Shown here: positions 1-64,000 of the stretch, piece by piece
How positions within the stretch are numbered: position 1 is the stretch's first letter
How the letters are laid out: every line of letters begins with the position of its first letter
IMG/VR virus record: IMGVR_UViG_3300021197_001481
Location: 1-64,000 of that record
Reading direction: 5' to 3' (one strand)
Source: a virus
Length of the DNA: 64,000 nucleotides
Translations under genes and position numbers: made by a program
The notes under the pieces: model-generated
The model's database searches: none
The model's input: only the letters and a program-made list of their open reading frames with translations
What the model was told of the DNA's origin: nothing

Positions 1-2
1 AC

Positions 3-320
3 ACTGGAGAAGAAGTCGAAGTCCAGTACCCATTTGAAAATGGTTACGGATCTCCCATGTACACCAATGTCATGTGGCGAGACAACTACCGTACACCAGA
101 CAAGAAAGAGTATTTCATGCCGACTCCCGATGCTACAACAGGACAAGGACAGGGTACACCAGAGGAACTTCGATTCGATCCCGAAACGATGACTCTGCCT
201 TGGACGAGTCCTGCTACGGGCGTTCACTATGAAGGAGATGCCTCTAAGTTAGCAAGTCACAAATGGAATGACTACGCAAACAACGATGATCTACTAGAGA
301 AGTGGGACAACACAATTTGA
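3..320 (+). CDS. Hypothetical protein, 5'-truncated by window edge
   Basis: The frame of ORF 57..320 is open back to nt 3 (TGEEVEVQYPFENGYGSPM...); its TGA stop overlaps the TTG of the next ORF. Confidence 0.6.
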   Translation, partial: TGEEVEVQYPFENGYGSPMYTNVMWRDNYRTPDKKEYFMPTPDATTGQGQGTPEELRFDPETMTLPWTSPATGVHYEGDASKLASHKWNDYANNDDLLEKWDNTI

Positions 321-1372
321 AGCAATTAATTTTCGCACTTTCGGCAACCTTCTGCGTCACTTCGGCGGCGCAGGAGGTTTGTCGTCCCCCAATGGTTTCT
401 TTCGGTGTGCATCGTGAAGAACTCAAAGACGGTTGGTTACATTCCACCGGAGGAATGGTTAACGAAACTCGAATGCTTGAGGTTGATTATTTTGATAATC
501 GTCGCATAGATCAATTTGAGTTTACCTCTCAGGGGTGGGTAGACTTGACACCCATTGCTATCCAAGGTAGAAAAATAAAATATAGACACAAAGTACCAAT
601 CAACTTAGGTGACTACACTATATCCCAAGACACACTCGACTATGAAGTGTGTGCCTCTGATGGTTACGTCACATTCTATTGTGAGAAATATGTTGCATCC
701 GGAGAGACTGAACGTATTGAGTGGGCATATACCGTAGAGATCGCACCATTCGGGGATCTCAATGGTGACGAGTGTATTAATGCAAGAGATCTTGGATTGT
801 TGCTTGGTGAGTGGGGAGTAGAAGGATCGCCGGGAGACTTCAACAATGATGGAACCGTAGATTCAACAGACTTGGGCATTCTACTTACAAACTGGAAAGA
901 CTACGACTGCATCGAACCACCAGATGATCCGGAGAATGGACCATACAATCCAGTGTGGGAATCGGCAGATGACATACTCGCCTTTACCATCGACTCATTT
1001 ACCGAAGTCCTTCTCACTGAAGATGTCACGGTAGAGAATCTAAAGGGTAGAATGATTGGTATCGTAGACGATGCTGGTAATGGTGCAACACAATTCTTAC
1101 ACATGATAAGCGGATGGCAAGTCCTTGGTTTATCGGGATGGAGTCCACTTGATACATGGGTGGTGGAAGTGTACGACGATGATGTATTGGTGGGTAGAAC
1201 CTCATCTGGTTCGGATGGACCAGTGTACAACCCAGACAGCACTGCCAACTATGGAAACTCTATCTATTGGAAACCAGCAATTGAACTGCCTAAAGTTGGG
1301 GATCGGTGGATCCTGTATCGATGGATAGACACGCCGGATATTCCAGAATATCCACCTTCTAGAGTGAACTGA
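317..1372 (+). CDS. Putative secreted protein with internal paired dockerin-like (Ca-binding) repeats
   Basis: Probable TTG start at 317 (TTGA overlap) gives a signal-peptide-like N-terminus MKQLIFALSATFCVTSAA|QE; motif GDLNGDECINARDLGLLLGEWG...GDFNNDGTVDSTDLGILLTNW at nt ~752-895. Confidence 0.7.
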   Translation: MKQLIFALSATFCVTSAAQEVCRPPMVSFGVHREELKDGWLHSTGGMVNETRMLEVDYFDNRRIDQFEFTSQGWVDLTPIAIQGRKIKYRHKVPINLGDYTISQDTLDYEVCASDGYVTFYCEKYVASGETERIEWAYTVEIAPFGDLNGDECINARDLGLLLGEWGVEGSPGDFNNDGTVDSTDLGILLTNWKDYDCIEPPDDPENGPYNPVWESADDILAFTIDSFTEVLLTEDVTVENLKGRMIGIVDDAGNGATQFLHMISGWQVLGLSGWSPLDTWVVEVYDDDVLVGRTSSGSDGPVYNPDSTANYGNSIYWKPAIELPKVGDRWILYRWIDTPDIPEYPPSRVN

Positions 1373-1382
1373 TTTCTTTTGT

Positions 1383-1390
1383 TATAAATA
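1383..1390 (+). promoter_or_regulatory. T4-type late promoter TATAAATA
   Basis: Exact T4 gp55 consensus, intergenic, upstream of ORF 1423 (SD GGAGG). Confidence 0.65.
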
Positions 1391-1422
1391 GAATGTCACA
1401 ATACCTAACATATGGAGGATAA

Positions 1423-2451
1423 ATGCGACTACAATACACTTACGAAGAGAGCGACTGTTACGAATACGATCCAGAGGCGACATACATCGGTGGTGCGCCC
1501 CCGACCCGAACCGAGGGTATTCCCGTTGGTTGGAAAAAAGGATCATTTGCAGAACAAGACGGACTTGATCTTTCATCCTTCAATGTTCGCAACCGCCGAT
1601 ATAATAACAAATCAGGTAGCACCAACCTAGACGATATCAATAACTGGAACAGCGGTTATTGGGCGACTGTTCTTGTTTCGCCTAAGCACGCAGTGGGTTG
1701 TCGCCATTACTGGAGACAAGTTCCAAGTCAAGAACGCAATCAGCGTTTCATGGGTAAAAGCGGAAAGATGTATTACCCCGAATGGGAATCTACCACCGAA
1801 TTAAGTGGAGATAAAATTGTAATTACATTTAAAGAAGAACTTCCTGATGATGTAACACCAATTCAGTGCGGGGATCTTGAGTATGTGCCAGTGGGAAGTA
1901 AGATCTACCAATTAACCAATCAGGGTATGCTTCACTACATGTATAGCAAGGGTGGTAGAATGTCTGGTTATAGTGGTCGTGTGTTTGACTTCGAGTATGA
2001 AGTTGACGACATCATGGGCGAAAGACTAGGAATCTGGAGTGGTGATTCTGGTACTCCGACATTTGTCAAGGACGAAGACAACGACAAACTCTATTGGTTA
2101 GGAAATAAATGGGGTGGTTTCCCTGTACGAGAAAACGATCCTTCTACGATTGAGTTGTCTGATTTCCTTGCAGGTGCAACGAGTGACGCTCGTCCACGAG
2201 GTTATGACTTTCCTATCGCCAAACTCAGTGGTGGAACTATAGACTTCAACAATGACGGTAAGATTGATTCTGCCGATCTCGGACATATTCTATCAGCATG
2301 GGGAACCAATCCCAAGATCAATGAGTATTTTGAACTACACGATCTAAACGACGACGGAGTGATCGACTCTAGTGACATGGGTGAGATACTTGCCAATTGG
2401 GGTATAACTGGTGATAAAGTAATTTTTGATCCTGACGAGATCGACGAGTAA
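1423..2451 (+). CDS. Trypsin-like (PA clan) serine protease with C-terminal dockerin-like domain
   Basis: TVLVSPKHAVGCRHY (His motif), GDKIVI (candidate Asp), GDSGTP (Ser motif); C-terminal DFNNDGKIDSADLGHILSAWG...DLNDDGVIDSSDMGEILANWG. Confidence 0.7.
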   Translation: MRLQYTYEESDCYEYDPEATYIGGAPPTRTEGIPVGWKKGSFAEQDGLDLSSFNVRNRRYNNKSGSTNLDDINNWNSGYWATVLVSPKHAVGCRHYWRQVPSQERNQRFMGKSGKMYYPEWESTTELSGDKIVITFKEELPDDVTPIQCGDLEYVPVGSKIYQLTNQGMLHYMYSKGGRMSGYSGRVFDFEYEVDDIMGERLGIWSGDSGTPTFVKDEDNDKLYWLGNKWGGFPVRENDPSTIELSDFLAGATSDARPRGYDFPIAKLSGGTIDFNNDGKIDSADLGHILSAWGTNPKINEYFELHDLNDDGVIDSSDMGEILANWGITGDKVIFDPDEIDE

Positions 2452-2456
2452 ACCTA

Positions 2457-2687
2457 TTAGACTGCTTTGCGTCTTGCTCGGGACATGAAGCGTGATCGCA
2501 ATGCCCGGTTTACTACTTGGTTGTAGCGGATGACATAATCAGCAACATCTTTATCATCAATATCATTGATGTCAGGTAATTTTGTTTTTTCTTCCTCAAT
2601 CTCATCAACTTCTTCTTCGATTTCGGGTTGTACAACCTTCTTCGATGCTTCGTTGAGTGATTTGAAAAGATTTTTGTCTAGACGCAT
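2457..2687 (-). CDS. Small acidic/basic hypothetical protein (possible head-internal protein)
   Basis: SD GAGG, upstream ATACATA motif (2704-2710, minus), N-terminal SLNE resembling a gp21 cleavage site. Confidence 0.6.
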   Translation of the reverse strand: MRLDKNLFKSLNEASKKVVQPEIEEEVDEIEEEKTKLPDINDIDDKDVADYVIRYNQVVNRALRSRFMSRARRKAV

Positions 2688-2783
2688 ATGTTACCTCTGA
2701 TATTATGTATAAGAATTTTAAAACTACTACATATTGATAACGGTTTTAGGTAAAACCACAAGAAATCTCAAGGAGAATGTTGA

Positions 2784-3059
2784 ATGACTGATCGATCAAA
2801 AGATGCTTTACACAAGAAGTTTGGTATGGCAGCAATTTTAGTAGGGTGGTTTGTGACCATTGCCGCACTTGTATATAATTTTGCAACAACTAATGCAAAT
2901 TATGCACATAGAATTGCAACGATTGAGCAGGAATTACTCAACCTCGACTCACGAATGGATGTGAGTGAGGCATTCAGGATTGAACTTGCTGCTGACTTAG
3001 CAGAAATCAAGACGGATCTACTCTGGATCCGTCGAACAATGGAAGAACAAGGAAGATAA
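2784..3059 (+). CDS. Small single-TM plus coiled-coil membrane protein
   Basis: Hydrophobic FGMAAILVGWFVTIAALVYNF followed by a heptad-like helix; SD AAGGAG; upstream CTACATA. Confidence 0.65.
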   Translation: MTDRSKDALHKKFGMAAILVGWFVTIAALVYNFATTNANYAHRIATIEQELLNLDSRMDVSEAFRIELAADLAEIKTDLLWIRRTMEEQGR

Positions 3060-3062
3060 ACT

Positions 3063-5336
3063 ATGTGGTATCCACCCAATAAACAACAAATCGAAAGTAA
3101 CACTAACCCATTCCGTGCTTTGACTCCAGAGCAGATGCGTCTCAAGCACCAACAGGAGATCGCTGAACAAGAGATGCGGAAGGCAGAAGAAGAGGGAAAA
3201 AAGAATCTTGATGAAAAAGTCAAGGTTCCTTCTAAACTGATCAAAGATTTCCAGAAGGAGATCAAGAACGAACGTGATTATCAGTTCGCCGGGACAGACG
3301 ACAAAGAGAACAAAAAGCAAATCATTGAGGATGAGAAAGAACTTCTTAAAGTTTTAAAGTTCTTACAAAAAGGACAAATTGAAAAAGCATATGACGCTTT
3401 CGACGCACTGGATACCGCGTTAGCAGATGTCGTGCCACAAAAACTACTCAAGTTTATGGACCAGAATCTCGATGAAAATACCATTGCACTTCTCGATGAA
3501 ATCGTAAGAGCAAAAGACAAGTACCCTGAAATTGACAAGATCAAAAAGGTCATGAAGAAAAAGGGCATCGGGTTCTACACCGAAAAGGGTAAGATCATGG
3601 TCAACCCCAAGAATGAGATGGAAGCAAAAGAAGCACTTAACAAAGCATTCGGTGGCGACTACGAGAAGAAAACCGGTATGCAGGTCAAGGGTGATAAAAA
3701 GACTTCACTCTCCGCAGAGACAGAACTTGATGAAGGTCTCGGTCGGAACATGCGTATGATAAAGTCGGTCAAGGATAAGTTGACCAAGGCAGGCATCAGA
3801 AGTGCCATCATGTTTGATGAGGTCCATGTCGCTCCCGACAATGTAAAAGAAGCAGAAAAGATTGTTGGTAAGATGCCATTCAAGGTTGTCCCACAAAAGA
3901 AACTCGAAGAGATGTCTGCCAAGGATCACTACAGGAAAGTCATGAGAGGTGGCAAGGGTAAGGGATTCGTGGTTAGCAATCCCATCGACCGTGAACGATA
4001 CCCTAACCGTGAGAAAGAAGGACTCGAAGGACCATACAAGAGTCGCAAGTCTGGTAAGATTTTCTACTACGACAAAAAAGAGGGCAAGTATTACGATCCT
4101 GATTCTGATATGTTCCTTGATGTTTCCGATGTCATGGAGTCAACCGAACTCGATGAAGCAACCTTCCACACTGTTTTTGTCACTGCAAGTAGAACAGCGT
4201 ACAGAAAACTCGAATCATTGATTGCATCCATTGATGGATATAAAGGGGCAGAATTTGATAACGGCAAAGCATCTTTCGTCTTTGATGCAAAGAGTCATGG
4301 TGGTGCAGCACGCAGAAAAGTGGGCGAGTTTATCAAGAAGGTAAGTGGTGCTAAATTCAGTCACGCCATAGCAGAGGACACCGAACTCACTGAAGCATGG
4401 ACCGCAGACAGCGTGAAGAAAAACGCCGACATTGGTTCCGATAGTGGTTACGGTATCAACATCAAGAAGCGTGGGTCGATCACCAAGACTCCATACAAGC
4501 ATATGCTCATGCTACGAACCAGTGCCAAGAAGATCAAGGTCAGATTCGATCATGGTAAGGATGAGTTCGTTGGTTCTCCTGAGCAGGTTGCAGATCACCT
4601 CAACAGAATCCTTGGTATCAAGGAAAACCCAGAGTACGAAAAGGAACTATCAGATATGAACATCGGAGAGATCAACGAAAAGGTCATGCGACCAATGGGA
4701 CTTCCCGGTAAGTTCCCACCCAAGGGTAAGTTTACCAAACAACAGATTGATGCACTTCGTAAGGAGTACGCCAAGATTGGTAGCGTCGATCCCTCGTCCA
4801 AGACCTATGGTAACTTAACAGACTTCCTTGATTCGTTGTCCGATGATATGATCAAGCAACTTTCAACAGCGAAGATTAAGTTTATCTCAGGACTTGCACT
4901 CAACCGTGCAATGAAACGAGGACTCAAGGACTCATACGAGTTTGACTCAAAGACTGGTGAGTACATTCGTGCAGACGGAGAAGATCCACTAGGAATCGAC
5001 GGTGGGTTGCAGAGACAGGTCAAGGAGTCCGTTGAACTAGATGAAGCAGCAGACGAAGTTGCTGCCCGTGAACTGACTCTTTACATCGAAAATGATGCCA
5101 GTCTTTATCGACAAAGAGTTCAACCAATTATTAAGAACCTTGCACGCAAGATGAAGAAGGGAACCTTTGATGCGGAACTCGCAGTAAAGGGATTCATGTA
5201 TGCAGTCGAACATGGTCTTAAGAATTACAAGAAAGACTTTGGTCCCGGATTCAAGATCGACAAGGATACCAAGAAGAAGGTTGCACAAGACCTACTAGAC
5301 AACTTCATGGATGAGATCGAGGACGCAGCAAAATGA
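3063..5336 (+). CDS. Lys/Glu-rich multi-module protein with repeated (E)L-x-E motifs; putative prohead-protease-processed internal head protein
   Basis: 757-aa ORF; ETELDE, ESTELDE, EDTELTE, ESVELDE, NLDE, KLEE, EINE separate short domains. Confidence 0.6.
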   Translation: MWYPPNKQQIESNTNPFRALTPEQMRLKHQQEIAEQEMRKAEEEGKKNLDEKVKVPSKLIKDFQKEIKNERDYQFAGTDDKENKKQIIEDEKELLKVLKFLQKGQIEKAYDAFDALDTALADVVPQKLLKFMDQNLDENTIALLDEIVRAKDKYPEIDKIKKVMKKKGIGFYTEKGKIMVNPKNEMEAKEALNKAFGGDYEKKTGMQVKGDKKTSLSAETELDEGLGRNMRMIKSVKDKLTKAGIRSAIMFDEVHVAPDNVKEAEKIVGKMPFKVVPQKKLEEMSAKDHYRKVMRGGKGKGFVVSNPIDRERYPNREKEGLEGPYKSRKSGKIFYYDKKEGKYYDPDSDMFLDVSDVMESTELDEATFHTVFVTASRTAYRKLESLIASIDGYKGAEFDNGKASFVFDAKSHGGAARRKVGEFIKKVSGAKFSHAIAEDTELTEAWTADSVKKNADIGSDSGYGINIKKRGSITKTPYKHMLMLRTSAKKIKVRFDHGKDEFVGSPEQVADHLNRILGIKENPEYEKELSDMNIGEINEKVMRPMGLPGKFPPKGKFTKQQIDALRKEYAKIGSVDPSSKTYGNLTDFLDSLSDDMIKQLSTAKIKFISGLALNRAMKRGLKDSYEFDSKTGEYIRADGEDPLGIDGGLQRQVKESVELDEAADEVAARELTLYIENDASLYRQRVQPIIKNLARKMKKGTFDAELAVKGFMYAVEHGLKNYKKDFGPGFKIDKDTKKKVAQDLLDNFMDEIEDAAK

Positions 5337-5361
5337 GATACATAGAAATAGGAGATAACAC

Positions 5362-5778
5362 ATGAGTGATTTAGGAGCAGGTGGAACAGTTGACTACAGT
5401 GCTATTGGGAACTTCACCACAAGAGCAAATTCAAATGCGACTGATATCCGCAGAACAATCGCACCAACCCCAACGGTGGTTGGAACTTTTCATTTTCTTA
5501 ACAACGCAGGATTCAGTGGTGCAGGTGATGTAATCAAAGGCGTGTTACCCGGAGTTGATACCACAATATTAAATCAGGGTCTGCTTTTGCGTGTTGTTGA
5601 CAATGTAGCAGGAACTGTCGGACACGTTGGAATCACAAAAGCAAGTGCAGTTGCTGGGGATGCTGTGCTTCTTGAAGCGGGTGATGAACTTTACGTCCCG
5701 GCGAAGAAACTCAATGACATTATCATCGGACATACAACAGCGACCGCAGGGATTACCCTTTCTGTATTAGGAGAGTGA
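5362..5778 (+). CDS. Hypothetical virion-type protein, paralog of 5780..6316
   Basis: SD AGGAG; upstream ATACATA; shared N-terminus MSDLxAxGxVDYS...NATDIRR. Confidence 0.7.
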   Translation: MSDLGAGGTVDYSAIGNFTTRANSNATDIRRTIAPTPTVVGTFHFLNNAGFSGAGDVIKGVLPGVDTTILNQGLLLRVVDNVAGTVGHVGITKASAVAGDAVLLEAGDELYVPAKKLNDIIIGHTTATAGITLSVLGE

Positions 5779-5779
5779 T

Positions 5780-6316
5780 ATGAGCGACCTAGATGCTAAC
5801 GGGAATGTTGACTACAGTAACATTCCAGCGTTCACTGTTCGTGGGAAACAAACAAACGCCACTGATATTCGTAGGTCTATCGGTACATTTCCCTCTGTCT
5901 ATAAAATTACCAACTTACGTCAAGCAAACACGGCGGACACATTCCAAACAATAAAAGAACTTACTGGTGTCTCTGCTGCGGTCGAGGGCATAGAAATAAC
6001 TGTTCATGGGATGACGGCGAGTCTTGCTCTTCAGAAATTTCGCTCCCACAATACTCTTATTAAATTTGGTGGAATAACAGGTTCAGTTGCAAATCCTCCT
6101 ACTGCTGACTTCTTTAAAGACAAATTTATGATTGAAAGAACTCACCTGTCGGGAGGAGGATTCACCGCTGATGTTAATGCAGAGACAAGCGAGGGTATTT
6201 TTATTCCAATAGAAGATCTTTCACAGATATCAATTGCAGGAATAACAAATGTAAACTCAGTAGTTTTGCTCCCAGACACTATTTACGAATCATTATTGGA
6301 GATTAAAATCAAATGA
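5780..6316 (+). CDS. Hypothetical virion-type protein, paralog of 5362..5778
   Basis: SD AGGAG; shared N-terminal motif. Confidence 0.7.
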   Translation: MSDLDANGNVDYSNIPAFTVRGKQTNATDIRRSIGTFPSVYKITNLRQANTADTFQTIKELTGVSAAVEGIEITVHGMTASLALQKFRSHNTLIKFGGITGSVANPPTADFFKDKFMIERTHLSGGGFTADVNAETSEGIFIPIEDLSQISIAGITNVNSVVLLPDTIYESLLEIKIK

Positions 6317-6870
6317 GCATATATTCAGGATCATCTCCCTTTTCTAGAGGTAAACTAGGTGGCAACAAACTTGCCGGTACAAAAACATCCCGTGGTACTG
6401 CAAAGAAAAGAAAACTTAGGGACGACGCAAGGCGGACAGTAAATGTCGTTACGGCAACCGGAGACGCAACAGACTTCCGAGGTGCTGTCTATATCGGGGG
6501 TGGGGCGGCAACTTTCAACGATGACGATTCTATTATGAAAAGAATCGCAAATTTTGTATCGACCGCCTCGCTCGCCACCAATCTTAAACTTTTCGATAAC
6601 ACCGATTGTTTTAGTCTGAAAATCACAATCGGCAACAACTTCAAGACGGACGGTGCGTTCACTGCCACCTCGGCAGAGGAAGCGATTGGTGGATTAAAAA
6701 AGATGCAATTCACTTTAACAGTCGAGGACGATACAACATATGAAGGGTTATTTGACAGATATGGCACCGGTGGTGCTGGACTGGGGGGTTATATTATTGA
6801 ATTCCCACTACTCACTGCTGCCCCCACATTAGGAAAAGAATGCACTTTAAAGATAACTTACGTCGATTAA
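6313..6870 (+). CDS. Hypothetical protein
   Basis: ATGA overlap with upstream gene; basic N-terminus. Confidence 0.65.
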   Translation: MSIYSGSSPFSRGKLGGNKLAGTKTSRGTAKKRKLRDDARRTVNVVTATGDATDFRGAVYIGGGAATFNDDDSIMKRIANFVSTASLATNLKLFDNTDCFSLKITIGNNFKTDGAFTATSAEEAIGGLKKMQFTLTVEDDTTYEGLFDRYGTGGAGLGGYIIEFPLLTAAPTLGKECTLKITYVD

Positions 6871-6871
6871 C

Positions 6872-6900
6872 TTGACACAATACAGAATGGATGCTATAAT
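6872..6900 (+). promoter_or_regulatory. Sigma70-type (early) promoter
   Basis: Perfect TTGACA-17bp-TATAAT with TG extension. Confidence 0.85.
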
Positions 6901-7566
6901 ATGCATGTGAACAACGATAAAACATTTACTCATGTACCCACTAAACATACTTTTGAAAATCTAAAGTGTGTTACGACCGAGGGCAGCAGACATTACGTCT
7001 GTCCAGATGGAAATAAGTATTTTTCCGTCACCACGGTAACAGGACATAAGAAGAAAGCATTCTTTGCCGAGTGGCGAAGAAAGAACCCAGAGGAGTCCAA
7101 GCGGGTATGCTCGCGTGGAAACAATCTGCACTCCCTTATTGAAGATTATATTAACAACAAGGAACTCAACCCAAAGGGTAACGAGACCATGCTGTTTAGA
7201 CAATCTTTACCTATGCTCAATAAGATTGATAATATTCACGCCCAAGAAGTACCACTCTATAGTAAATTACTTAAACTTGCTGGTCGCGTGGACTGCGTTG
7301 CTGAATTTGATGGTGTTCTATCGATTATCGATTTCAAGGGTTCAACCCGAGAAAAGCGTAGAAGTGATATTGGCAATTACTTTCAACAAGCAACTGCATA
7401 TGCAATTATGTGGAAAGAAATGACTGGTCAGACTATTGAACAGATTGTCATTCTAATTGCAAGCGAAGATGGAAGCACACAAGAGATCGTGGATAACCCG
7501 ATCAATCACGTTGCCTCTCTTCGTCAAACTATTGAAGACTTCCAGAACCTTACAGTCCAGCGGTAA
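6901..7566 (+). CDS. PD-(D/E)XK exonuclease (lambda-Exo/Cas4-like phage nuclease)
   Basis: YFSVTTV, RGNNLHSLIE, LAGRVDCVAEFDGVLSIIDFKGS, YFQQATAYA; the true start may be GTG 6907 (leaderless). Confidence 0.85.
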   Translation: MHVNNDKTFTHVPTKHTFENLKCVTTEGSRHYVCPDGNKYFSVTTVTGHKKKAFFAEWRRKNPEESKRVCSRGNNLHSLIEDYINNKELNPKGNETMLFRQSLPMLNKIDNIHAQEVPLYSKLLKLAGRVDCVAEFDGVLSIIDFKGSTREKRRSDIGNYFQQATAYAIMWKEMTGQTIEQIVILIASEDGSTQEIVDNPINHVASLRQTIEDFQNLTVQR

Positions 7567-9817
7567 TTTCTCGTCGTCGTAGGACGGCAGGATTTAATCG
7601 TGAAGTTGCTGGTCGAAGACCCTGATTAACAGTGGTCTTGACTGTTGGTCGATTTACACCCTCAGCATGAAACTTGAGAAGCATTGATGGGTGATTTATA
7701 CTGCGACCTGCGGCAGCAAGTCCTGTACTTTCCGCAAACCAATCAGATGCCTCGATGATGAAGTTCATTTTTCCCTCGTTGTTATGCACGGCATCTCTTG
7801 CGAGTTGTGATAAATCGAAGTAAATTTTGTCACCGGGTTTTACATCGTCACCGACAGTTATTGTTGAACTCGGGGTTAACACGCGGTCAGTTGCATTTCT
7901 ACTTTTTTCTTGGTTCGTCCATCCCCTCGCAGCACCAGTGTTTGGATTAACTCCCCAGTATGTACAGTCAGCAATCGAATTATCGATAGTTTTCTTTGAT
8001 TTATACACACTAAGTTTTAGTGGGTGAACAAATGGTGCTGATCCGGTAAAGGCAACTCTACCAAAGACATCAGCAACGGTGAGTTCTAGAACACAAGACA
8101 TTACTGTGTCTCTTGGTCCAATTGCAGATTGGTTGACGGCATTTCCTGAAAATGCCTGTCCACTTTCGGTGGTAAGACCAGCATTCAGATCGTGGTTAAT
8201 GAAAAGCATCGGAACTAAATCATGATCCTTGTAATTACCACGGAGTGAATCAACTTCACCTGATTTGAGTATTACTTCTTGATTGGGAATACAGTCGTCA
8301 CACCATGTACAACCGGCGACTCCTGTATCATCAAATTCACAACATTCATTTTGACCCTTATCACATTCAGGTCCACCACATACACCGCATACTAGTGGTT
8401 CGCATTCACCTTCACAACCGGGCGAGTCGCATCCGTTTTCACAGATAATCTCTCCTGTACATTCTCCACCACAACCTCCACCACAAGGTTTGTCTCCTGT
8501 ACATACTATTGGACCGGGTTCCCCACATCCACATCCGGGATCTTCTTCACAGGCATTGTCGGGTGGACAACCTCCACCACAAGGTGTGTCTCCTGAACAA
8601 ACCACTGGTGGAGGACCATTACAGACACCACAATTACAGACACCACATCCGTCAGCGACTCCACAACAAGATTGACCGCCTGACCCACATGTCGGACATT
8701 CACAACATGGATTATCGCTTCCACAACATGGATCACCACTGTCGATGGGTTCGCATGAAAAATCGGGTGGTTGGCAAGGATTCGTGGACGGGGTTAGCGT
8801 GCATATTTCACAATTGGGATCGCAAGGTCGCTCCTTGCAAGGATCAATTTGATGATCTTCGCAACAGGAGAATCCACCAGCAGGATCGCAAGCGAAGCAA
8901 CTACATTCACAATCATTGCACTCAATACCCTGTGCCGTGGGACAAGGACCGGTTTCGCAAATGTTCGCACAACATTCTTCACAATTACAACCCACCCCCG
9001 ATGATCTCTGCTCTGGTATTTCTCCGGTGCTAGGGTCAATGAAACGAGGAAGACCATTTGCATACTGTGTTGCTCGACCAAGAAGATCTGAAGTTCGATC
9101 TATAACTAAGTTTGATATATTGGAATTATTACGATCCTGAGCGTGTATGTTTGTGGGATCATACCGGGGATCATTTTTTACCTCGATAGGTCCAGTGTCT
9201 TCAGCGACCTCGATAGTTCTGTTATCATGAGAGAAAGCAACTCCACCTGAATCTTCGTTAGTTTTAACACCATCGATACGAAAACTATTTTTACCCATAG
9301 ACATCGCAGGGGTTGATCCCATTATTTTTTTTACTTCATCATATGAGGCGGTCGGCATAGGTTCATGAACCTGCATACCTTTTCTATAACGAGCATATTC
9401 TAGATTACCAGAAATGTTTATGACAGGAGAGTGGTTTTTACCAGCATCATTATGATCGTTTCTGTTTTCTGAAAATATTTGAGTATGGGAGGGGACTAGT
9501 AGATTAATTGCACCAAGACCGAAAAAACTGTCCGTGACATTGCCGCCATTTGTCTGGTTCAACGCAGCACGGGATGTCATCAGTCTGACATCTGCTGCAC
9601 TTTTTGTATTATCCTCTGCACCTACACCAAGTCCGTCAAGAATATCATCGCAACAGTCTGATCCATCAGGAGAAGTACCGGGATGGTCACATGTCGGACC
9701 TTCTGGACAGTTTCCATGCAAACATGGATTTAGGTAAAATGGGATGTCTTGCTTAAGACGTACTAATCGCCCTACACCTAAATGTCTACCTGCTGTTACG
9801 CGATGTCTTGCTGCCAT
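7550..9817 (-). CDS. Large protein with central Cys/Gly/Pro-rich region and possible C-terminal DNRLRE/CBM96-like beta domain
   Basis: 755-aa ORF; ~230-aa segment packed with CxxC/CC/CGGGC; C-terminus SCVLELTV..LSVYK..W..W..FDLSQLARD. Confidence 0.65.
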   Translation of the reverse strand: MAARHRVTAGRHLGVGRLVRLKQDIPFYLNPCLHGNCPEGPTCDHPGTSPDGSDCCDDILDGLGVGAEDNTKSAADVRLMTSRAALNQTNGGNVTDSFFGLGAINLLVPSHTQIFSENRNDHNDAGKNHSPVINISGNLEYARYRKGMQVHEPMPTASYDEVKKIMGSTPAMSMGKNSFRIDGVKTNEDSGGVAFSHDNRTIEVAEDTGPIEVKNDPRYDPTNIHAQDRNNSNISNLVIDRTSDLLGRATQYANGLPRFIDPSTGEIPEQRSSGVGCNCEECCANICETGPCPTAQGIECNDCECSCFACDPAGGFSCCEDHQIDPCKERPCDPNCEICTLTPSTNPCQPPDFSCEPIDSGDPCCGSDNPCCECPTCGSGGQSCCGVADGCGVCNCGVCNGPPPVVCSGDTPCGGGCPPDNACEEDPGCGCGEPGPIVCTGDKPCGGGCGGECTGEIICENGCDSPGCEGECEPLVCGVCGGPECDKGQNECCEFDDTGVAGCTWCDDCIPNQEVILKSGEVDSLRGNYKDHDLVPMLFINHDLNAGLTTESGQAFSGNAVNQSAIGPRDTVMSCVLELTVADVFGRVAFTGSAPFVHPLKLSVYKSKKTIDNSIADCTYWGVNPNTGAARGWTNQEKSRNATDRVLTPSSTITVGDDVKPGDKIYFDLSQLARDAVHNNEGKMNFIIEASDWFAESTGLAAAGRSINHPSMLLKFHAEGVNRPTVKTTVNQGLRPATSRLNPAVLRRREITAGL
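8471..8595. repeat. 29-bp direct repeat (1 mismatch) within the Cys-rich coding region
   Basis: acaacctccaccacaaggt[t/g]tgtctcctg at 8471-8499 and 8567-8595, encoding (S/T)GD(T/K)PCGGGC twice. Confidence 0.8.
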
Positions 9818-9820
9818 AGG

Positions 9821-10648
9821 TCAAGTTCCTAGAATTGACATATTAACGAATGATGTCGTGGCATCATAATTCACGGATGTTGCTAAAAGTTTATCAGTAT
9901 TTTTAATTTCAATGAAGACCTCTTCTCCGGGGGAGATAAGGTATCCAGTAGAAGCACCGGCAGCGAGTGCCCCGGTGAATCCAATACAAAGAAGTCCACC
10001 ACCCGGTCCTGCTTCACCGGGAGTCAATCCCTCAAGACCGCTGTAATAGTTTTTAACTTTTATACCAGAATCAAGTGTAAATCCATCAAAACTATAAAGA
10101 GTGGAATCATTGAAACCAGTGCTGAACGATGTCATTCCTGTTGGGAGAGCAACCGAAGTAATTTCGACTGCACCTGTAACGGCAACATCATAATCTGCTG
10201 CGGTTTTTACCGCAACACTATTACTTCCAATACCAACAACAGAAAGAGTGATTCCGGCAGCGATGCTGCGAATATCACATGATGCACCAACAACTTGATC
10301 AATGGTTCCACCTACAATAGTAATATCATTTACTTCTAGTGTGGCACCAGAAAGACTAACAGGAACTGCTTGATCGCCGACTGTATTACCTCTAACGGCA
10401 ATAAACCCGTTCGTGAGATAACCAGAGTTTCCTATTGTTGAAATTCTAGCAGGAAGGGGGGAGTCATCTGATAATAGAGCAAATTCTCCCACACCACCGG
10501 TGCTTAGTTTAATTACCTGAAAGTGAACGTCATGTTGACCATCACCATAATTCGCACTGTTGACGAAATCGGTGGCAATTACAGATCCACCTTCACCCAA
10601 ATTTAATGTTACATGATCTTCTGCTGTTGCTGCATTTGCCATTGACAA
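9821..10648 (-). CDS. Hypothetical virion-type beta-rich protein, C-terminus related to 5362/5780 ORFs
   Basis: SD GGAG; CTACATA motif upstream; C-terminal GYLISPGEEVFIEIKN resembles VLLEAGDELYVPAKK. Confidence 0.65.
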   Translation of the reverse strand: MSMANAATAEDHVTLNLGEGGSVIATDFVNSANYGDGQHDVHFQVIKLSTGGVGEFALLSDDSPLPARISTIGNSGYLTNGFIAVRGNTVGDQAVPVSLSGATLEVNDITIVGGTIDQVVGASCDIRSIAAGITLSVVGIGSNSVAVKTAADYDVAVTGAVEITSVALPTGMTSFSTGFNDSTLYSFDGFTLDSGIKVKNYYSGLEGLTPGEAGPGGGLLCIGFTGALAAGASTGYLISPGEEVFIEIKNTDKLLATSVNYDATTSFVNMSILGT

Positions 10649-10668
10649 TCTCCATTTAATAGTGTATG

Positions 10669-10683
10669 CTACATAGTATGTAG
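10669..10683. promoter_or_regulatory. Overlapping pair of putative late promoters for divergent genes (CTACATA on each strand)
   Basis: CTACATA-G-TATGTAG palindrome between divergent genes 10648(-) and 10714(+). Confidence 0.55.
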
Positions 10684-10713
10684 TGAGTTTTTAACCTTGA
10701 ACACGGAGAAATA

Positions 10714-10938
10714 ATGTTTGATAAACTTGAAAAAGACTTTTCTAAATCTGTAGAGAAGCATGTAAGAGATAATGACTGTGGGTATATCGATGCAGTCGTT
10801 GAAATTTGTAATGAATTAGAAATAGAACCCGCTTTAGGTGCAAAATACCTTAGCATACCAATAAAAGAAAAGATTAGAGTCGAGGGCGAGGAAATAAATC
10901 TTTTGCCAAGAACCCCAAAACTTTGGGCAACCCCTTGA
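10714..10938 (+). CDS. gp33: Late-promoter transcription coactivator gp33
   Basis: FSKSVEKHV..YIDAVVEIC..EIEP..KYLS.PIKEKIRVE.EEINLL; upstream of gp32. Confidence 0.85.
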   Translation: MFDKLEKDFSKSVEKHVRDNDCGYIDAVVEICNELEIEPALGAKYLSIPIKEKIRVEGEEINLLPRTPKLWATP

Positions 10939-10962
10939 CAACCCACGAATCTGTGCTATACT
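10935..10962 (+). promoter_or_regulatory. Sigma70-type promoter for gp32
   Basis: TTGACA-16bp-TATACT with TG extension. Confidence 0.7.
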
Positions 10963-11016
10963 TAGCACATACAACTGACGAAAACAGTTGAAAACAGACA
11001 TAGGAGAACAAAACAC

Positions 11017-11916
11017 ATGTCATTTGAATCAATGAAAAAGAACAGTAAGAACTCAGACGCACTTATTCAAAAGTTGTCTGCAATGGATGATACCAAGAAG
11101 AATTCGTACAAGGATGATCGTTTCTGGCGACCGCAAGTTGATGATGCGGGAACTGGTACTGCGACCATTCGCTTCCTTCCAGAAGCACCGGGTGAGGACA
11201 CCCCATTTGTACTTTACTATTCCCACGGATTTCAGGGACCGGGAGGTTGGTATATCGAAAACTCCCGTACCACTCTCGGGGAGAAAGATCCTGTCTCAGA
11301 GATGAACACTCGTCTTTGGAACAGCGGGGAGCAGGCAAAGAAGGATCTCGTTTCCCAACGATACAAGCGAAAGAAGAGTTATGTCTCTAACATCCTTGTT
11401 ATCGATGATCCTGCCAATCCCGAAAACAACGGTAAGGTTTTCCTCTACCGTTATGGCACCAAGATCTACCAGAAGATTCAGGACGCGATGAAACCTGAAT
11501 TCTCAGACGAAGAGGCAATTGTCCCCTTCGACTTCTGGAAGGGTGCAAACTTTAGACTTCGTATTCGCAAGGTTGCTGGTTTCCTCAACTATGACAAGTC
11601 CGGATTTGATTCCATGTCCGAACTGTTCGACGGTGACGATGATCGCCTGAAGAAGTTGTGGGATGGCGAATACAAGTTGAATGAGTTCGTTGACTCCAGT
11701 AACTATAAGTCATATGACGAACTCAAATCGCGTCTCGAAATGGTCCTCGGTAGTTCCGCCCCCAAGGAAACTGCTGAAAACACTTCGCTTGAGTCTTCTA
11801 ATGAGTGGGGAAGTGATGATCCTCCCTCAACACCGGCGACGAACTCTGAGAGTTCTGCGCCGACTGAAGAAGACGACGCAATGTCTTACTTCGAGAAACT
11901 CGCAAGTGAGGATTGA
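11017..11916 (+). CDS. gp32: Single-stranded DNA-binding protein gp32
   Basis: DDRFWRP, IRFLP, HGFQGPGGWYIENS, DPANPENNGKVFLY, FDFWKGANF, acidic tail ending YFEKLASED. Confidence 0.97.
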   Translation: MSFESMKKNSKNSDALIQKLSAMDDTKKNSYKDDRFWRPQVDDAGTGTATIRFLPEAPGEDTPFVLYYSHGFQGPGGWYIENSRTTLGEKDPVSEMNTRLWNSGEQAKKDLVSQRYKRKKSYVSNILVIDDPANPENNGKVFLYRYGTKIYQKIQDAMKPEFSDEEAIVPFDFWKGANFRLRIRKVAGFLNYDKSGFDSMSELFDGDDDRLKKLWDGEYKLNEFVDSSNYKSYDELKSRLEMVLGSSAPKETAENTSLESSNEWGSDDPPSTPATNSESSAPTEEDDAMSYFEKLASED

Positions 11917-11947
11917 TCGAGACAATGCTTCTTGTTAGGGAGCAGAG

Positions 11948-11975
11948 AAAACCCCGGAGCAATCCGGGGTTTTTT
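11948..11975. terminator. Bidirectional rho-independent terminator
   Basis: AAAACCCCGGA-GCAA-TCCGGGGTTTTTT between convergent genes. Confidence 0.9.
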
Positions 11976-13576
11976 CATGCGCCGACATATCTTGCTGCAT
12001 CAATGTCAGTTGCTGGTTCTTCCGATGTCTCGAATGATTGTGTATTCATTGCAGTAGTGTTAACTTGGTTAACAGTTCCTCCTGCGGCAGAACCCTGTTG
12101 TGCTTGTAATCTTGCTGCGTCTGCCGATGCATTCGCTTGTTGGAATTTTGCATAGTCTCTGGCAATTCTTCTCTCATCTGCTTCTGCTGCTTCCAATCCT
12201 TCGCCACCGCTTAGACCAAATGTTGCTTTATTGATTGCATACGAGATACCATAATCCATTTTATTCTTGAGAACTTTAAACGAGAACATAAGTTCTTGGA
12301 AGAATCTCTTAATAGAATCAATTGGTCCTTGAACGAAAGAAGAAAGAACTGCAAATCCACTTGTAATAAATCCAAGAACACTGTTGAATGCATTTGGAAT
12401 TGTTACGGTAAAGAAGTTACCAATTGCATTAATTCCACTCATGAATAGGTTTGGCACTGTGACTGTGTAGAAATCGAAGACCATAATAAAGAAATCTTTA
12501 ATCCCATTTACCGCCGACATGAATATTTCTGGTATGGTTTCTGTAAAGAAAAGAAACGCTTCATAGAAGAAATCTCCCATCTTGGTGGTGAGGTTGTCGA
12601 AGAATTCCAAGACACTATCGAATGATATGAATCCGAAAGAAAGTCCTTCGATGATCTGTGCGAATATACCTTGAATACCGCCGATCAGTTTCTCAAAGAA
12701 TGTTCCCTCAGTTCCAAAGAAACCACGGAAGAATCCGACCACGCCTTCGACGATGGTGATAATCTGTCCGAGGATAGGGACTGCTTTGAACACTTTCCCG
12801 AGAACTCCTCCAAGTTTACCAACAAAACCAACAACAGGTTTTACAAAACCAAATATGGTTTTAAATACTCTACCAATTGTAGCAAAAATTCCACCTGCGG
12901 TTTTTCCTACTGTACCAACCACTCCAAATATTTTACTAAAGATACCCATCACTGGTTTAAATCTGCCGAATATCTTCCCCAAGAAAGTGAATACTGGTTT
13001 TATCTTATTGAATACTTTACCAAAGAAACCAAACAATTTAGACTTACCCATACTTTTACCAAGGGCACCGAAGACTGATTTAAATGATTTTATGATCGAT
13101 CCGACAATTTTGCCCTCTTTGATTCGAGTAAATACATTACTGATTCCTTTGACTATATTCTTGCGAACATTAAACAGAGCGGGCAACCCTTTGAGTATTC
13201 CCTTTATGGTGCCAATTGCTCCAGAAAGGACAGCGGAATATTGATAAACTACTGCACCCGCAAGAAGGAATGGGAGTTTCAGCGTATCAAATACGGTGAG
13301 TTCTCTCATATTGAAACCTTTACTGAGGGTGTCACCGAGTTTTTCTAGTCCACCTAAGATAGAATTACTAAGTCCAGCGAATATTTGTCTTTGCTTAGAT
13401 GCTGCTTCTTGCTGTGCTTCTTTACCGCTAATTTCAGCACCACCGGCGATCTGGATCGCCTTAACGATTCGATCAGTGTTCTTTTCGTCAGCAGTACGTT
13501 GACCATCCAAAAGACCCTTAAGTCCTTCGTTTGGTTTTGTAAAACGTCCTTTATCGTCGCGGGGTGGTAGTGCCAT
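11975..13576 (-). CDS. Tail tape measure-like protein (functional gp29 equivalent)
   Basis: N-terminal RDDKGRF motif; long amphipathic F/G/K helical repeats; directly follows gp26/gp51. Confidence 0.65.
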   Translation of the reverse strand: MALPPRDDKGRFTKPNEGLKGLLDGQRTADEKNTDRIVKAIQIAGGAEISGKEAQQEAASKQRQIFAGLSNSILGGLEKLGDTLSKGFNMRELTVFDTLKLPFLLAGAVVYQYSAVLSGAIGTIKGILKGLPALFNVRKNIVKGISNVFTRIKEGKIVGSIIKSFKSVFGALGKSMGKSKLFGFFGKVFNKIKPVFTFLGKIFGRFKPVMGIFSKIFGVVGTVGKTAGGIFATIGRVFKTIFGFVKPVVGFVGKLGGVLGKVFKAVPILGQIITIVEGVVGFFRGFFGTEGTFFEKLIGGIQGIFAQIIEGLSFGFISFDSVLEFFDNLTTKMGDFFYEAFLFFTETIPEIFMSAVNGIKDFFIMVFDFYTVTVPNLFMSGINAIGNFFTVTIPNAFNSVLGFITSGFAVLSSFVQGPIDSIKRFFQELMFSFKVLKNKMDYGISYAINKATFGLSGGEGLEAAEADERRIARDYAKFQQANASADAARLQAQQGSAAGGTVNQVNTTAMNTQSFETSEEPATDIDAARYVGA

Positions 13577-13755
13577 TATTGTTTCTTATATGCCTCTTGT
13601 TGCTTTTCTAAATGTTCATGGAGAAGTGCGGTATAAATCTGTCTTTCCCACGGGATCATATTCTCAAGTTCCGTTAAACTATATTTATGCTCCTGCATCA
13701 TTAAAAAATTAACACGATAATGGTACTCTAATGTATCGTGAGCGAGGCATATCAG
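13576..13755 (-). CDS. gp51: gp51-like baseplate hub assembly chaperone C-terminal segment (missing from ORF track); probably expressed by -1 frameshift from gp26
   Basis: Hand translation LICLAHDTLEYHYRVNFLMMQEHKYSLTELENMIPWERQIYTALLHEHLEKQQEAYKKQ*; first ATG only at 13701. Confidence 0.8.
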   Translation of the reverse strand: MICLAHDTLEYHYRVNFLMMQEHKYSLTELENMIPWERQIYTALLHEHLEKQQEAYKKQ

Positions 13756-14441
13756 AAAAAATCAGAGATTCCCTCTAGTACCACCTTATTCTCATGACCA
13801 CAAGAAGTACACTTATATGTAGTTTCATATCTTAGTTTGGGCATAGACTCAAAGAAACTTTGAATTTTTTCAACTTCTTTCATACTAAGTGAGTCAACAA
13901 ACTCCTTCACTTCGTTCTTGTCGTAATCACTGACCTTGTGTACAGTAGTAGAATCATAAATCGATTCTATACAACTAATCAACACATCAACGGGATCGTT
14001 TGTATCGGTCTTAGTTAGGGTTCCCATAGAAGGGTGTCTCAAAATAACACCAACATCAGATGTCAATGCTACTTTAGGATCGACTTCCTCGCCACGGACT
14101 AGTTTAATATCTTTTTCTAGATTAATCACGGTTGGGTGCGTTTCACCACACTCCTCGCATTTAAGAAGAATCTCAACTTCCTCTCCAATCGACTTAGATC
14201 TCAACATCAAAAAGATGTATTCAACATCATACGATGTTAAATCTTCTACGACGATATCATCTTCTACACATACGCTGATCAACTTTTTAAGAGAATCAAA
14301 CGCTTGTTGTGAACTGTTGCCTTCTTTTGCCATGAGCAAAAGTTTTTCTTCTTTCACCAAGAAGGGTCTGTAACTAATAGTCTTTCCTGTCGAGGGAAGT
14401 TTTAGTGTATATGTGGGTGTCTCTAACTTTGGTAATGCCAT
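13752..14441 (-). CDS. gp26: Baseplate hub subunit/chaperone gp26
   Basis: MALPKLETPTY.LKLPSTG..YRPFLVKEEKLLLMA, LRSKSIGE, CxxC pairs, LEGISDFF. Confidence 0.9.
   Translation of the reverse strand: MALPKLETPTYTLKLPSTGKTISYRPFLVKEEKLLLMAKEGNSSQQAFDSLKKLISVCVEDDIVVEDLTSYDVEYIFLMLRSKSIGEEVEILLKCEECGETHPTVINLEKDIKLVRGEEVDPKVALTSDVGVILRHPSMGTLTKTDTNDPVDVLISCIESIYDSTTVHKVSDYDKNEVKEFVDSLSMKEVEKIQSFFESMPKLRYETTYKCTSCGHENKVVLEGISDFF
13755..13761 (-). other. Putative -1 ribosomal frameshift heptamer T TTT TTC
   Basis: Last codons of gp26 read GAT TTT TTC TGA; the -1 frame opens only here; AGAGGG 9 nt upstream; 7-bp stem 14 nt downstream. Confidence 0.6.
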
Positions 14442-14462
14442 AATATTTTATCCTTCTTTCAA

Positions 14463-15011
14463 TTATAGATTGCTTGTCCAGCGTCTGAAGGAAAAATCAA
14501 TGTCTGTTTTGACGAGAGCATCTCCTCCTGCACCAGATAATTCAACTGCGTTCACTGTCTTTGGAAATAAATCAAAAACACGAACCTTATAAACTTCTTT
14601 ATTTTTTAAATCTGTCATTGTTATATCTAGCGAGTTACAGATATATTCATCATAGTAACCACATTGAAAAGTTTCCTCATCAATGATCGCTCTTTGCCAC
14701 GCCTCGAATGCTTTTCTGACATTGAAGGTAGAATCCTCCAAGAAAACCATTTTAAGGTCTCCTTCATACACTCTCCCATAAGGCATTTCCCTATCAATAC
14801 CTTGCAGTTTAACAGGATTGGATCCAATTGCACTTCCGGGAAGTGATACAGATTCAAGTCTGGCATTTAGTTTTTCACTGGTTCCACGATCAAATAACTG
14901 CGTCCCTGTTCGGGTCGATGAAAATAATATCTCATAGCGATGTGGGTATGCGACACCCGACTTTCCTATTTCCGATACAAACTTATTGACGTTGAAACCA
15001 AACATACTCAT
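14463..15011 (-). CDS. Tail tube-fold protein (gp54/gp19 family)
   Basis: ESVSLPG, REMPYGRVY, FEAWQ, YYDEY, FPKTV, FSFRRW pattern. Confidence 0.7.
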   Translation of the reverse strand: MSMFGFNVNKFVSEIGKSGVAYPHRYEILFSSTRTGTQLFDRGTSEKLNARLESVSLPGSAIGSNPVKLQGIDREMPYGRVYEGDLKMVFLEDSTFNVRKAFEAWQRAIIDEETFQCGYYDEYICNSLDITMTDLKNKEVYKVRVFDLFPKTVNAVELSGAGGDALVKTDIDFSFRRWTSNL

Positions 15012-15172
15012 GACTTTTTCTTACTCCTCTTTGTGTATTTTCTTTTCTTCTTTGGTTCTTCTTGTTTATTATCTGTAGAACCAACCAACCATTTAAATTC
15101 CATACGGTCGATAATATCAAAAATACTAGGGATCTCCCAGTCAGTAAGGGGGTTGCTTTGTTTATTGCTCAT
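15008..15172 (-). CDS. Small basic hypothetical protein (54 aa, missing from ORF track)
   Basis: MSNKQSNPLTDWEIPSIFDIIDRMEFKWLVGSTDNKQEEPKKKRKYTKRSKKKS; ATGA overlaps with both neighbours. Confidence 0.6.
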   Translation of the reverse strand: MSNKQSNPLTDWEIPSIFDIIDRMEFKWLVGSTDNKQEEPKKKRKYTKRSKKKS

Positions 15173-15774
15173 TGTTTTTTCCTTCTATCTCTTCCTTGTT
15201 CTATACTTCTTCTTCTGCTATCCGACCATACGGTTCTCGGTGATCCACCTCTGAAAAATGTTTCAAATTTTTTAGATATATCACCAAGATAAAACTCACG
15301 CCACAAGGAAGGTTTCATTTCAATAGCAACAGAACCCATACGATTATGTGTGTACTGTTTAATACAAGGGAATGCATGACGCATACTCCTTCTATATTTA
15401 GCAATCATTTTATAGGTTATTCTAGATCTTGCATCTTCATTTTCAATATCATCATCTAATCTACCTAACAAATTTTCTATAAGATCCGTTCGTAGTTCTG
15501 GTGGTAGATAGAATGGATTAAGACCAAGCATGGTATTTGGTCTTTGTTCTAAATTTATTGCCATAGGAAACATGTGATAGTATGGGAGAGATTTCGTTCC
15601 TTTCCCCTCTGGATTCCTATATGAAAACATGTAACATTTTCCAACGAATCTTCTAGATCGGGGGATACCCTTCGGTTTTCTGATATCAACATCAGTCGAA
15701 CCCAAGTCTGGAGCAATCTCCTGTAAAAAGGATGCCAGTGGTGGTGCGACTTTTCTTAATTCTTCATACAGCAT
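15169..15774 (-). CDS. gp2: DNA end protector protein gp2
   Basis: GKCYMFSY, LPYY..FP, GLNPFYLPPELR, CIKQY; adjacent to gp4. Confidence 0.85.
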   Translation of the reverse strand: MLYEELRKVAPPLASFLQEIAPDLGSTDVDIRKPKGIPRSRRFVGKCYMFSYRNPEGKGTKSLPYYHMFPMAINLEQRPNTMLGLNPFYLPPELRTDLIENLLGRLDDDIENEDARSRITYKMIAKYRRSMRHAFPCIKQYTHNRMGSVAIEMKPSLWREFYLGDISKKFETFFRGGSPRTVWSDSRRRSIEQGRDRRKKQ

Positions 15775-16211
15775 TAGAATATTTCCTTTTCTGTAAGAAT
15801 TTTAAAACACCACCCACGTTCATGACAAACCTCTTCTGCCGCCTGCCATTTTGCATTATTGACGGCAAAGGTTTTTACCTCAGTCATATAACGACGGGTG
15901 ATCCTACCGCTAGTGGGTTTGTTAGGTTCTTTTGTTTGTTTGAATGGTTTGACTTCGATCATCAGAGTCTCAATCTCTCCGGTTTTATTACGAAGTTCTA
16001 CCATAAAGTCTGGGTAGTATCTGTGTTTTTTCCCATCCACAGGAGATACATAAGGTATACAGATCTCTTCAGATGCCCATGTAATAACATTGGGGTTGTC
16101 ATCAAAGAGTTTCATACATTTTCTCTCCCAGAGACTACGGTAGATGATCTTTGTAGGATCCCCTTGATATTTATCTGGGCGAGTTGGTTTGTATTTTCCT
16201 TTATATGCCAT
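15774..16211 (-). CDS. gp4: Head completion nuclease gp4
   Basis: MAYKGKYKP..PDKYQGDP..IIYRSLWE, WASEE, HRYYPDF, IEVKP, NNAKW; start reassigned to 16211. Confidence 0.93.
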   Translation of the reverse strand: MAYKGKYKPTRPDKYQGDPTKIIYRSLWERKCMKLFDDNPNVITWASEEICIPYVSPVDGKKHRYYPDFMVELRNKTGEIETLMIEVKPFKQTKEPNKPTSGRITRRYMTEVKTFAVNNAKWQAAEEVCHERGWCFKILTEKEIF

Positions 16212-16225
16212 ATACATATATCTAG
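16212..16225. promoter_or_regulatory. Abutting pair of putative late promoters for divergent genes (ATACATA +, CTAGATA -)
   Basis: 23-nt gap between divergent gp4 and gp48 contains both motifs. Confidence 0.5.
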
Positions 16226-16234
16226 GAGCAACAC

Positions 16235-17323
16235 ATGGCAGAAGAAAACTCATCTTTTTCAGTTGGAGAAAATTTAGATCTTGCGAGCGACTCAGTTAAT
16301 GGTCTTTTTGCAAGTAGTAGGAGAAGTGGTTCTCTGAATTCCATAACTAATGGAAAACCACTTTACTATCCTTCCGATTTACTTGCAGCAGACAACCCCA
16401 ACGCAGAGAACACAAATGGAATTGTTAGTTGGTTAGAATTTAGAATTTTCTTTAAACAGAATGGTAGTCTTAGTAGTGTTGTAAAGAAAACAAAATCAGG
16501 ACTTGGTAATATCATTGCTGATGTTTCAAGTGGATTTGATCAGACAGAAGAGACAGAAGGTGAAACTGCACAAACAATCCTAGAGAAGTTGCAGTTTAGT
16601 GATGATGAGATCCAAAAATCAATTGCAACAGAAAGTGTCACTAGCGACACTCGACTCGGCAAGGGTACAGAGGAAACAAATGATTCTGTGTTTTTATATG
16701 TTCCCGGTGGCATAGAGTACAACGATTCCATGCAATATGAGGAAGTTGGTTTTGCTGGAATTAGAAACCTCTCAAGTGTTTCTGCTAGTGCAAGCACCGT
16801 TGCTCTTGGCGTACTTAAGAAATTAGCAGGAACAGTCGATAAAGCAGCGGGGGCGTTGGGACAAGAATCTTTAAACTCAGAGCAAGCAATTACCGCAGAA
16901 CTAGGTGTTGTCATGAACCCAAGAAAAGAACAAATCTTTCAGGGCATTGATATGCGATCTTTTGTTTATAACTTCACGTTTATTCCCAGAAATCAAGAGG
17001 AAGCAAAAACAGTTGCCGACATCATTAAAGTTTTTCGATTCCACGCATACCCAGAACTCTCTGCAAACAGTGCCTTCTTCAACTTCCCATCTGAGTTTGA
17101 AATTAAACACAGAGTGTTTGATTCTACTGCGGGGGGTGCAGTAAAAGATAATCCAGTAGTGCCTAAACTCAATCGTTGTTTTCTTGAAAAAATTACAACC
17201 AACTACACACCCGACGAAGTTTACTATGCATTCAAAAACGGAATGCCCCCCAAGATCACCCTATCGCTCTCCTTCAAGGAAGCAGAATACATTACAAGAC
17301 AGCATGTCAACGAAGGATTCTGA
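16235..17323 (+). CDS. gp48: Baseplate tail tube cap gp48
   Basis: NPRKEQIFQG...RSF.YNFTFIPRN.EEA..V.DIIKVFR, FP.EF, CFLEKITTNYTP, LSLSFKE. Confidence 0.85.
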   Translation: MAEENSSFSVGENLDLASDSVNGLFASSRRSGSLNSITNGKPLYYPSDLLAADNPNAENTNGIVSWLEFRIFFKQNGSLSSVVKKTKSGLGNIIADVSSGFDQTEETEGETAQTILEKLQFSDDEIQKSIATESVTSDTRLGKGTEETNDSVFLYVPGGIEYNDSMQYEEVGFAGIRNLSSVSASASTVALGVLKKLAGTVDKAAGALGQESLNSEQAITAELGVVMNPRKEQIFQGIDMRSFVYNFTFIPRNQEEAKTVADIIKVFRFHAYPELSANSAFFNFPSEFEIKHRVFDSTAGGAVKDNPVVPKLNRCFLEKITTNYTPDEVYYAFKNGMPPKITLSLSFKEAEYITRQHVNEGF

Positions 17324-18213
17324 TGTACTTTAAAAATTTCCCGTCATTACAATATCCCTCATCCGGACAACTTGAAGAGATTCAAGACATATTGCTCCGT
17401 GTTGGATTTTCATCCAAAGTAAAAGAAACAGCAGAGACATTTGTCTTATACAATATCCAAGAGGGTATAACTCCAGAAAGAATCGCAGAAGAGGTTTATG
17501 GGGATCAACAGTATTTTTGGGTTGTTTTATTATTCAATGATTTGATGGATCCACAATATAGATTTCCTTTACGATCCAAATCCCTTGACGATTTTATTAC
17601 TAAAAAATACCCATCAACAACTTTGTTCATATCCCCAGAAGGGATAACACAAGAATTCTACAAACACCCAAACCCATCAGACACACTCAATAAAAACTTT
17701 GCCGAGGGAGACACTATTACATTGTACCTTGGTAAGAAAAATAGTTATAAGGACACAGGACAGAATAAAGTTTTAGGTGTTATCAAACGATATATTCCCG
17801 AGCAATCTGCATTACAATTATATCAATTAGAGGGAACTATTAGTCCGGGAGACACAATAGTCCGTGGACATAACAAAGAACTCCGGGCAGAGGTCCGTAA
17901 GGTGATCGACAGTCGCTATGCTGTACATCACTTCGAGAACGATAGTATCATCATAAACCCACTAGGGACTCCACCAGATGACAACGGCAACCAAGTCCCG
18001 ATTGGTCAAACCGGAGATGGATTTTCTTCCTCACCTGTAGGCGTTACACAATGTGTTTTAGAGAATTATATTAATGACGGAGACACAACTTACATTGTAA
18101 CAAACGAAGAATATGAATTTACTAAAAATGAAACGAATCGCAAGATCAGACTTCTCAGTCCTGAATTGTTGGAAAATGTAGTACGAGAACTCCGAGAGGT
18201 TCTTGGTAGGTAA
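17323..18213 (+). CDS. gp53: Baseplate wedge subunit gp53
   Basis: MYFKNFP, YNIQEG.TPE.IA..VYGD..YFWVVLLFN, VTNEEYEF..NE..RKIRLL. Confidence 0.88.
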   Translation: MYFKNFPSLQYPSSGQLEEIQDILLRVGFSSKVKETAETFVLYNIQEGITPERIAEEVYGDQQYFWVVLLFNDLMDPQYRFPLRSKSLDDFITKKYPSTTLFISPEGITQEFYKHPNPSDTLNKNFAEGDTITLYLGKKNSYKDTGQNKVLGVIKRYIPEQSALQLYQLEGTISPGDTIVRGHNKELRAEVRKVIDSRYAVHHFENDSIIINPLGTPPDDNGNQVPIGQTGDGFSSSPVGVTQCVLENYINDGDTTYIVTNEEYEFTKNETNRKIRLLSPELLENVVRELREVLGR

Positions 18214-19559
18214 TGTCAGATTTCAATATAACACCATCGGTATCTCCAAGTGACAAATACACAAAGTTAAATGACTTTGAGTTGATATCTCTTTTCATGG
18301 AAAGTGATTCTGGCGGAAAAGTTGATCTAAAAAACATATATCAAAATTTATCTTTTGTTGAAGATATTGATAGGTCAGCGATCTCTGGTTCGATTTTGAT
18401 CAAAGATGGAAATGATCTTTTAAATACCTTCCCCATATCCGGACATGAATCAATAACTTTAGAATTTCGCACACCCGGAATTGACTCAGATTTTATCAAA
18501 CTTAAATTTAGAGTAGTGGAAATTGTTGACAGAGTTAGATCTCCAAACGAAAGAGGGGAGGTCTACCGCCTCCGGTTTGTATCAACATCTGCCATTAAAA
18601 ATAAGTCAACTAAAATATCAAAATCATTCAAGGGAAAAATTAGCGACATAGTAAAAACTATTTACACCGAATATATTGGTGGTGATGTAGATGCTCAAGA
18701 AACGAAGAATGAACAGAAATTTATTATTCCCAGATGGTCTCCATTTAAAGCAATAGAATGGTTAGCACTTCGATCACTTCCTGCAAAAAGAAGCGACGAG
18801 ACTAATTATTTTTTCTTTGAAACTGTAGATGGTCATCGCTTTGTAACACTAAGTCAATTGTGTTCTGAAGAAAGTGCGATTACATATTTTCAAATTCCTG
18901 TCGGACAACGAGATGGTGACTCCGACAATATGTCCAGAAATTTTTCAAACGTAAAAGATGTCCGAATTATAAAGGTAAACCAAAAGTTAAAAGAACACAT
19001 GGAGGGGGCGTTTTCTTCTGTTTTGTATCAACACGATGTCACCACCAAACAATGGGGACGGAAAGTGTACAACTACAACGAAGACACGAATGTGCGACAT
19101 ATCACAGATAATCGTGTAACAAAAAACGATAGTATTTACACAACAACCCCAAACACCAATTTTAATTTAACCACAAAACAAACCGGATTGATGGGTGGTG
19201 ATTATCCCAATGTGCAAAACCACGAAGATTGGTTCCAGCGTTCAATGTCAGAAAAATCACTTCTAGATACTATTAAAATAAGAATACAAGTCGCTGGCAA
19301 TTCTCTTTTGCGAGTGGGACGAGTCGTTGAATTTTTTGTCCCCAAAGCAGCGGCATTAAAAACATCAGACACTGAGTGGTATGATTCTCGATTGAGTGGC
19401 AAATATTTAGTGACAACTTTACGTCATACCATATCACCTGACGGATACACTAATACCATGATATTAGCGAAGAATTCTTATGAGGTATCGATTGCTGACA
19501 ATTCAACTTTCATGGGAACAAGTAACAATACACCGACAAATATAGTGGAGAAAAGATAA
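18213..19559 (+). CDS. Baseplate hub protein (gp27-like)
   Basis: Position between gp53 and gp5; FFFETVDG..F, GNS.LRVG, LSGKYLVTTLRH. Confidence 0.6.
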   Translation: MSDFNITPSVSPSDKYTKLNDFELISLFMESDSGGKVDLKNIYQNLSFVEDIDRSAISGSILIKDGNDLLNTFPISGHESITLEFRTPGIDSDFIKLKFRVVEIVDRVRSPNERGEVYRLRFVSTSAIKNKSTKISKSFKGKISDIVKTIYTEYIGGDVDAQETKNEQKFIIPRWSPFKAIEWLALRSLPAKRSDETNYFFFETVDGHRFVTLSQLCSEESAITYFQIPVGQRDGDSDNMSRNFSNVKDVRIIKVNQKLKEHMEGAFSSVLYQHDVTTKQWGRKVYNYNEDTNVRHITDNRVTKNDSIYTTTPNTNFNLTTKQTGLMGGDYPNVQNHEDWFQRSMSEKSLLDTIKIRIQVAGNSLLRVGRVVEFFVPKAAALKTSDTEWYDSRLSGKYLVTTLRHTISPDGYTNTMILAKNSYEVSIADNSTFMGTSNNTPTNIVEKR

Positions 19560-20464
19560 TGGAATTTTTTGCAGGTAAAAATGGATTTATATGGTTTCAG
19601 GGTGTCGTTGAAAATAGAAATGATCCTGAGATGCTTGGTAGAGTTCAGGTTCGTTGTTTAGGTTTTCATACCGAGAACAAACAAGAACTCCCAAGCGAAG
19701 ATCTTCCGTGGGCATATCCTATTCAACCAATTACATCTGCTGCGATGAGTGGAATCGGGGAGACACCAGTCGGTCCTGTCGAGGGTACATGGGTGTTTGG
19801 TTTCTTCCGCGATGGCGACTCTGCACAAGAACCAATGATACTCGGAACTCTTGGTGGTGTCCCTCTACAAAAAGCAAACCCCAACGAGGGGTTCAGCGAT
19901 CCGTCAGGATACTATCCAATTGAAAGTTTACTTAACGAACCGGATACAAACAAAGTTGCTCGCGGAGTTGAAGAGGGGACTGTCGTAGAAAAGAAAAAAG
20001 GGGATATAGACAAGATGACTCTTGCCGGTGGGGTTGGTGGAGGTTCGGAAGTCGAAGAACCAGAAACACCGTTCAACGCACAGTATCCTTTCAACCATGT
20101 AAAACAATCCGAGTCCGGACATATCCAAGAAGTTGACGACACTCCGGGTGCAGAAAGACTGCATAAATATCATAGGTCGGGCACGTTCGAGGAAATACAC
20201 CCAGACGGCAAGCAGGTTATAAAGATTGTCGGCGACAAATATGAGGTAGTTTTAAAAGATGACAATTTGCATGTCAAGGGAAAATTAAACATAACAGTTG
20301 AGGGTGATACATCAATCTACTCAAAGGGTAATTGTACAGCACAAGTCGATGGTGATATGGAACAAATTGTTGGTGGAGATTTGACGTTAAATGCGGGTGG
20401 AGAAGTAAAAATAACCGCAGGATCAAATGTAACGGTTCAAGGGAATTCAATTAGGTTAAATTAA
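19559..20464 (+). CDS. gp5: Baseplate central spike gp5 (no lysozyme domain)
   Basis: WFQGVVENRNDP..LGRVQVRC.GFH, LPWA, GTWVFGFFRDG, YPFNHV..SESGH..EVDDTPGAER, C-terminal VxG beta-helix repeats. Confidence 0.93.
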   Translation: MEFFAGKNGFIWFQGVVENRNDPEMLGRVQVRCLGFHTENKQELPSEDLPWAYPIQPITSAAMSGIGETPVGPVEGTWVFGFFRDGDSAQEPMILGTLGGVPLQKANPNEGFSDPSGYYPIESLLNEPDTNKVARGVEEGTVVEKKKGDIDKMTLAGGVGGGSEVEEPETPFNAQYPFNHVKQSESGHIQEVDDTPGAERLHKYHRSGTFEEIHPDGKQVIKIVGDKYEVVLKDDNLHVKGKLNITVEGDTSIYSKGNCTAQVDGDMEQIVGGDLTLNAGGEVKITAGSNVTVQGNSIRLN

Positions 20465-20465
20465 T

Positions 20466-23400
20466 ATGGCATATGAGTTAGTGCAACAAATTATTAAAGA
20501 TCTAAGAATTCGTAGAATATTTCTGCGTTTGTTTTATGATGGAACTCCGCTCCCCTTCAAAGCAACAAGACCATTCAGTTACTTTGTTGACACTATCGGT
20601 GTAGAAATCTTCGGTGAGATTGATGATGTTACATCTGAAATATCAGAAAAATTAAATACAAATATTGAAGATATTCATGCGTACCTAACAGAAACTGAAC
20701 CACTCCCACCAAAAGTAGAACCAAAAAGTTATGTCGCTGGTGACACCGAATCACAATTGGTTTCTTTTGGCAGAGTACAACCCACACAGGTCAGTGAATT
20801 TGAAAGAGGGATACAAGGAGAGGACGGTAAAGACGGCGCAGGAATCTCGGAAGTTACTATTGTCGATGGTGAACTGGTTGTTGAACTAGACAAACCAACT
20901 TCAACAGACATACGCGAATCTGAGACAGTAAACCTTGGCGTTGTTAAAGGCGACAGTATATCTGCTGTTCGGGACGGGGACAACCTAGTTGTAACCCAGA
21001 CCGGAGGTGATGGTACTGTAACCACAATCAGTGATGATAAAGTAGTCGGTGACGATGGTAAGGGTGTTGAGGTATCAATCGCAACAAACCCAGATGGTGT
21101 TCCTGTTCTAACGGTTATAAACATTGACAAAACAGGAGCAACCACTGAGGGAGCAACCGCTGGACTATCTGGTGCCGATGGCAAAGACGGTTCTGATGGT
21201 CAATCCGCCTTAACTGCTTTTGATACAACTGCGTGGTTAGTTGCCGGAGACCTTGGAGGCGGCACACCACAACTTGGCGGTGGTATTGCTGGTGTTGGTG
21301 GAGTCAGTGTTCCTGATATCATAAGCACGGGCGGTCAGTTTTCAATATTCTTTAACGGACAATCAACCGGTTCTGGTGATTTTATTAAGTTCCCCGGAAC
21401 TGTTGCACAGGGTGATAAAGTAGCAGAAACACAAACTCTACTGATCGAGGGTACACAGTTAGATTTAATCCAAGTACCGGTAGATTCTATCACCGCTCCA
21501 AGTAATGCTGGTTCTTCTTTTGGTGTTGATCAAATTTTTGCCCGAGTTGTTCTAGACACAAATGCCGTGACAGGACCGGGAATAAATGTTAATCACTCAA
21601 ATTCATTTGGGTTTACAGCGACTGTAAGTATAACCAATGTAAGAGAACCGGGTGATACATTTGGTGATCAAAATGTGTCCTCTAGTTACATTAAAATTAA
21701 AAATGTTATTTTGCCGAAGGGTGCAAGCGGTCCGGACGGCGCAGCAGGAACAGCAGGAACCACTGGTAACACAGGAACCGCTGGTACAACTGGTACAACT
21801 GGTACGACTGGCAACACCGGTGAAACAGGTGAGACTGGGGCAGCAAGCAACCTCGGAGTTGCCCGATATCAATTTACTATCAATGGTCCGTTTGCAGGAA
21901 ACTCAGGATTCCCAGAGTTTAACTCTGCAATGACTAATGGTTTCTTACACCTTAGAAATGATCACAGAGGTGCAACTGGATGTTCTCTCGCAATATCAAT
22001 CGAAACTATTGATAATCAGTCAAGCGACAACTTTTCAGGTCTAGGAAAAGTAATAACCGCGACTATAGAAAAATTTGGTGATCCCACAACAAAAGCATCA
22101 ATTGATTTAGTGGGTGGTTTCTTTAACAACCAAACAGATAGTTATATAAATGGAAATGAATGTGATATTGCTCAGAATGTTATTTCTGGTGCATCCTCTT
22201 CGGACGCACTACAAGACGGAGACATAGTTGTTCTTAGTTTTGTCAGGGGTGGACAAACTGGTGCTGGAATAACAGGTGCAAGACTTGAAGGAACTAATCT
22301 GGTATTTGATACTCTCAATGCTGATGGAAGCACCGGGTTATCCTCTGATTTAGGAAACGTCAAAGGGTCTGACGGTGCCGCCGGTACAACTGGCACAACT
22401 GGCAACACCGGAAACTCAGGAACCACTGGTGCTGGTGTTACCGGTGTTACAATTTCTCCAGAAGGTGTTCTTGAAATTGTAATTCAAGATTCAGATGGAA
22501 ATACATCAGGAGTCACTGCTGGAGTATCTGGTCCTAAAGGTGATGATGGTGCCGCTGGTACAACTGGTACAACTGGCAACACCGGTGAAACAGGAACCAC
22601 AGGAAACACAGGAAACTCAGGAACCACAGGCGGTGGTGTTAGTGGTGCTTCGTTAGAATATGGTGTTATACAAACCCAACCCGATTCGGGTAAAAACATA
22701 GTAAATCAGCAACACAGTTTTGCATTTAACTTCACGATTCAGGATGGGGATGGTAACACCTTTATTGTTGAATGTCCCGAGACTACAGGAGGATTTACAT
22801 ATAACTCCGGAGTTGTCATTGGTGATGGTGGTATCGATCCACAACCCGGACTATTATACACAGAATCATCCAGCGAATACGAATTCTCTGGTGGTGATGT
22901 AACTTATTCAATTCCATCATATGCAATTGGATCAACCGCAACAACAACATTAGAACAACTCGACGGCGGGACTTCGGATCTTTATTTTATACTAACTACA
23001 GGAAACTCATCAGATCGGGCACAAATTGCTGAAGGTATTAGTATGGATACTGCGACCGGAAGAGTGGGGATCAAATTTGGTCTTGAACTAGGTCACGGAA
23101 TTAGTTTCAGTGATGGTAGTTTCCTCGGTAGCAAAAATGAACTTGTTACAAGTGTTAATGGATCGACTGGAGATGTTCTTACCATACCATCACAGGTTGC
23201 CCACTTCACAATCCAAGCGTCATCTTCTATATCCACAGGTGCAAAGACATCAGCACTTCACAGAATACCATATAGTGCAAAAATTACTGAGGTTGGAATT
23301 CGTACAGGAAATACAGGAGGAATCACTGCATCCTTTAGAAAAATACGAAATCAAGATATTTTTGACATGACTGAAGGAATAAGTTACTCGTCATTGATCG

Positions 23401-23558
23401 GAACCGTAAATGCCGCAACAGCAGCATTTGGTGCAACCGCAACAATCAACTCAATTGATGGTCCCAACTATGTTTATATGAACATTGATGCCATCGCCTC
23501 TGGCATAACACTCGTCCAAGGGTTTATGGAATACATTAGATTTGATGGGAGCGACTAA
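20466..23558 (+). CDS. Fibre-like protein with interrupted collagen-like (Gly-X-Thr) repeats
   Basis: GTAGTTGNTGTAGTTGTTGTTGNTGETGETG and two similar blocks; VTSVNGSTGDV fibre motif. Confidence 0.7.
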   Translation: MAYELVQQIIKDLRIRRIFLRLFYDGTPLPFKATRPFSYFVDTIGVEIFGEIDDVTSEISEKLNTNIEDIHAYLTETEPLPPKVEPKSYVAGDTESQLVSFGRVQPTQVSEFERGIQGEDGKDGAGISEVTIVDGELVVELDKPTSTDIRESETVNLGVVKGDSISAVRDGDNLVVTQTGGDGTVTTISDDKVVGDDGKGVEVSIATNPDGVPVLTVINIDKTGATTEGATAGLSGADGKDGSDGQSALTAFDTTAWLVAGDLGGGTPQLGGGIAGVGGVSVPDIISTGGQFSIFFNGQSTGSGDFIKFPGTVAQGDKVAETQTLLIEGTQLDLIQVPVDSITAPSNAGSSFGVDQIFARVVLDTNAVTGPGINVNHSNSFGFTATVSITNVREPGDTFGDQNVSSSYIKIKNVILPKGASGPDGAAGTAGTTGNTGTAGTTGTTGTTGNTGETGETGAASNLGVARYQFTINGPFAGNSGFPEFNSAMTNGFLHLRNDHRGATGCSLAISIETIDNQSSDNFSGLGKVITATIEKFGDPTTKASIDLVGGFFNNQTDSYINGNECDIAQNVISGASSSDALQDGDIVVLSFVRGGQTGAGITGARLEGTNLVFDTLNADGSTGLSSDLGNVKGSDGAAGTTGTTGNTGNSGTTGAGVTGVTISPEGVLEIVIQDSDGNTSGVTAGVSGPKGDDGAAGTTGTTGNTGETGTTGNTGNSGTTGGGVSGASLEYGVIQTQPDSGKNIVNQQHSFAFNFTIQDGDGNTFIVECPETTGGFTYNSGVVIGDGGIDPQPGLLYTESSSEYEFSGGDVTYSIPSYAIGSTATTTLEQLDGGTSDLYFILTTGNSSDRAQIAEGISMDTATGRVGIKFGLELGHGISFSDGSFLGSKNELVTSVNGSTGDVLTIPSQVAHFTIQASSSISTGAKTSALHRIPYSAKITEVGIRTGNTGGITASFRKIRNQDIFDMTEGISYSSLIGTVNAATAAFGATATINSIDGPNYVYMNIDAIASGITLVQGFMEYIRFDGSD
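21776..22630 (+). repeat. Three related collagen-coding repeat blocks
   Basis: gc(t/c)ggtacaactgg(t/c)acaactgg...ggcaacaccgg at ~21780, ~22378, ~22552. Confidence 0.7.
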
Positions 23559-24700
23559 TGGCATTAACTGATTTTTTCTTATCACCAGATGGAGATGGAT
23601 CGAAAGACGGTTCGGATATCGATAACGCATTCCAAGCGATTACCAGTGGAGATTGGACATCTAGTCTTGATTCACAGACATTGCAAGATCGAAGGTGGAT
23701 ATGGTTAGAGGGAACGTACAACTGCACAACTCAACTTGTTACTTCGGGAACTGTTCCTACTGCTGCCGCACCAATGCAATGGGTGGGTGCTGATTCGTCT
23801 GGTAATATTCTTCGTCCAAAGTTTGATGAAACTGGTATGAGTCTAGATCTTACCAACTACCCAAAATTTGTTTGTAGTGCAGACGTAGAAATGATTTTCA
23901 CCCATGAACATACTGCGTATAAGTGTTTATCTTTTGAAAACACAAGTGCATCTTTTAGTAAAAGTGGTATCATAGAAAATACCGCTGGTGATCTTGATGT
24001 TCAAAACTGGACTGGTTGTTTTTTCAAGACAGCATCAAACAGCACTGGTGTTGAGGTCTTAACAATGAGTAACTCAAACTTAAACATGTGTGAACTTGTA
24101 ATGACAGGTGGAGGTTTTTCCTCTGTGGTGCGTATGCTTAGTGGTGGTGTTATGAACAACTGCCGTATAAAAGGTCCGGGTATTCTTTCTGGCGGTGGAA
24201 ACTCTTGTGGAGTTCGGATAAACAGTGGTAGCGTCACAATCCTTGATACATTGATTTACAATATTCCGGGGGATGCTATTTTCCACGAAAGTACAAACGA
24301 TAGACAGTCAATTTCAGTATCAGGTTGCTCTATTATAGATGTTGCTGGTGCCGGTATTGACACCAGCAGTTTAGACGGCACAAACATTGCATCAAGAGGA
24401 TCGGTAATGGAGTGTTGTGTTATGTTTAATTGTGGAACAGGAATTGAAGCAGCAGCAGAAGATGGTAGGCAACCCGGCGCACAATTCCTTGCAATGGGAG
24501 AAAACACTGCTAACTTTAGCAACATGGATTCATACGAAGACATGATTGATGTGATTGCAATCACAACTGCCGATTTTGTTGATTATGCGAACGATGATTT
24601 TAGAATCAGAAGAGACTCCGCGATCTATAAAATTCTAGGAGACAAAAACATGGGTGCGTTACAAAATGAAGATTATGAATTTGCGAGTGTGTCCTCATGA
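23558..24700 (+). CDS. Right-handed parallel beta-helix (pectin lyase-like) protein
   Basis: FFLSPDGDGSKDGS...NAF start; periodic xxCxI/N strands; ADFVDYANDDFRI...S.I...MGA C-terminal cap. Confidence 0.65.
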   Translation: MALTDFFLSPDGDGSKDGSDIDNAFQAITSGDWTSSLDSQTLQDRRWIWLEGTYNCTTQLVTSGTVPTAAAPMQWVGADSSGNILRPKFDETGMSLDLTNYPKFVCSADVEMIFTHEHTAYKCLSFENTSASFSKSGIIENTAGDLDVQNWTGCFFKTASNSTGVEVLTMSNSNLNMCELVMTGGGFSSVVRMLSGGVMNNCRIKGPGILSGGGNSCGVRINSGSVTILDTLIYNIPGDAIFHESTNDRQSISVSGCSIIDVAGAGIDTSSLDGTNIASRGSVMECCVMFNCGTGIEAAAEDGRQPGAQFLAMGENTANFSNMDSYEDMIDVIAITTADFVDYANDDFRIRRDSAIYKILGDKNMGALQNEDYEFASVSS

Positions 24701-24963
24701 AACCAGCAGCAAGAATGGGCGATCAGTGTGCTGGTCAAATAGTCACCGGAGCAAATTCTGTTTTTATAGAGGGAATGCCCGCCGCCCACCTCGGTAGTGT
24801 GGTTTCGCCTCATCCATACGGAGACCACATTCATAGCGTGACTATTGTTAGCGGTTCAAATAGCGTTTTTGTTGAGGGAAAACCACTCGCCAGACTTGGT
24901 GATCAGGCAGGGTGTGGAGTACATAGGATAACATCAGCAGCAAGTTCTGTTACAGGAGATTAA
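24697..24963 (+). CDS. PAAR spike-tip protein (gp5.4-like)
   Basis: PAARMGD, PAAHLGS, PLARLGD repeats. Confidence 0.92.
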   Translation: MKPAARMGDQCAGQIVTGANSVFIEGMPAAHLGSVVSPHPYGDHIHSVTIVSGSNSVFVEGKPLARLGDQAGCGVHRITSAASSVTGD

Positions 24964-24965
24964 AT

Positions 24966-25808
24966 ATGCCAGTTTTTACAAGACCATTATTAGACGTTAC
25001 AGGATGCGACATTCCGTCGTTAGATCTATCCTCCGCAGAAAAAGCAATTATGGAATTAGTTGGTTCTGACGCTGGTGGATTTCAAAATCCAATTGAAGAT
25101 GCCATGAGCAGCGTTCAGGGTTCTATTGGGAATGCTATAGCAGGAATTAATACCAGTCTGGGTGTTACGTTTAATGACGCTGATGGTAATCCAGTGGTTG
25201 ATCCAGAAACCCTAGAACCTCTTACCACTTTTGGATTTTTATCACAAGAATTAGGAAAACTCGATTCAGGTATAGATGACTTTAGAATTCACAGCGACCG
25301 ACTCAGTGGTGTAAGTATCGCAGATGCCTTTGGTTCTGACAAATACGGTCCCGGTGGTATTCAGGGCGAGTATCCCGGTCTAGGTGGTCTTCACTCTGTT
25401 GCGTCACAATTCAACACACTAAAAGAAACATTGAGGGATCCTGCTCAGGCAGCAGAGGATCATTACTCTCCAATTTTTAACAGTCTTTTCGGACCGGGAG
25501 ACGACATGATGAGATCAATTCAGTCTTTGGTTGATGGAGATGTTGGAAACTTTATGACAAACTTCCCAACCGGTGGGAACGATTCCCTTGCAGAACTTTC
25601 ATTACTAGGAGCGAACATCCAAGACCTCCAAGCAAGTATTCCCGCACTTATCAACGATGATAATCTACAATTCGAGTTCGCATTGGACTTCATTGCAAAA
25701 CAAACAACCGGACTTAGCGTTCTATCCATGTTGGATGAACCATGTTTCGGAACTCGCCTATTAGGAAAAATAGGTAGTCCAGATTTTAAGAGTATTGCTG
25801 GTTTATAA
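24966..25808 (+). CDS. Hypothetical protein (baseplate region)
   Basis: 280-aa ORF with SD AGGAG, between PAAR and gp25. Confidence 0.7.
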   Translation: MPVFTRPLLDVTGCDIPSLDLSSAEKAIMELVGSDAGGFQNPIEDAMSSVQGSIGNAIAGINTSLGVTFNDADGNPVVDPETLEPLTTFGFLSQELGKLDSGIDDFRIHSDRLSGVSIADAFGSDKYGPGGIQGEYPGLGGLHSVASQFNTLKETLRDPAQAAEDHYSPIFNSLFGPGDDMMRSIQSLVDGDVGNFMTNFPTGGNDSLAELSLLGANIQDLQASIPALINDDNLQFEFALDFIAKQTTGLSVLSMLDEPCFGTRLLGKIGSPDFKSIAGL

Positions 25809-25825
25809 AGCATAGATACTAAGAC

Positions 25826-26206
25826 ATGGCAAAATATACCGACATAGATTTAAACTTTTCGAGAAACCCGGTCACGAACGATGTGTCTATTCTTCAGGAT
25901 GCTGCGTCCATCAAGGCGGCAGTGAAAAATCTAATCCTAACGGATGCAGGCGAAAGACCCTTTAATCCAACACTAGGTTCTTCGATTCGGGGACTTTTAT
26001 TTGAACCAGCATCACCGATTATTGCAAGTGAGATTGAAGCAAGAATTAGAACTGTTCTAAGAAACTTTGAACCCAGAGTAAAGATACTTCGAGTTGATGT
26101 TGTGGCAATATTTGATAGAAATGAATTTGAAGTGACTATTGGATTTAGAATGACTGGCGATACGAGAACTACAGTAGTTCCAATAACACTTAAGAGGTTA
26201 AGGTAA
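25826..26206 (+). CDS. gp25: Baseplate wedge subunit gp25
   Basis: YTDIDLNF..NPVT.D, VKNLILT..GERPFNP..GS, FEPRV, LKRLR. Confidence 0.93.
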   Translation: MAKYTDIDLNFSRNPVTNDVSILQDAASIKAAVKNLILTDAGERPFNPTLGSSIRGLLFEPASPIIASEIEARIRTVLRNFEPRVKILRVDVVAIFDRNEFEVTIGFRMTGDTRTTVVPITLKRLR

Positions 26207-35500: not shown

Positions 35501-38278
35501 ACTGATATCATAAGTGCAAATCAATTTGCTGTAGCAGACTATCTTGGAACAATGAAAGTGTCTCCTAGTAGTGATAACTATTTTACAAGCAGAAAACCAC
35601 TAGTAATGGTAAATGCCATAGGTGAGGTTGATAACTGGGAAACTACAATCAGTGCCTTCCAACGAGGACGAGCGTCTGGTTTTGGATCACAGTGGAGAGA
35701 TTGGGAAACACTCTGGTTTGGTTCTAGAAAAAGAAATGACGTTAATGTTGAACACGATTCATCTAGTTCTGAATATACAAACCCAAGAAGATCTTCATAC
35801 GTCTCTAGAGTTATCTCTGATAAACTCTTAAAAAGAATTGGAAATAAGATTGTTGATTTAAGTATTGTACCTTATATCAATGCTAGAACGATTACATACA
35901 CTGCGGAAAATCTGAAACCAAGCACCTTGCACAGAGTTTTCTTTGATGGTGTACAAATGACCCAGACAACACCGCTACCGAGAACAGATATTGCTGGTAA
36001 GATAAGTGGATCATTTATCTGTCCGAATAATATTCTTACGGGCAAAAAACTAATCAGAATTGTAAATACAAATGATGGAACTCTAGATCTAGCAACTTCA
36101 AGTGCTGATGCAGTATATTATGCAGAAGGGTTGTTAGACACTAAAGAAGGTGACTCATACTCTGTGCGTCCCGTCATAACTAGACGGAAAGCAAGCAACG
36201 TCGATGATGTTTCAAGTGACTATTATGATGCAAACTCTGCAAACAATCTTTCTAGATCTTATAATTCATTAACCCCGTTTGCTCAGGAAATTTCAGTAGA
36301 CCCTACAAATTTCCCAAATGGAATTATGCTGAAAGATATTGAATTATTCTTCTCTAAAGTTGCCACGGGAACCTCACTAGAACTGGACCCAATCAAAGTT
36401 CATATTCGACCAATGTATAACGGCGCACCACATCCGTTTAAAGTTCTACCATTTTCTGAAATAACAAGAACAAACGTAAGAACGGCAAAATACGATTCTC
36501 CAATTGGTAGCGGAGAAAAGTTTGAATTTTCTACTCCAGTGTACCTAAAACCAAATACAAATTATGCAATCTGTATTAGTACAAATGGAAATTATGAACT
36601 CTTTTATGGTGAAGAGGGAGAAGTGGAGAAAAAGGGAGACGTAGTTAATGCAACACAAGGCACCATGACCACTACAAAACCATTATACTTCGGATCACTA
36701 CACCTACCCCTCAACAATGGTACTTCAACAGCATATGATAATCGATTCCTTAAGATGGCAGTGAACCAATGTTCCTTTGGGGTGTCAGAATCGGGCGACT
36801 CGATAAATACAAGTTCTGTTAAGTTTGAAACAGACATCTCATTGACAGTTCCTTATCATGTATGTTTTATCCATAGCAACACACAACCATCGGACGCAGT
36901 AAATCCAGTATATGATTTGACTTCATCTAAACAGATAAGTGGTTCTATTGTTAGAAATAATATCGATGTCAATACAACAATTGATGATTGGGACGATAAA
37001 CTTATCATTGCTCCTGATCAACCCCTGTCTATAACCACTAAATTTATATCAGACAGTAAGGGTGCAGTTGCCAGTATGGTTGATGGTGACAGGTTAGGTT
37101 TCCTTGCAGTAAATTACATGGCAAATAACGATGACGGAGCAGCAACAACAGAAGAACTGCAACCCACATCAAGATTAGCATCAAACAGATCACGTTACAT
37201 AGGAAGAAAAGTAAATCTAGACAGAGCAGCAGATGATATTGTTGTGATGGTTGACGGTTCATATGTCAACCAATCAAAAATTAGGGTCTATGTAAAACTA
37301 CAGGGACCAGATCAACCAAACGGTGTTTTTGATGATAATGATTATGAAGAGTTATTCCCCGAAGGCAACCCAACGCCCGGAGAATTTGAAGCACTTAAAC
37401 CAACAGGTGAAGTTGGTGGTGTGATGAGATTTACAACCAACAACCTACTGCCCGGAACAAGTACAGAATTTACTGCCTATCAAGTTAAAATTCTATTGAT
37501 GGGTCAAAACATTGCCAATAATGGTAGTGCTAGAGAAGTTCCTGTTATCAATACAGTCTCTGCTGTTCCTCTTCGTAGAGTTTCACAAGATGAAATTCGT
37601 AGATATACTCCAGCAGGAACAGTATTGTCGTGGGCAGGTGGAGCAGCACCATTTGGATTTGTGTTATGTGATGGTTCTTCTTACAATATTGCCACACAAC
37701 CAGAATTTAAAATTCTCAAGGAAGCAATTGGAAGCACATTCAATCTAAACACTGATCCGGGTGGTAACCAATTTAGAGTTCCTGATCTTCGAGGAAGAAC
37801 TATTGTAGGAACTTCCGTATCCTCACCTACTTCCTCTACATATTCCTTATCCGAAAGAACAATTTCTGATTCTAGTGGTAGCGAATCTATTACTCTTACA
37901 AAACAACAACTTCCTCCACACTCTCACGCACTAGGCGAAGGTAGAGACACCGAGGGTGCTGGTCAGCAGGGTGAAGATAATTATAACCCCAACGATCTGA
38001 GGGTCTCGGACAGGTTGCCTGATGGTGCGTTTATTCCAACCTCAACAAATATGGGCGGAAATGATGATGGTAAGCAAAATGCGATTTGGACTTTCGACGG
38101 TAAGTGGAATAGTGGTAGACATGGTACGCTTCGTCCAGTTGCCGGAAAGAACCCGCCAATTAGCAATACAACAGACCCAGAAGATGATGAAGGTTACCGA
38201 AGCATGGCAGGAAGACCAATTACAGAATCACAGAAGATGGACCCCTTCCTCGTTCTTAACTATATAATTAAGATCTAA
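32567..38278 (+). CDS. Large virion structural protein (VrlC/DUF4815-like) with C-terminal tail-collar domain
   Basis: PYYDDFDP.K.F.RI..RPG...QAREITQLQTILQNQI, PGADRY, LARRTFDESGNY; C-terminal PAGTVLSWAG..APFGFVLCDG..FRVPDLRGR. Confidence 0.85.
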   Translation: MTTKSYRNDFHGKNPYYDDFDPAKKFVRIMSRPGLPLQAREITQLQTILQNQIERIGDHFFEEGASVRGGDITEANGVALRLANTSYTTDQLKSFINKVIQNASSGVRARITSFADKSATLSNDEYQILFATYITSGSFDSGDTLEIAGTLPLETVDLIPAANSGPPAVSIATNIVGINTGIYYADGFFIESDAESIAVAGTTYDSGADASHRDFSNPSASIGYDIKRELISSDEDESLKDPSFGFYNFNSPGADRYKVTLELSQKDISGGLTFDSEDYFEIMRIINGETTKQVRYTDYAIFEDTLARRTFDESGNYTVRPFQITTASHSEAFGQTDETKHAIKIDSGKAYIGGYEFETIAPRYIAVSKGRTTNRIQQATLSTKLENYVTLISSNDVQKGDERTTFTKNQKASIQRNTTEIGTCNVRSIEDVVIDSTTTETRLYLFNINMTNSDADDGISAFKDSTHIAVNNGTSNVQRFQIGTETGDTPLENIGPSRQIFKAPIGSGLIRASGSDGLVSSFLVKKPYTFDIASGAATITSTKPFLDGTESNYVIYYDDSSSGDGATKMKVGDSTNGFVLTTNNNDTSPKVTITKGSSVVDSGEGTIIASQRWQSDASSDIENNIRVKTLVDSTMGAKLGNATTGIIELDHCDVFSLTTLNDGVREVSSSFELDVNSGVDAYRRSRLILRAGATCATDEDGNLVINSASYKRFQHSGDGPFTVDSYPLTQITYEEIPNFTDPETGEIYSLADAYDFRPVATDANNTSFDNGSGGAQVVAFSNPVNTSTVSYEHYLSRIDSVVLDRQTREFKIVEGKPSVSPIAPELDSLDMNLGNLIVPPYTRLFSDIKYRYIDNQRSTMMDINEIEGSQQFDSYYAFKNDLEQEALNRAQNFRSSRTAFSDGIFVDTFIGHNNAVTAKRSHNCSIDPENGELRPAFESTFIRMGITGASLGSDIVHTDDNIFLPTSTSVVYDSNMIATDIISANQFAVADYLGTMKVSPSSDNYFTSRKPLVMVNAIGEVDNWETTISAFQRGRASGFGSQWRDWETLWFGSRKRNDVNVEHDSSSSEYTNPRRSSYVSRVISDKLLKRIGNKIVDLSIVPYINARTITYTAENLKPSTLHRVFFDGVQMTQTTPLPRTDIAGKISGSFICPNNILTGKKLIRIVNTNDGTLDLATSSADAVYYAEGLLDTKEGDSYSVRPVITRRKASNVDDVSSDYYDANSANNLSRSYNSLTPFAQEISVDPTNFPNGIMLKDIELFFSKVATGTSLELDPIKVHIRPMYNGAPHPFKVLPFSEITRTNVRTAKYDSPIGSGEKFEFSTPVYLKPNTNYAICISTNGNYELFYGEEGEVEKKGDVVNATQGTMTTTKPLYFGSLHLPLNNGTSTAYDNRFLKMAVNQCSFGVSESGDSINTSSVKFETDISLTVPYHVCFIHSNTQPSDAVNPVYDLTSSKQISGSIVRNNIDVNTTIDDWDDKLIIAPDQPLSITTKFISDSKGAVASMVDGDRLGFLAVNYMANNDDGAATTEELQPTSRLASNRSRYIGRKVNLDRAADDIVVMVDGSYVNQSKIRVYVKLQGPDQPNGVFDDNDYEELFPEGNPTPGEFEALKPTGEVGGVMRFTTNNLLPGTSTEFTAYQVKILLMGQNIANNGSAREVPVINTVSAVPLRRVSQDEIRRYTPAGTVLSWAGGAAPFGFVLCDGSSYNIATQPEFKILKEAIGSTFNLNTDPGGNQFRVPDLRGRTIVGTSVSSPTSSTYSLSERTISDSSGSESITLTKQQLPPHSHALGEGRDTEGAGQQGEDNYNPNDLRVSDRLPDGAFIPTSTNMGGNDDGKQNAIWTFDGKWNSGRHGTLRPVAGKNPPISNTTDPEDDEGYRSMAGRPITESQKMDPFLVLNYIIKI

Positions 38279-38293
38279 TACAGAAAGACACTA

Positions 38294-40087
38294 ATGGCAG
38301 GAAAAGCGTTTAATAATCTGAATAAGATTTTCCTCTCGGACACCTTCCGAGCGTGGTTTGATAAAACAAACCAAATTGTCAACACATTAAATCCTCTTGA
38401 GGTTTATGGTGTTACCGCAGGCGAAGGCGAAGTAGCAGGAATAACAATGGACTTCGGATCTGATGGTATTGTTACCGTTGGTCTTAAACTTCCTGATGCA
38501 CTAACCGGCGACTTTACATTCAATAGTGGTGTGACTTTTGCTAATTTTGTAAGTGTTTCTGGTCTTACTGTAGACTTTGCTCCCAACGGAGGAAATGGTG
38601 CGACACTGACTGGACGAGTTGTCCGTAGCGTCAATGGAGCGTTTGGGGATGTTGCACTCGACTTTGTTGCAATTCCCGGAAACTCTGCTGATGGCGACAT
38701 CTTGTATTATGAAAATACTGGTGCAGGTGCAACTTTCAGATCATATAATCTTTTCTCAGACGGAACTGCCGACAATGGAATGATGCATATTGGTGGGAGC
38801 GGCGGCGTATTCTTTGGTATTACCGCAGGTGGTGCATCTTCTGCAAATGAATTTGTAAAACTAGGAAACATCCAACTAGTAGGTGCAACCGCATCTGGTA
38901 TCTACATGGTGGACAACTCACAGACAGCATTAAGCACCGCAAAGATTGCGGGTGCAGATATTCGTTACGGAACCGAAGGAAGTTCACAACTTCTAACAAT
39001 CGGTGGCAGGAATATTTCCGGTGTTGCACACGGAACCAAGAATCTAATTCTTGATTTCAACAGACAGTCGATTATTGTCGGTGGTGGTGCTGTTTCTAGT
39101 GTAGGAACCACAAACGGTATTGTAGATATTCGAGACGAGGGTAACATTGGTATCCCCATACAATACACAGACACAAGTGGATCCACTTTTGCCATTAAGT
39201 ATCTTTCCGCAGGTGAAACACTAGGAGGACTTTCTGGTGGCGGCGAAGCGGGTCTTGCCCACTTCCAAGGACACCCAGCAACAAAGGGTCTTCTAGGAGA
39301 TAAGAGAATCCGTTTGGCAAATGTCGCTGGATCTGTTGAAGTGGAACTAGTAGGATCTGGTAAAACTTCTGGGTTTGCTGTCTACGGACAAAAACCAGAG
39401 TATGGAAATGCTCTTCTACCTGCAATGGTCGTGAGACGAGACGGTGATGTGGTAATAGGTGGTATTCGTGCAGAAGATGGCGGTATCACAGGAACCACAT
39501 ACGGTGCATTGAACATTGCAAGTGGAAAACTCCGTGTCGGTGGTTCTGCGGGTGCAGTAGTAACAAACGGTTATCAGGTTCTTTCTTCAGATGGTGATGT
39601 TGCAAGTTGGAAAACTCTGTCATCGACCGCTTTTAATTATAGTGGAGATGTAGGATCAGTTCTAAATGGTTACCAATCTCAAACAGACATTGTTTTAGAT
39701 CAAGCACTTGGTGGAATTAGGTGTCAGGATAGAGATGGAAATGACATGACAGGACCATTCTCCGCAACTATCAATATGCCGCTTGCATTACTTACAGGAA
39801 GCGTTGATATTTCTGATGTATCCCAGCAAGCAGTGTATGGGGTTAGAATGGTATTAGATGGTATTAATATAGACAAGTTCATTAGTGCAAGAGATTTTGT
39901 TTCCATAGGAAGTTATGGATCAACCACTTCCAAATTAATGAGTCAATCATTCACTTTCAGCGGAAATGCAAGCAGCAGTGTGAAGTTTTTCCCCTTCATG
40001 ACAACACTAAGCACATACGGGATTAATCAAAAATTCTTATATCAAGCAAAAGGGTCATACTTAGTAACTTTCAATAAGTTAGGATAA
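38294..40087 (+). CDS. Tail fibre-like structural protein
   Basis: N-terminal SDTFRAWFDKTNQI motif of T4-like fibres; VRSVNG.FGDV; Gly/Thr-rich. Confidence 0.6.
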   Translation: MAGKAFNNLNKIFLSDTFRAWFDKTNQIVNTLNPLEVYGVTAGEGEVAGITMDFGSDGIVTVGLKLPDALTGDFTFNSGVTFANFVSVSGLTVDFAPNGGNGATLTGRVVRSVNGAFGDVALDFVAIPGNSADGDILYYENTGAGATFRSYNLFSDGTADNGMMHIGGSGGVFFGITAGGASSANEFVKLGNIQLVGATASGIYMVDNSQTALSTAKIAGADIRYGTEGSSQLLTIGGRNISGVAHGTKNLILDFNRQSIIVGGGAVSSVGTTNGIVDIRDEGNIGIPIQYTDTSGSTFAIKYLSAGETLGGLSGGGEAGLAHFQGHPATKGLLGDKRIRLANVAGSVEVELVGSGKTSGFAVYGQKPEYGNALLPAMVVRRDGDVVIGGIRAEDGGITGTTYGALNIASGKLRVGGSAGAVVTNGYQVLSSDGDVASWKTLSSTAFNYSGDVGSVLNGYQSQTDIVLDQALGGIRCQDRDGNDMTGPFSATINMPLALLTGSVDISDVSQQAVYGVRMVLDGINIDKFISARDFVSIGSYGSTTSKLMSQSFTFSGNASSSVKFFPFMTTLSTYGINQKFLYQAKGSYLVTFNKLG

Positions 40088-40094
40088 TATACAC

Positions 40095-41159
40095 ATGGCA
40101 GATTACGACGGAATTATAAGAGGACCAAACAGGGTTTATTATGTCTTTGATAGACTGAGCGGAGATGGTACGGGTGGTACATCTGCCAATTTTTTAACCA
40201 CCATTGATATATCGGGATCAACTACAGCATATGTTAGTGCTGGGGGTCATACGGTCGGCACCACTGCTGAACTAGACATGTATGTTGGTAATAGAGCATA
40301 TACTAACTTCACAAGAAAAAACGAAGTATTATTTTCTGATTTTGTGAACGGAGGAATCACTTCAACCACAACTTCATTTACACCAGATCCTAGAATTCAG
40401 TTTGGTATTATCATAAACGGAACTGCTGGTTCGTTTACTGGACATCATATGGATGAAATTCATGTGACCGCTAATGCAGGAGAAACTTTCCAAGGATTTT
40501 TAGGGCACATAGAATACAGTGCAAACAACACATCACTAGCAACAGACACAGCGTTATTGGGATTGGTTGCTTTTGGATTATCCGGATCTGATGCAACATC
40601 CACTGAAGATCTATACGTTATGGGAGCAGGAAAAACTCTTGAAAATAAAGATAATTCAACAACTACCACAGTAGCGAGTGCATCTAAAATTAATTATGTT
40701 GATGTGGATGTTTATAATAGTATTATTTCTGGACAAATTCGTTCTCAATTTAATACATTTGGTCTAATTGGAATAACCATTGGTGATGCTGATCAGAAAC
40801 AAAATGTATTCTTTAATCCATGTGACGAAGAACTTGTTTCCTACGTTTCCACTTTGCTACCTGCGTTTGATCACGGGGCATCTGGTGCTTCTGGACAAGA
40901 TTATACTCAGACAAATGTATTTACTATGTTGGCGGGTGTGACTGGCGATCTTTCGGATGTAAATACTAATGGTACAAATGTTATTTATGGAGTTACCTTT
41001 AATGCTTCCACTGGTGGAACAGTAGGAAACTCCGCCTTTGAAGAATTTTCTCATGCAGTCATTCATAAGTACACAGAGAAACAAAACAACATGGGCGGAA
41101 AACTATATGAACTGGGATTAAAGAAATCAACAAGAGCAATGGATGAAATAGATTTCTGA
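40095..41159 (+). CDS. Hypothetical structural protein (G-x-T rich)
   Basis: 354-aa ORF at the end of the tail operon. Confidence 0.65.
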   Translation: MADYDGIIRGPNRVYYVFDRLSGDGTGGTSANFLTTIDISGSTTAYVSAGGHTVGTTAELDMYVGNRAYTNFTRKNEVLFSDFVNGGITSTTTSFTPDPRIQFGIIINGTAGSFTGHHMDEIHVTANAGETFQGFLGHIEYSANNTSLATDTALLGLVAFGLSGSDATSTEDLYVMGAGKTLENKDNSTTTTVASASKINYVDVDVYNSIISGQIRSQFNTFGLIGITIGDADQKQNVFFNPCDEELVSYVSTLLPAFDHGASGASGQDYTQTNVFTMLAGVTGDLSDVNTNGTNVIYGVTFNASTGGTVGNSAFEEFSHAVIHKYTEKQNNMGGKLYELGLKKSTRAMDEIDF

Positions 41160-41171
41160 TTATCCTGCTCC

Positions 41172-41178
41172 CTACATA
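41172..41178 (+). promoter_or_regulatory. Putative late promoter CTACATA
   Basis: Intergenic upstream of gp13; motif recurs before many late genes. Confidence 0.55.
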
Positions 41179-41200
41179 TATTATGGCAAGGAGCATATAA

Positions 41201-41992
41201 ATGGCAAAACCCACATCTAGACAGGAACTCAAGGATTATGCACTTCGCAGACTTGGATCACCTGTTGTTGAAATTAACGTAGATGACGCACAAGTAGAGG
41301 ACCGTGTAGATGATGCTCTACAAATGTTTGCTGAGTATCACTTTGATGGTGTTCAGAAAGCATTCTATAAGTATGCAGTAACAAGCGAGGACATCAGCAA
41401 CGGTTATATTGATACCGACTCATTAGTAAAAAATGATGGGGCAATTGGTCCCGAACTAGAGGCAGGGAACCAAATTATTTCTGTCCTCCGTATTTTTGAA
41501 TTTTCTGAGGGTGGAACTAGCAATATATTCAGTGTGCCATATCAGATGGCACTGAATGATGTGATGGGAATTAGAAACCCCGGTTCTATTATTGACTATA
41601 CCATGACACAATCACATATCCAGATGATTCAAGATTATTTGGACCCAGAAAAGGCGATACGATTCAGTCGTGTAACAAACAGAATTTACGTTGACACAAA
41701 CTGGACTGAAGATATTTCAGCAGGACAATTTTTAACAATCGAATGCTACGTTGCACTGAGTCCGACAACCTATCCAGAAATTTTTAACGATATTCTTCTT
41801 AAAAAGTATGTCACTGCTTCCATCAAACAGCAGTGGGGAGCAAACTTATCAAAGTATACAAATGTCACTCTTCCGGGTGGTCTTTCATATAATGGTTCAG
41901 AAATTTATCAACAAGCAACCGATGAAATGAACCAAATTGAAGAGTCGCTTTCTGATAAGTATGAACTTCCACCAGATATGAGCGTAGGGTAA
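41201..41992 (+). CDS. gp13: Neck protein gp13
   Basis: LKDYALRRLGSPVVEINVDD.Q..DR.DDALQ...EYHFDG, KQQWGANLSKY..V.LPGG. Confidence 0.95.
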   Translation: MAKPTSRQELKDYALRRLGSPVVEINVDDAQVEDRVDDALQMFAEYHFDGVQKAFYKYAVTSEDISNGYIDTDSLVKNDGAIGPELEAGNQIISVLRIFEFSEGGTSNIFSVPYQMALNDVMGIRNPGSIIDYTMTQSHIQMIQDYLDPEKAIRFSRVTNRIYVDTNWTEDISAGQFLTIECYVALSPTTYPEIFNDILLKKYVTASIKQQWGANLSKYTNVTLPGGLSYNGSEIYQQATDEMNQIEESLSDKYELPPDMSVG

Positions 41993-41996
41993 ATCA

Positions 41997-42455
41997 ATGT
42001 CATTTAACAAAAATATAGACACATCAAGTTTCGACGATTTTGACTTTGGATTTGAATTGGTAGACAGTCCTACTCCAACCGATACTCCACAAGAACAACA
42101 GTCAGTTTCTGTTGACACAAGCGAAATTGATGATCGACTCGAATCATTAGAAAAGAAAATTAGCAATGTTCTTAACATTGTATCCCTTAATGATTCTGGT
42201 GATGATATCAAACAGGCAATTGAAGAACAAGGATCATGTATTAATAATGCATTGGACTCAATAGAAGAAGTGAAAGACAGTTTAGAAAAAGACTACGAAA
42301 AAAAACTAGAGGAAATTGAGAATCTCGTTCTCCCGCTTCTAGTAAATCTTACAAAAAATCCAGAGAGAGAATTCATAAAGTGGCCAAGTCGAGCAGAATC
42401 TGTTCAGGGTCACATCAATAAAATCTTAGAGGTAACCAGAGGCGATGGCGACTAA
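41997..42455 (+). CDS. Hypothetical coiled-coil protein of T4-like phages
   Basis: DFDFGF N-terminus; LPLLVNLTKNPEREFIKWPSR C-terminus. Confidence 0.7.
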   Translation: MSFNKNIDTSSFDDFDFGFELVDSPTPTDTPQEQQSVSVDTSEIDDRLESLEKKISNVLNIVSLNDSGDDIKQAIEEQGSCINNALDSIEEVKDSLEKDYEKKLEEIENLVLPLLVNLTKNPEREFIKWPSRAESVQGHINKILEVTRGDGD

Positions 42456-43299
42456 TCCATATTTCCGCAAAGCAGTTCCAGCAGAACAAGACCTGATTGA
42501 TGATCTCTCTATAGAAGTTATCAAAATAAATGGTTTTGATATGATATACCTGCCAAGAACTCTTGTGCGGGAAGATGAACTTTTTGGTGAAGACAGATCT
42601 CCTTCTAGATTTACAACTGGACGAGAAATAGAAATGCTTGTCGAATCAGTTGATGGGTTTGAGGGCGACGGAGAAGTGTTCTCTCGATTTGGTCTTGAGA
42701 TCAAAGACAATGTTTCGCTGCTGGTAGCGAGAAAAAGATTTGAGACAGAATTTGGAGATCTTGGATTTTTATCACCCAGAGAAGGTGATCTATTGTACTT
42801 TCCAATCTCCGGAGGATTGTTTGAAATTGATTATGTTGAGAGAGAAAATCCATTCTATCAACTTAACAAAATTAGCACATACAAAATTACATGCTCGCTC
42901 TTCCGATATAGTGGAGAGGATTTCAACACCGGGTGGACTGTTATTGATGGGGTTACCTCAGACCACACACAACAATATACGACTCTCGTTCTTGGTGCTG
43001 GATCAGGAAATTATAAAGAAGGCGAAACAGTCATACAAGGTGCTGGTTCTACCATTGCAGGACAGGTACAAGAATGGTTGTCTGCAAGCACTACTCTTTA
43101 CGTTACAGGACTGACAGGAGAATTCCAAGCAGGAATCACCGTCCAAGGACAGTCTTCTGGTACTGAATATCTCCTTGGAAGTTCTGGAGTCACCAGTCAC
43201 TTTGCTGTTAATGATGTCGATGAAGATAACTTAGAATTTGAAACAGAGAACCTCTTTGACTTTACTGATACAGATCCGTTCTCGGAAGGTGATCTATAA
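42445..43299 (+). CDS. gp14: Neck protein gp14
   Basis: NPYF, EQDLIDDL, YLPR..D.LFGED, FSRFGLEIKD, PREGDLLYFP, PFYQL, DF.D.DPFSE. Confidence 0.93.
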   Translation: MATNPYFRKAVPAEQDLIDDLSIEVIKINGFDMIYLPRTLVREDELFGEDRSPSRFTTGREIEMLVESVDGFEGDGEVFSRFGLEIKDNVSLLVARKRFETEFGDLGFLSPREGDLLYFPISGGLFEIDYVERENPFYQLNKISTYKITCSLFRYSGEDFNTGWTVIDGVTSDHTQQYTTLVLGAGSGNYKEGETVIQGAGSTIAGQVQEWLSASTTLYVTGLTGEFQAGITVQGQSSGTEYLLGSSGVTSHFAVNDVDEDNLEFETENLFDFTDTDPFSEGDL

Positions 43300-44150
43300 T
43301 GTTTGAAACTTTTTATAACGAAACTATAAGAAACACAGTAATTGGATTTGGTTCTCTTTTTAATGAGATTTATGTTGTCCGTAAAGATAACAGCGGAAAC
43401 GAAACAAGTCGATTCAAAGTCCCTATCACATATGCACCAAAAGAAAAATTCATTCGGATGCTCAACGAGTATTCTGGATTAAAGGGATCTGCAAACGAAC
43501 GAGACATATCCACAATTCTTCCACGAATCGGTTTCAATATCGAGGCGATCATCTATGATGCTGAAAGAAAAAGAAACACTTTATCAAAACGATACAGTGC
43601 TAGTTCTACATCAAATCAAATAAAAACAGAGTATGCAGAAGTTCCATATGCGGTTGACTTCTTTCTTACCGTGGCAGCAAGAAGTATGGAAGACGGTCTT
43701 CAGATTATCGAGCAGATCCTAGCATACTTCACACCAGAATTTACAGTCACGATGAACTTCACAGATTCTAGAAATAGAATTGATGTGCCAATTGTTCTTT
43801 CCTCTGTCGCATCAGAAATCGATTTTGAGGGTGACTCCTCAACACAACGATCTATTATTTTTAACCTTGCCTTTACCGCTCGAACATATGTGTATGGTCC
43901 CACCAAGGAAAGCAAGATTATTACAAAAGTCGATACTACATTCTTCAATACTGACTTCGATACCCAAGGAAACCTCACAGGAGCAACCGGCGCACTTGCA
44001 AGGGTTATTGCAGGTATCACTGGTCCTAATGGTGCAACCTCTGATATAAATGAATATACTGGAACGAATGTGTTTGGATCTACCACTGACAGAGCAAATT
44101 CGATCTTTGAATACCCAGACACACTTGATTCGCTAGGAGCAACAATATGA
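43299..44150 (+). CDS. gp15: Tail sheath stabilizer/terminator gp15
   Basis: FYNETIR..VIGFGSLFN, VPITYAPKEKF, LPRIGF, QIIEQIL.YFTP. Confidence 0.93.
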   Translation: MFETFYNETIRNTVIGFGSLFNEIYVVRKDNSGNETSRFKVPITYAPKEKFIRMLNEYSGLKGSANERDISTILPRIGFNIEAIIYDAERKRNTLSKRYSASSTSNQIKTEYAEVPYAVDFFLTVAARSMEDGLQIIEQILAYFTPEFTVTMNFTDSRNRIDVPIVLSSVASEIDFEGDSSTQRSIIFNLAFTARTYVYGPTKESKIITKVDTTFFNTDFDTQGNLTGATGALARVIAGITGPNGATSDINEYTGTNVFGSTTDRANSIFEYPDTLDSLGATI

Positions 44151-44605
44151 GTGATAATTTAGAAAATTCTTTGAATATAGAAAAGACAGAAACAAAAAAC
44201 GAAGTCGTCAGAAAACCACCAGTCGAGATCGTAGTTTCTGATGAGGTGAGAGCGAACAAAAAACAAAACGATGCAAATAAAGACTATGCAGAAGTTCGTG
44301 ATAATCTAAAGAATATAATTGGCACAGGGTTAAATGCCATCGACGGGATTCTTTCCGTTGCAAGTGAGGGAGAGTCTCCACGGGCATATGAGGTCGTCTC
44401 ACAGTTAATTAAGAGTGTCACAGATGCCAACAAAGATCTCATCGGTCTACATGAGCAGATGAAGAAACTCGACGAAGATACCGGGGGAAGATCCTCGGGT
44501 CCAGTCACCAATAATTCGATTTTCGTTGGTTCCACAAAAGAACTACAAAAACTAGTGAAGAATAACTTTAAACAATTGGAAGATGAAGCGAATGGCGAAT
44601 CATGA
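44147..44605 (+). CDS. gp16: Terminase small subunit gp16
   Basis: DY..VR.NL, SPRAYEV, TNNSIFVGST.ELQK. Confidence 0.93.
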   Translation: MSDNLENSLNIEKTETKNEVVRKPPVEIVVSDEVRANKKQNDANKDYAEVRDNLKNIIGTGLNAIDGILSVASEGESPRAYEVVSQLIKSVTDANKDLIGLHEQMKKLDEDTGGRSSGPVTNNSIFVGSTKELQKLVKNNFKQLEDEANGES

Positions 44606-46235
44606 GTCAACATACCTTGGTAACATAAACCTAAAACCTGCTGGCGTGAACATCGAGTTCACCGAAGAACAAGTTCAAGAGTATCTTAAGTGCCAAGCAG
44701 ATCCCCTATATTTTATTAAAAATTATATCAAGATTATTTCTCTTGATCATGGTCTTGTTCCATTTAAAACTTGGGCGTACCAAGACAATATGATCAACAC
44801 AATCCACAATAATAGATTCACAATTGCTAAACTTCCCCGACAGTCCGGGAAGTCTACTACCGTTATTGCATATCTCTTGCATTATGTTCTTTTCAATTCA
44901 GAAGTCAACGTGGCAATTCTTGCTAACAAGCAGGCGACCGCACGCGAACTACTCTACCGTCTGAAGTTGGCATATGAAAACTTACCCAAGTGGTTACAAC
45001 AAGGAATTGTAGAATGGAACAAAGGTAATATTTCTTTAGAAAATAACTCTAAGGTTCTTGCCTCATCCACCTCGTCCAGTGCAGTTCGTGGTGGTTCGTT
45101 CAACATGATCTTTCTAGATGAATTTGCGTATGTCCCTGAAAATGTGGCAGATGAATTCTTCTCGTCTGTCTATCCGACAATCTCATCCGGTAAAGAAACC
45201 AAAGTCCTAATTATTAGCACCCCCAAAGGTTTGAATATGTACTACAAACTGTGGCGGGATGCAGAGGAAGGAAATAACTCTTATGTTCCTGTTGAAGTAC
45301 ATTGGTCGGAAGTTCCGGGTCGTGATGACAAGTGGAAGAAAGAAACGATTGCCAATACGTCAGCGTCACAATTTCGTGCTGAGTTTGAGTGCGAGTTTAT
45401 TGGGTCACAGAACACTCTGATTGATCCGTCTAAATTAAAATGTTTAGCGTATCGAAAACCATGTGCAGAACGCGATGATGGTTTTGTACAATACTATCCA
45501 CCCGAGGAAGGTCGCACATATTTCATGGCAGTTGATGTGTCGCGTGGTCGAGAACTTGATTATCATGCAGTCACAGTTCTAGATATCACAGAGATGCCAT
45601 ACAAAATTTGTGCAATTTATAGAAATAATCAACTTGCTCCGATGCTCTTGCCGAACGTGGTGAACGCTATGGGTCACATTTACAACAAAGCATGGTGTCT
45701 GGTAGAGATTAATGATATCGGGGGTCAGGTCGCGGATGTTCTATACAACGAACTTGAATATGAAAATCTTATGATCACCAGTGTTCGTGGTCGAAAGGGT
45801 CAGACGATGGATGGTGGTTTTGGTAGTTTTCAATCACAACTTGGTGTGCGAACCAGTCCCGCTGTGAAAAAACTTGGATGTGCCTTACTCAAAGACATGA
45901 TCGAGGGCGACAAAATGCTCATCGAAGATTATAATATGATCCAAGAACTTACTGCTTTTGTTGCAAAAAAGAATTCTTACGAAGCAGAAACTGGTCACCA
46001 CGATGACCTAGTAATGACTCTGGTTTTGTTTGCATGGACCACTTCACAGAATTATTTCAAAGAACTAACAGACCTAGATATAAGGACGAAACTTTATCAA
46101 GATAAGATTCGTCAAATAGAAGAAGATCTTGCTCCATTTGGTTTTATTGACGACGGGTCGTCGGACGATACCTTCGTTGACAATCAAGGAACGCGATGGA
46201 GTGTGGATAACGACAACAATAATATGGATTGGTGA
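44592..46235 (+). CDS. gp17: Terminase large subunit gp17
   Basis: Walker A PRQSGKST, Walker B IFLDEFA, STPKG, HDDLVM; uninterrupted. Confidence 0.97.
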   Translation: MANHESTYLGNINLKPAGVNIEFTEEQVQEYLKCQADPLYFIKNYIKIISLDHGLVPFKTWAYQDNMINTIHNNRFTIAKLPRQSGKSTTVIAYLLHYVLFNSEVNVAILANKQATARELLYRLKLAYENLPKWLQQGIVEWNKGNISLENNSKVLASSTSSSAVRGGSFNMIFLDEFAYVPENVADEFFSSVYPTISSGKETKVLIISTPKGLNMYYKLWRDAEEGNNSYVPVEVHWSEVPGRDDKWKKETIANTSASQFRAEFECEFIGSQNTLIDPSKLKCLAYRKPCAERDDGFVQYYPPEEGRTYFMAVDVSRGRELDYHAVTVLDITEMPYKICAIYRNNQLAPMLLPNVVNAMGHIYNKAWCLVEINDIGGQVADVLYNELEYENLMITSVRGRKGQTMDGGFGSFQSQLGVRTSPAVKKLGCALLKDMIEGDKMLIEDYNMIQELTAFVAKKNSYEAETGHHDDLVMTLVLFAWTTSQNYFKELTDLDIRTKLYQDKIRQIEEDLAPFGFIDDGSSDDTFVDNQGTRWSVDNDNNNMDW

Positions 46236-46249
46236 AAATGATTAATTTG

Positions 46250-46256
46250 ATAGATA
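46250..46256 (+). promoter_or_regulatory. Putative late promoter ATAGATA
   Basis: Intergenic upstream of gp18. Confidence 0.5.
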
Positions 46257-46281
46257 ATACAGCGTTGATAAGGAGATAACA

Positions 46282-48654
46282 ATGGCATTTCAACTCAGTC
46301 CCGGTGTTGATGTAAAAGAAATTGATCTAACAGCAATCATCCCTGCGGTGTCCACAACCAAAGCAGGATTTGCAGGACTTTTTAATTGGGGTCCACTAGA
46401 GCAAAGAATTACAGTCACCAGCGAAAACGAACTCGTAGAGAGATTTTCTACCCCTGATAATACAAACTACCCACACTGGTTTACCGCAGCAAACTACCTT
46501 GGTTATTCTAATAACCTTCAAGTTGTTCGTGTTGTAGATCAAGATGCAGCACTAAATGCAACCACCAATCGCGTTCAGGTAGGTGGCGTTCTTGTGAAAA
46601 ACAGCGAACACTTCGAGGAAGTAGATTCTACAATTTCAGCAGCACAGCATGAATTTGTTGCAAAATATCCCGGAACACTTGGAAACTCACTTTCTGTTTC
46701 TGTTTCTGATAATACTGATATTGCATTAAATCCAATTATTGCTTATCCTACCTCTGATGTAGGTGGGGTATTAGACTCCGATAATGCACCAACCACAAGC
46801 ACAACTTCCTTTGGTTTTATTAAAACTTGTGATATCTTTGTTCCGGACTCCGGGTCTTCGACGAGGGAAGATAGTGGCGGTCTGGATAAACTTAGATTTA
46901 AGAGAGGTAACCCACAGAACATCACTGGTGTGACCAATGCATTCTCTCTTGGATTTATCCAAGAGGGAGATGGAACTGCTCCAGTTGGTGCCGGGAGTGG
47001 TCTGACTCTCGGATCGAACGGCGCAGCAGGCGGAATTACTCTTCCTGTATCTGATATGAGTGGAACTGTTGCCACAGGCGATTATGTTGCTCTCACTAAG
47101 AACAATAATATCAACATTTCCAAAATTACATCATATGTCGATCACGGAACCACTGGTGAAATTACACTCGGTACGGATGGTTTTGGTGTAGGACTTACAT
47201 TGTCACTCGCAGAAGCAACCGACGAACTAACTGTTCTCGGGCAGGTCACTACTGGTGCAACCTTTGCAAATGCCACAGGAATGACTGCTGCAAGCGTTCT
47301 CTGGAAGTATCACAACGAGTTTAATACCAAACTACCCGCTACTAGTTCATCTGTCGAAGCACACGGTGCTTCTTTCGATCTACTCCATGCCATTGTGGTC
47401 GATGCGAAAGGTGACTGGACTGGAACCAAGGGTACTGTTCTCGAACGATTTGAAGGACTTTCCAAGGCAAAAAATGCCAAACGAGAAAATGGTACTTCAA
47501 TCTATTACAAGGACTTTATTAACGCAAACTCCAAGTATGTTTGGTCTTCCGATGCACCGACAAACGGAGGTGTTGGACTGCCAGATGTTTCTTCTGGAGC
47601 ATACGCTTTTGGCGATAACTCAACATCTGTTGGTGGTACATTCTCAGAACTCACCGGAAACTACTATGAAGATTTGAACTTCGGTGCTGATGGAGCGACA
47701 TCTGCAAACGATTTCTACAGCAATGGATATGATCTTTTTGCCGACAGTGAAACTGTTGACATTTCTCTTATCCTTGGTGGACCACAAGAAGGAATTCAGG
47801 CGAAGCAACTTGTTGATCTTGTCACCGACAGGAAAGATGCAGTTGCATTCTTGTCTCCTGCTAAGACTGCTGTTGTAAACTCCTCTGGAAATGCTTCTAA
47901 GAGTGCGGCAATTGCTACGGCAAACGTCTCAGCATATCGTCAAGGACTTAACGGTTCGGATGCCGGTGGTGATGTGGACTTCAGTGATGATAACCTAAAC
48001 GTATCATCATCCTACGCAGTTCTCGACAGTGGTTACAAGTACATGTATGACCGATACAATGATGTCTTCCGATTCGTTCCACTTAATGGTGACATCGCAG
48101 GTATCGCGGTACGATCAGACAATGAGACCGAAACTTGGTTCTCACCTGCTGGTTTCAACCGTGGTCAGGTTCGCGGAGTCGTGAAACTTGCATATAACCC
48201 ACTTAAGGCACAGCGTGATGAACTTTACATTAACGGAATCAACCCCGTAGTCTCCTTCCCCGGAGAAGGTACTGTTCTCTTCGGAGACAAGACCATGCAG
48301 AGTAAACCAAGTGCATTCGACAGAATCAATGTTAGACGACTCTTCATTGTTCTTGAGAAGGCAATCGCAACTGCCGCGAAGTTCCAACTCTTTGAGCAGA
48401 ACGATGCATTTACCCGTGCTTCCTTCAGACAACTCATCGAACCGTTCCTCAGAGAAGTTCAATCTCGTAGAGGTGTAATCGACTTCAAGGTTGTATGTGA
48501 TGAATCAAACAACACTGGCGAGGTAATTGATAGAAACGAGTTTGTTGCAGATATCTTTATCAAACCAACCCGTTCGATTAACTTTATTACTCTTAACTTT
48601 ATTGCCACACGAACTGGCATCAACTTTGACGAAATTGGCGGGTCTTCCTCGTAA
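46282..48654 (+). CDS. gp18: Tail sheath protein gp18
   Basis: SPGVDVKEIDLT, WFSPAGFNRG, FDRINVRRLF, IKPTRSINFI.LNF. Confidence 0.97.
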   Translation: MAFQLSPGVDVKEIDLTAIIPAVSTTKAGFAGLFNWGPLEQRITVTSENELVERFSTPDNTNYPHWFTAANYLGYSNNLQVVRVVDQDAALNATTNRVQVGGVLVKNSEHFEEVDSTISAAQHEFVAKYPGTLGNSLSVSVSDNTDIALNPIIAYPTSDVGGVLDSDNAPTTSTTSFGFIKTCDIFVPDSGSSTREDSGGLDKLRFKRGNPQNITGVTNAFSLGFIQEGDGTAPVGAGSGLTLGSNGAAGGITLPVSDMSGTVATGDYVALTKNNNINISKITSYVDHGTTGEITLGTDGFGVGLTLSLAEATDELTVLGQVTTGATFANATGMTAASVLWKYHNEFNTKLPATSSSVEAHGASFDLLHAIVVDAKGDWTGTKGTVLERFEGLSKAKNAKRENGTSIYYKDFINANSKYVWSSDAPTNGGVGLPDVSSGAYAFGDNSTSVGGTFSELTGNYYEDLNFGADGATSANDFYSNGYDLFADSETVDISLILGGPQEGIQAKQLVDLVTDRKDAVAFLSPAKTAVVNSSGNASKSAAIATANVSAYRQGLNGSDAGGDVDFSDDNLNVSSSYAVLDSGYKYMYDRYNDVFRFVPLNGDIAGIAVRSDNETETWFSPAGFNRGQVRGVVKLAYNPLKAQRDELYINGINPVVSFPGEGTVLFGDKTMQSKPSAFDRINVRRLFIVLEKAIATAAKFQLFEQNDAFTRASFRQLIEPFLREVQSRRGVIDFKVVCDESNNTGEVIDRNEFVADIFIKPTRSINFITLNFIATRTGINFDEIGGSSS

Positions 48655-48660
48655 AACGCC

Positions 48661-48667
48661 CTACATA
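48661..48667 (+). promoter_or_regulatory. Putative late promoter CTACATA
   Basis: Intergenic upstream of gp19 SD. Confidence 0.55.
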
Positions 48668-48685
48668 GAAAAGGAGATATAACAC

Positions 48686-49249
48686 ATGAATATCGAAAGA
48701 TTTAAATCAGCACTTTCTACCGGTGGCGTTCGTCCTGCATTCTTCCGAGTGCAAGGCAACATCGGAAAGACATCGTTACCAGATAAGGTTGGGTTCCTTG
48801 TCAAAGCAGCATCTTTACCAGCATCAGAAATTGGTGAGATTCCTGTAGACTACCGTGGTAGAAACCTTAAATTACCCGGTAAAAGAACCTATGCAGATTG
48901 GGATATTACTCTTCTAGTCGATGGAGAATTCTCAACGAGAAATGCATTTGAGCGTTGGATGAACGACCTCAATGATGCAGTCGAAAATGTTGCGGATCAA
49001 GAGCATAACTTAAACAATGTTCTGTTCCCCAACTGGAGTATCGACCAACTAGATCGCACTGGTAACCCAATTAAGACTTATACCATGTTCCACTGCTGGC
49101 CAAAATCAGTTTCTTCAATAGAAACATCATATGATAATGAAGCACTAGCAGAATTTTCCGTGACGCTCGCCTATTCTTACTTCCTCACTAACGACGGAAC
49201 TGGTAGTAATCGAGTACCTCTCGGTGATGCCGCGTTCCCCGGTGAGTGA
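48686..49249 (+). CDS. gp19: Tail tube protein gp19
   Basis: GGVRP..F.V, AASLP.S.IG.IPV.YRGR.LK.PG.RT...W, FERWMN, QLDR.G. Confidence 0.95.
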   Translation: MNIERFKSALSTGGVRPAFFRVQGNIGKTSLPDKVGFLVKAASLPASEIGEIPVDYRGRNLKLPGKRTYADWDITLLVDGEFSTRNAFERWMNDLNDAVENVADQEHNLNNVLFPNWSIDQLDRTGNPIKTYTMFHCWPKSVSSIETSYDNEALAEFSVTLAYSYFLTNDGTGSNRVPLGDAAFPGE

Positions 49250-49269
49250 TAGATAATAAGAGGTGAATT

Positions 49270-50778
49270 ATGCCAATAGATTTCTTTGGTTTTAGTATAG
49301 GAAGAAAGCAACAATCGCCTTCGCCGAATTTAGACCCTTCTTTGGGTGTGAAAGAAGCGAAGTCGTTTGTTCCTCCCCTATTAGATGATGCAGGACTAGT
49401 CGATGCAGGCGGATACTTCGGAGCGTATCTTGATCTTGATGGTTCTCTTAAAACAGAATCCGAATTTATTGCAAAGTATCGAGAGATGTCTCTCCACCCA
49501 GAAGTGGAAAGTGCTATCGAAGATGTTTGCAATGAAGCGATTGTTCTTGATGATGAACGCAAACCAGTCGAGTTGATTCTTGATCAGGTTAATGTGTCAG
49601 ATCAAATTAAGAAAAGGATGTATGAAGAATACGACCAGATTCTAAGACTTCTTGATTTTAGTAATCGTGGATATGAAATTTTCCGAAGATGGTTTATTGA
49701 TGGTAAAGGATACTACCATATTATCATTGATAAAACCAATCCCAAAAAGGGAATAGTTGAACTTCGACCTATTGATGCACTTAAAATCAAGAAGATGGCA
49801 GAAGTACAAAAGGCAACAGACGAAAAAACAGGGACAAAGTATGTCAAAGGTGTTAGAGAATTTTACACCTTTAGAGACAACCCAACAGATCAAGAAGGTC
49901 TTAAACTTTCCCCTGAGTCCATTTGCTATTACCACTCAGGTCTTTTCGATCCACTCTCCAACCGGGCAATTAGTTATCTCCATAAAGCAATTAAACCACT
50001 CAATCAACTTCGCATGATCGAAGATGCCGTGGTGATCTACAGAATCTCCCGTGCGCCGGAACGTAGAATCTTTTATATCGATGTGGGTTCTCTTCCCAAG
50101 AATAAGGCAGAGGCATATGTTCGTGATCTTATGAACAGATACCGAACAAAACTAACATATGATGCGTCTACTGGTGAAGTTCGTGATGAGAAAAAGCACA
50201 TGTCTATGCTCGAAGATTATTGGTTACCTCGTCGTGAAGGCGGCAAAGGAACCCAGATCGAAACTCTCGACGGTGGACAGAACCTCGGTGAGATGGAAGA
50301 TGTTGAATACTTCTTAAAGAAACTTTATAAAGCACTCAGTATTCCTCAGTCTCGAATGGAAGCAGAAAACGGTTTCAATATGGGTAGGTCTTCTGAGATC
50401 ACCCGAGATGAATTGAAATTCCACAAATATGTCGAACGACTTCGCACCAAATTCAATGGTGTCTTTACTCAACTACTCAAAACACAATGTATTCTCAAAG
50501 GTTTGATGAAAGAAGAAGATTGGTGGAAGGTCGAACAAGATCTTAAGTTTGAATATATCACTGATTCGTATTTTACCGAACTCAAGGACTATGAGATACT
50601 TTCAGAAAGACTAGATATATTACAGAGTGTTGGTGAACACATTGGTGATTATTACTCTAGAGAATGGGTCAGGCGAAATATTCTTCAACAAACCGAAAAG
50701 GATATGAAGCGAATGGATAAACAAATTCAGAAAGAGCGAGAACTTGGACTGATTAAGGATGACTCCGGAGGATTCTAA
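49270..50778 (+). CDS. gp20: Portal protein gp20
   Basis: YREMSLHPEVESAI, SYLHKAIKP.NQLRMIEDA.VIYR.SRAPERRIFYIDVG, EDYWLPRREGGKGT. Confidence 0.97.
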   Translation: MPIDFFGFSIGRKQQSPSPNLDPSLGVKEAKSFVPPLLDDAGLVDAGGYFGAYLDLDGSLKTESEFIAKYREMSLHPEVESAIEDVCNEAIVLDDERKPVELILDQVNVSDQIKKRMYEEYDQILRLLDFSNRGYEIFRRWFIDGKGYYHIIIDKTNPKKGIVELRPIDALKIKKMAEVQKATDEKTGTKYVKGVREFYTFRDNPTDQEGLKLSPESICYYHSGLFDPLSNRAISYLHKAIKPLNQLRMIEDAVVIYRISRAPERRIFYIDVGSLPKNKAEAYVRDLMNRYRTKLTYDASTGEVRDEKKHMSMLEDYWLPRREGGKGTQIETLDGGQNLGEMEDVEYFLKKLYKALSIPQSRMEAENGFNMGRSSEITRDELKFHKYVERLRTKFNGVFTQLLKTQCILKGLMKEEDWWKVEQDLKFEYITDSYFTELKDYEILSERLDILQSVGEHIGDYYSREWVRRNILQQTEKDMKRMDKQIQKERELGLIKDDSGGF

Positions 50779-51494
50779 TGCGATTTCTTATAGATCTAAT
50801 TGAAAATAACGACAAGAAAGAGAGCAAGGTTCTAATCGAATCAATGATCTCTGATGTTGTTACTTCTAAATTTACAAAACGACGTTCTTCTATCTTGAAT
50901 ATTTTTGAAGAAGAGGGCGAAGCGACCCCCGAAGACATCGAAGGAACTCTCGACGATCCCATGCTGGATCCTAACTTCTCAAGAGAGTATTTCTTCAAGA
51001 GATTTAAGTATGAAGGCAAGGAGATTGTCCTCAAGAGATTAGGTCTTGGGCAAAACGCACCAACAATCACATACATCGACAAAGAGCGTTACGAGATTTT
51101 TTCTACACCCAAGCAAGCAGAAAAAGAAACAATTCGATACATCAAAGATGGTTCATTCGACGAGGCGATGAAAGAAAAAGAAGATAAAATCGCTGCTGTT
51201 GATGCCGGTAAAAAAGAAGAAGAAGACAAAAAGAAAAAAGAAGAAGAGAATCAGGAGAAAATCACAGATTCATTCGAGTATGTGGTTTCTTCCGAACGCC
51301 CCAGTATACTAACCTTCAGCAGCGGAGAAGAGAGAGTTATCACAGTTTCCGAGGCGACAGACGCATTGGAAATATTAAAACTACTAAATAATGAGAACGG
51401 AATAGAATTTTTAAATCGCTTATCTCATAGCAAAACATCTTATCTAGAAACATTAGACTTCTTTCTTGATAAGGTCCGAAAAGGAGTAATCTAA
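50778..51494 (+). CDS. Hypothetical protein in prohead cluster (prohead-core-like)
   Basis: Between portal and gp21; charged; LIE/IFEE motifs. Confidence 0.6.
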   Translation: MRFLIDLIENNDKKESKVLIESMISDVVTSKFTKRRSSILNIFEEEGEATPEDIEGTLDDPMLDPNFSREYFFKRFKYEGKEIVLKRLGLGQNAPTITYIDKERYEIFSTPKQAEKETIRYIKDGSFDEAMKEKEDKIAAVDAGKKEEEDKKKKEEENQEKITDSFEYVVSSERPSILTFSSGEERVITVSEATDALEILKLLNNENGIEFLNRLSHSKTSYLETLDFFLDKVRKGVI

Positions 51495-51802
51495 TGGAAG
51501 TTGAAAATATTGTAAGAGCATTGGAACAAGGAAAACTCAATGATGCCAAAAACGGCATTGGTGAGGTTCTTCTTGGTAAAATTGCCAATTCACTAGAAGA
51601 AAAAAGAGAAACCCTCGGTGATACGTTAGTTACCCCAACAGATGTGCAAGAAGGTGACAAGGCAGAATATGAGGCATTCTTTAAGAAAGCAATGAAGAAG
51701 TTTGGTATCTCGTCTCCTGCTGATCTCAAATCAGAAGAAGAGAAGAAGAAGTTCTTCGATTACGTTGACAAGAATTATAAAGGCGAAAAGGAAGAAAACT
51801 GA
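51494..51802 (+). CDS. Prohead core protein (gp67/gp68-like)
   Basis: Position before gp21; N-terminal helix; EYEAFFKKAMKKFGISSPADL module. Confidence 0.6.
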   Translation: MEVENIVRALEQGKLNDAKNGIGEVLLGKIANSLEEKRETLGDTLVTPTDVQEGDKAEYEAFFKKAMKKFGISSPADLKSEEEKKKFFDYVDKNYKGEKEEN

Positions 51803-52449
51803 TGCTACTTATTACCGAAGTAAATGATAACGTCAACTTGATCACAGAAGGAACCGAAGGTTCCAAAGAATATCATATTGAAGGTATCTTTATGGAGGCA
51901 GGTAAGAAGAACCGCAACGGTCGTGTATACCCCCAAAAAGTTCTTTTCAATGAAGTTAAACGATACAACGAGGACTTTGTTTCAAAGAACCGAGGCATGG
52001 GTGAACTAGGTCATCCAGATGGTCCTACCGTTAACTTAGAAAGAGTTTCCCATATCATCAAGGAACTCAAGACTGACGGTGACAATATTATGGGTAAGGC
52101 AAAGATCCTTGATACACCATATGGTAAAATTGTAAAGAACCTAATCGACGAGGGCGTTAAAATTGGCGTTTCCTCCCGTGGGATGGGTTCTCTTAAAAAC
52201 GTAGAAGGCGTAAATGAAGTCCAAGATGACTTCATGCTCGCCGCAGTAGATATTGTTGCTGACCCATCTGCTCCCAACGCATTTGTTGAAGGAGTCATGG
52301 AAGGCAAGGAATGGGTTTGGAACAACGGAGTTCTCAAACCTAGACACATTGAATCGTATCGTGACAGGATTCAAAAAGCATCGACTCGAAGTGAGATTCA
52401 AGAAGCGAAGTTGTATGCCTTCGCTGATTTCCTGTCAAAATTAATTTAA
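51802..52449 (+). CDS. gp21: Prohead core protease gp21
   Basis: MLLITE, IEGIFM...KNRNGRVYP, GELGHP, GVSSRGMGSL, DIVADPSAPNAFV. Confidence 0.97.
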   Translation: MLLITEVNDNVNLITEGTEGSKEYHIEGIFMEAGKKNRNGRVYPQKVLFNEVKRYNEDFVSKNRGMGELGHPDGPTVNLERVSHIIKELKTDGDNIMGKAKILDTPYGKIVKNLIDEGVKIGVSSRGMGSLKNVEGVNEVQDDFMLAAVDIVADPSAPNAFVEGVMEGKEWVWNNGVLKPRHIESYRDRIQKASTRSEIQEAKLYAFADFLSKLI

Positions 52450-52484
52450 TTATAGATATCAAAGAGTTAAACAAGGAGCAGACC

Positions 52485-53717
52485 ATGACTCGTAAAGACC
52501 CACTTGAAACAGCGAAGGCAATCTTAGAAGGTAATACTTCGCTTACCGAAATGGACGATAAAGAAATGAAGAATGAAATGGCAGCAATGAAGGAAGCAAT
52601 GATGAAGGATTTATCCGACAAAGATGCTTCTGAAGACGAAGTTGCCGAAATGATGGACAAGATGGAAGCAATGTCCTACAAAGAGATGAAGGAAATGATG
52701 GCAAAAGAAGGCATCAAATACGAAACCTACGTCTCTGAGGACGAAGTTGAAGAGGAAGTCGAAGTTGATGACGACCTTGAGGACATCGAAGAGGAAGAGG
52801 AAAAGGAAGTCGCTAAGACCAAGAGTGACGAACCCGATTCAACCCGTGCTGACACCGAAGGCGATCTTGAAACTCTCAAGAAAGCAAAGAGTGCTAAGAA
52901 GGTTGATGCTGGTAAGATTAAACCTTCCGCTGCTTCTGGTAAGATTGAGAAACCTTCTATGAAGGAAGATCTTGACGCTCTCTTTACTGGCGAAGAACTC
53001 ACCGAAGACTTCAAAGAGAAGGCATCGGTCATCTTCGAGTCTGCTATCAACATGCGAGTCGAAGCACTCGTAGAAGAAATCGAAGCAGAACATACTGCTC
53101 AACTAGAGGAAGATAAGGAAGAGTTCCGCAACGAACTATCCGCTAAAATGGATGATTATCTTTCTTACGTTGTCGAAGAGTGGATGAAGGACAATGAACT
53201 CGCTATTGAGCGTGGTCTTCGTGGCGACATTGCCGAGTCCTTTATGACTGGTCTCAAGGGTCTTTTCGAGGATCACTATATTACTGTTCCTGATGACAAG
53301 TATGATCTCCTCGAAGGTCTTTATACTAAGGTCAGTGGTCTTGAAACCAAACTCGACGAACAGATTCAAAAGAACACAGAACTCAATAAGGATGCTATGG
53401 TTTCTCGCTGCATCAACGTCTTCGCTGAAGTCAGTGAAGGTCTTACCGATGCAGAAAACGAAAAACTACAGTCCCTTGCTGAAGGACTAGAATACGATTC
53501 GGAAGATCAGTTTAGAGATAAACTAACTGTCCTCCGCGAAAACTACTTTAATGATGTTTCAGAAACAAACGAACTCGCTAATGAAATTGTGGGTGACACA
53601 ATCAATGAGTCGGCAGAAGAGGTACACGCCCCCTCCCTCGACGGTTCTATGAAGTTCTACTCTGATATGTTAACACGGTCTGCCATCGTAGAAAAGCAGA
53701 CGAACTTTAAGGGTTGA
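52485..53717 (+). CDS. gp22: Prohead scaffold protein gp22
   Basis: EDLDALF.GEELTEDFKEKA..IFESA, DDYLSYVVEEWM..NELAIE.G, LRENYF. Confidence 0.93.
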   Translation: MTRKDPLETAKAILEGNTSLTEMDDKEMKNEMAAMKEAMMKDLSDKDASEDEVAEMMDKMEAMSYKEMKEMMAKEGIKYETYVSEDEVEEEVEVDDDLEDIEEEEEKEVAKTKSDEPDSTRADTEGDLETLKKAKSAKKVDAGKIKPSAASGKIEKPSMKEDLDALFTGEELTEDFKEKASVIFESAINMRVEALVEEIEAEHTAQLEEDKEEFRNELSAKMDDYLSYVVEEWMKDNELAIERGLRGDIAESFMTGLKGLFEDHYITVPDDKYDLLEGLYTKVSGLETKLDEQIQKNTELNKDAMVSRCINVFAEVSEGLTDAENEKLQSLAEGLEYDSEDQFRDKLTVLRENYFNDVSETNELANEIVGDTINESAEEVHAPSLDGSMKFYSDMLTRSAIVEKQTNFKG

Positions 53718-53770
53718 TACCCGGTAAATTATCTAAAGTATTCCAAAATAATTCAAAGGAGAATTCAAAA

Positions 53771-55231
53771 ATGGAAAAGCAATTTGTTACCGAACAACTC
53801 AGAACTAAGTGGGCACCTGTCCTCGAACATGCCGACATGCCCGCAATTTCTGATGATTATAGAAAAAACGTCACTGCCATTCTCTTAGAGAACCAAGAGC
53901 AGTATCTCAAGGAAGCAGCACCCGCCAACTTTGGTTCGGGTCTTGCCGGTGGAGCAAACACCAACGGTGCTTTCAGTTCCGTCGCTGGTTTTGATCCAGT
54001 GCTTATCTCGCTCGTTCGTCGTGCGATGCCAAACCTAATGGCATATGATGTCTGTGGTGTTCAACCCATGAACGCTCCCACAGGACTCATCTTTGCCATG
54101 AAGGCAAACTACAAGCAGCAAGGTGGCGGTGAAGCACTCTTTAGCGAGGCAGCAACCGCTTTCTCTGCTACTGGCACTTCCTCGACGGCATCTGGGTCCA
54201 CCGCTCCCGGTGGTGTTGGCGACGATCCTCTACTCGTCTTCGAGGTCGGTCAGTCAAACCAAGAGACCAAGTATAACGGATTCGATGGTATGTCCACCGA
54301 TCAAGGTGAACGACTCGGTGGTGGCGGTGGTGATGATAACTTCAGTGAAATGGCATTCGTCATTGATCGTCAGTCCGTTACTGCTAAGACTCGTGCCCTC
54401 AAGGCAGAGTACACCACTGAACTCGCTCAGGATCTCAAGGCAGTTCACGGTCTTGATGCCGAAACTGAACTCGCAAACATTCTCAGCACTGAAATTCTTG
54501 CTGAAATCAACCGCGAAGTCATTCGTACCATCTACACCGGTGCTAAACTCGGCGCACAGCAACCAGACCTTCTCCACAAGGGTGCAGGTAATACTGCTCA
54601 GGCGATTGCTGCTGGTGCTTCTGCTGGTCTTAGTGGTCCGTATTCTAATGATGGTCTTCAAACACACGGTGGTATCTACGACCTTGAACTCGATTCAGAC
54701 GGTCGTTGGTCTGCGGAACGCTTCCGTGGTCTGGTCTACCAGATTGAACGCGAAGCAAACGCAATTGCTAAGGAAACTCGTCGCGGTAAGGGTAACATGC
54801 TTATCACTACCTCAGACATTGCTTCCGCACTAGCAATGAGTGGTTTCCTTAACTTGACTCCAACTCCAAATGTTCCCAATATGCCCGATGATACTGCGAA
54901 CACCTATGTTGGTACTCTCAACGGTAACATTAAGGTCTATGTTGACCCCTATGCTACCTCTGGTAAGGATTACTGCTGCGTAGGTTACAGAGGTACTTCA
55001 CCTTACGATGCTGGTATGTTCTACTGCCCATACGTTCCACTCCAGATGGTTCGTGCGGTTGGTGAGCAGTCCTTCCAACCCAAGATCGGATTCAAGACTC
55101 GTTACGGTCTTGTAAACAACCCGTTCGTTGGTGCATCTGATCCACATGCTTCTGGTGCGGTTCGTAGCAACCAATACTACAGAATCTTCCGTGTTGATCG
55201 ACTACACGGCGTATTCGGCACCAACGCCTGA
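53771..55231 (+). CDS. gp23: Major capsid protein gp23
   Basis: KWAPVL, LLENQE, DPVLISLVRR.MPNL.AYDVCGVQPM..PTGLIFAM, FYCPYVPLQM, FQPKIGFKTRYG; start reassigned to ATG 53771 (SD AAGGAG). Confidence 0.98.
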   Translation: MEKQFVTEQLRTKWAPVLEHADMPAISDDYRKNVTAILLENQEQYLKEAAPANFGSGLAGGANTNGAFSSVAGFDPVLISLVRRAMPNLMAYDVCGVQPMNAPTGLIFAMKANYKQQGGGEALFSEAATAFSATGTSSTASGSTAPGGVGDDPLLVFEVGQSNQETKYNGFDGMSTDQGERLGGGGGDDNFSEMAFVIDRQSVTAKTRALKAEYTTELAQDLKAVHGLDAETELANILSTEILAEINREVIRTIYTGAKLGAQQPDLLHKGAGNTAQAIAAGASAGLSGPYSNDGLQTHGGIYDLELDSDGRWSAERFRGLVYQIEREANAIAKETRRGKGNMLITTSDIASALAMSGFLNLTPTPNVPNMPDDTANTYVGTLNGNIKVYVDPYATSGKDYCCVGYRGTSPYDAGMFYCPYVPLQMVRAVGEQSFQPKIGFKTRYGLVNNPFVGASDPHASGAVRSNQYYRIFRVDRLHGVFGTNA

Positions 55232-55257
55232 TACTGATTCTTAGGTAAACTGAACGG

Positions 55258-55292
55258 AACAGGGAGAGGGTAAAACCTCTCCCTGTTTCTTT
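55258..55292 (+). terminator. Rho-independent terminator after gp23
   Basis: AACAGGGAGAGG-GTAAAA-CCTCTCCCTGTT followed by TCTTT. Confidence 0.8.
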
Positions 55293-55306
55293 GCCTACAT
55301 ACTTGT

Positions 55307-55897
55307 ATGGCAACACCTCCAAAAAGACAAAATCCATTTGAAGGCAGTAACTTTGTCGCTGGGATGACATCTGGTAGAGAAAGTGCAGCGAAAGAATCTG
55401 TGCTTGATCGTCAACCGTCGTCGCAGAACTATATCTACCCACCTTACTTTCAATTTATTATTTCTGCTCTACCGCAGATGACATATTTTACAACGAAAGC
55501 AGCACTTCCTGATTTTGGATATGATTCTGCTTTAGTTCAAGATAACCGATTTGCTCAGATTAAACATCCTGCCAGTAAAGTGGGATTTGCTAATCTTGAT
55601 ATATCTTTCTTGGTAGATGAGGATATGGGTAACTGGAGAGAAATCTCCGACTGGATCAAAAGGACCACTGTAGTTGACAATCACTTTGATATTGATCCAA
55701 ACAGTAAAGATCATTTCTGCGATGGTACTCTTATAATCACAAATAGTTCAATGCAACCAAATGTTGAAGTTACCTTTAGGAATATGTTTCCAATCTCGAT
55801 CACAGGTTTTCAATTCGATAGTAGCGTCACAGAACTGACTCCTTTTGAATCTACAGCGACTTTCGCCTACGACTACTACGAAGTCAAGAAAATCTGA
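55307..55897 (+). CDS. gp3: Tail completion/sheath stabilizer gp3
   Basis: NY..P..FQF.I..LP...YF...A.LP, FLVDEDM.NW.EI.DW, F.NMFPISI.G.QF, ATFAYDYY. Confidence 0.88.
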   Translation: MATPPKRQNPFEGSNFVAGMTSGRESAAKESVLDRQPSSQNYIYPPYFQFIISALPQMTYFTTKAALPDFGYDSALVQDNRFAQIKHPASKVGFANLDISFLVDEDMGNWREISDWIKRTTVVDNHFDIDPNSKDHFCDGTLIITNSSMQPNVEVTFRNMFPISITGFQFDSSVTELTPFESTATFAYDYYEVKKI

Positions 55898-55907
55898 TCT
55901 TTTCTCC

Positions 55908-55935
55908 TTGACTTGACCCAAATCCCTTGTACACT
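55908..55935 (+). promoter_or_regulatory. Sigma70-like promoter upstream of uvsY
   Basis: TTGACT-16bp-TACACT. Confidence 0.5.
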
Positions 55936-55983
55936 CTGAGTGTCAACGAAGGAAAAGGGAAGAAGTATTAGGACTTTAATATT

Positions 55984-56418
55984 ATGAACTTTGATAAAAT
56001 AAAGCAAATGGTTTTGCAGGATTGCGAAATCGACGAGACTCAACTGGACGCAGAATCGCTGCGACTCCCCCAGTTACATAACAAATATCTGAATATCTAC
56101 TTGGACACGAAACTCATTCTAGAGAGAAAACAGAATGAATTCAATAAGTTACGTCGTTTAAAGTGGGAATATTATACAGGAAAAATGGATGCTGAGGTTC
56201 TCGAACATATGGGTTGGGAACCATTTGATCTAAAAATCCTCAAACAAGATATTGCAATTTATATGGATGGTGACGATGACCTGATTACCCTACAGGAACA
56301 GGTTCGTTATTATAAAGAGATATGTGCGTACCTAGATGCTACCGTCAAGGAAGTCACATATAGACATAATAAGATTCGTAATGCCATCGACTGGAAAAAA
56401 TTCTTAGGAGGACAGTAA
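55984..56418 (+). CDS. uvsY: Recombination mediator UvsY
   Basis: D..ID...LD.ESL..PQLHNKY, KWEYYTGK, IRNAIDWKKF..G. Confidence 0.92.
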   Translation: MNFDKIKQMVLQDCEIDETQLDAESLRLPQLHNKYLNIYLDTKLILERKQNEFNKLRRLKWEYYTGKMDAEVLEHMGWEPFDLKILKQDIAIYMDGDDDLITLQEQVRYYKEICAYLDATVKEVTYRHNKIRNAIDWKKFLGGQ

Positions 56419-56921
56419 TGTCATTTTATGATAATGATGAATTTGATTTTATCCAAATACTTGAGGATAATTTTTCTACTATAAAAGAAGAATTTCAAAA
56501 CATCCCCAGTGATGAATTTAAAGAGTGGCACGAACATTCTCTCTACTCCGGTAATCAATGGAGTGTTTTTGGATTTTTATTTGAAGAACAATGGATGAAT
56601 AGGGCATGGTGTCCAAATACATTCGATATTCTTAAAGGAATAAAAAACATAACAATCGCTGGGTTTTCAAACCTAGACCCCGGAACACATATTCGCCCAC
56701 ACACAGGTTACACCACTGAAGTTTTACGTTGTCATATGGGAATTATTGTTCCGGAGGGGGATTGCTGTCTACAAGTTAAAAATGAAACAAAAAAATGGGA
56801 AGAAGGAAAGTGTTTTGTTTTTGATGATACAGTAGAACACTCTGCTTGGAATAATACCGAGAGTAATAGAGTGGTTTTACTCATAGATTTCTTGAGACCA
56901 GAAAAGTTTCCAAAATGGTAA
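56418..56921 (+). CDS. Aspartyl/asparaginyl beta-hydroxylase family 2OG-Fe(II) oxygenase (AspH/LpxO-like)
   Basis: CPNT, AGFS.L.PGTHIRPH.G, LRCHMG, WEEGKCFVFDDT.EHSAWN, RVVLLID. Confidence 0.9.
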   Translation: MSFYDNDEFDFIQILEDNFSTIKEEFQNIPSDEFKEWHEHSLYSGNQWSVFGFLFEEQWMNRAWCPNTFDILKGIKNITIAGFSNLDPGTHIRPHTGYTTEVLRCHMGIIVPEGDCCLQVKNETKKWEEGKCFVFDDTVEHSAWNNTESNRVVLLIDFLRPEKFPKW

Positions 56922-57235
56922 TTAAAGGAAAAGTTGTTAAGGGTAAGGGGTTAGCGAGAACTCTCGGATTCCCCACTGTCAACATAACAAATGATTTAAA
57001 CGTCCAGTCAAATGTATATTTTATAAACCACAAAGTTCATGGCATAGGATCTGCAATTGTTATGAAAGATTATTGTGAAATTCATTTCATAGAATCACCC
57101 TCGAATATTGAATCATACATTGAATGTGATGTTGATAGAGTATTGTTTGATGAGGATGACCCTCCAAGGGAAGGATTACTTTCTAGAGTATTATTTGATG
57201 GGATTATGAATGAGCGAAAACGCCAAACACTATAA
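56915..57235 (+). CDS. Standalone riboflavin kinase-like protein
   Basis: GKVVKGKGLARTLGFPTVN matches RibF kinase motif G.VV.G...GR.LGFPTAN; EIHF matches E(V)H. Confidence 0.6.
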   Translation: MVIKGKVVKGKGLARTLGFPTVNITNDLNVQSNVYFINHKVHGIGSAIVMKDYCEIHFIESPSNIESYIECDVDRVLFDEDDPPREGLLSRVLFDGIMNERKRQTL

Positions 57236-57638
57236 GTGGACAGAATCAGTTAAGAACGATAGAGTTTATCACGAAGCAGATATGGGTGAGGGTAAAACTT
57301 TATTGATTACATACTCCAAAAAAGAAGGAGGTAACAGTCATATGTCCTTTGATATCAATGGGGATAAAAATTTCATGTCTGGTCTTAATAATTTCTATAT
57401 GCTGTACGAAACACTATTCCAGTCATATTTTTCTTATCTTAAAAAATATCAACCAACAAAAACGGAGATGTATTTAGATCTCCGTAGTGAATTTGGTAGA
57501 AAAGCAGCACCAATCTACGAACGTCTTCTGAAAAGAAAATGGAACCAAAAGGCAGAGGAGATAGGATACACATTTGTTGGTGTTGAAATAGATGACGTAG
57601 ATGATATGACTTTTACATGGATAAAAGATAATCCCTAA
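57210..57638 (+). CDS. Hypothetical protein
   Basis: 142-aa ORF filling the gap before uvsW. Confidence 0.6.
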   Translation: MSENAKHYKWTESVKNDRVYHEADMGEGKTLLITYSKKEGGNSHMSFDINGDKNFMSGLNNFYMLYETLFQSYFSYLKKYQPTKTEMYLDLRSEFGRKAAPIYERLLKRKWNQKAEEIGYTFVGVEIDDVDDMTFTWIKDNP

Positions 57639-57646
57639 ATAAAGGG

Positions 57647-59155
57647 ATGAGTGACCTTTTAATAGAGAATGTTGATACGGTAAATGTTAGGGTTCGCTGT
57701 GAACGTAGTATCGCAAAAGAACTCTCTGATTACTTTACATTCAAAGTCCCCGGTCACGCCTATATGCCTGCGTACAGAAAACGCATATGGGATGGACAAA
57801 TCAAACTCTACAACATGTTCTCTCAACAGATCTACGCAGGTCTTGAGAAGTATGTCCATCGCTTTGCAACTGAGCGTGGATACAAAGTAGAAGCAGAACC
57901 AAGAAAATCGCATTCATTCACCACAGACAGTGTTCGATCCTATATGGAAGATCATTTAACACTGTCTATTGGTGACAAACCTATCCAACCCCATGAACAT
58001 CAGGTGAACGCCGTCACGCACGCTCTGAGGGACGACAGGGCGTTGCTAGTGTCTCCCACTGGTTCGGGTAAGAGTCTAATCATTTACGCTCTTATGCGTT
58101 ACCATTTGGATAAAATAGAAAATAACAGAAAGATCTTGATCATCGTTCCGACCACAAGTCTGGTTTCGCAGTTGTACTCCGACTTCTCGGACTACTCCAA
58201 GATCTCATCGTGGCATGTGGATCAGAATTGTCACAAAGTTATGGCGGGTGTTCCTAAAGATGATATCAAACGAAGGGTAATTATCTCAACATGGCAGAGT
58301 ATCCATAAACAACCAAAGGAATACTTCGATAAGTTTGCAGCAGTATTTGGTGATGAGTGTCACCTCTTCAAAGCAAAGTCTTTGACTGGTATAATGACTA
58401 AACTAGAGGACTGTCCAGTCCGTATAGGAACTACTGGTACGTTGGATGGTTCTCTCACACATAAACTGGTAATTGAAGGGTTATTTGGTCCTGTACATCA
58501 GGTCACAAAAACAAAAACGCTGATGGAAAGAAAACTCTTGTCAGAGTTGAAGATAGATGGTATACTGTTAAGACATAGCGAAAGAGTTCGCAATGAGATG
58601 AAGCGAAGCACATATCAAGATGAAATTGACTTCATCGTGCAGAACCAAGAACGGAACAAGTTTATCTGTGATCTTTCCTCGAACCTAAAGGGTAATACTC
58701 TCGTATTATTTCAGTTTGTTGAGAAGCATGGTAAACAACTGTACGAAATGATGGAAGCAAAGAATCCAGATAAGAGAGTCTTCTTTATACACGGCAAAGT
58801 AGAAGCAGATCTACGAGAAGAAGTCAGACGTATTGCCGAAAAAGTAGAGGATGCTATCATTATAGCATCATATGGTACATTTAGTACCGGTGTGTCCATC
58901 AAAAGACTACATAATATTGTGTTCGCTTCACCATCGAAGAGTAGAATTCGTGTGTTGCAGAGCATCGGTCGTCAGTTAAGAAAGTCGGAGCATAAAGATG
59001 TCGCAAAACTCTATGACCTTGCAGATGACCTATCTTGGAAAAAACACAAGAATCACACCCTTCGCCACTTTGAAGATCGACTTAAGATCTACGAAGGCGA
59101 GGGTTTTGAACACAAAATAATCAGAATCAATCTGAAGGAGGATTCACATGTCTAA
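57647..59155 (+). CDS. uvsW: DNA helicase UvsW
   Basis: WDGQIKL, SPTGSGKS, GDECH, GTTGTLDG, ASYGTFSTGV, LQSIGR.LR. Confidence 0.96.
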   Translation: MSDLLIENVDTVNVRVRCERSIAKELSDYFTFKVPGHAYMPAYRKRIWDGQIKLYNMFSQQIYAGLEKYVHRFATERGYKVEAEPRKSHSFTTDSVRSYMEDHLTLSIGDKPIQPHEHQVNAVTHALRDDRALLVSPTGSGKSLIIYALMRYHLDKIENNRKILIIVPTTSLVSQLYSDFSDYSKISSWHVDQNCHKVMAGVPKDDIKRRVIISTWQSIHKQPKEYFDKFAAVFGDECHLFKAKSLTGIMTKLEDCPVRIGTTGTLDGSLTHKLVIEGLFGPVHQVTKTKTLMERKLLSELKIDGILLRHSERVRNEMKRSTYQDEIDFIVQNQERNKFICDLSSNLKGNTLVLFQFVEKHGKQLYEMMEAKNPDKRVFFIHGKVEADLREEVRRIAEKVEDAIIIASYGTFSTGVSIKRLHNIVFASPSKSRIRVLQSIGRQLRKSEHKDVAKLYDLADDLSWKKHKNHTLRHFEDRLKIYEGEGFEHKIIRINLKEDSHV

Positions 59156-59717
59156 TAATTACAAAGTCCTTAAGTTACGAAGTGGCGATAGTATTGTCGC
59201 AGAAATTATTGAGAACTCAAAATCTCATATTCGTGTTAGTAGACCAATGGAAATTAAGTATATGCATTTTATTGATGCAATTGGTCGTAAACATGAAACC
59301 CTGATCCTTGTAGATTGGTTAAAATCAACAACAGTAAATACAGTTAAATTAGAAAAAAACTTCACTCTCGGAATATTTACTCCGAGTCCTGATGTTATTG
59401 AATCATATAATCAACAAAAAGAATTAGAGGATCATGGTGGGAAGATTCCATCAAGAAAATCTTTTGGTTTATTTAATAAACAAAACCAAGAAGGATTAGA
59501 AAGTTTAATAAACAAAATGGAAGAAGAGTTTAAAAACATAGACATGGATCGATTAGAAGAAATGATTCAGGATCAAGTTGATGAGGGTGCAGAGGAGTTA
59601 ATAGAAGAGATTATGAATAATAATCAACAAGAGAGAATGATTGATGAGACATCTGATCCTAACTTCGGTACTAGTTATTGTGACTGGTCACCAAACATAG
59701 AAGATTATCTTTCTTAA
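59148..59717 (+). CDS. Hypothetical protein (Sm-like fold, typical between uvsW and gp55)
   Basis: KVLKLRSGDSIVAE..V.RPM..DW pattern; synteny. Confidence 0.65.
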   Translation: MSNNYKVLKLRSGDSIVAEIIENSKSHIRVSRPMEIKYMHFIDAIGRKHETLILVDWLKSTTVNTVKLEKNFTLGIFTPSPDVIESYNQQKELEDHGGKIPSRKSFGLFNKQNQEGLESLINKMEEEFKNIDMDRLEEMIQDQVDEGAEELIEEIMNNNQQERMIDETSDPNFGTSYCDWSPNIEDYLS

Positions 59718-59721
59718 TTAC

Positions 59722-59750
59722 TTTACAAACACTAATGTGTATGGTATACT
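59722..59750 (+). promoter_or_regulatory. Sigma70-type promoter for gp55 operon
   Basis: TTTACA-17bp-TATACT with TG extension. Confidence 0.7.
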
Positions 59751-59773
59751 TACAGTAAATAAGGTGTAACCCG

Positions 59774-60328
59774 ATGAGCGATAAAGATAGTCACTATGTT
59801 GATAACCAAAAATTCCTAGAAGCAATGACCGAGTGGAAAGAGCAGATTAAAGTTGCTGAAGAAACCGGTGAAGGTAAACCACCTGTGTCTGAATACATTG
59901 GTGAGTGTTTTCTTTTGATTGCTGAAAGATTATCAATGCGAGCAAATTTTATTAACTACCCATTCCGTGAGGAAATGGTAGGAGATGCAATTGAAAACTG
60001 TCTTATGTATGCAAGCAATTTTGATCCTGCAAAATCAAAGAATCCGTTTTCGTATTTTACTCAAATCATCTATTATGCCTTTCTTCGACGGATCCAAAAA
60101 GAGAAAAAGCAAAGTTATATTAAATATAGAATTATTGAGTCTGCCGATCATATGGGAGACATTGCTAGAATTCTTGATCCAGAAAAAACTACAGGTAATC
60201 CATACGCAGAATTTTTCAAACTGACAACAAAGGACATAGACAACTTTACTCCTAAAAAGAAGAAGAAGAAGTCCTCTACCAAAAAGAAAAAGACTGATGG
60301 AGATGATAAATGCGAATCGCTATTTTAA
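59774..60328 (+). CDS. gp55: Late-transcription sigma factor gp55
   Basis: HYVDN..FL, YIGECFL.IAE.LS...NF.NY, DAIENC, NFDP.KS.NPFSYFTQI.YYAFLRRI.KEKKQ. Confidence 0.96.
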   Translation: MSDKDSHYVDNQKFLEAMTEWKEQIKVAEETGEGKPPVSEYIGECFLLIAERLSMRANFINYPFREEMVGDAIENCLMYASNFDPAKSKNPFSYFTQIIYYAFLRRIQKEKKQSYIKYRIIESADHMGDIARILDPEKTTGNPYAEFFKLTTKDIDNFTPKKKKKKSSTKKKKTDGDDKCESLF

Positions 60329-61359
60329 CTGATACCCACTTTGGTGCGAGAAATGACTCGCAGCAATTCTTAGATTATTTTCTTGGTTTCATTGAGAACC
60401 AGTTTCTACCAGAGTGTGAGAAACAAAACATAGACACCGTGTTGCACTTGGGAGATCTTATGGATCGCCGCAAGTTTGTCAATTTCAATACACTTAATCA
60501 AGTTCGTGAGAGGTTCATCGAGAAACTCGAAGAACGAAATATTAAGATGTATTGTCTTATCGGTAACCACGACACCTATTATAAAAATACAAACGAGGTC
60601 AATTCATTAACAGAATTGTTTGGTAAGAGATACGAATGTTTTATTCCTATTGATCAACCCACAGACATCTGCCTCGGCGGAAAAATGTTTGGTATGGTTC
60701 CGTGGATAAACAAAGAGAATAAAGAACAGTGTGACCATTTCTTAAAAAATAGTAAAGCAGATATCGTGTGTGGTCACTTTGAACTATCTGGTTATGAAGT
60801 TCTTCGGGGTGTTAAGTTTGATGGTGGTATGAGTGATAATCTTCTTCGTCGGTTTGACGAAGTGTGGTCTGGTCACTTTCACATGAGGCACAGTAAAAAT
60901 AATGTTCGATATCTAGGAACACCCTATCAGATCACATTCTCGGATCTCCACGAACAAAAAGGATTTTATGTCTATGACACAGAGTCTGGAGACTTAGACC
61001 ACATTGAGAACGATGAGAGAATGTTCCTACATATTGATTACACAGATGAAACTAATATTGATGACTTGTCTGAATATGAAAACAAGTATTTGAAATTGTT
61101 TGTGCGTGAAAGAAAAAGTCAAAGTAAATTTGATACCTTTGTTGATAACCTTTATGATGCAAAAGTAGGTAGTCTGACTATCATCGAGAATGATGATTCC
61201 TCTGTTATAGAAGATACAGAAGTAGCAGACATGTCACTGGACACGTTGTCCTTGATTTACAAAGAAGCAGAAGATTTCTATGAAACTATAGAAGGAATTA
61301 ATGTTTCTAGATTAAAGAGACTCATAGAAGAAATTTACATGGAGGCATTATCCCAATGA
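60310..61359 (+). CDS. gp47: Recombination endonuclease subunit gp47 (Mre11-like)
   Basis: TDTHFGAR, HLGDLMDRRK, GNHD, GHFE, SGHFH. Confidence 0.95.
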   Translation: MRIAILTDTHFGARNDSQQFLDYFLGFIENQFLPECEKQNIDTVLHLGDLMDRRKFVNFNTLNQVRERFIEKLEERNIKMYCLIGNHDTYYKNTNEVNSLTELFGKRYECFIPIDQPTDICLGGKMFGMVPWINKENKEQCDHFLKNSKADIVCGHFELSGYEVLRGVKFDGGMSDNLLRRFDEVWSGHFHMRHSKNNVRYLGTPYQITFSDLHEQKGFYVYDTESGDLDHIENDERMFLHIDYTDETNIDDLSEYENKYLKLFVRERKSQSKFDTFVDNLYDAKVGSLTIIENDDSSVIEDTEVADMSLDTLSLIYKEAEDFYETIEGINVSRLKRLIEEIYMEALSQ

Positions 61360-61607
61360 GCGAATCAGAAGGTTTAGGAGACACAGTAGAAAAAATTATC
61401 ACCACTGTTGGTAATGTTACCAAGATAGAATGGATCAGGAAAAAGAAGGGGTGTGATGGTTGCCGTAAACGAAAAGAGGCACTTAATAATGCATTCCCAT
61501 ATAAGAAATCAGAAACTACGTCAAAATCAGAAGAAGAACCCTGTACCGATTGTGAAAAAAAGAAAAAGAAAAAGGGTGGATGTAGTTCCTGTGGAAAGAA
61601 TAAATGA
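61356..61607 (+). CDS. Small Cys/Lys-rich hypothetical protein
   Basis: SEGLGDTVEKI..GCDGCRKRKEALN..FPY plus CTDC and CSSC; ATGA overlaps on both sides. Confidence 0.7.
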   Translation: MSESEGLGDTVEKIITTVGNVTKIEWIRKKKGCDGCRKRKEALNNAFPYKKSETTSKSEEEPCTDCEKKKKKKGGCSSCGKNK

Positions 61608-63328
61608 TTAGATTTCATAATGTGCAGTTCAAAAATTTTGGTTCGTTCGGAAACACTCCTACCGAAATTAATTTAAATAGACACAGATCAACTCTAGTGT
61701 CTGGTATGAATGGTCACGGAAAGTCTTTCGCTCTCCTTGATTCTATTACGTTTGCCCTGTTCGGGAAACCATTCCGTAAGATTAATATTCCTCAACTGGT
61801 AAACTCTATTAATGAAAAAGACTGTTGTGTTGAAGTTACATTTTCTGTTGGGGAAGATGAGTATCAAGTTATTCGACAACTTAAACCAAAGAAGTTTGAG
61901 ATTATTAAGAACGGAAACTTGATTGATCAAAACGCAAAGGCAAAAGATTATCAACGAATGCTTGAGGAGAATATTCTCAAGATGAACTACAAGTCTTTTA
62001 CTCAGGTGGTTATTCTCGGCAGTTCGTCGTTCGTTCCGTTTATGCAATTGACTGCTGCCGACCGACGAGAAGTTATCGAGGATGTTTTGGACATCCAAGT
62101 TTTCTCCGACATGAATACTGTATTAAAGACCAGAGTCTCTCTTAAGAAAGAGGAGATTAAGGATCTAGACAATAAAGCAGAACTCTTAAAGTCTAAGATC
62201 GAGATTGTTGAAAATCATATTGCTTCTGTTAAAGAAGCAGATGACTCTAAAATTTCTCTTTTAGAAGAAGAACTAGAAGTAACCGATGCACTGGTAGATT
62301 CAAATGAATCAGTGGTCAGTGGTCTTCTGGATGAACAAAAAGAATTGATTGACAAGACAGGTGATATTGATTCTGTTAAGTCGTCGTTGTCTAAGTTTGA
62401 GAATATGAAAACTATTATTAAGAAGACACATGACAATAACATCAAGAAGATAACTGATATGCAAGACATGGAACAGTGTCCGACCTGTACACAGGGTGTT
62501 CCTGATTCTGTTAAATCTAAACTTATTGGAAAGTTTGAGGCAAAGCGTGATGAATTTGTTGCTGGTCTAGAAGACATCACTGAAAAAATTAAAAACAAGA
62601 ACGAAATGTTGGATGACTTAAAAAATCTTTCGACCCGAGCGAAGGAAGTTCATGAGCAAATTGTTCAACGACGAAGCGACATTGACTCAAGCAAAAAGTA
62701 TTCAAAGAAACTTACAAAAGAAATACAGGATATCCAAAGTAAGTCTGCACAATCGGACAACACCGAAAATGCCACGGTATTGAAGAAGTATAAAAAGGAT
62801 ATGGACAGCGTTGGTGAGGAAAAGAACAAATTTAAAGAGGATGCTTTGCTCCTTGGTTGTCTTGGTAATCTACTGAAGGATACTGGAATCAAGTCTAAGA
62901 TCATCCGTCACTACCTCCCAATCATGAACAAACTTATTAATAAGTTTCTAACTGACATGGGATTTTTCGCCCAGTTCTCTCTTGATGAAAACTTTAATGA
63001 AACAATCAAGAGTAGACACCGAGATCAATTTAGTTACATGTCTTTCTCTGAAGGAGAAAAGATGAGAATCGATCTTGCTCTACTCCTAGCATGGAGAGAG
63101 ATCGCTCGACTTAAGAATAGTGCAAATACTAATCTATTAATTCTAGACGAAGTGTTTGATTCTTCCTTGGACTCAGTGGGGACAGAGGAGTTCATGAAGT
63201 TGATGAGCGTTCTCAGTGCGAATACGCATGTGTTTGTGATCAGTCATAAGTCTGATCAACTCGTAGATAAATTTGATAATCAGATTACCTTCGTGAAGAC
63301 TGGTAACTTTAGTAAACTAACTGGATAA
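61604..63328 (+). CDS. gp46: Recombination ATPase subunit gp46 (Rad50-like)
   Basis: GMNGHGKS Walker A, CPTC zinc hook, SFSEGEKMRIDLAL, LILDEVFD, ISH. Confidence 0.96.
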   Translation: MIRFHNVQFKNFGSFGNTPTEINLNRHRSTLVSGMNGHGKSFALLDSITFALFGKPFRKINIPQLVNSINEKDCCVEVTFSVGEDEYQVIRQLKPKKFEIIKNGNLIDQNAKAKDYQRMLEENILKMNYKSFTQVVILGSSSFVPFMQLTAADRREVIEDVLDIQVFSDMNTVLKTRVSLKKEEIKDLDNKAELLKSKIEIVENHIASVKEADDSKISLLEEELEVTDALVDSNESVVSGLLDEQKELIDKTGDIDSVKSSLSKFENMKTIIKKTHDNNIKKITDMQDMEQCPTCTQGVPDSVKSKLIGKFEAKRDEFVAGLEDITEKIKNKNEMLDDLKNLSTRAKEVHEQIVQRRSDIDSSKKYSKKLTKEIQDIQSKSAQSDNTENATVLKKYKKDMDSVGEEKNKFKEDALLLGCLGNLLKDTGIKSKIIRHYLPIMNKLINKFLTDMGFFAQFSLDENFNETIKSRHRDQFSYMSFSEGEKMRIDLALLLAWREIARLKNSANTNLLILDEVFDSSLDSVGTEEFMKLMSVLSANTHVFVISHKSDQLVDKFDNQITFVKTGNFSKLTG

Positions 63329-64000
63329 TGCAAGAAGGTCAAAGATCAAAATCGTTGCTCCGCTACCCCGGCGGAAAGTCATACGCCATTAGTGCGTTGA
63401 TGCCATACTTCCCGACAGACATCACCGAAATGGTTTCTCCGTTCTTCGGGGGAGGTTCTCTTGAATGGGAGTGTGCATCCAGAGGTATCACCGTTCATGG
63501 TTATGATATCTTTGAACCACTAGTTAACTTCTGGCAACACGTTCTTAATCACAAAGAAAAACTATATGCTCGTATATTAGAGTTTCCTATTCCTCTTCCC
63601 AAGGAGGAATTTTATCGTATCCAAAAAGAATATGATAATCTAGAGAACCGATTAGAGAAGGCAGCACATTTTTATCTTTTAAACAGAACTAGTTTTTCTG
63701 GAACAACTTTCTCTGGAGGAATGTCTCCTTCACAGAAGAACTGGAATCCTAGATGTATAGAAAAGTTAAAGAAATTTTCACTAGGTGGACTTTTTGGATC
63801 ATCTGGTGACGTGACAGTCGGTTGCGAAGACTTTAGTGTTTCTATGGAAAAGCATAAAGATATCTTTGCCTACATGGATCCCCCGTATCTTTTAGATAAT
63901 TCTACTTTATATGGTGACCGAGGAAGCACTCATAAAGATTTTGATCATATGCAATTCTATAATAGTGTAAAAGATATGAATGCCAAGTGGGCGGTATCAT
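63328..64000 (+). CDS. Dam-family (D12 class) DNA adenine methyltransferase, 3'-truncated by window edge
   Basis: Hand translation MQEGQRSKSLLRYPGGKS...SPFFGGGSLE...LNRTSFSG...YMDPPY. Confidence 0.9.
   Translation, partial: MQEGQRSKSLLRYPGGKSYAISALMPYFPTDITEMVSPFFGGGSLEWECASRGITVHGYDIFEPLVNFWQHVLNHKEKLYARILEFPIPLPKEEFYRIQKEYDNLENRLEKAAHFYLLNRTSFSGTTFSGGMSPSQKNWNPRCIEKLKKFSLGGLFGSSGDVTVGCEDFSVSMEKHKDIFAYMDPPYLLDNSTLYGDRGSTHKDFDHMQFYNSVKDMNAKWAVS

Follow-up and report, generated by a model that had tools for sequence, protein, structure and literature searches.

Solved structures of type I dockerins (Pfam PF00404) include those of NagH from Clostridium perfringens (2ozn_B), of Bacteroides cellulosolvens (2y3n) and of Clostridium cellulolyticum (2vn5_B). 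The modules described here, found on three proteins of a phage contig, resemble PF00404 dockerins in having two tandem predicted calcium loops with a helix after each. Unlike clostridial dockerins, their helices bear a DLGxLLxxW(G) signature; unlike the solved type I dockerins, their repeats lie closer together, and the module resides in a virus, once inside a baseplate protein instead of at a protein end. Cohesin-dockerin systems of the cellulosome kind differ as well, in that no cohesin was found in this contig or, above the cut-off, in 5 related ones.

The nearest cellular sequences are the GC-type dockerin domain-anchored proteins of Planctomycetota (NCBIfam NF041540), a family on which no paper was found in the literature. 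These proteins share with the phage proteins the DLGxLLxxWG style and the arrangement of a cargo with a terminal module, protease cargoes included, and in the short-form relatives of one phage protein (ORF1) the final NW..C closely resembles the WG.C with which the cellular proteins finish. Unlike in that family, further residues follow the module in ORF1 and gp7 of the window, the term used here for the whole 64-kb stretch of DNA analysed. For freshwater Phycisphaerae, Andrei et al. 2019 (PMC6461901) put forward the "planctosome" hypothesis, in which non-cellulosomal cohesin-dockerin assemblies carry peptidases. The likeness to the phage lies in peptidases of that class whose dockerin tags are proposed to attach them to a scaffold at the cell surface, and the difference is that the planctosome is a hypothesis about cells and not viruses (PMC6461901). 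Some small proteins of the Phycisphaerae class combine a signal peptide with a cohesin and a membrane anchor at the C-terminus; at two loci of that class, a dockerin-like tail lies beside a cohesin gene, and these tails differ in style from the phage's, lacking the DLGxLLxxWG signature.

Ig-like domains and T4 Hoc are small independent folds of cellular origin on virion proteins, which leave the core fold unchanged and are presumed to give weak adhesion; the Ig-like domains on phage structural proteins were reportedly described by Fraser and co-workers in 2006. The phage dockerin is likewise a small, independently folding domain, apparently of cellular origin, added to a virion protein. Unlike those domains, the same module is also found on a non-structural protease and on Sec-exported proteins, which suggests addressing to one place over mere virion decoration. 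No paper was found in the literature on a phage system with dockerins shared in this way.

The dockerin module in the window

A six-frame regular-expression scan found exactly six copies of the repeat motif in the window, arranged as three pairs in ORF1, ORF2 and gp7, and none elsewhere (Table 1). In 200 mononucleotide shuffles of the window, the mean number of copies was 0.005 and the largest was 1, and residue shuffles (n = 200) of the 107 open frames of at least 100 aa gave 0 copies. All three proteins scored above the PF00404 gathering cut-off of 22.9 bits, and a search of the whole contig (86.8 kb, 46% complete) with the same model matched only these three frames. Pairwise BLASTP showed the module alone in common among the three (E about 1e-9) and nothing beyond it below E 0.01.

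When aligned, each module consists of two tandem 12-residue predicted calcium loops with Asp/Asn at positions 1, 3, 5, and 12, the repeat starts being 26–33 residues apart. Before loop 1, the ORF1 model has a beta-strand and not a helix, and the ORF2 model, at low confidence, shows no helix there. On sequence evidence, the modules on all three proteins are genuine dockerin-type modules with two repeats and predicted calcium loops, and such comparison also makes the module a mobile add-on across gp7, a phage-specific protease and an exported family.

A first-pass annotation, made from the letters alone, had reported one paired motif on three otherwise unrelated proteins, labelled as a signal-peptide protein, a trypsin-like protease and baseplate gp7, and had identified it as dockerin type I. 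This description stands in each part: the six copies in three pairs and the BLASTP result agree with it, all three proteins exceed the PF00404 cut-off and the ORF1 model superposes on solved dockerins, the ORF1 N-terminus is hydrophobic, the ORF2 model is trypsin-like, and gp7 matches PF23786 and phrog_17744. The further proposal of that annotation is more tentative: gp7 may use the module for attachment, the protease and the exported protein may address one partner, and a role of the latter as decoy or exclusion factor is conjectural. The rest of the 86.8-kb contig, in which more dockerins or cohesin-like partners had been suggested as worth seeking, yielded no further dockerin and no cohesin.

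Table 1. Positions of the dockerin-bearing genes and their parts in the window
Feature	Position	Strand	Basis or detail
3' gene end cut by contig start	3..320	+	
ORF1, predicted exported protein (signal peptide, beta-sandwich, dockerin, C-terminal beta domain)	317..1372	+	
ORF1 predicted Sec signal peptide, M-KQLIFALSATFCVTSAA	317..370	+	Hydropathy, helix in model, conservation
ORF1 N-terminal domain, nine-strand beta-sandwich	389..751	+	Residues 30-150 (GTG-302 numbering), pLDDT about 90
ORF1 dockerin module, two predicted calcium loops, each followed by a helix	752..901	+	Dockerin_1 28.4 bits and fold
ORF1 motif pair	755-805 and 836-886	+	
ORF1 C-terminal beta-rich domain	971..1324	+	Model residues 224-341, pLDDT 60-80
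ORF2, predicted chymotrypsin-fold serine protease with C-terminal dockerin, without signal peptide	1423..2451	+	
ORF2 protease domain	1423..2208	+	GDSG residues 207-210, Ser209 at nt 2047-2049
ORF2 dockerin module	2230..2403	+	Dockerin_1 28.9 bits, EF-hand_6 34.8 bits
ORF2 motif pair	2242-2292 and 2341-2391	+	
gp7-like baseplate wedge subunit, 829 aa	28121..30610	+	PF23786, phrog_17744 and gene position
Dockerin module inserted in gp7	30305..30448	+	Residues 729-776, Dockerin_1 26.3 bits
gp7 motif pair	30305-30355 and 30383-30433	+	

The three carriers of the module

ORF1 is 351 aa long from the TTG at 317, or 356 aa from the GTG at 302; the TTG overlaps the stop of the upstream frame and matches the start of the homologues (MKQF...). 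By eye, the N-terminus of ORF1 shows a putative signal-peptide pattern, in which basic residues precede a hydrophobic core and positions −3 and −1 are small, and this pattern is conserved in the homologues. The most hydrophobic 12-residue stretch of the N-terminus has a Kyte-Doolittle value of 2.15, the model has a helix at residues 4–19, and the cut would fall before QEVC. Structurally, the beta-sandwich best matches those found at the C-termini of PL8 lyases and GH98 enzymes, with middling Z scores of 6–8, and cohesins are absent among the structural matches listed for the ORF1 model. The dockerin module superposes on 2ozn_B with Z 7.0 and an rmsd of 1.5 Å over 50 residues at 26% identity, further fold matches being 2y3n_D (Z 5.4) and 2vn5_B (Z 5.1); helices 161–169 and 188–196 of the model come after the loops, with pLDDT about 90. 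The family (n = 45) has a short form of about 195 aa, ending just past the dockerin, and a long form, to which the C-terminal domain is confined and for which no family or fold was assigned to that domain. It appears to be a family of diversifying Sec-exported phage proteins with a dockerin after the beta-sandwich.

The truncated frame at the start of the contig may encode the last part of an exported protein of 622–671 aa that is encoded upstream of ORF1 homologues in related contigs; its product is weakly similar to residues 560–630 of one of these (L023:1524-3428), with 31% identity over 71 residues and a pairwise E of 2e-5. At 7 related loci, this upstream protein has one dockerin-like repeat, detected by regular expression, near residues 69–92, and Pfam gave no family in the 4 scanned. 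In the relatives, a dockerin also accompanies a signal peptide on other proteins (L006:6319-7149, 41.3 bits; L007:3041-3838, 23.7 bits). Overall, PF00404 matched at E ≤ 0.1 in all 5 related contigs and passed the cut-off in 4 of them.

ORF2 has a ribosome-binding site, GGAGGA, 5 nt before its ATG. GDSG, His89, His95, and Asp130 are invariant in the 13 sequences of the ORF2 family, and a catalytic triad is putatively assigned from them, the choice of His and Asp being provisional. With the ORF2 model (pLDDT 69.4 overall), Foldseek returned at least 500 PDB matches at E ≤ 1e-3; the matches listed include thrombin, plasminogen, SplB, V8 protease, and norovirus protease, and among them all but two are trypsin-like proteases, viral 3C-like proteases or protease-like domains. 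Against single-domain protease chains, TM scores were 0.37–0.49 when normalised to the target and only 0.24–0.35 when normalised to the query, and they were lower for long multidomain chains. The Atlas feature search returned "serine protease family" at 0.98. No Trypsin or Peptidase_S Pfam model matched ORF2 at E ≤ 1, and outside the dockerin the family profile had no PDB sequence match. ORF2 is a protease that is an orphan in sequence and, by its model, chymotrypsin-like in fold.

With the ORF2 family profile, the dockerin 2y3n_B (E 3.5e-7) ranked first among PDB sequences, narrowly above calmodulins (~1e-6). The module was modelled at low pLDDT (54–68) as three helices in dockerin order, and both repeats are present in 13/13 family members. 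A search of 1.84 billion representative proteins gave 34 relatives of the protease domain; 14 of the 34 have a dockerin by regular expression, and 12 longer ones (381–1014 aa) bear other C-terminal extensions instead. GDSG is kept in 28/34 of these distant relatives, 4 of the 6 without it being N-terminal fragments, and one (P0103) reaches Peptidase_S6 with 23.6 bits. No relative of the domain was found in 301 Phycisphaerae-class genomes. Other viral contigs encode S8 and M43 peptidases with dockerin-like repeats detected by regular expression, on which Pfam Dockerin_1 did not reach E ≤ 0.001.

The gp7-like protein matched two baseplate wedge subunit families, PF23786 (39.3 bits, cut-off 27) and phrog_17744 (E 6.6e-53), and its gene is flanked by gp6-like (phrog_219) and gp8-like (phrog_438) genes. 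In the gp7 alignment, the dockerin is a block of 48 columns present in the window and in four related contigs (L012, L015, L016, and L017) and cleanly absent from three others (L018, L019, and L021), with the flanks conserved on both sides. The insertion tracks kinship, since orthologues at 64–72% identity have the block and those at 55%, 48%, and 29% are without it. As judged from this alignment, the gp7 module is a clean 48-residue insertion in a loop near the C-terminus, in one phage clade.

Cellular look-alikes and the cohesin search

The motif style had been called typical of Phycisphaerae, and the taxonomy of the best matches bears this out: 42 of the 68 confirmed loci with the nearest cellular dockerins belong to Planctomycetota (30 named with the stem Phycisphaer and 12 other, by hand count of titles). 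Among the 16 nearest cellular proteins, 11 match NF041540 at E ≤ 0.01, with 2 above its cut-off of 29 bits; the module is at the very C-terminus in 11/16, and subtilases and an esterase are among the cargoes. With the three window proteins, NF041540 gave no match at E ≤ 0.1, and the exported protein L007:3041-3838 reached 23.8 bits, under the cut-off. By sequence comparison, then, the module has its affinity with planctomycete dockerins, and a planctomycete host may be supposed. The G+C content is 40.6% in the phage vs a median of 62% for the 68 cellular loci; this gap is weak evidence against such a host, because cyanophages differ from their hosts as much.

Cohesin (PF00963) gave no match at E ≤ 1 in the 86.8-kb contig and none above the cut-off in the 5 related contigs; the contigs searched are all fragments, except one rated 100% complete. 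The lone weak match (13.9 bits) sits in the conserved gp6 homologue of a single related contig and was rejected as a candidate. The presence of dockerins without a cohesin in these contigs suggests that the phage itself does not encode the partner. Outside cellulosomes, dockerins are very common. The five Phycisphaerae genomes richest in this dockerin style have 24 to 120 dockerin matches each and no cohesin above the cut-off, and sampling of the class gave a cohesin in only 25 of 201 genomes. A cohesin is thus a doubtful partner for this style even in cells, and the module may be something other than a plug between proteins. A term search of the main text of a 2025 review of the phylum did not find the word dockerin.

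Possible roles of the module

Our preferred reading, on which our judgement is evenly balanced, is that the module is a common mobile address tag for one kind of host-envelope ligand. The module would fold once calcium is available, in seawater or the periplasm, and the folded module would bind one kind of ligand in the host envelope. On gp7 the tag would provide six extra contacts between baseplate and cell, on ORF2 it would hold the protease at the host surface, and on ORF1-type proteins it would retain exported phage products at the envelope during infection. Each of these steps is putative here, from binding and the kind of ligand to exposure of the module on the baseplate. As a side observation that runs against a single ligand, gp7 and ORF2 are without an export signal and ORF1 has one, so the envelope would be met from different sides.

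The strongest alternative, which we nevertheless regard as unlikely, is a calcium-dependent structural element or fold switch with no partner, which would stabilise the proteins or keep them, especially the protease, unfolded and inactive in the low-calcium cytoplasm until they reach seawater or the periplasm. Conservation, which also speaks for the dockerin identity of the module, agrees with it, in that the calcium-ligand residues are the most conserved and the helix positions that contact cohesin in classical dockerins vary: in the ORF1 family, the ligand positions are kept in 42–45 of 45 members, the predicted ligands D152, D156, D163, D179, and D190 being identical in 45/45, and repeat positions 10–11 are variable. 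The lack of a cohesin above the cut-off in the phage contigs and in the five dockerin-rich genomes also fits a module without a partner, as do the EF-hand scores of ORF2, which scores higher with EF-hand than with Dockerin_1 (34.8 vs 28.9 bits) and passes both EF-hand_6 (cut-off 25) and EF-hand_1 (26.1 vs 25.4); ORF1 and gp7 are below the cut-offs of the EF-hand models PF13405 and PF00036. However, such a switch leaves unexplained the independent addition of the module to three unrelated proteins and to exported proteins in relatives, and the exchange of the C-terminus for other long extensions in the protease family. The cellular relatives, moreover, bear the module as a terminal appendage on many enzymes, as expected of a tag for sorting or anchoring and not of a stabilising core.

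It seems very improbable that the dockerins serve assembly within the phage by plugging into a phage-encoded socket of an unrecognised family, with the protease mounted on the particle and gp7 holding a fibre or decoration. The place of gp7 in the virion and the lack of an export signal in ORF2 would suit this arrangement, and a socket could hide among baseplate and fibre genes without a family (for example 23558-24700, 24966-25808, 38294-40087, and 40095-41159) or in the remainder of a contig that is less than half complete. Against it stand the cohesin results, in which the weak match in the gp6 homologue was the only one in the related contigs, and the ORF1 beta-sandwich, which among the matches listed resembles lyase and glycosidase C-terminal domains and not cohesins; ORF1 and its kin, with their signal peptides, would also leave the cytoplasm, where virions assemble. 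Just as improbable is general adhesion not aimed at the host, in which the module attaches virions and proteins set free on lysis or secretion to other cells, to polysaccharide gels or to marine particles, as capsid Ig-like domains are presumed to do: accessory adhesion domains are common on phage structural proteins, and other viral contigs place dockerins on collagen-like and fibre-like proteins, but this leaves unexplained the Sec-exported dockerin proteins, which would act in or on the infected cell, and the tight sequence affinity to one bacterial phylum.

If the address-tag reading is true, tailed phages would have a new way to gain host contacts, and the exported carriers would form a new class of phage proteins that act at the host envelope during infection. 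With the tag on gp7, on ORF2 and on exported proteins, the phage offers a tractable route to the partner, and three short, well-conserved modules could serve as baits. A more specific version, which we consider quite unlikely, is that these phages infect Phycisphaerae-type planctomycetes and have copied a host surface-anchoring tag; gp7 would latch the virion to the anchoring sites of the host, the protease, directed to the same sites, would destroy receptors or clear the surface, and the exported proteins would block these sites against later phages. Were this so, a virus would exploit the surface-display system of a bacterium at three points in its infection, and what hundreds of orphan planctomycete dockerins bind would be revealed.

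The phage belongs to a marine, T4-like, widespread lineage without a cultured relative, for which the tag is a testable host clue; the closest isolate has 52.8% identity in the major capsid protein. The stretch was found in seawater and marine metagenomes under 12 study codes, and the genes were present in RNA libraries of two studies (presence only).

Dockerin modules in three proteins of one phage

A six-frame scan of the window detected six copies of a repeat motif, two each in the predicted exported protein ORF1, the protease ORF2 and the gp7-like baseplate wedge subunit, and none elsewhere; shuffled DNA averaged 0.005 copies, and none occurred in shuffled open frames. The module formed by the motif pair was the sole pairwise match among these otherwise unrelated proteins (E ~1e-9), which bears out the first-pass annotation in taking the paired motif as common to all three. 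Its proposed identity as a dockerin was also upheld by profile search, in which Dockerin_1 (PF00404) scored 28.4 bits for ORF1, 28.9 for ORF2 and 26.3 for gp7, the Pfam cut-off being 22.9. The three modules are 41-47% identical, and no dockerin beyond these carriers was found when the entire contig was searched with the family model.

The fold was checked for ORF1 only and agreed with this assignment. In a model built from a 45-sequence alignment (mean pLDDT 76.7, approximately 90 over the module), the module (residues 148-202) superposed on three solved dockerins. The best listed superposition was on the NagH dockerin of C. perfringens, 2ozn_B (Z 7.0, rmsd 1.5 A over 50 residues, 26% identity), and lower values were obtained with 2y3n_D (Z 5.4) and 2vn5_B (Z 5.1). 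A beta-strand, and no helix, precedes loop 1, which in the model is the layout of dockerins rather than that of EF-hands. The ORF2 module was modelled at a pLDDT of only 54-68. When the ORF2 family profile was compared with PDB sequences, dockerin 2y3n_B was the top match (E 3.5e-7), with calmodulins narrowly behind, and two EF-hand models were also passed by ORF2.

Coordinates of the features discussed (L-numbers denote related viral or cellular loci; all other positions are in the window)
Feature	Position	Remark
Motif pair, ORF1	755-805, 836-886	
Motif pair, ORF2	2242-2292, 2341-2391	
Motif pair, gp7	30305-30355, 30383-30433	
91 aa protein	2784-3059	one hydrophobic helix; after ORF2
1030 aa protein	20466-23558	collagen triple-helix repeats; after gp5-like hub gene
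PAAR-motif protein	24697-24963	near the 1030 aa protein
1903 aa protein	32567-38278	after gp8; DUF4815 and C-terminal phage tail collar domain (phrog_358)
Carriers of the post-signal motif	317-400; L006:6319-7149; L007:751-1638 and 3041-3838	
S8 subtilases, viral	L043:10123-11574 (-); L046:3730-5133	phage-type neighbours
M43 metallopeptidase, viral	L051:106-1290; L052	phage-type neighbours
Collagen-like or fibre-like proteins, viral	L058; L047	phage-type neighbours
Small proteins with signal peptide, one cohesin and C-terminal membrane helix	L130:791-1393; L131:1393-2058; L132:1348-1971 (-)	Phycisphaerae class

Carriers of the module

The gene for gp7 was identified as that of a baseplate wedge subunit. 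When its C-terminal 180 residues were aligned with seven orthologues, the module appeared as a 48-column block (window residues 729-776) that gp7 of the window shares with four orthologues, that is cleanly missing from three more distant ones, and that is flanked on both sides by conserved sequence. Among 11 gp7 loci, the six with the module encode proteins 64-72% identical to that of the window, and identities for the five without it are 55%, 48%, 48%, 29% and 37%. No isolate phage aligned with gp7 past residue 417 among the matches listed.

ORF2 lacks an export signal. Its first ~260 residues are predicted from the model to fold like trypsin-type proteases; all 13 relatives keep GDSG, two histidines and several aspartates unchanged, and an Atlas feature search returned a serine protease. 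No match to the protease part was found in Pfam or among PDB sequences, and 1.84 billion representative proteins, searched exhaustively, yielded only 34 relatives. Fourteen of these carry a dockerin by the repeat pattern and 12, of 381-1014 aa, have other C-terminal extensions that correspond to no Pfam family, so the dockerin is one of several exchangeable tails of this protease. A Pfam scan of 14 relatives without a pattern-matched dockerin, including the 12 long ones, found no domain that would explain its replacement. The family (P0084-P0106) also shares an N-terminal motif, roughly Y-N-P-x-x-H-D-(I/L)-Y-x-Y.

Many alternative letters were seen over the protease domain (1479-1887) in contigs of one seawater DNA run, which points to co-existing ORF2 variants. 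RNA libraries from two studies yielded contigs that matched ORF1 at 314-383, 451-690 and 600-879 and ORF2 at 1383-1876 with 0-1 differences; these show presence in the libraries and not transcription, as DNA carry-over is possible, and the uncovered parts of both genes carry no weight. The sequence TATAAATA (1383-1390), the T4 late-promoter consensus, 33 nt 5' of ORF2, was considered as a late promoter and rejected for want of evidence: it occurs once in the window compared with 3.25 copies expected by chance, and ATAAATA is absent from the 80 nt upstream of every structural gene.

ORF1 most likely starts at TTG 317, overlapping the stop of the upstream frame. It consists of a hydrophobic N-terminus, a nine-strand beta-sandwich, the dockerin and a further beta-rich domain. 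The hydrophobic N-terminus is conserved, and small residues precede QEVC. The family has 45 members in a large protein database, in a long form as in the window and a short form (~195 aa) that stops directly after the dockerin, often with a terminal cysteine. The sandwich was considered as a possible hidden cohesin. In a wide VIA-align search it gave middling superpositions (Z 6-8) on domains that end polysaccharide lyases and GH98 enzymes, with no cohesin among the best 50 matches listed; Foldseek found nothing in PDB at E <= 1e-3, and no usable match came from the Atlas features.

Related contigs encode further predicted exported proteins. In the nearest relative, whose ORF2 is 95% identical, a 276 aa protein with signal peptide and dockerin (41.3 bits) lies just downstream of ORF2, and another relative encodes such a protein of 265 aa (23.7 bits). 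An exported protein of 622-671 aa with one dockerin-like repeat by pattern is located upstream of the ORF1 homologue in seven loci; the four of these that were scanned had no Pfam match, and the truncated frame 3-320 may, by sequence, be the C-terminus of this protein. The 91 aa protein is kept beside an ORF1 homologue in a related contig lacking ORF2 (L034:6634-6897), indicating that ORF2 is a variable member of the island. A motif, A-Q-(E/D)-x(0-2)-C-(R/P)-P-(P/R), directly follows the predicted signal peptide in the island's exported proteins, and the terminal cysteine of short-form ORF1 relatives (NW..C) may be compared with the WG.C ends of planctomycete dockerin proteins. A disulfide clasp is one possible explanation, a site of processing another.

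Relatives of the module in cells and other viruses

One genome per prokaryotic species was scanned with the three-module alignment as the query and patterns derived from the phage sequences. At least 68 cellular loci were confirmed, several of which share one MAG; by hand count of titles, 30 belong to Phycisphaerae, Phycisphaerales or Phycisphaeraceae, 12 to other Planctomycetota and 26 to other phyla. Of the first 10 matches listed, 9 are planctomycetal, in line with the first-pass annotation, which described the DLGxLLGxWG form as typical of Phycisphaerae surface proteins. The ORF1 module is up to 53-56% identical to cellular modules, higher than the identity among the three modules of the phage. 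In 11 of the 16 nearest cellular proteins the module is C-terminal, often ending as WG.C. The NCBIfam model NF041540 ('GC-type dockerin domain-anchored protein') was matched by 11 of the 16 at E <= 0.01, two of them above the cut-off, and the cargoes of the matching proteins include subtilases and an esterase; the window proteins do not reach this model. At E <= 1e-9, with 30 candidates per genome scored, a dockerin was found in 34 of 201 Phycisphaerae-class genomes, a setting too strict to give prevalence.

PF00404 was detected in all five related contigs at E <= 0.1 and above the cut-off in four. A pattern scan of IMG/VR matched 315 stretches, 36 of which were confirmed as relatives of ORF1 or its module. 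Matches to the dockerin only included S8 subtilases, an M43 metallopeptidase and collagen-like or fibre-like proteins; in three peptidases and a collagen-like protein, the repeats were recognised by the pattern alone and fell short of E <= 0.001 with Pfam Dockerin_1. The repeats of the S8 and M43 peptidases are at or near the C-terminus, and with these enzymes the combination of peptidase and dockerin recurs in phages on three unrelated peptidase folds. BFVD contained a viral homologue (199 aa, E 3.8e-15) of ORF1 in its short form, together with an uncultured myovirus protein that bears the name 'Dockerin type 1'.

The earlier statement that no such phage system has been described agrees with our literature search, in which, supplementary files apart, no paper was found that deals with the GC-type dockerin, with cyanophage dockerins, or with a dockerin carried by a phage protein of the baseplate, fibre or receptor-binding type. 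One paper, in the available passages, goes no further than to mention a carbohydrate-binding fold, associated with dockerins, in the tail protein of an E. coli phage (PMC5967307), and in the available text of a 2025 review of Planctomycetota (PMC12673574), supplementary files apart, 'phage' occurs once and 'dockerin' never. Accessory modules on phage proteins and non-cellulosomal dockerins are of known kinds; what is new is that gp7 has a clean insertion, that an orphan protease carries a dockerin as one of its exchangeable tails, and that all three carriers occur in one phage.

Possible role of the module and host of the phage

The reading we prefer, to which we give an even chance, is that the dockerin is a common address tag by which its carriers would bind one ligand in the host envelope. 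Across 45 ORF1-family sequences, the calcium-ligand positions are conserved in 42 to 45, and repeat positions 10-11, which contact cohesin in classical dockerins, are variable. A role as a stabiliser or switch that depends on calcium and has no partner is less likely, since a targeting tag fits the observations, taken together, better than a structural element does: the calcium module is conserved; a virion protein, a protease and exported proteins have each gained it independently; tails are swapped in the protease family; the module is a terminal appendage on many secreted enzymes among the nearest cellular relatives; and no socket for it was found in the phage.

Assembly within the phage, on a socket of unrecognised type, is improbable. 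No PF00963 cohesin, the classical partner, was found in the contig, and nothing in five related contigs exceeded the cut-off; a 13.9-bit match in one of the latter lies inside a conserved gp6 homologue and was treated as noise. General adhesion not targeted to the host is given equally little credence.

A partner was also sought in cells. The five Phycisphaerae genomes with the closest dockerins have at least 24, 42, 54, 61 and 120 dockerin matches, and none has a cohesin above the cut-off. Cohesins were present in 25 of 201 sampled Phycisphaerae-class genomes, including small proteins with one cohesin and a membrane helix. At L130 and L132, two such loci, the gene beside the cohesin ends in a dockerin-like tail, which differs from the phage modules in lacking their DLGxLLxxWG style. 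The nearest published concept is the 'planctosome', a hypothesis under which peptidases of freshwater Phycisphaerae would dock on a cohesin scaffold (PMC6461901).

The sequence affinity of the module is the only pointer to a planctomycete host. Counting against it, the ORF2 protease domain was found in none of 301 Phycisphaerae-class genomes, and the G+C content of the phage is ~20 points off that of the cellular dockerin loci. Shine-Dalgarno-like 4-mers precede 39 of 57 genes, compared with a background of 13%. Such sites are largely missing in Bacteroidota, and their frequency here thus argues, weakly, against a host in that phylum.

The window covers the first 64 kb of an 86.8 kb IMG/VR virus contig, which is 46% complete by CheckV; the G+C content of the window is 40.6%. 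PHROG matches in the window identify a T4-type myovirus, with genes for baseplate hub and wedge, sheath, tube, portal, prohead protease, scaffold, major head protein and terminase, and for gp32-like, UvsY-like, gp55-like late sigma and gp46/47-like nuclease proteins. In the major capsid protein, no isolate exceeds 52.8% identity (Pelagibacter phage HTVC008M; cyanophages, 51-52%), indicating a lineage without a cultured relative. Among 50,697 isolate phage records, neither ORF1 nor ORF2 had a tblastn match at E <= 0.01. A search for psbA-type genes in the contig and four related contigs, all five being fragments, was negative, as was one for tRNA genes in the window. The ORF1-ORF2 stretch is present in seawater and marine metagenomes under 12 study codes.

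The 1903 aa protein probably serves this phage as its main fibre or receptor-binding protein. Past the window, after the replication genes, ~20 genes run on one strand (G000:C1:64159-84334), and some of their N-termini resemble, by eye only, nucleotide-sugar epimerases/dehydratases and transferases.
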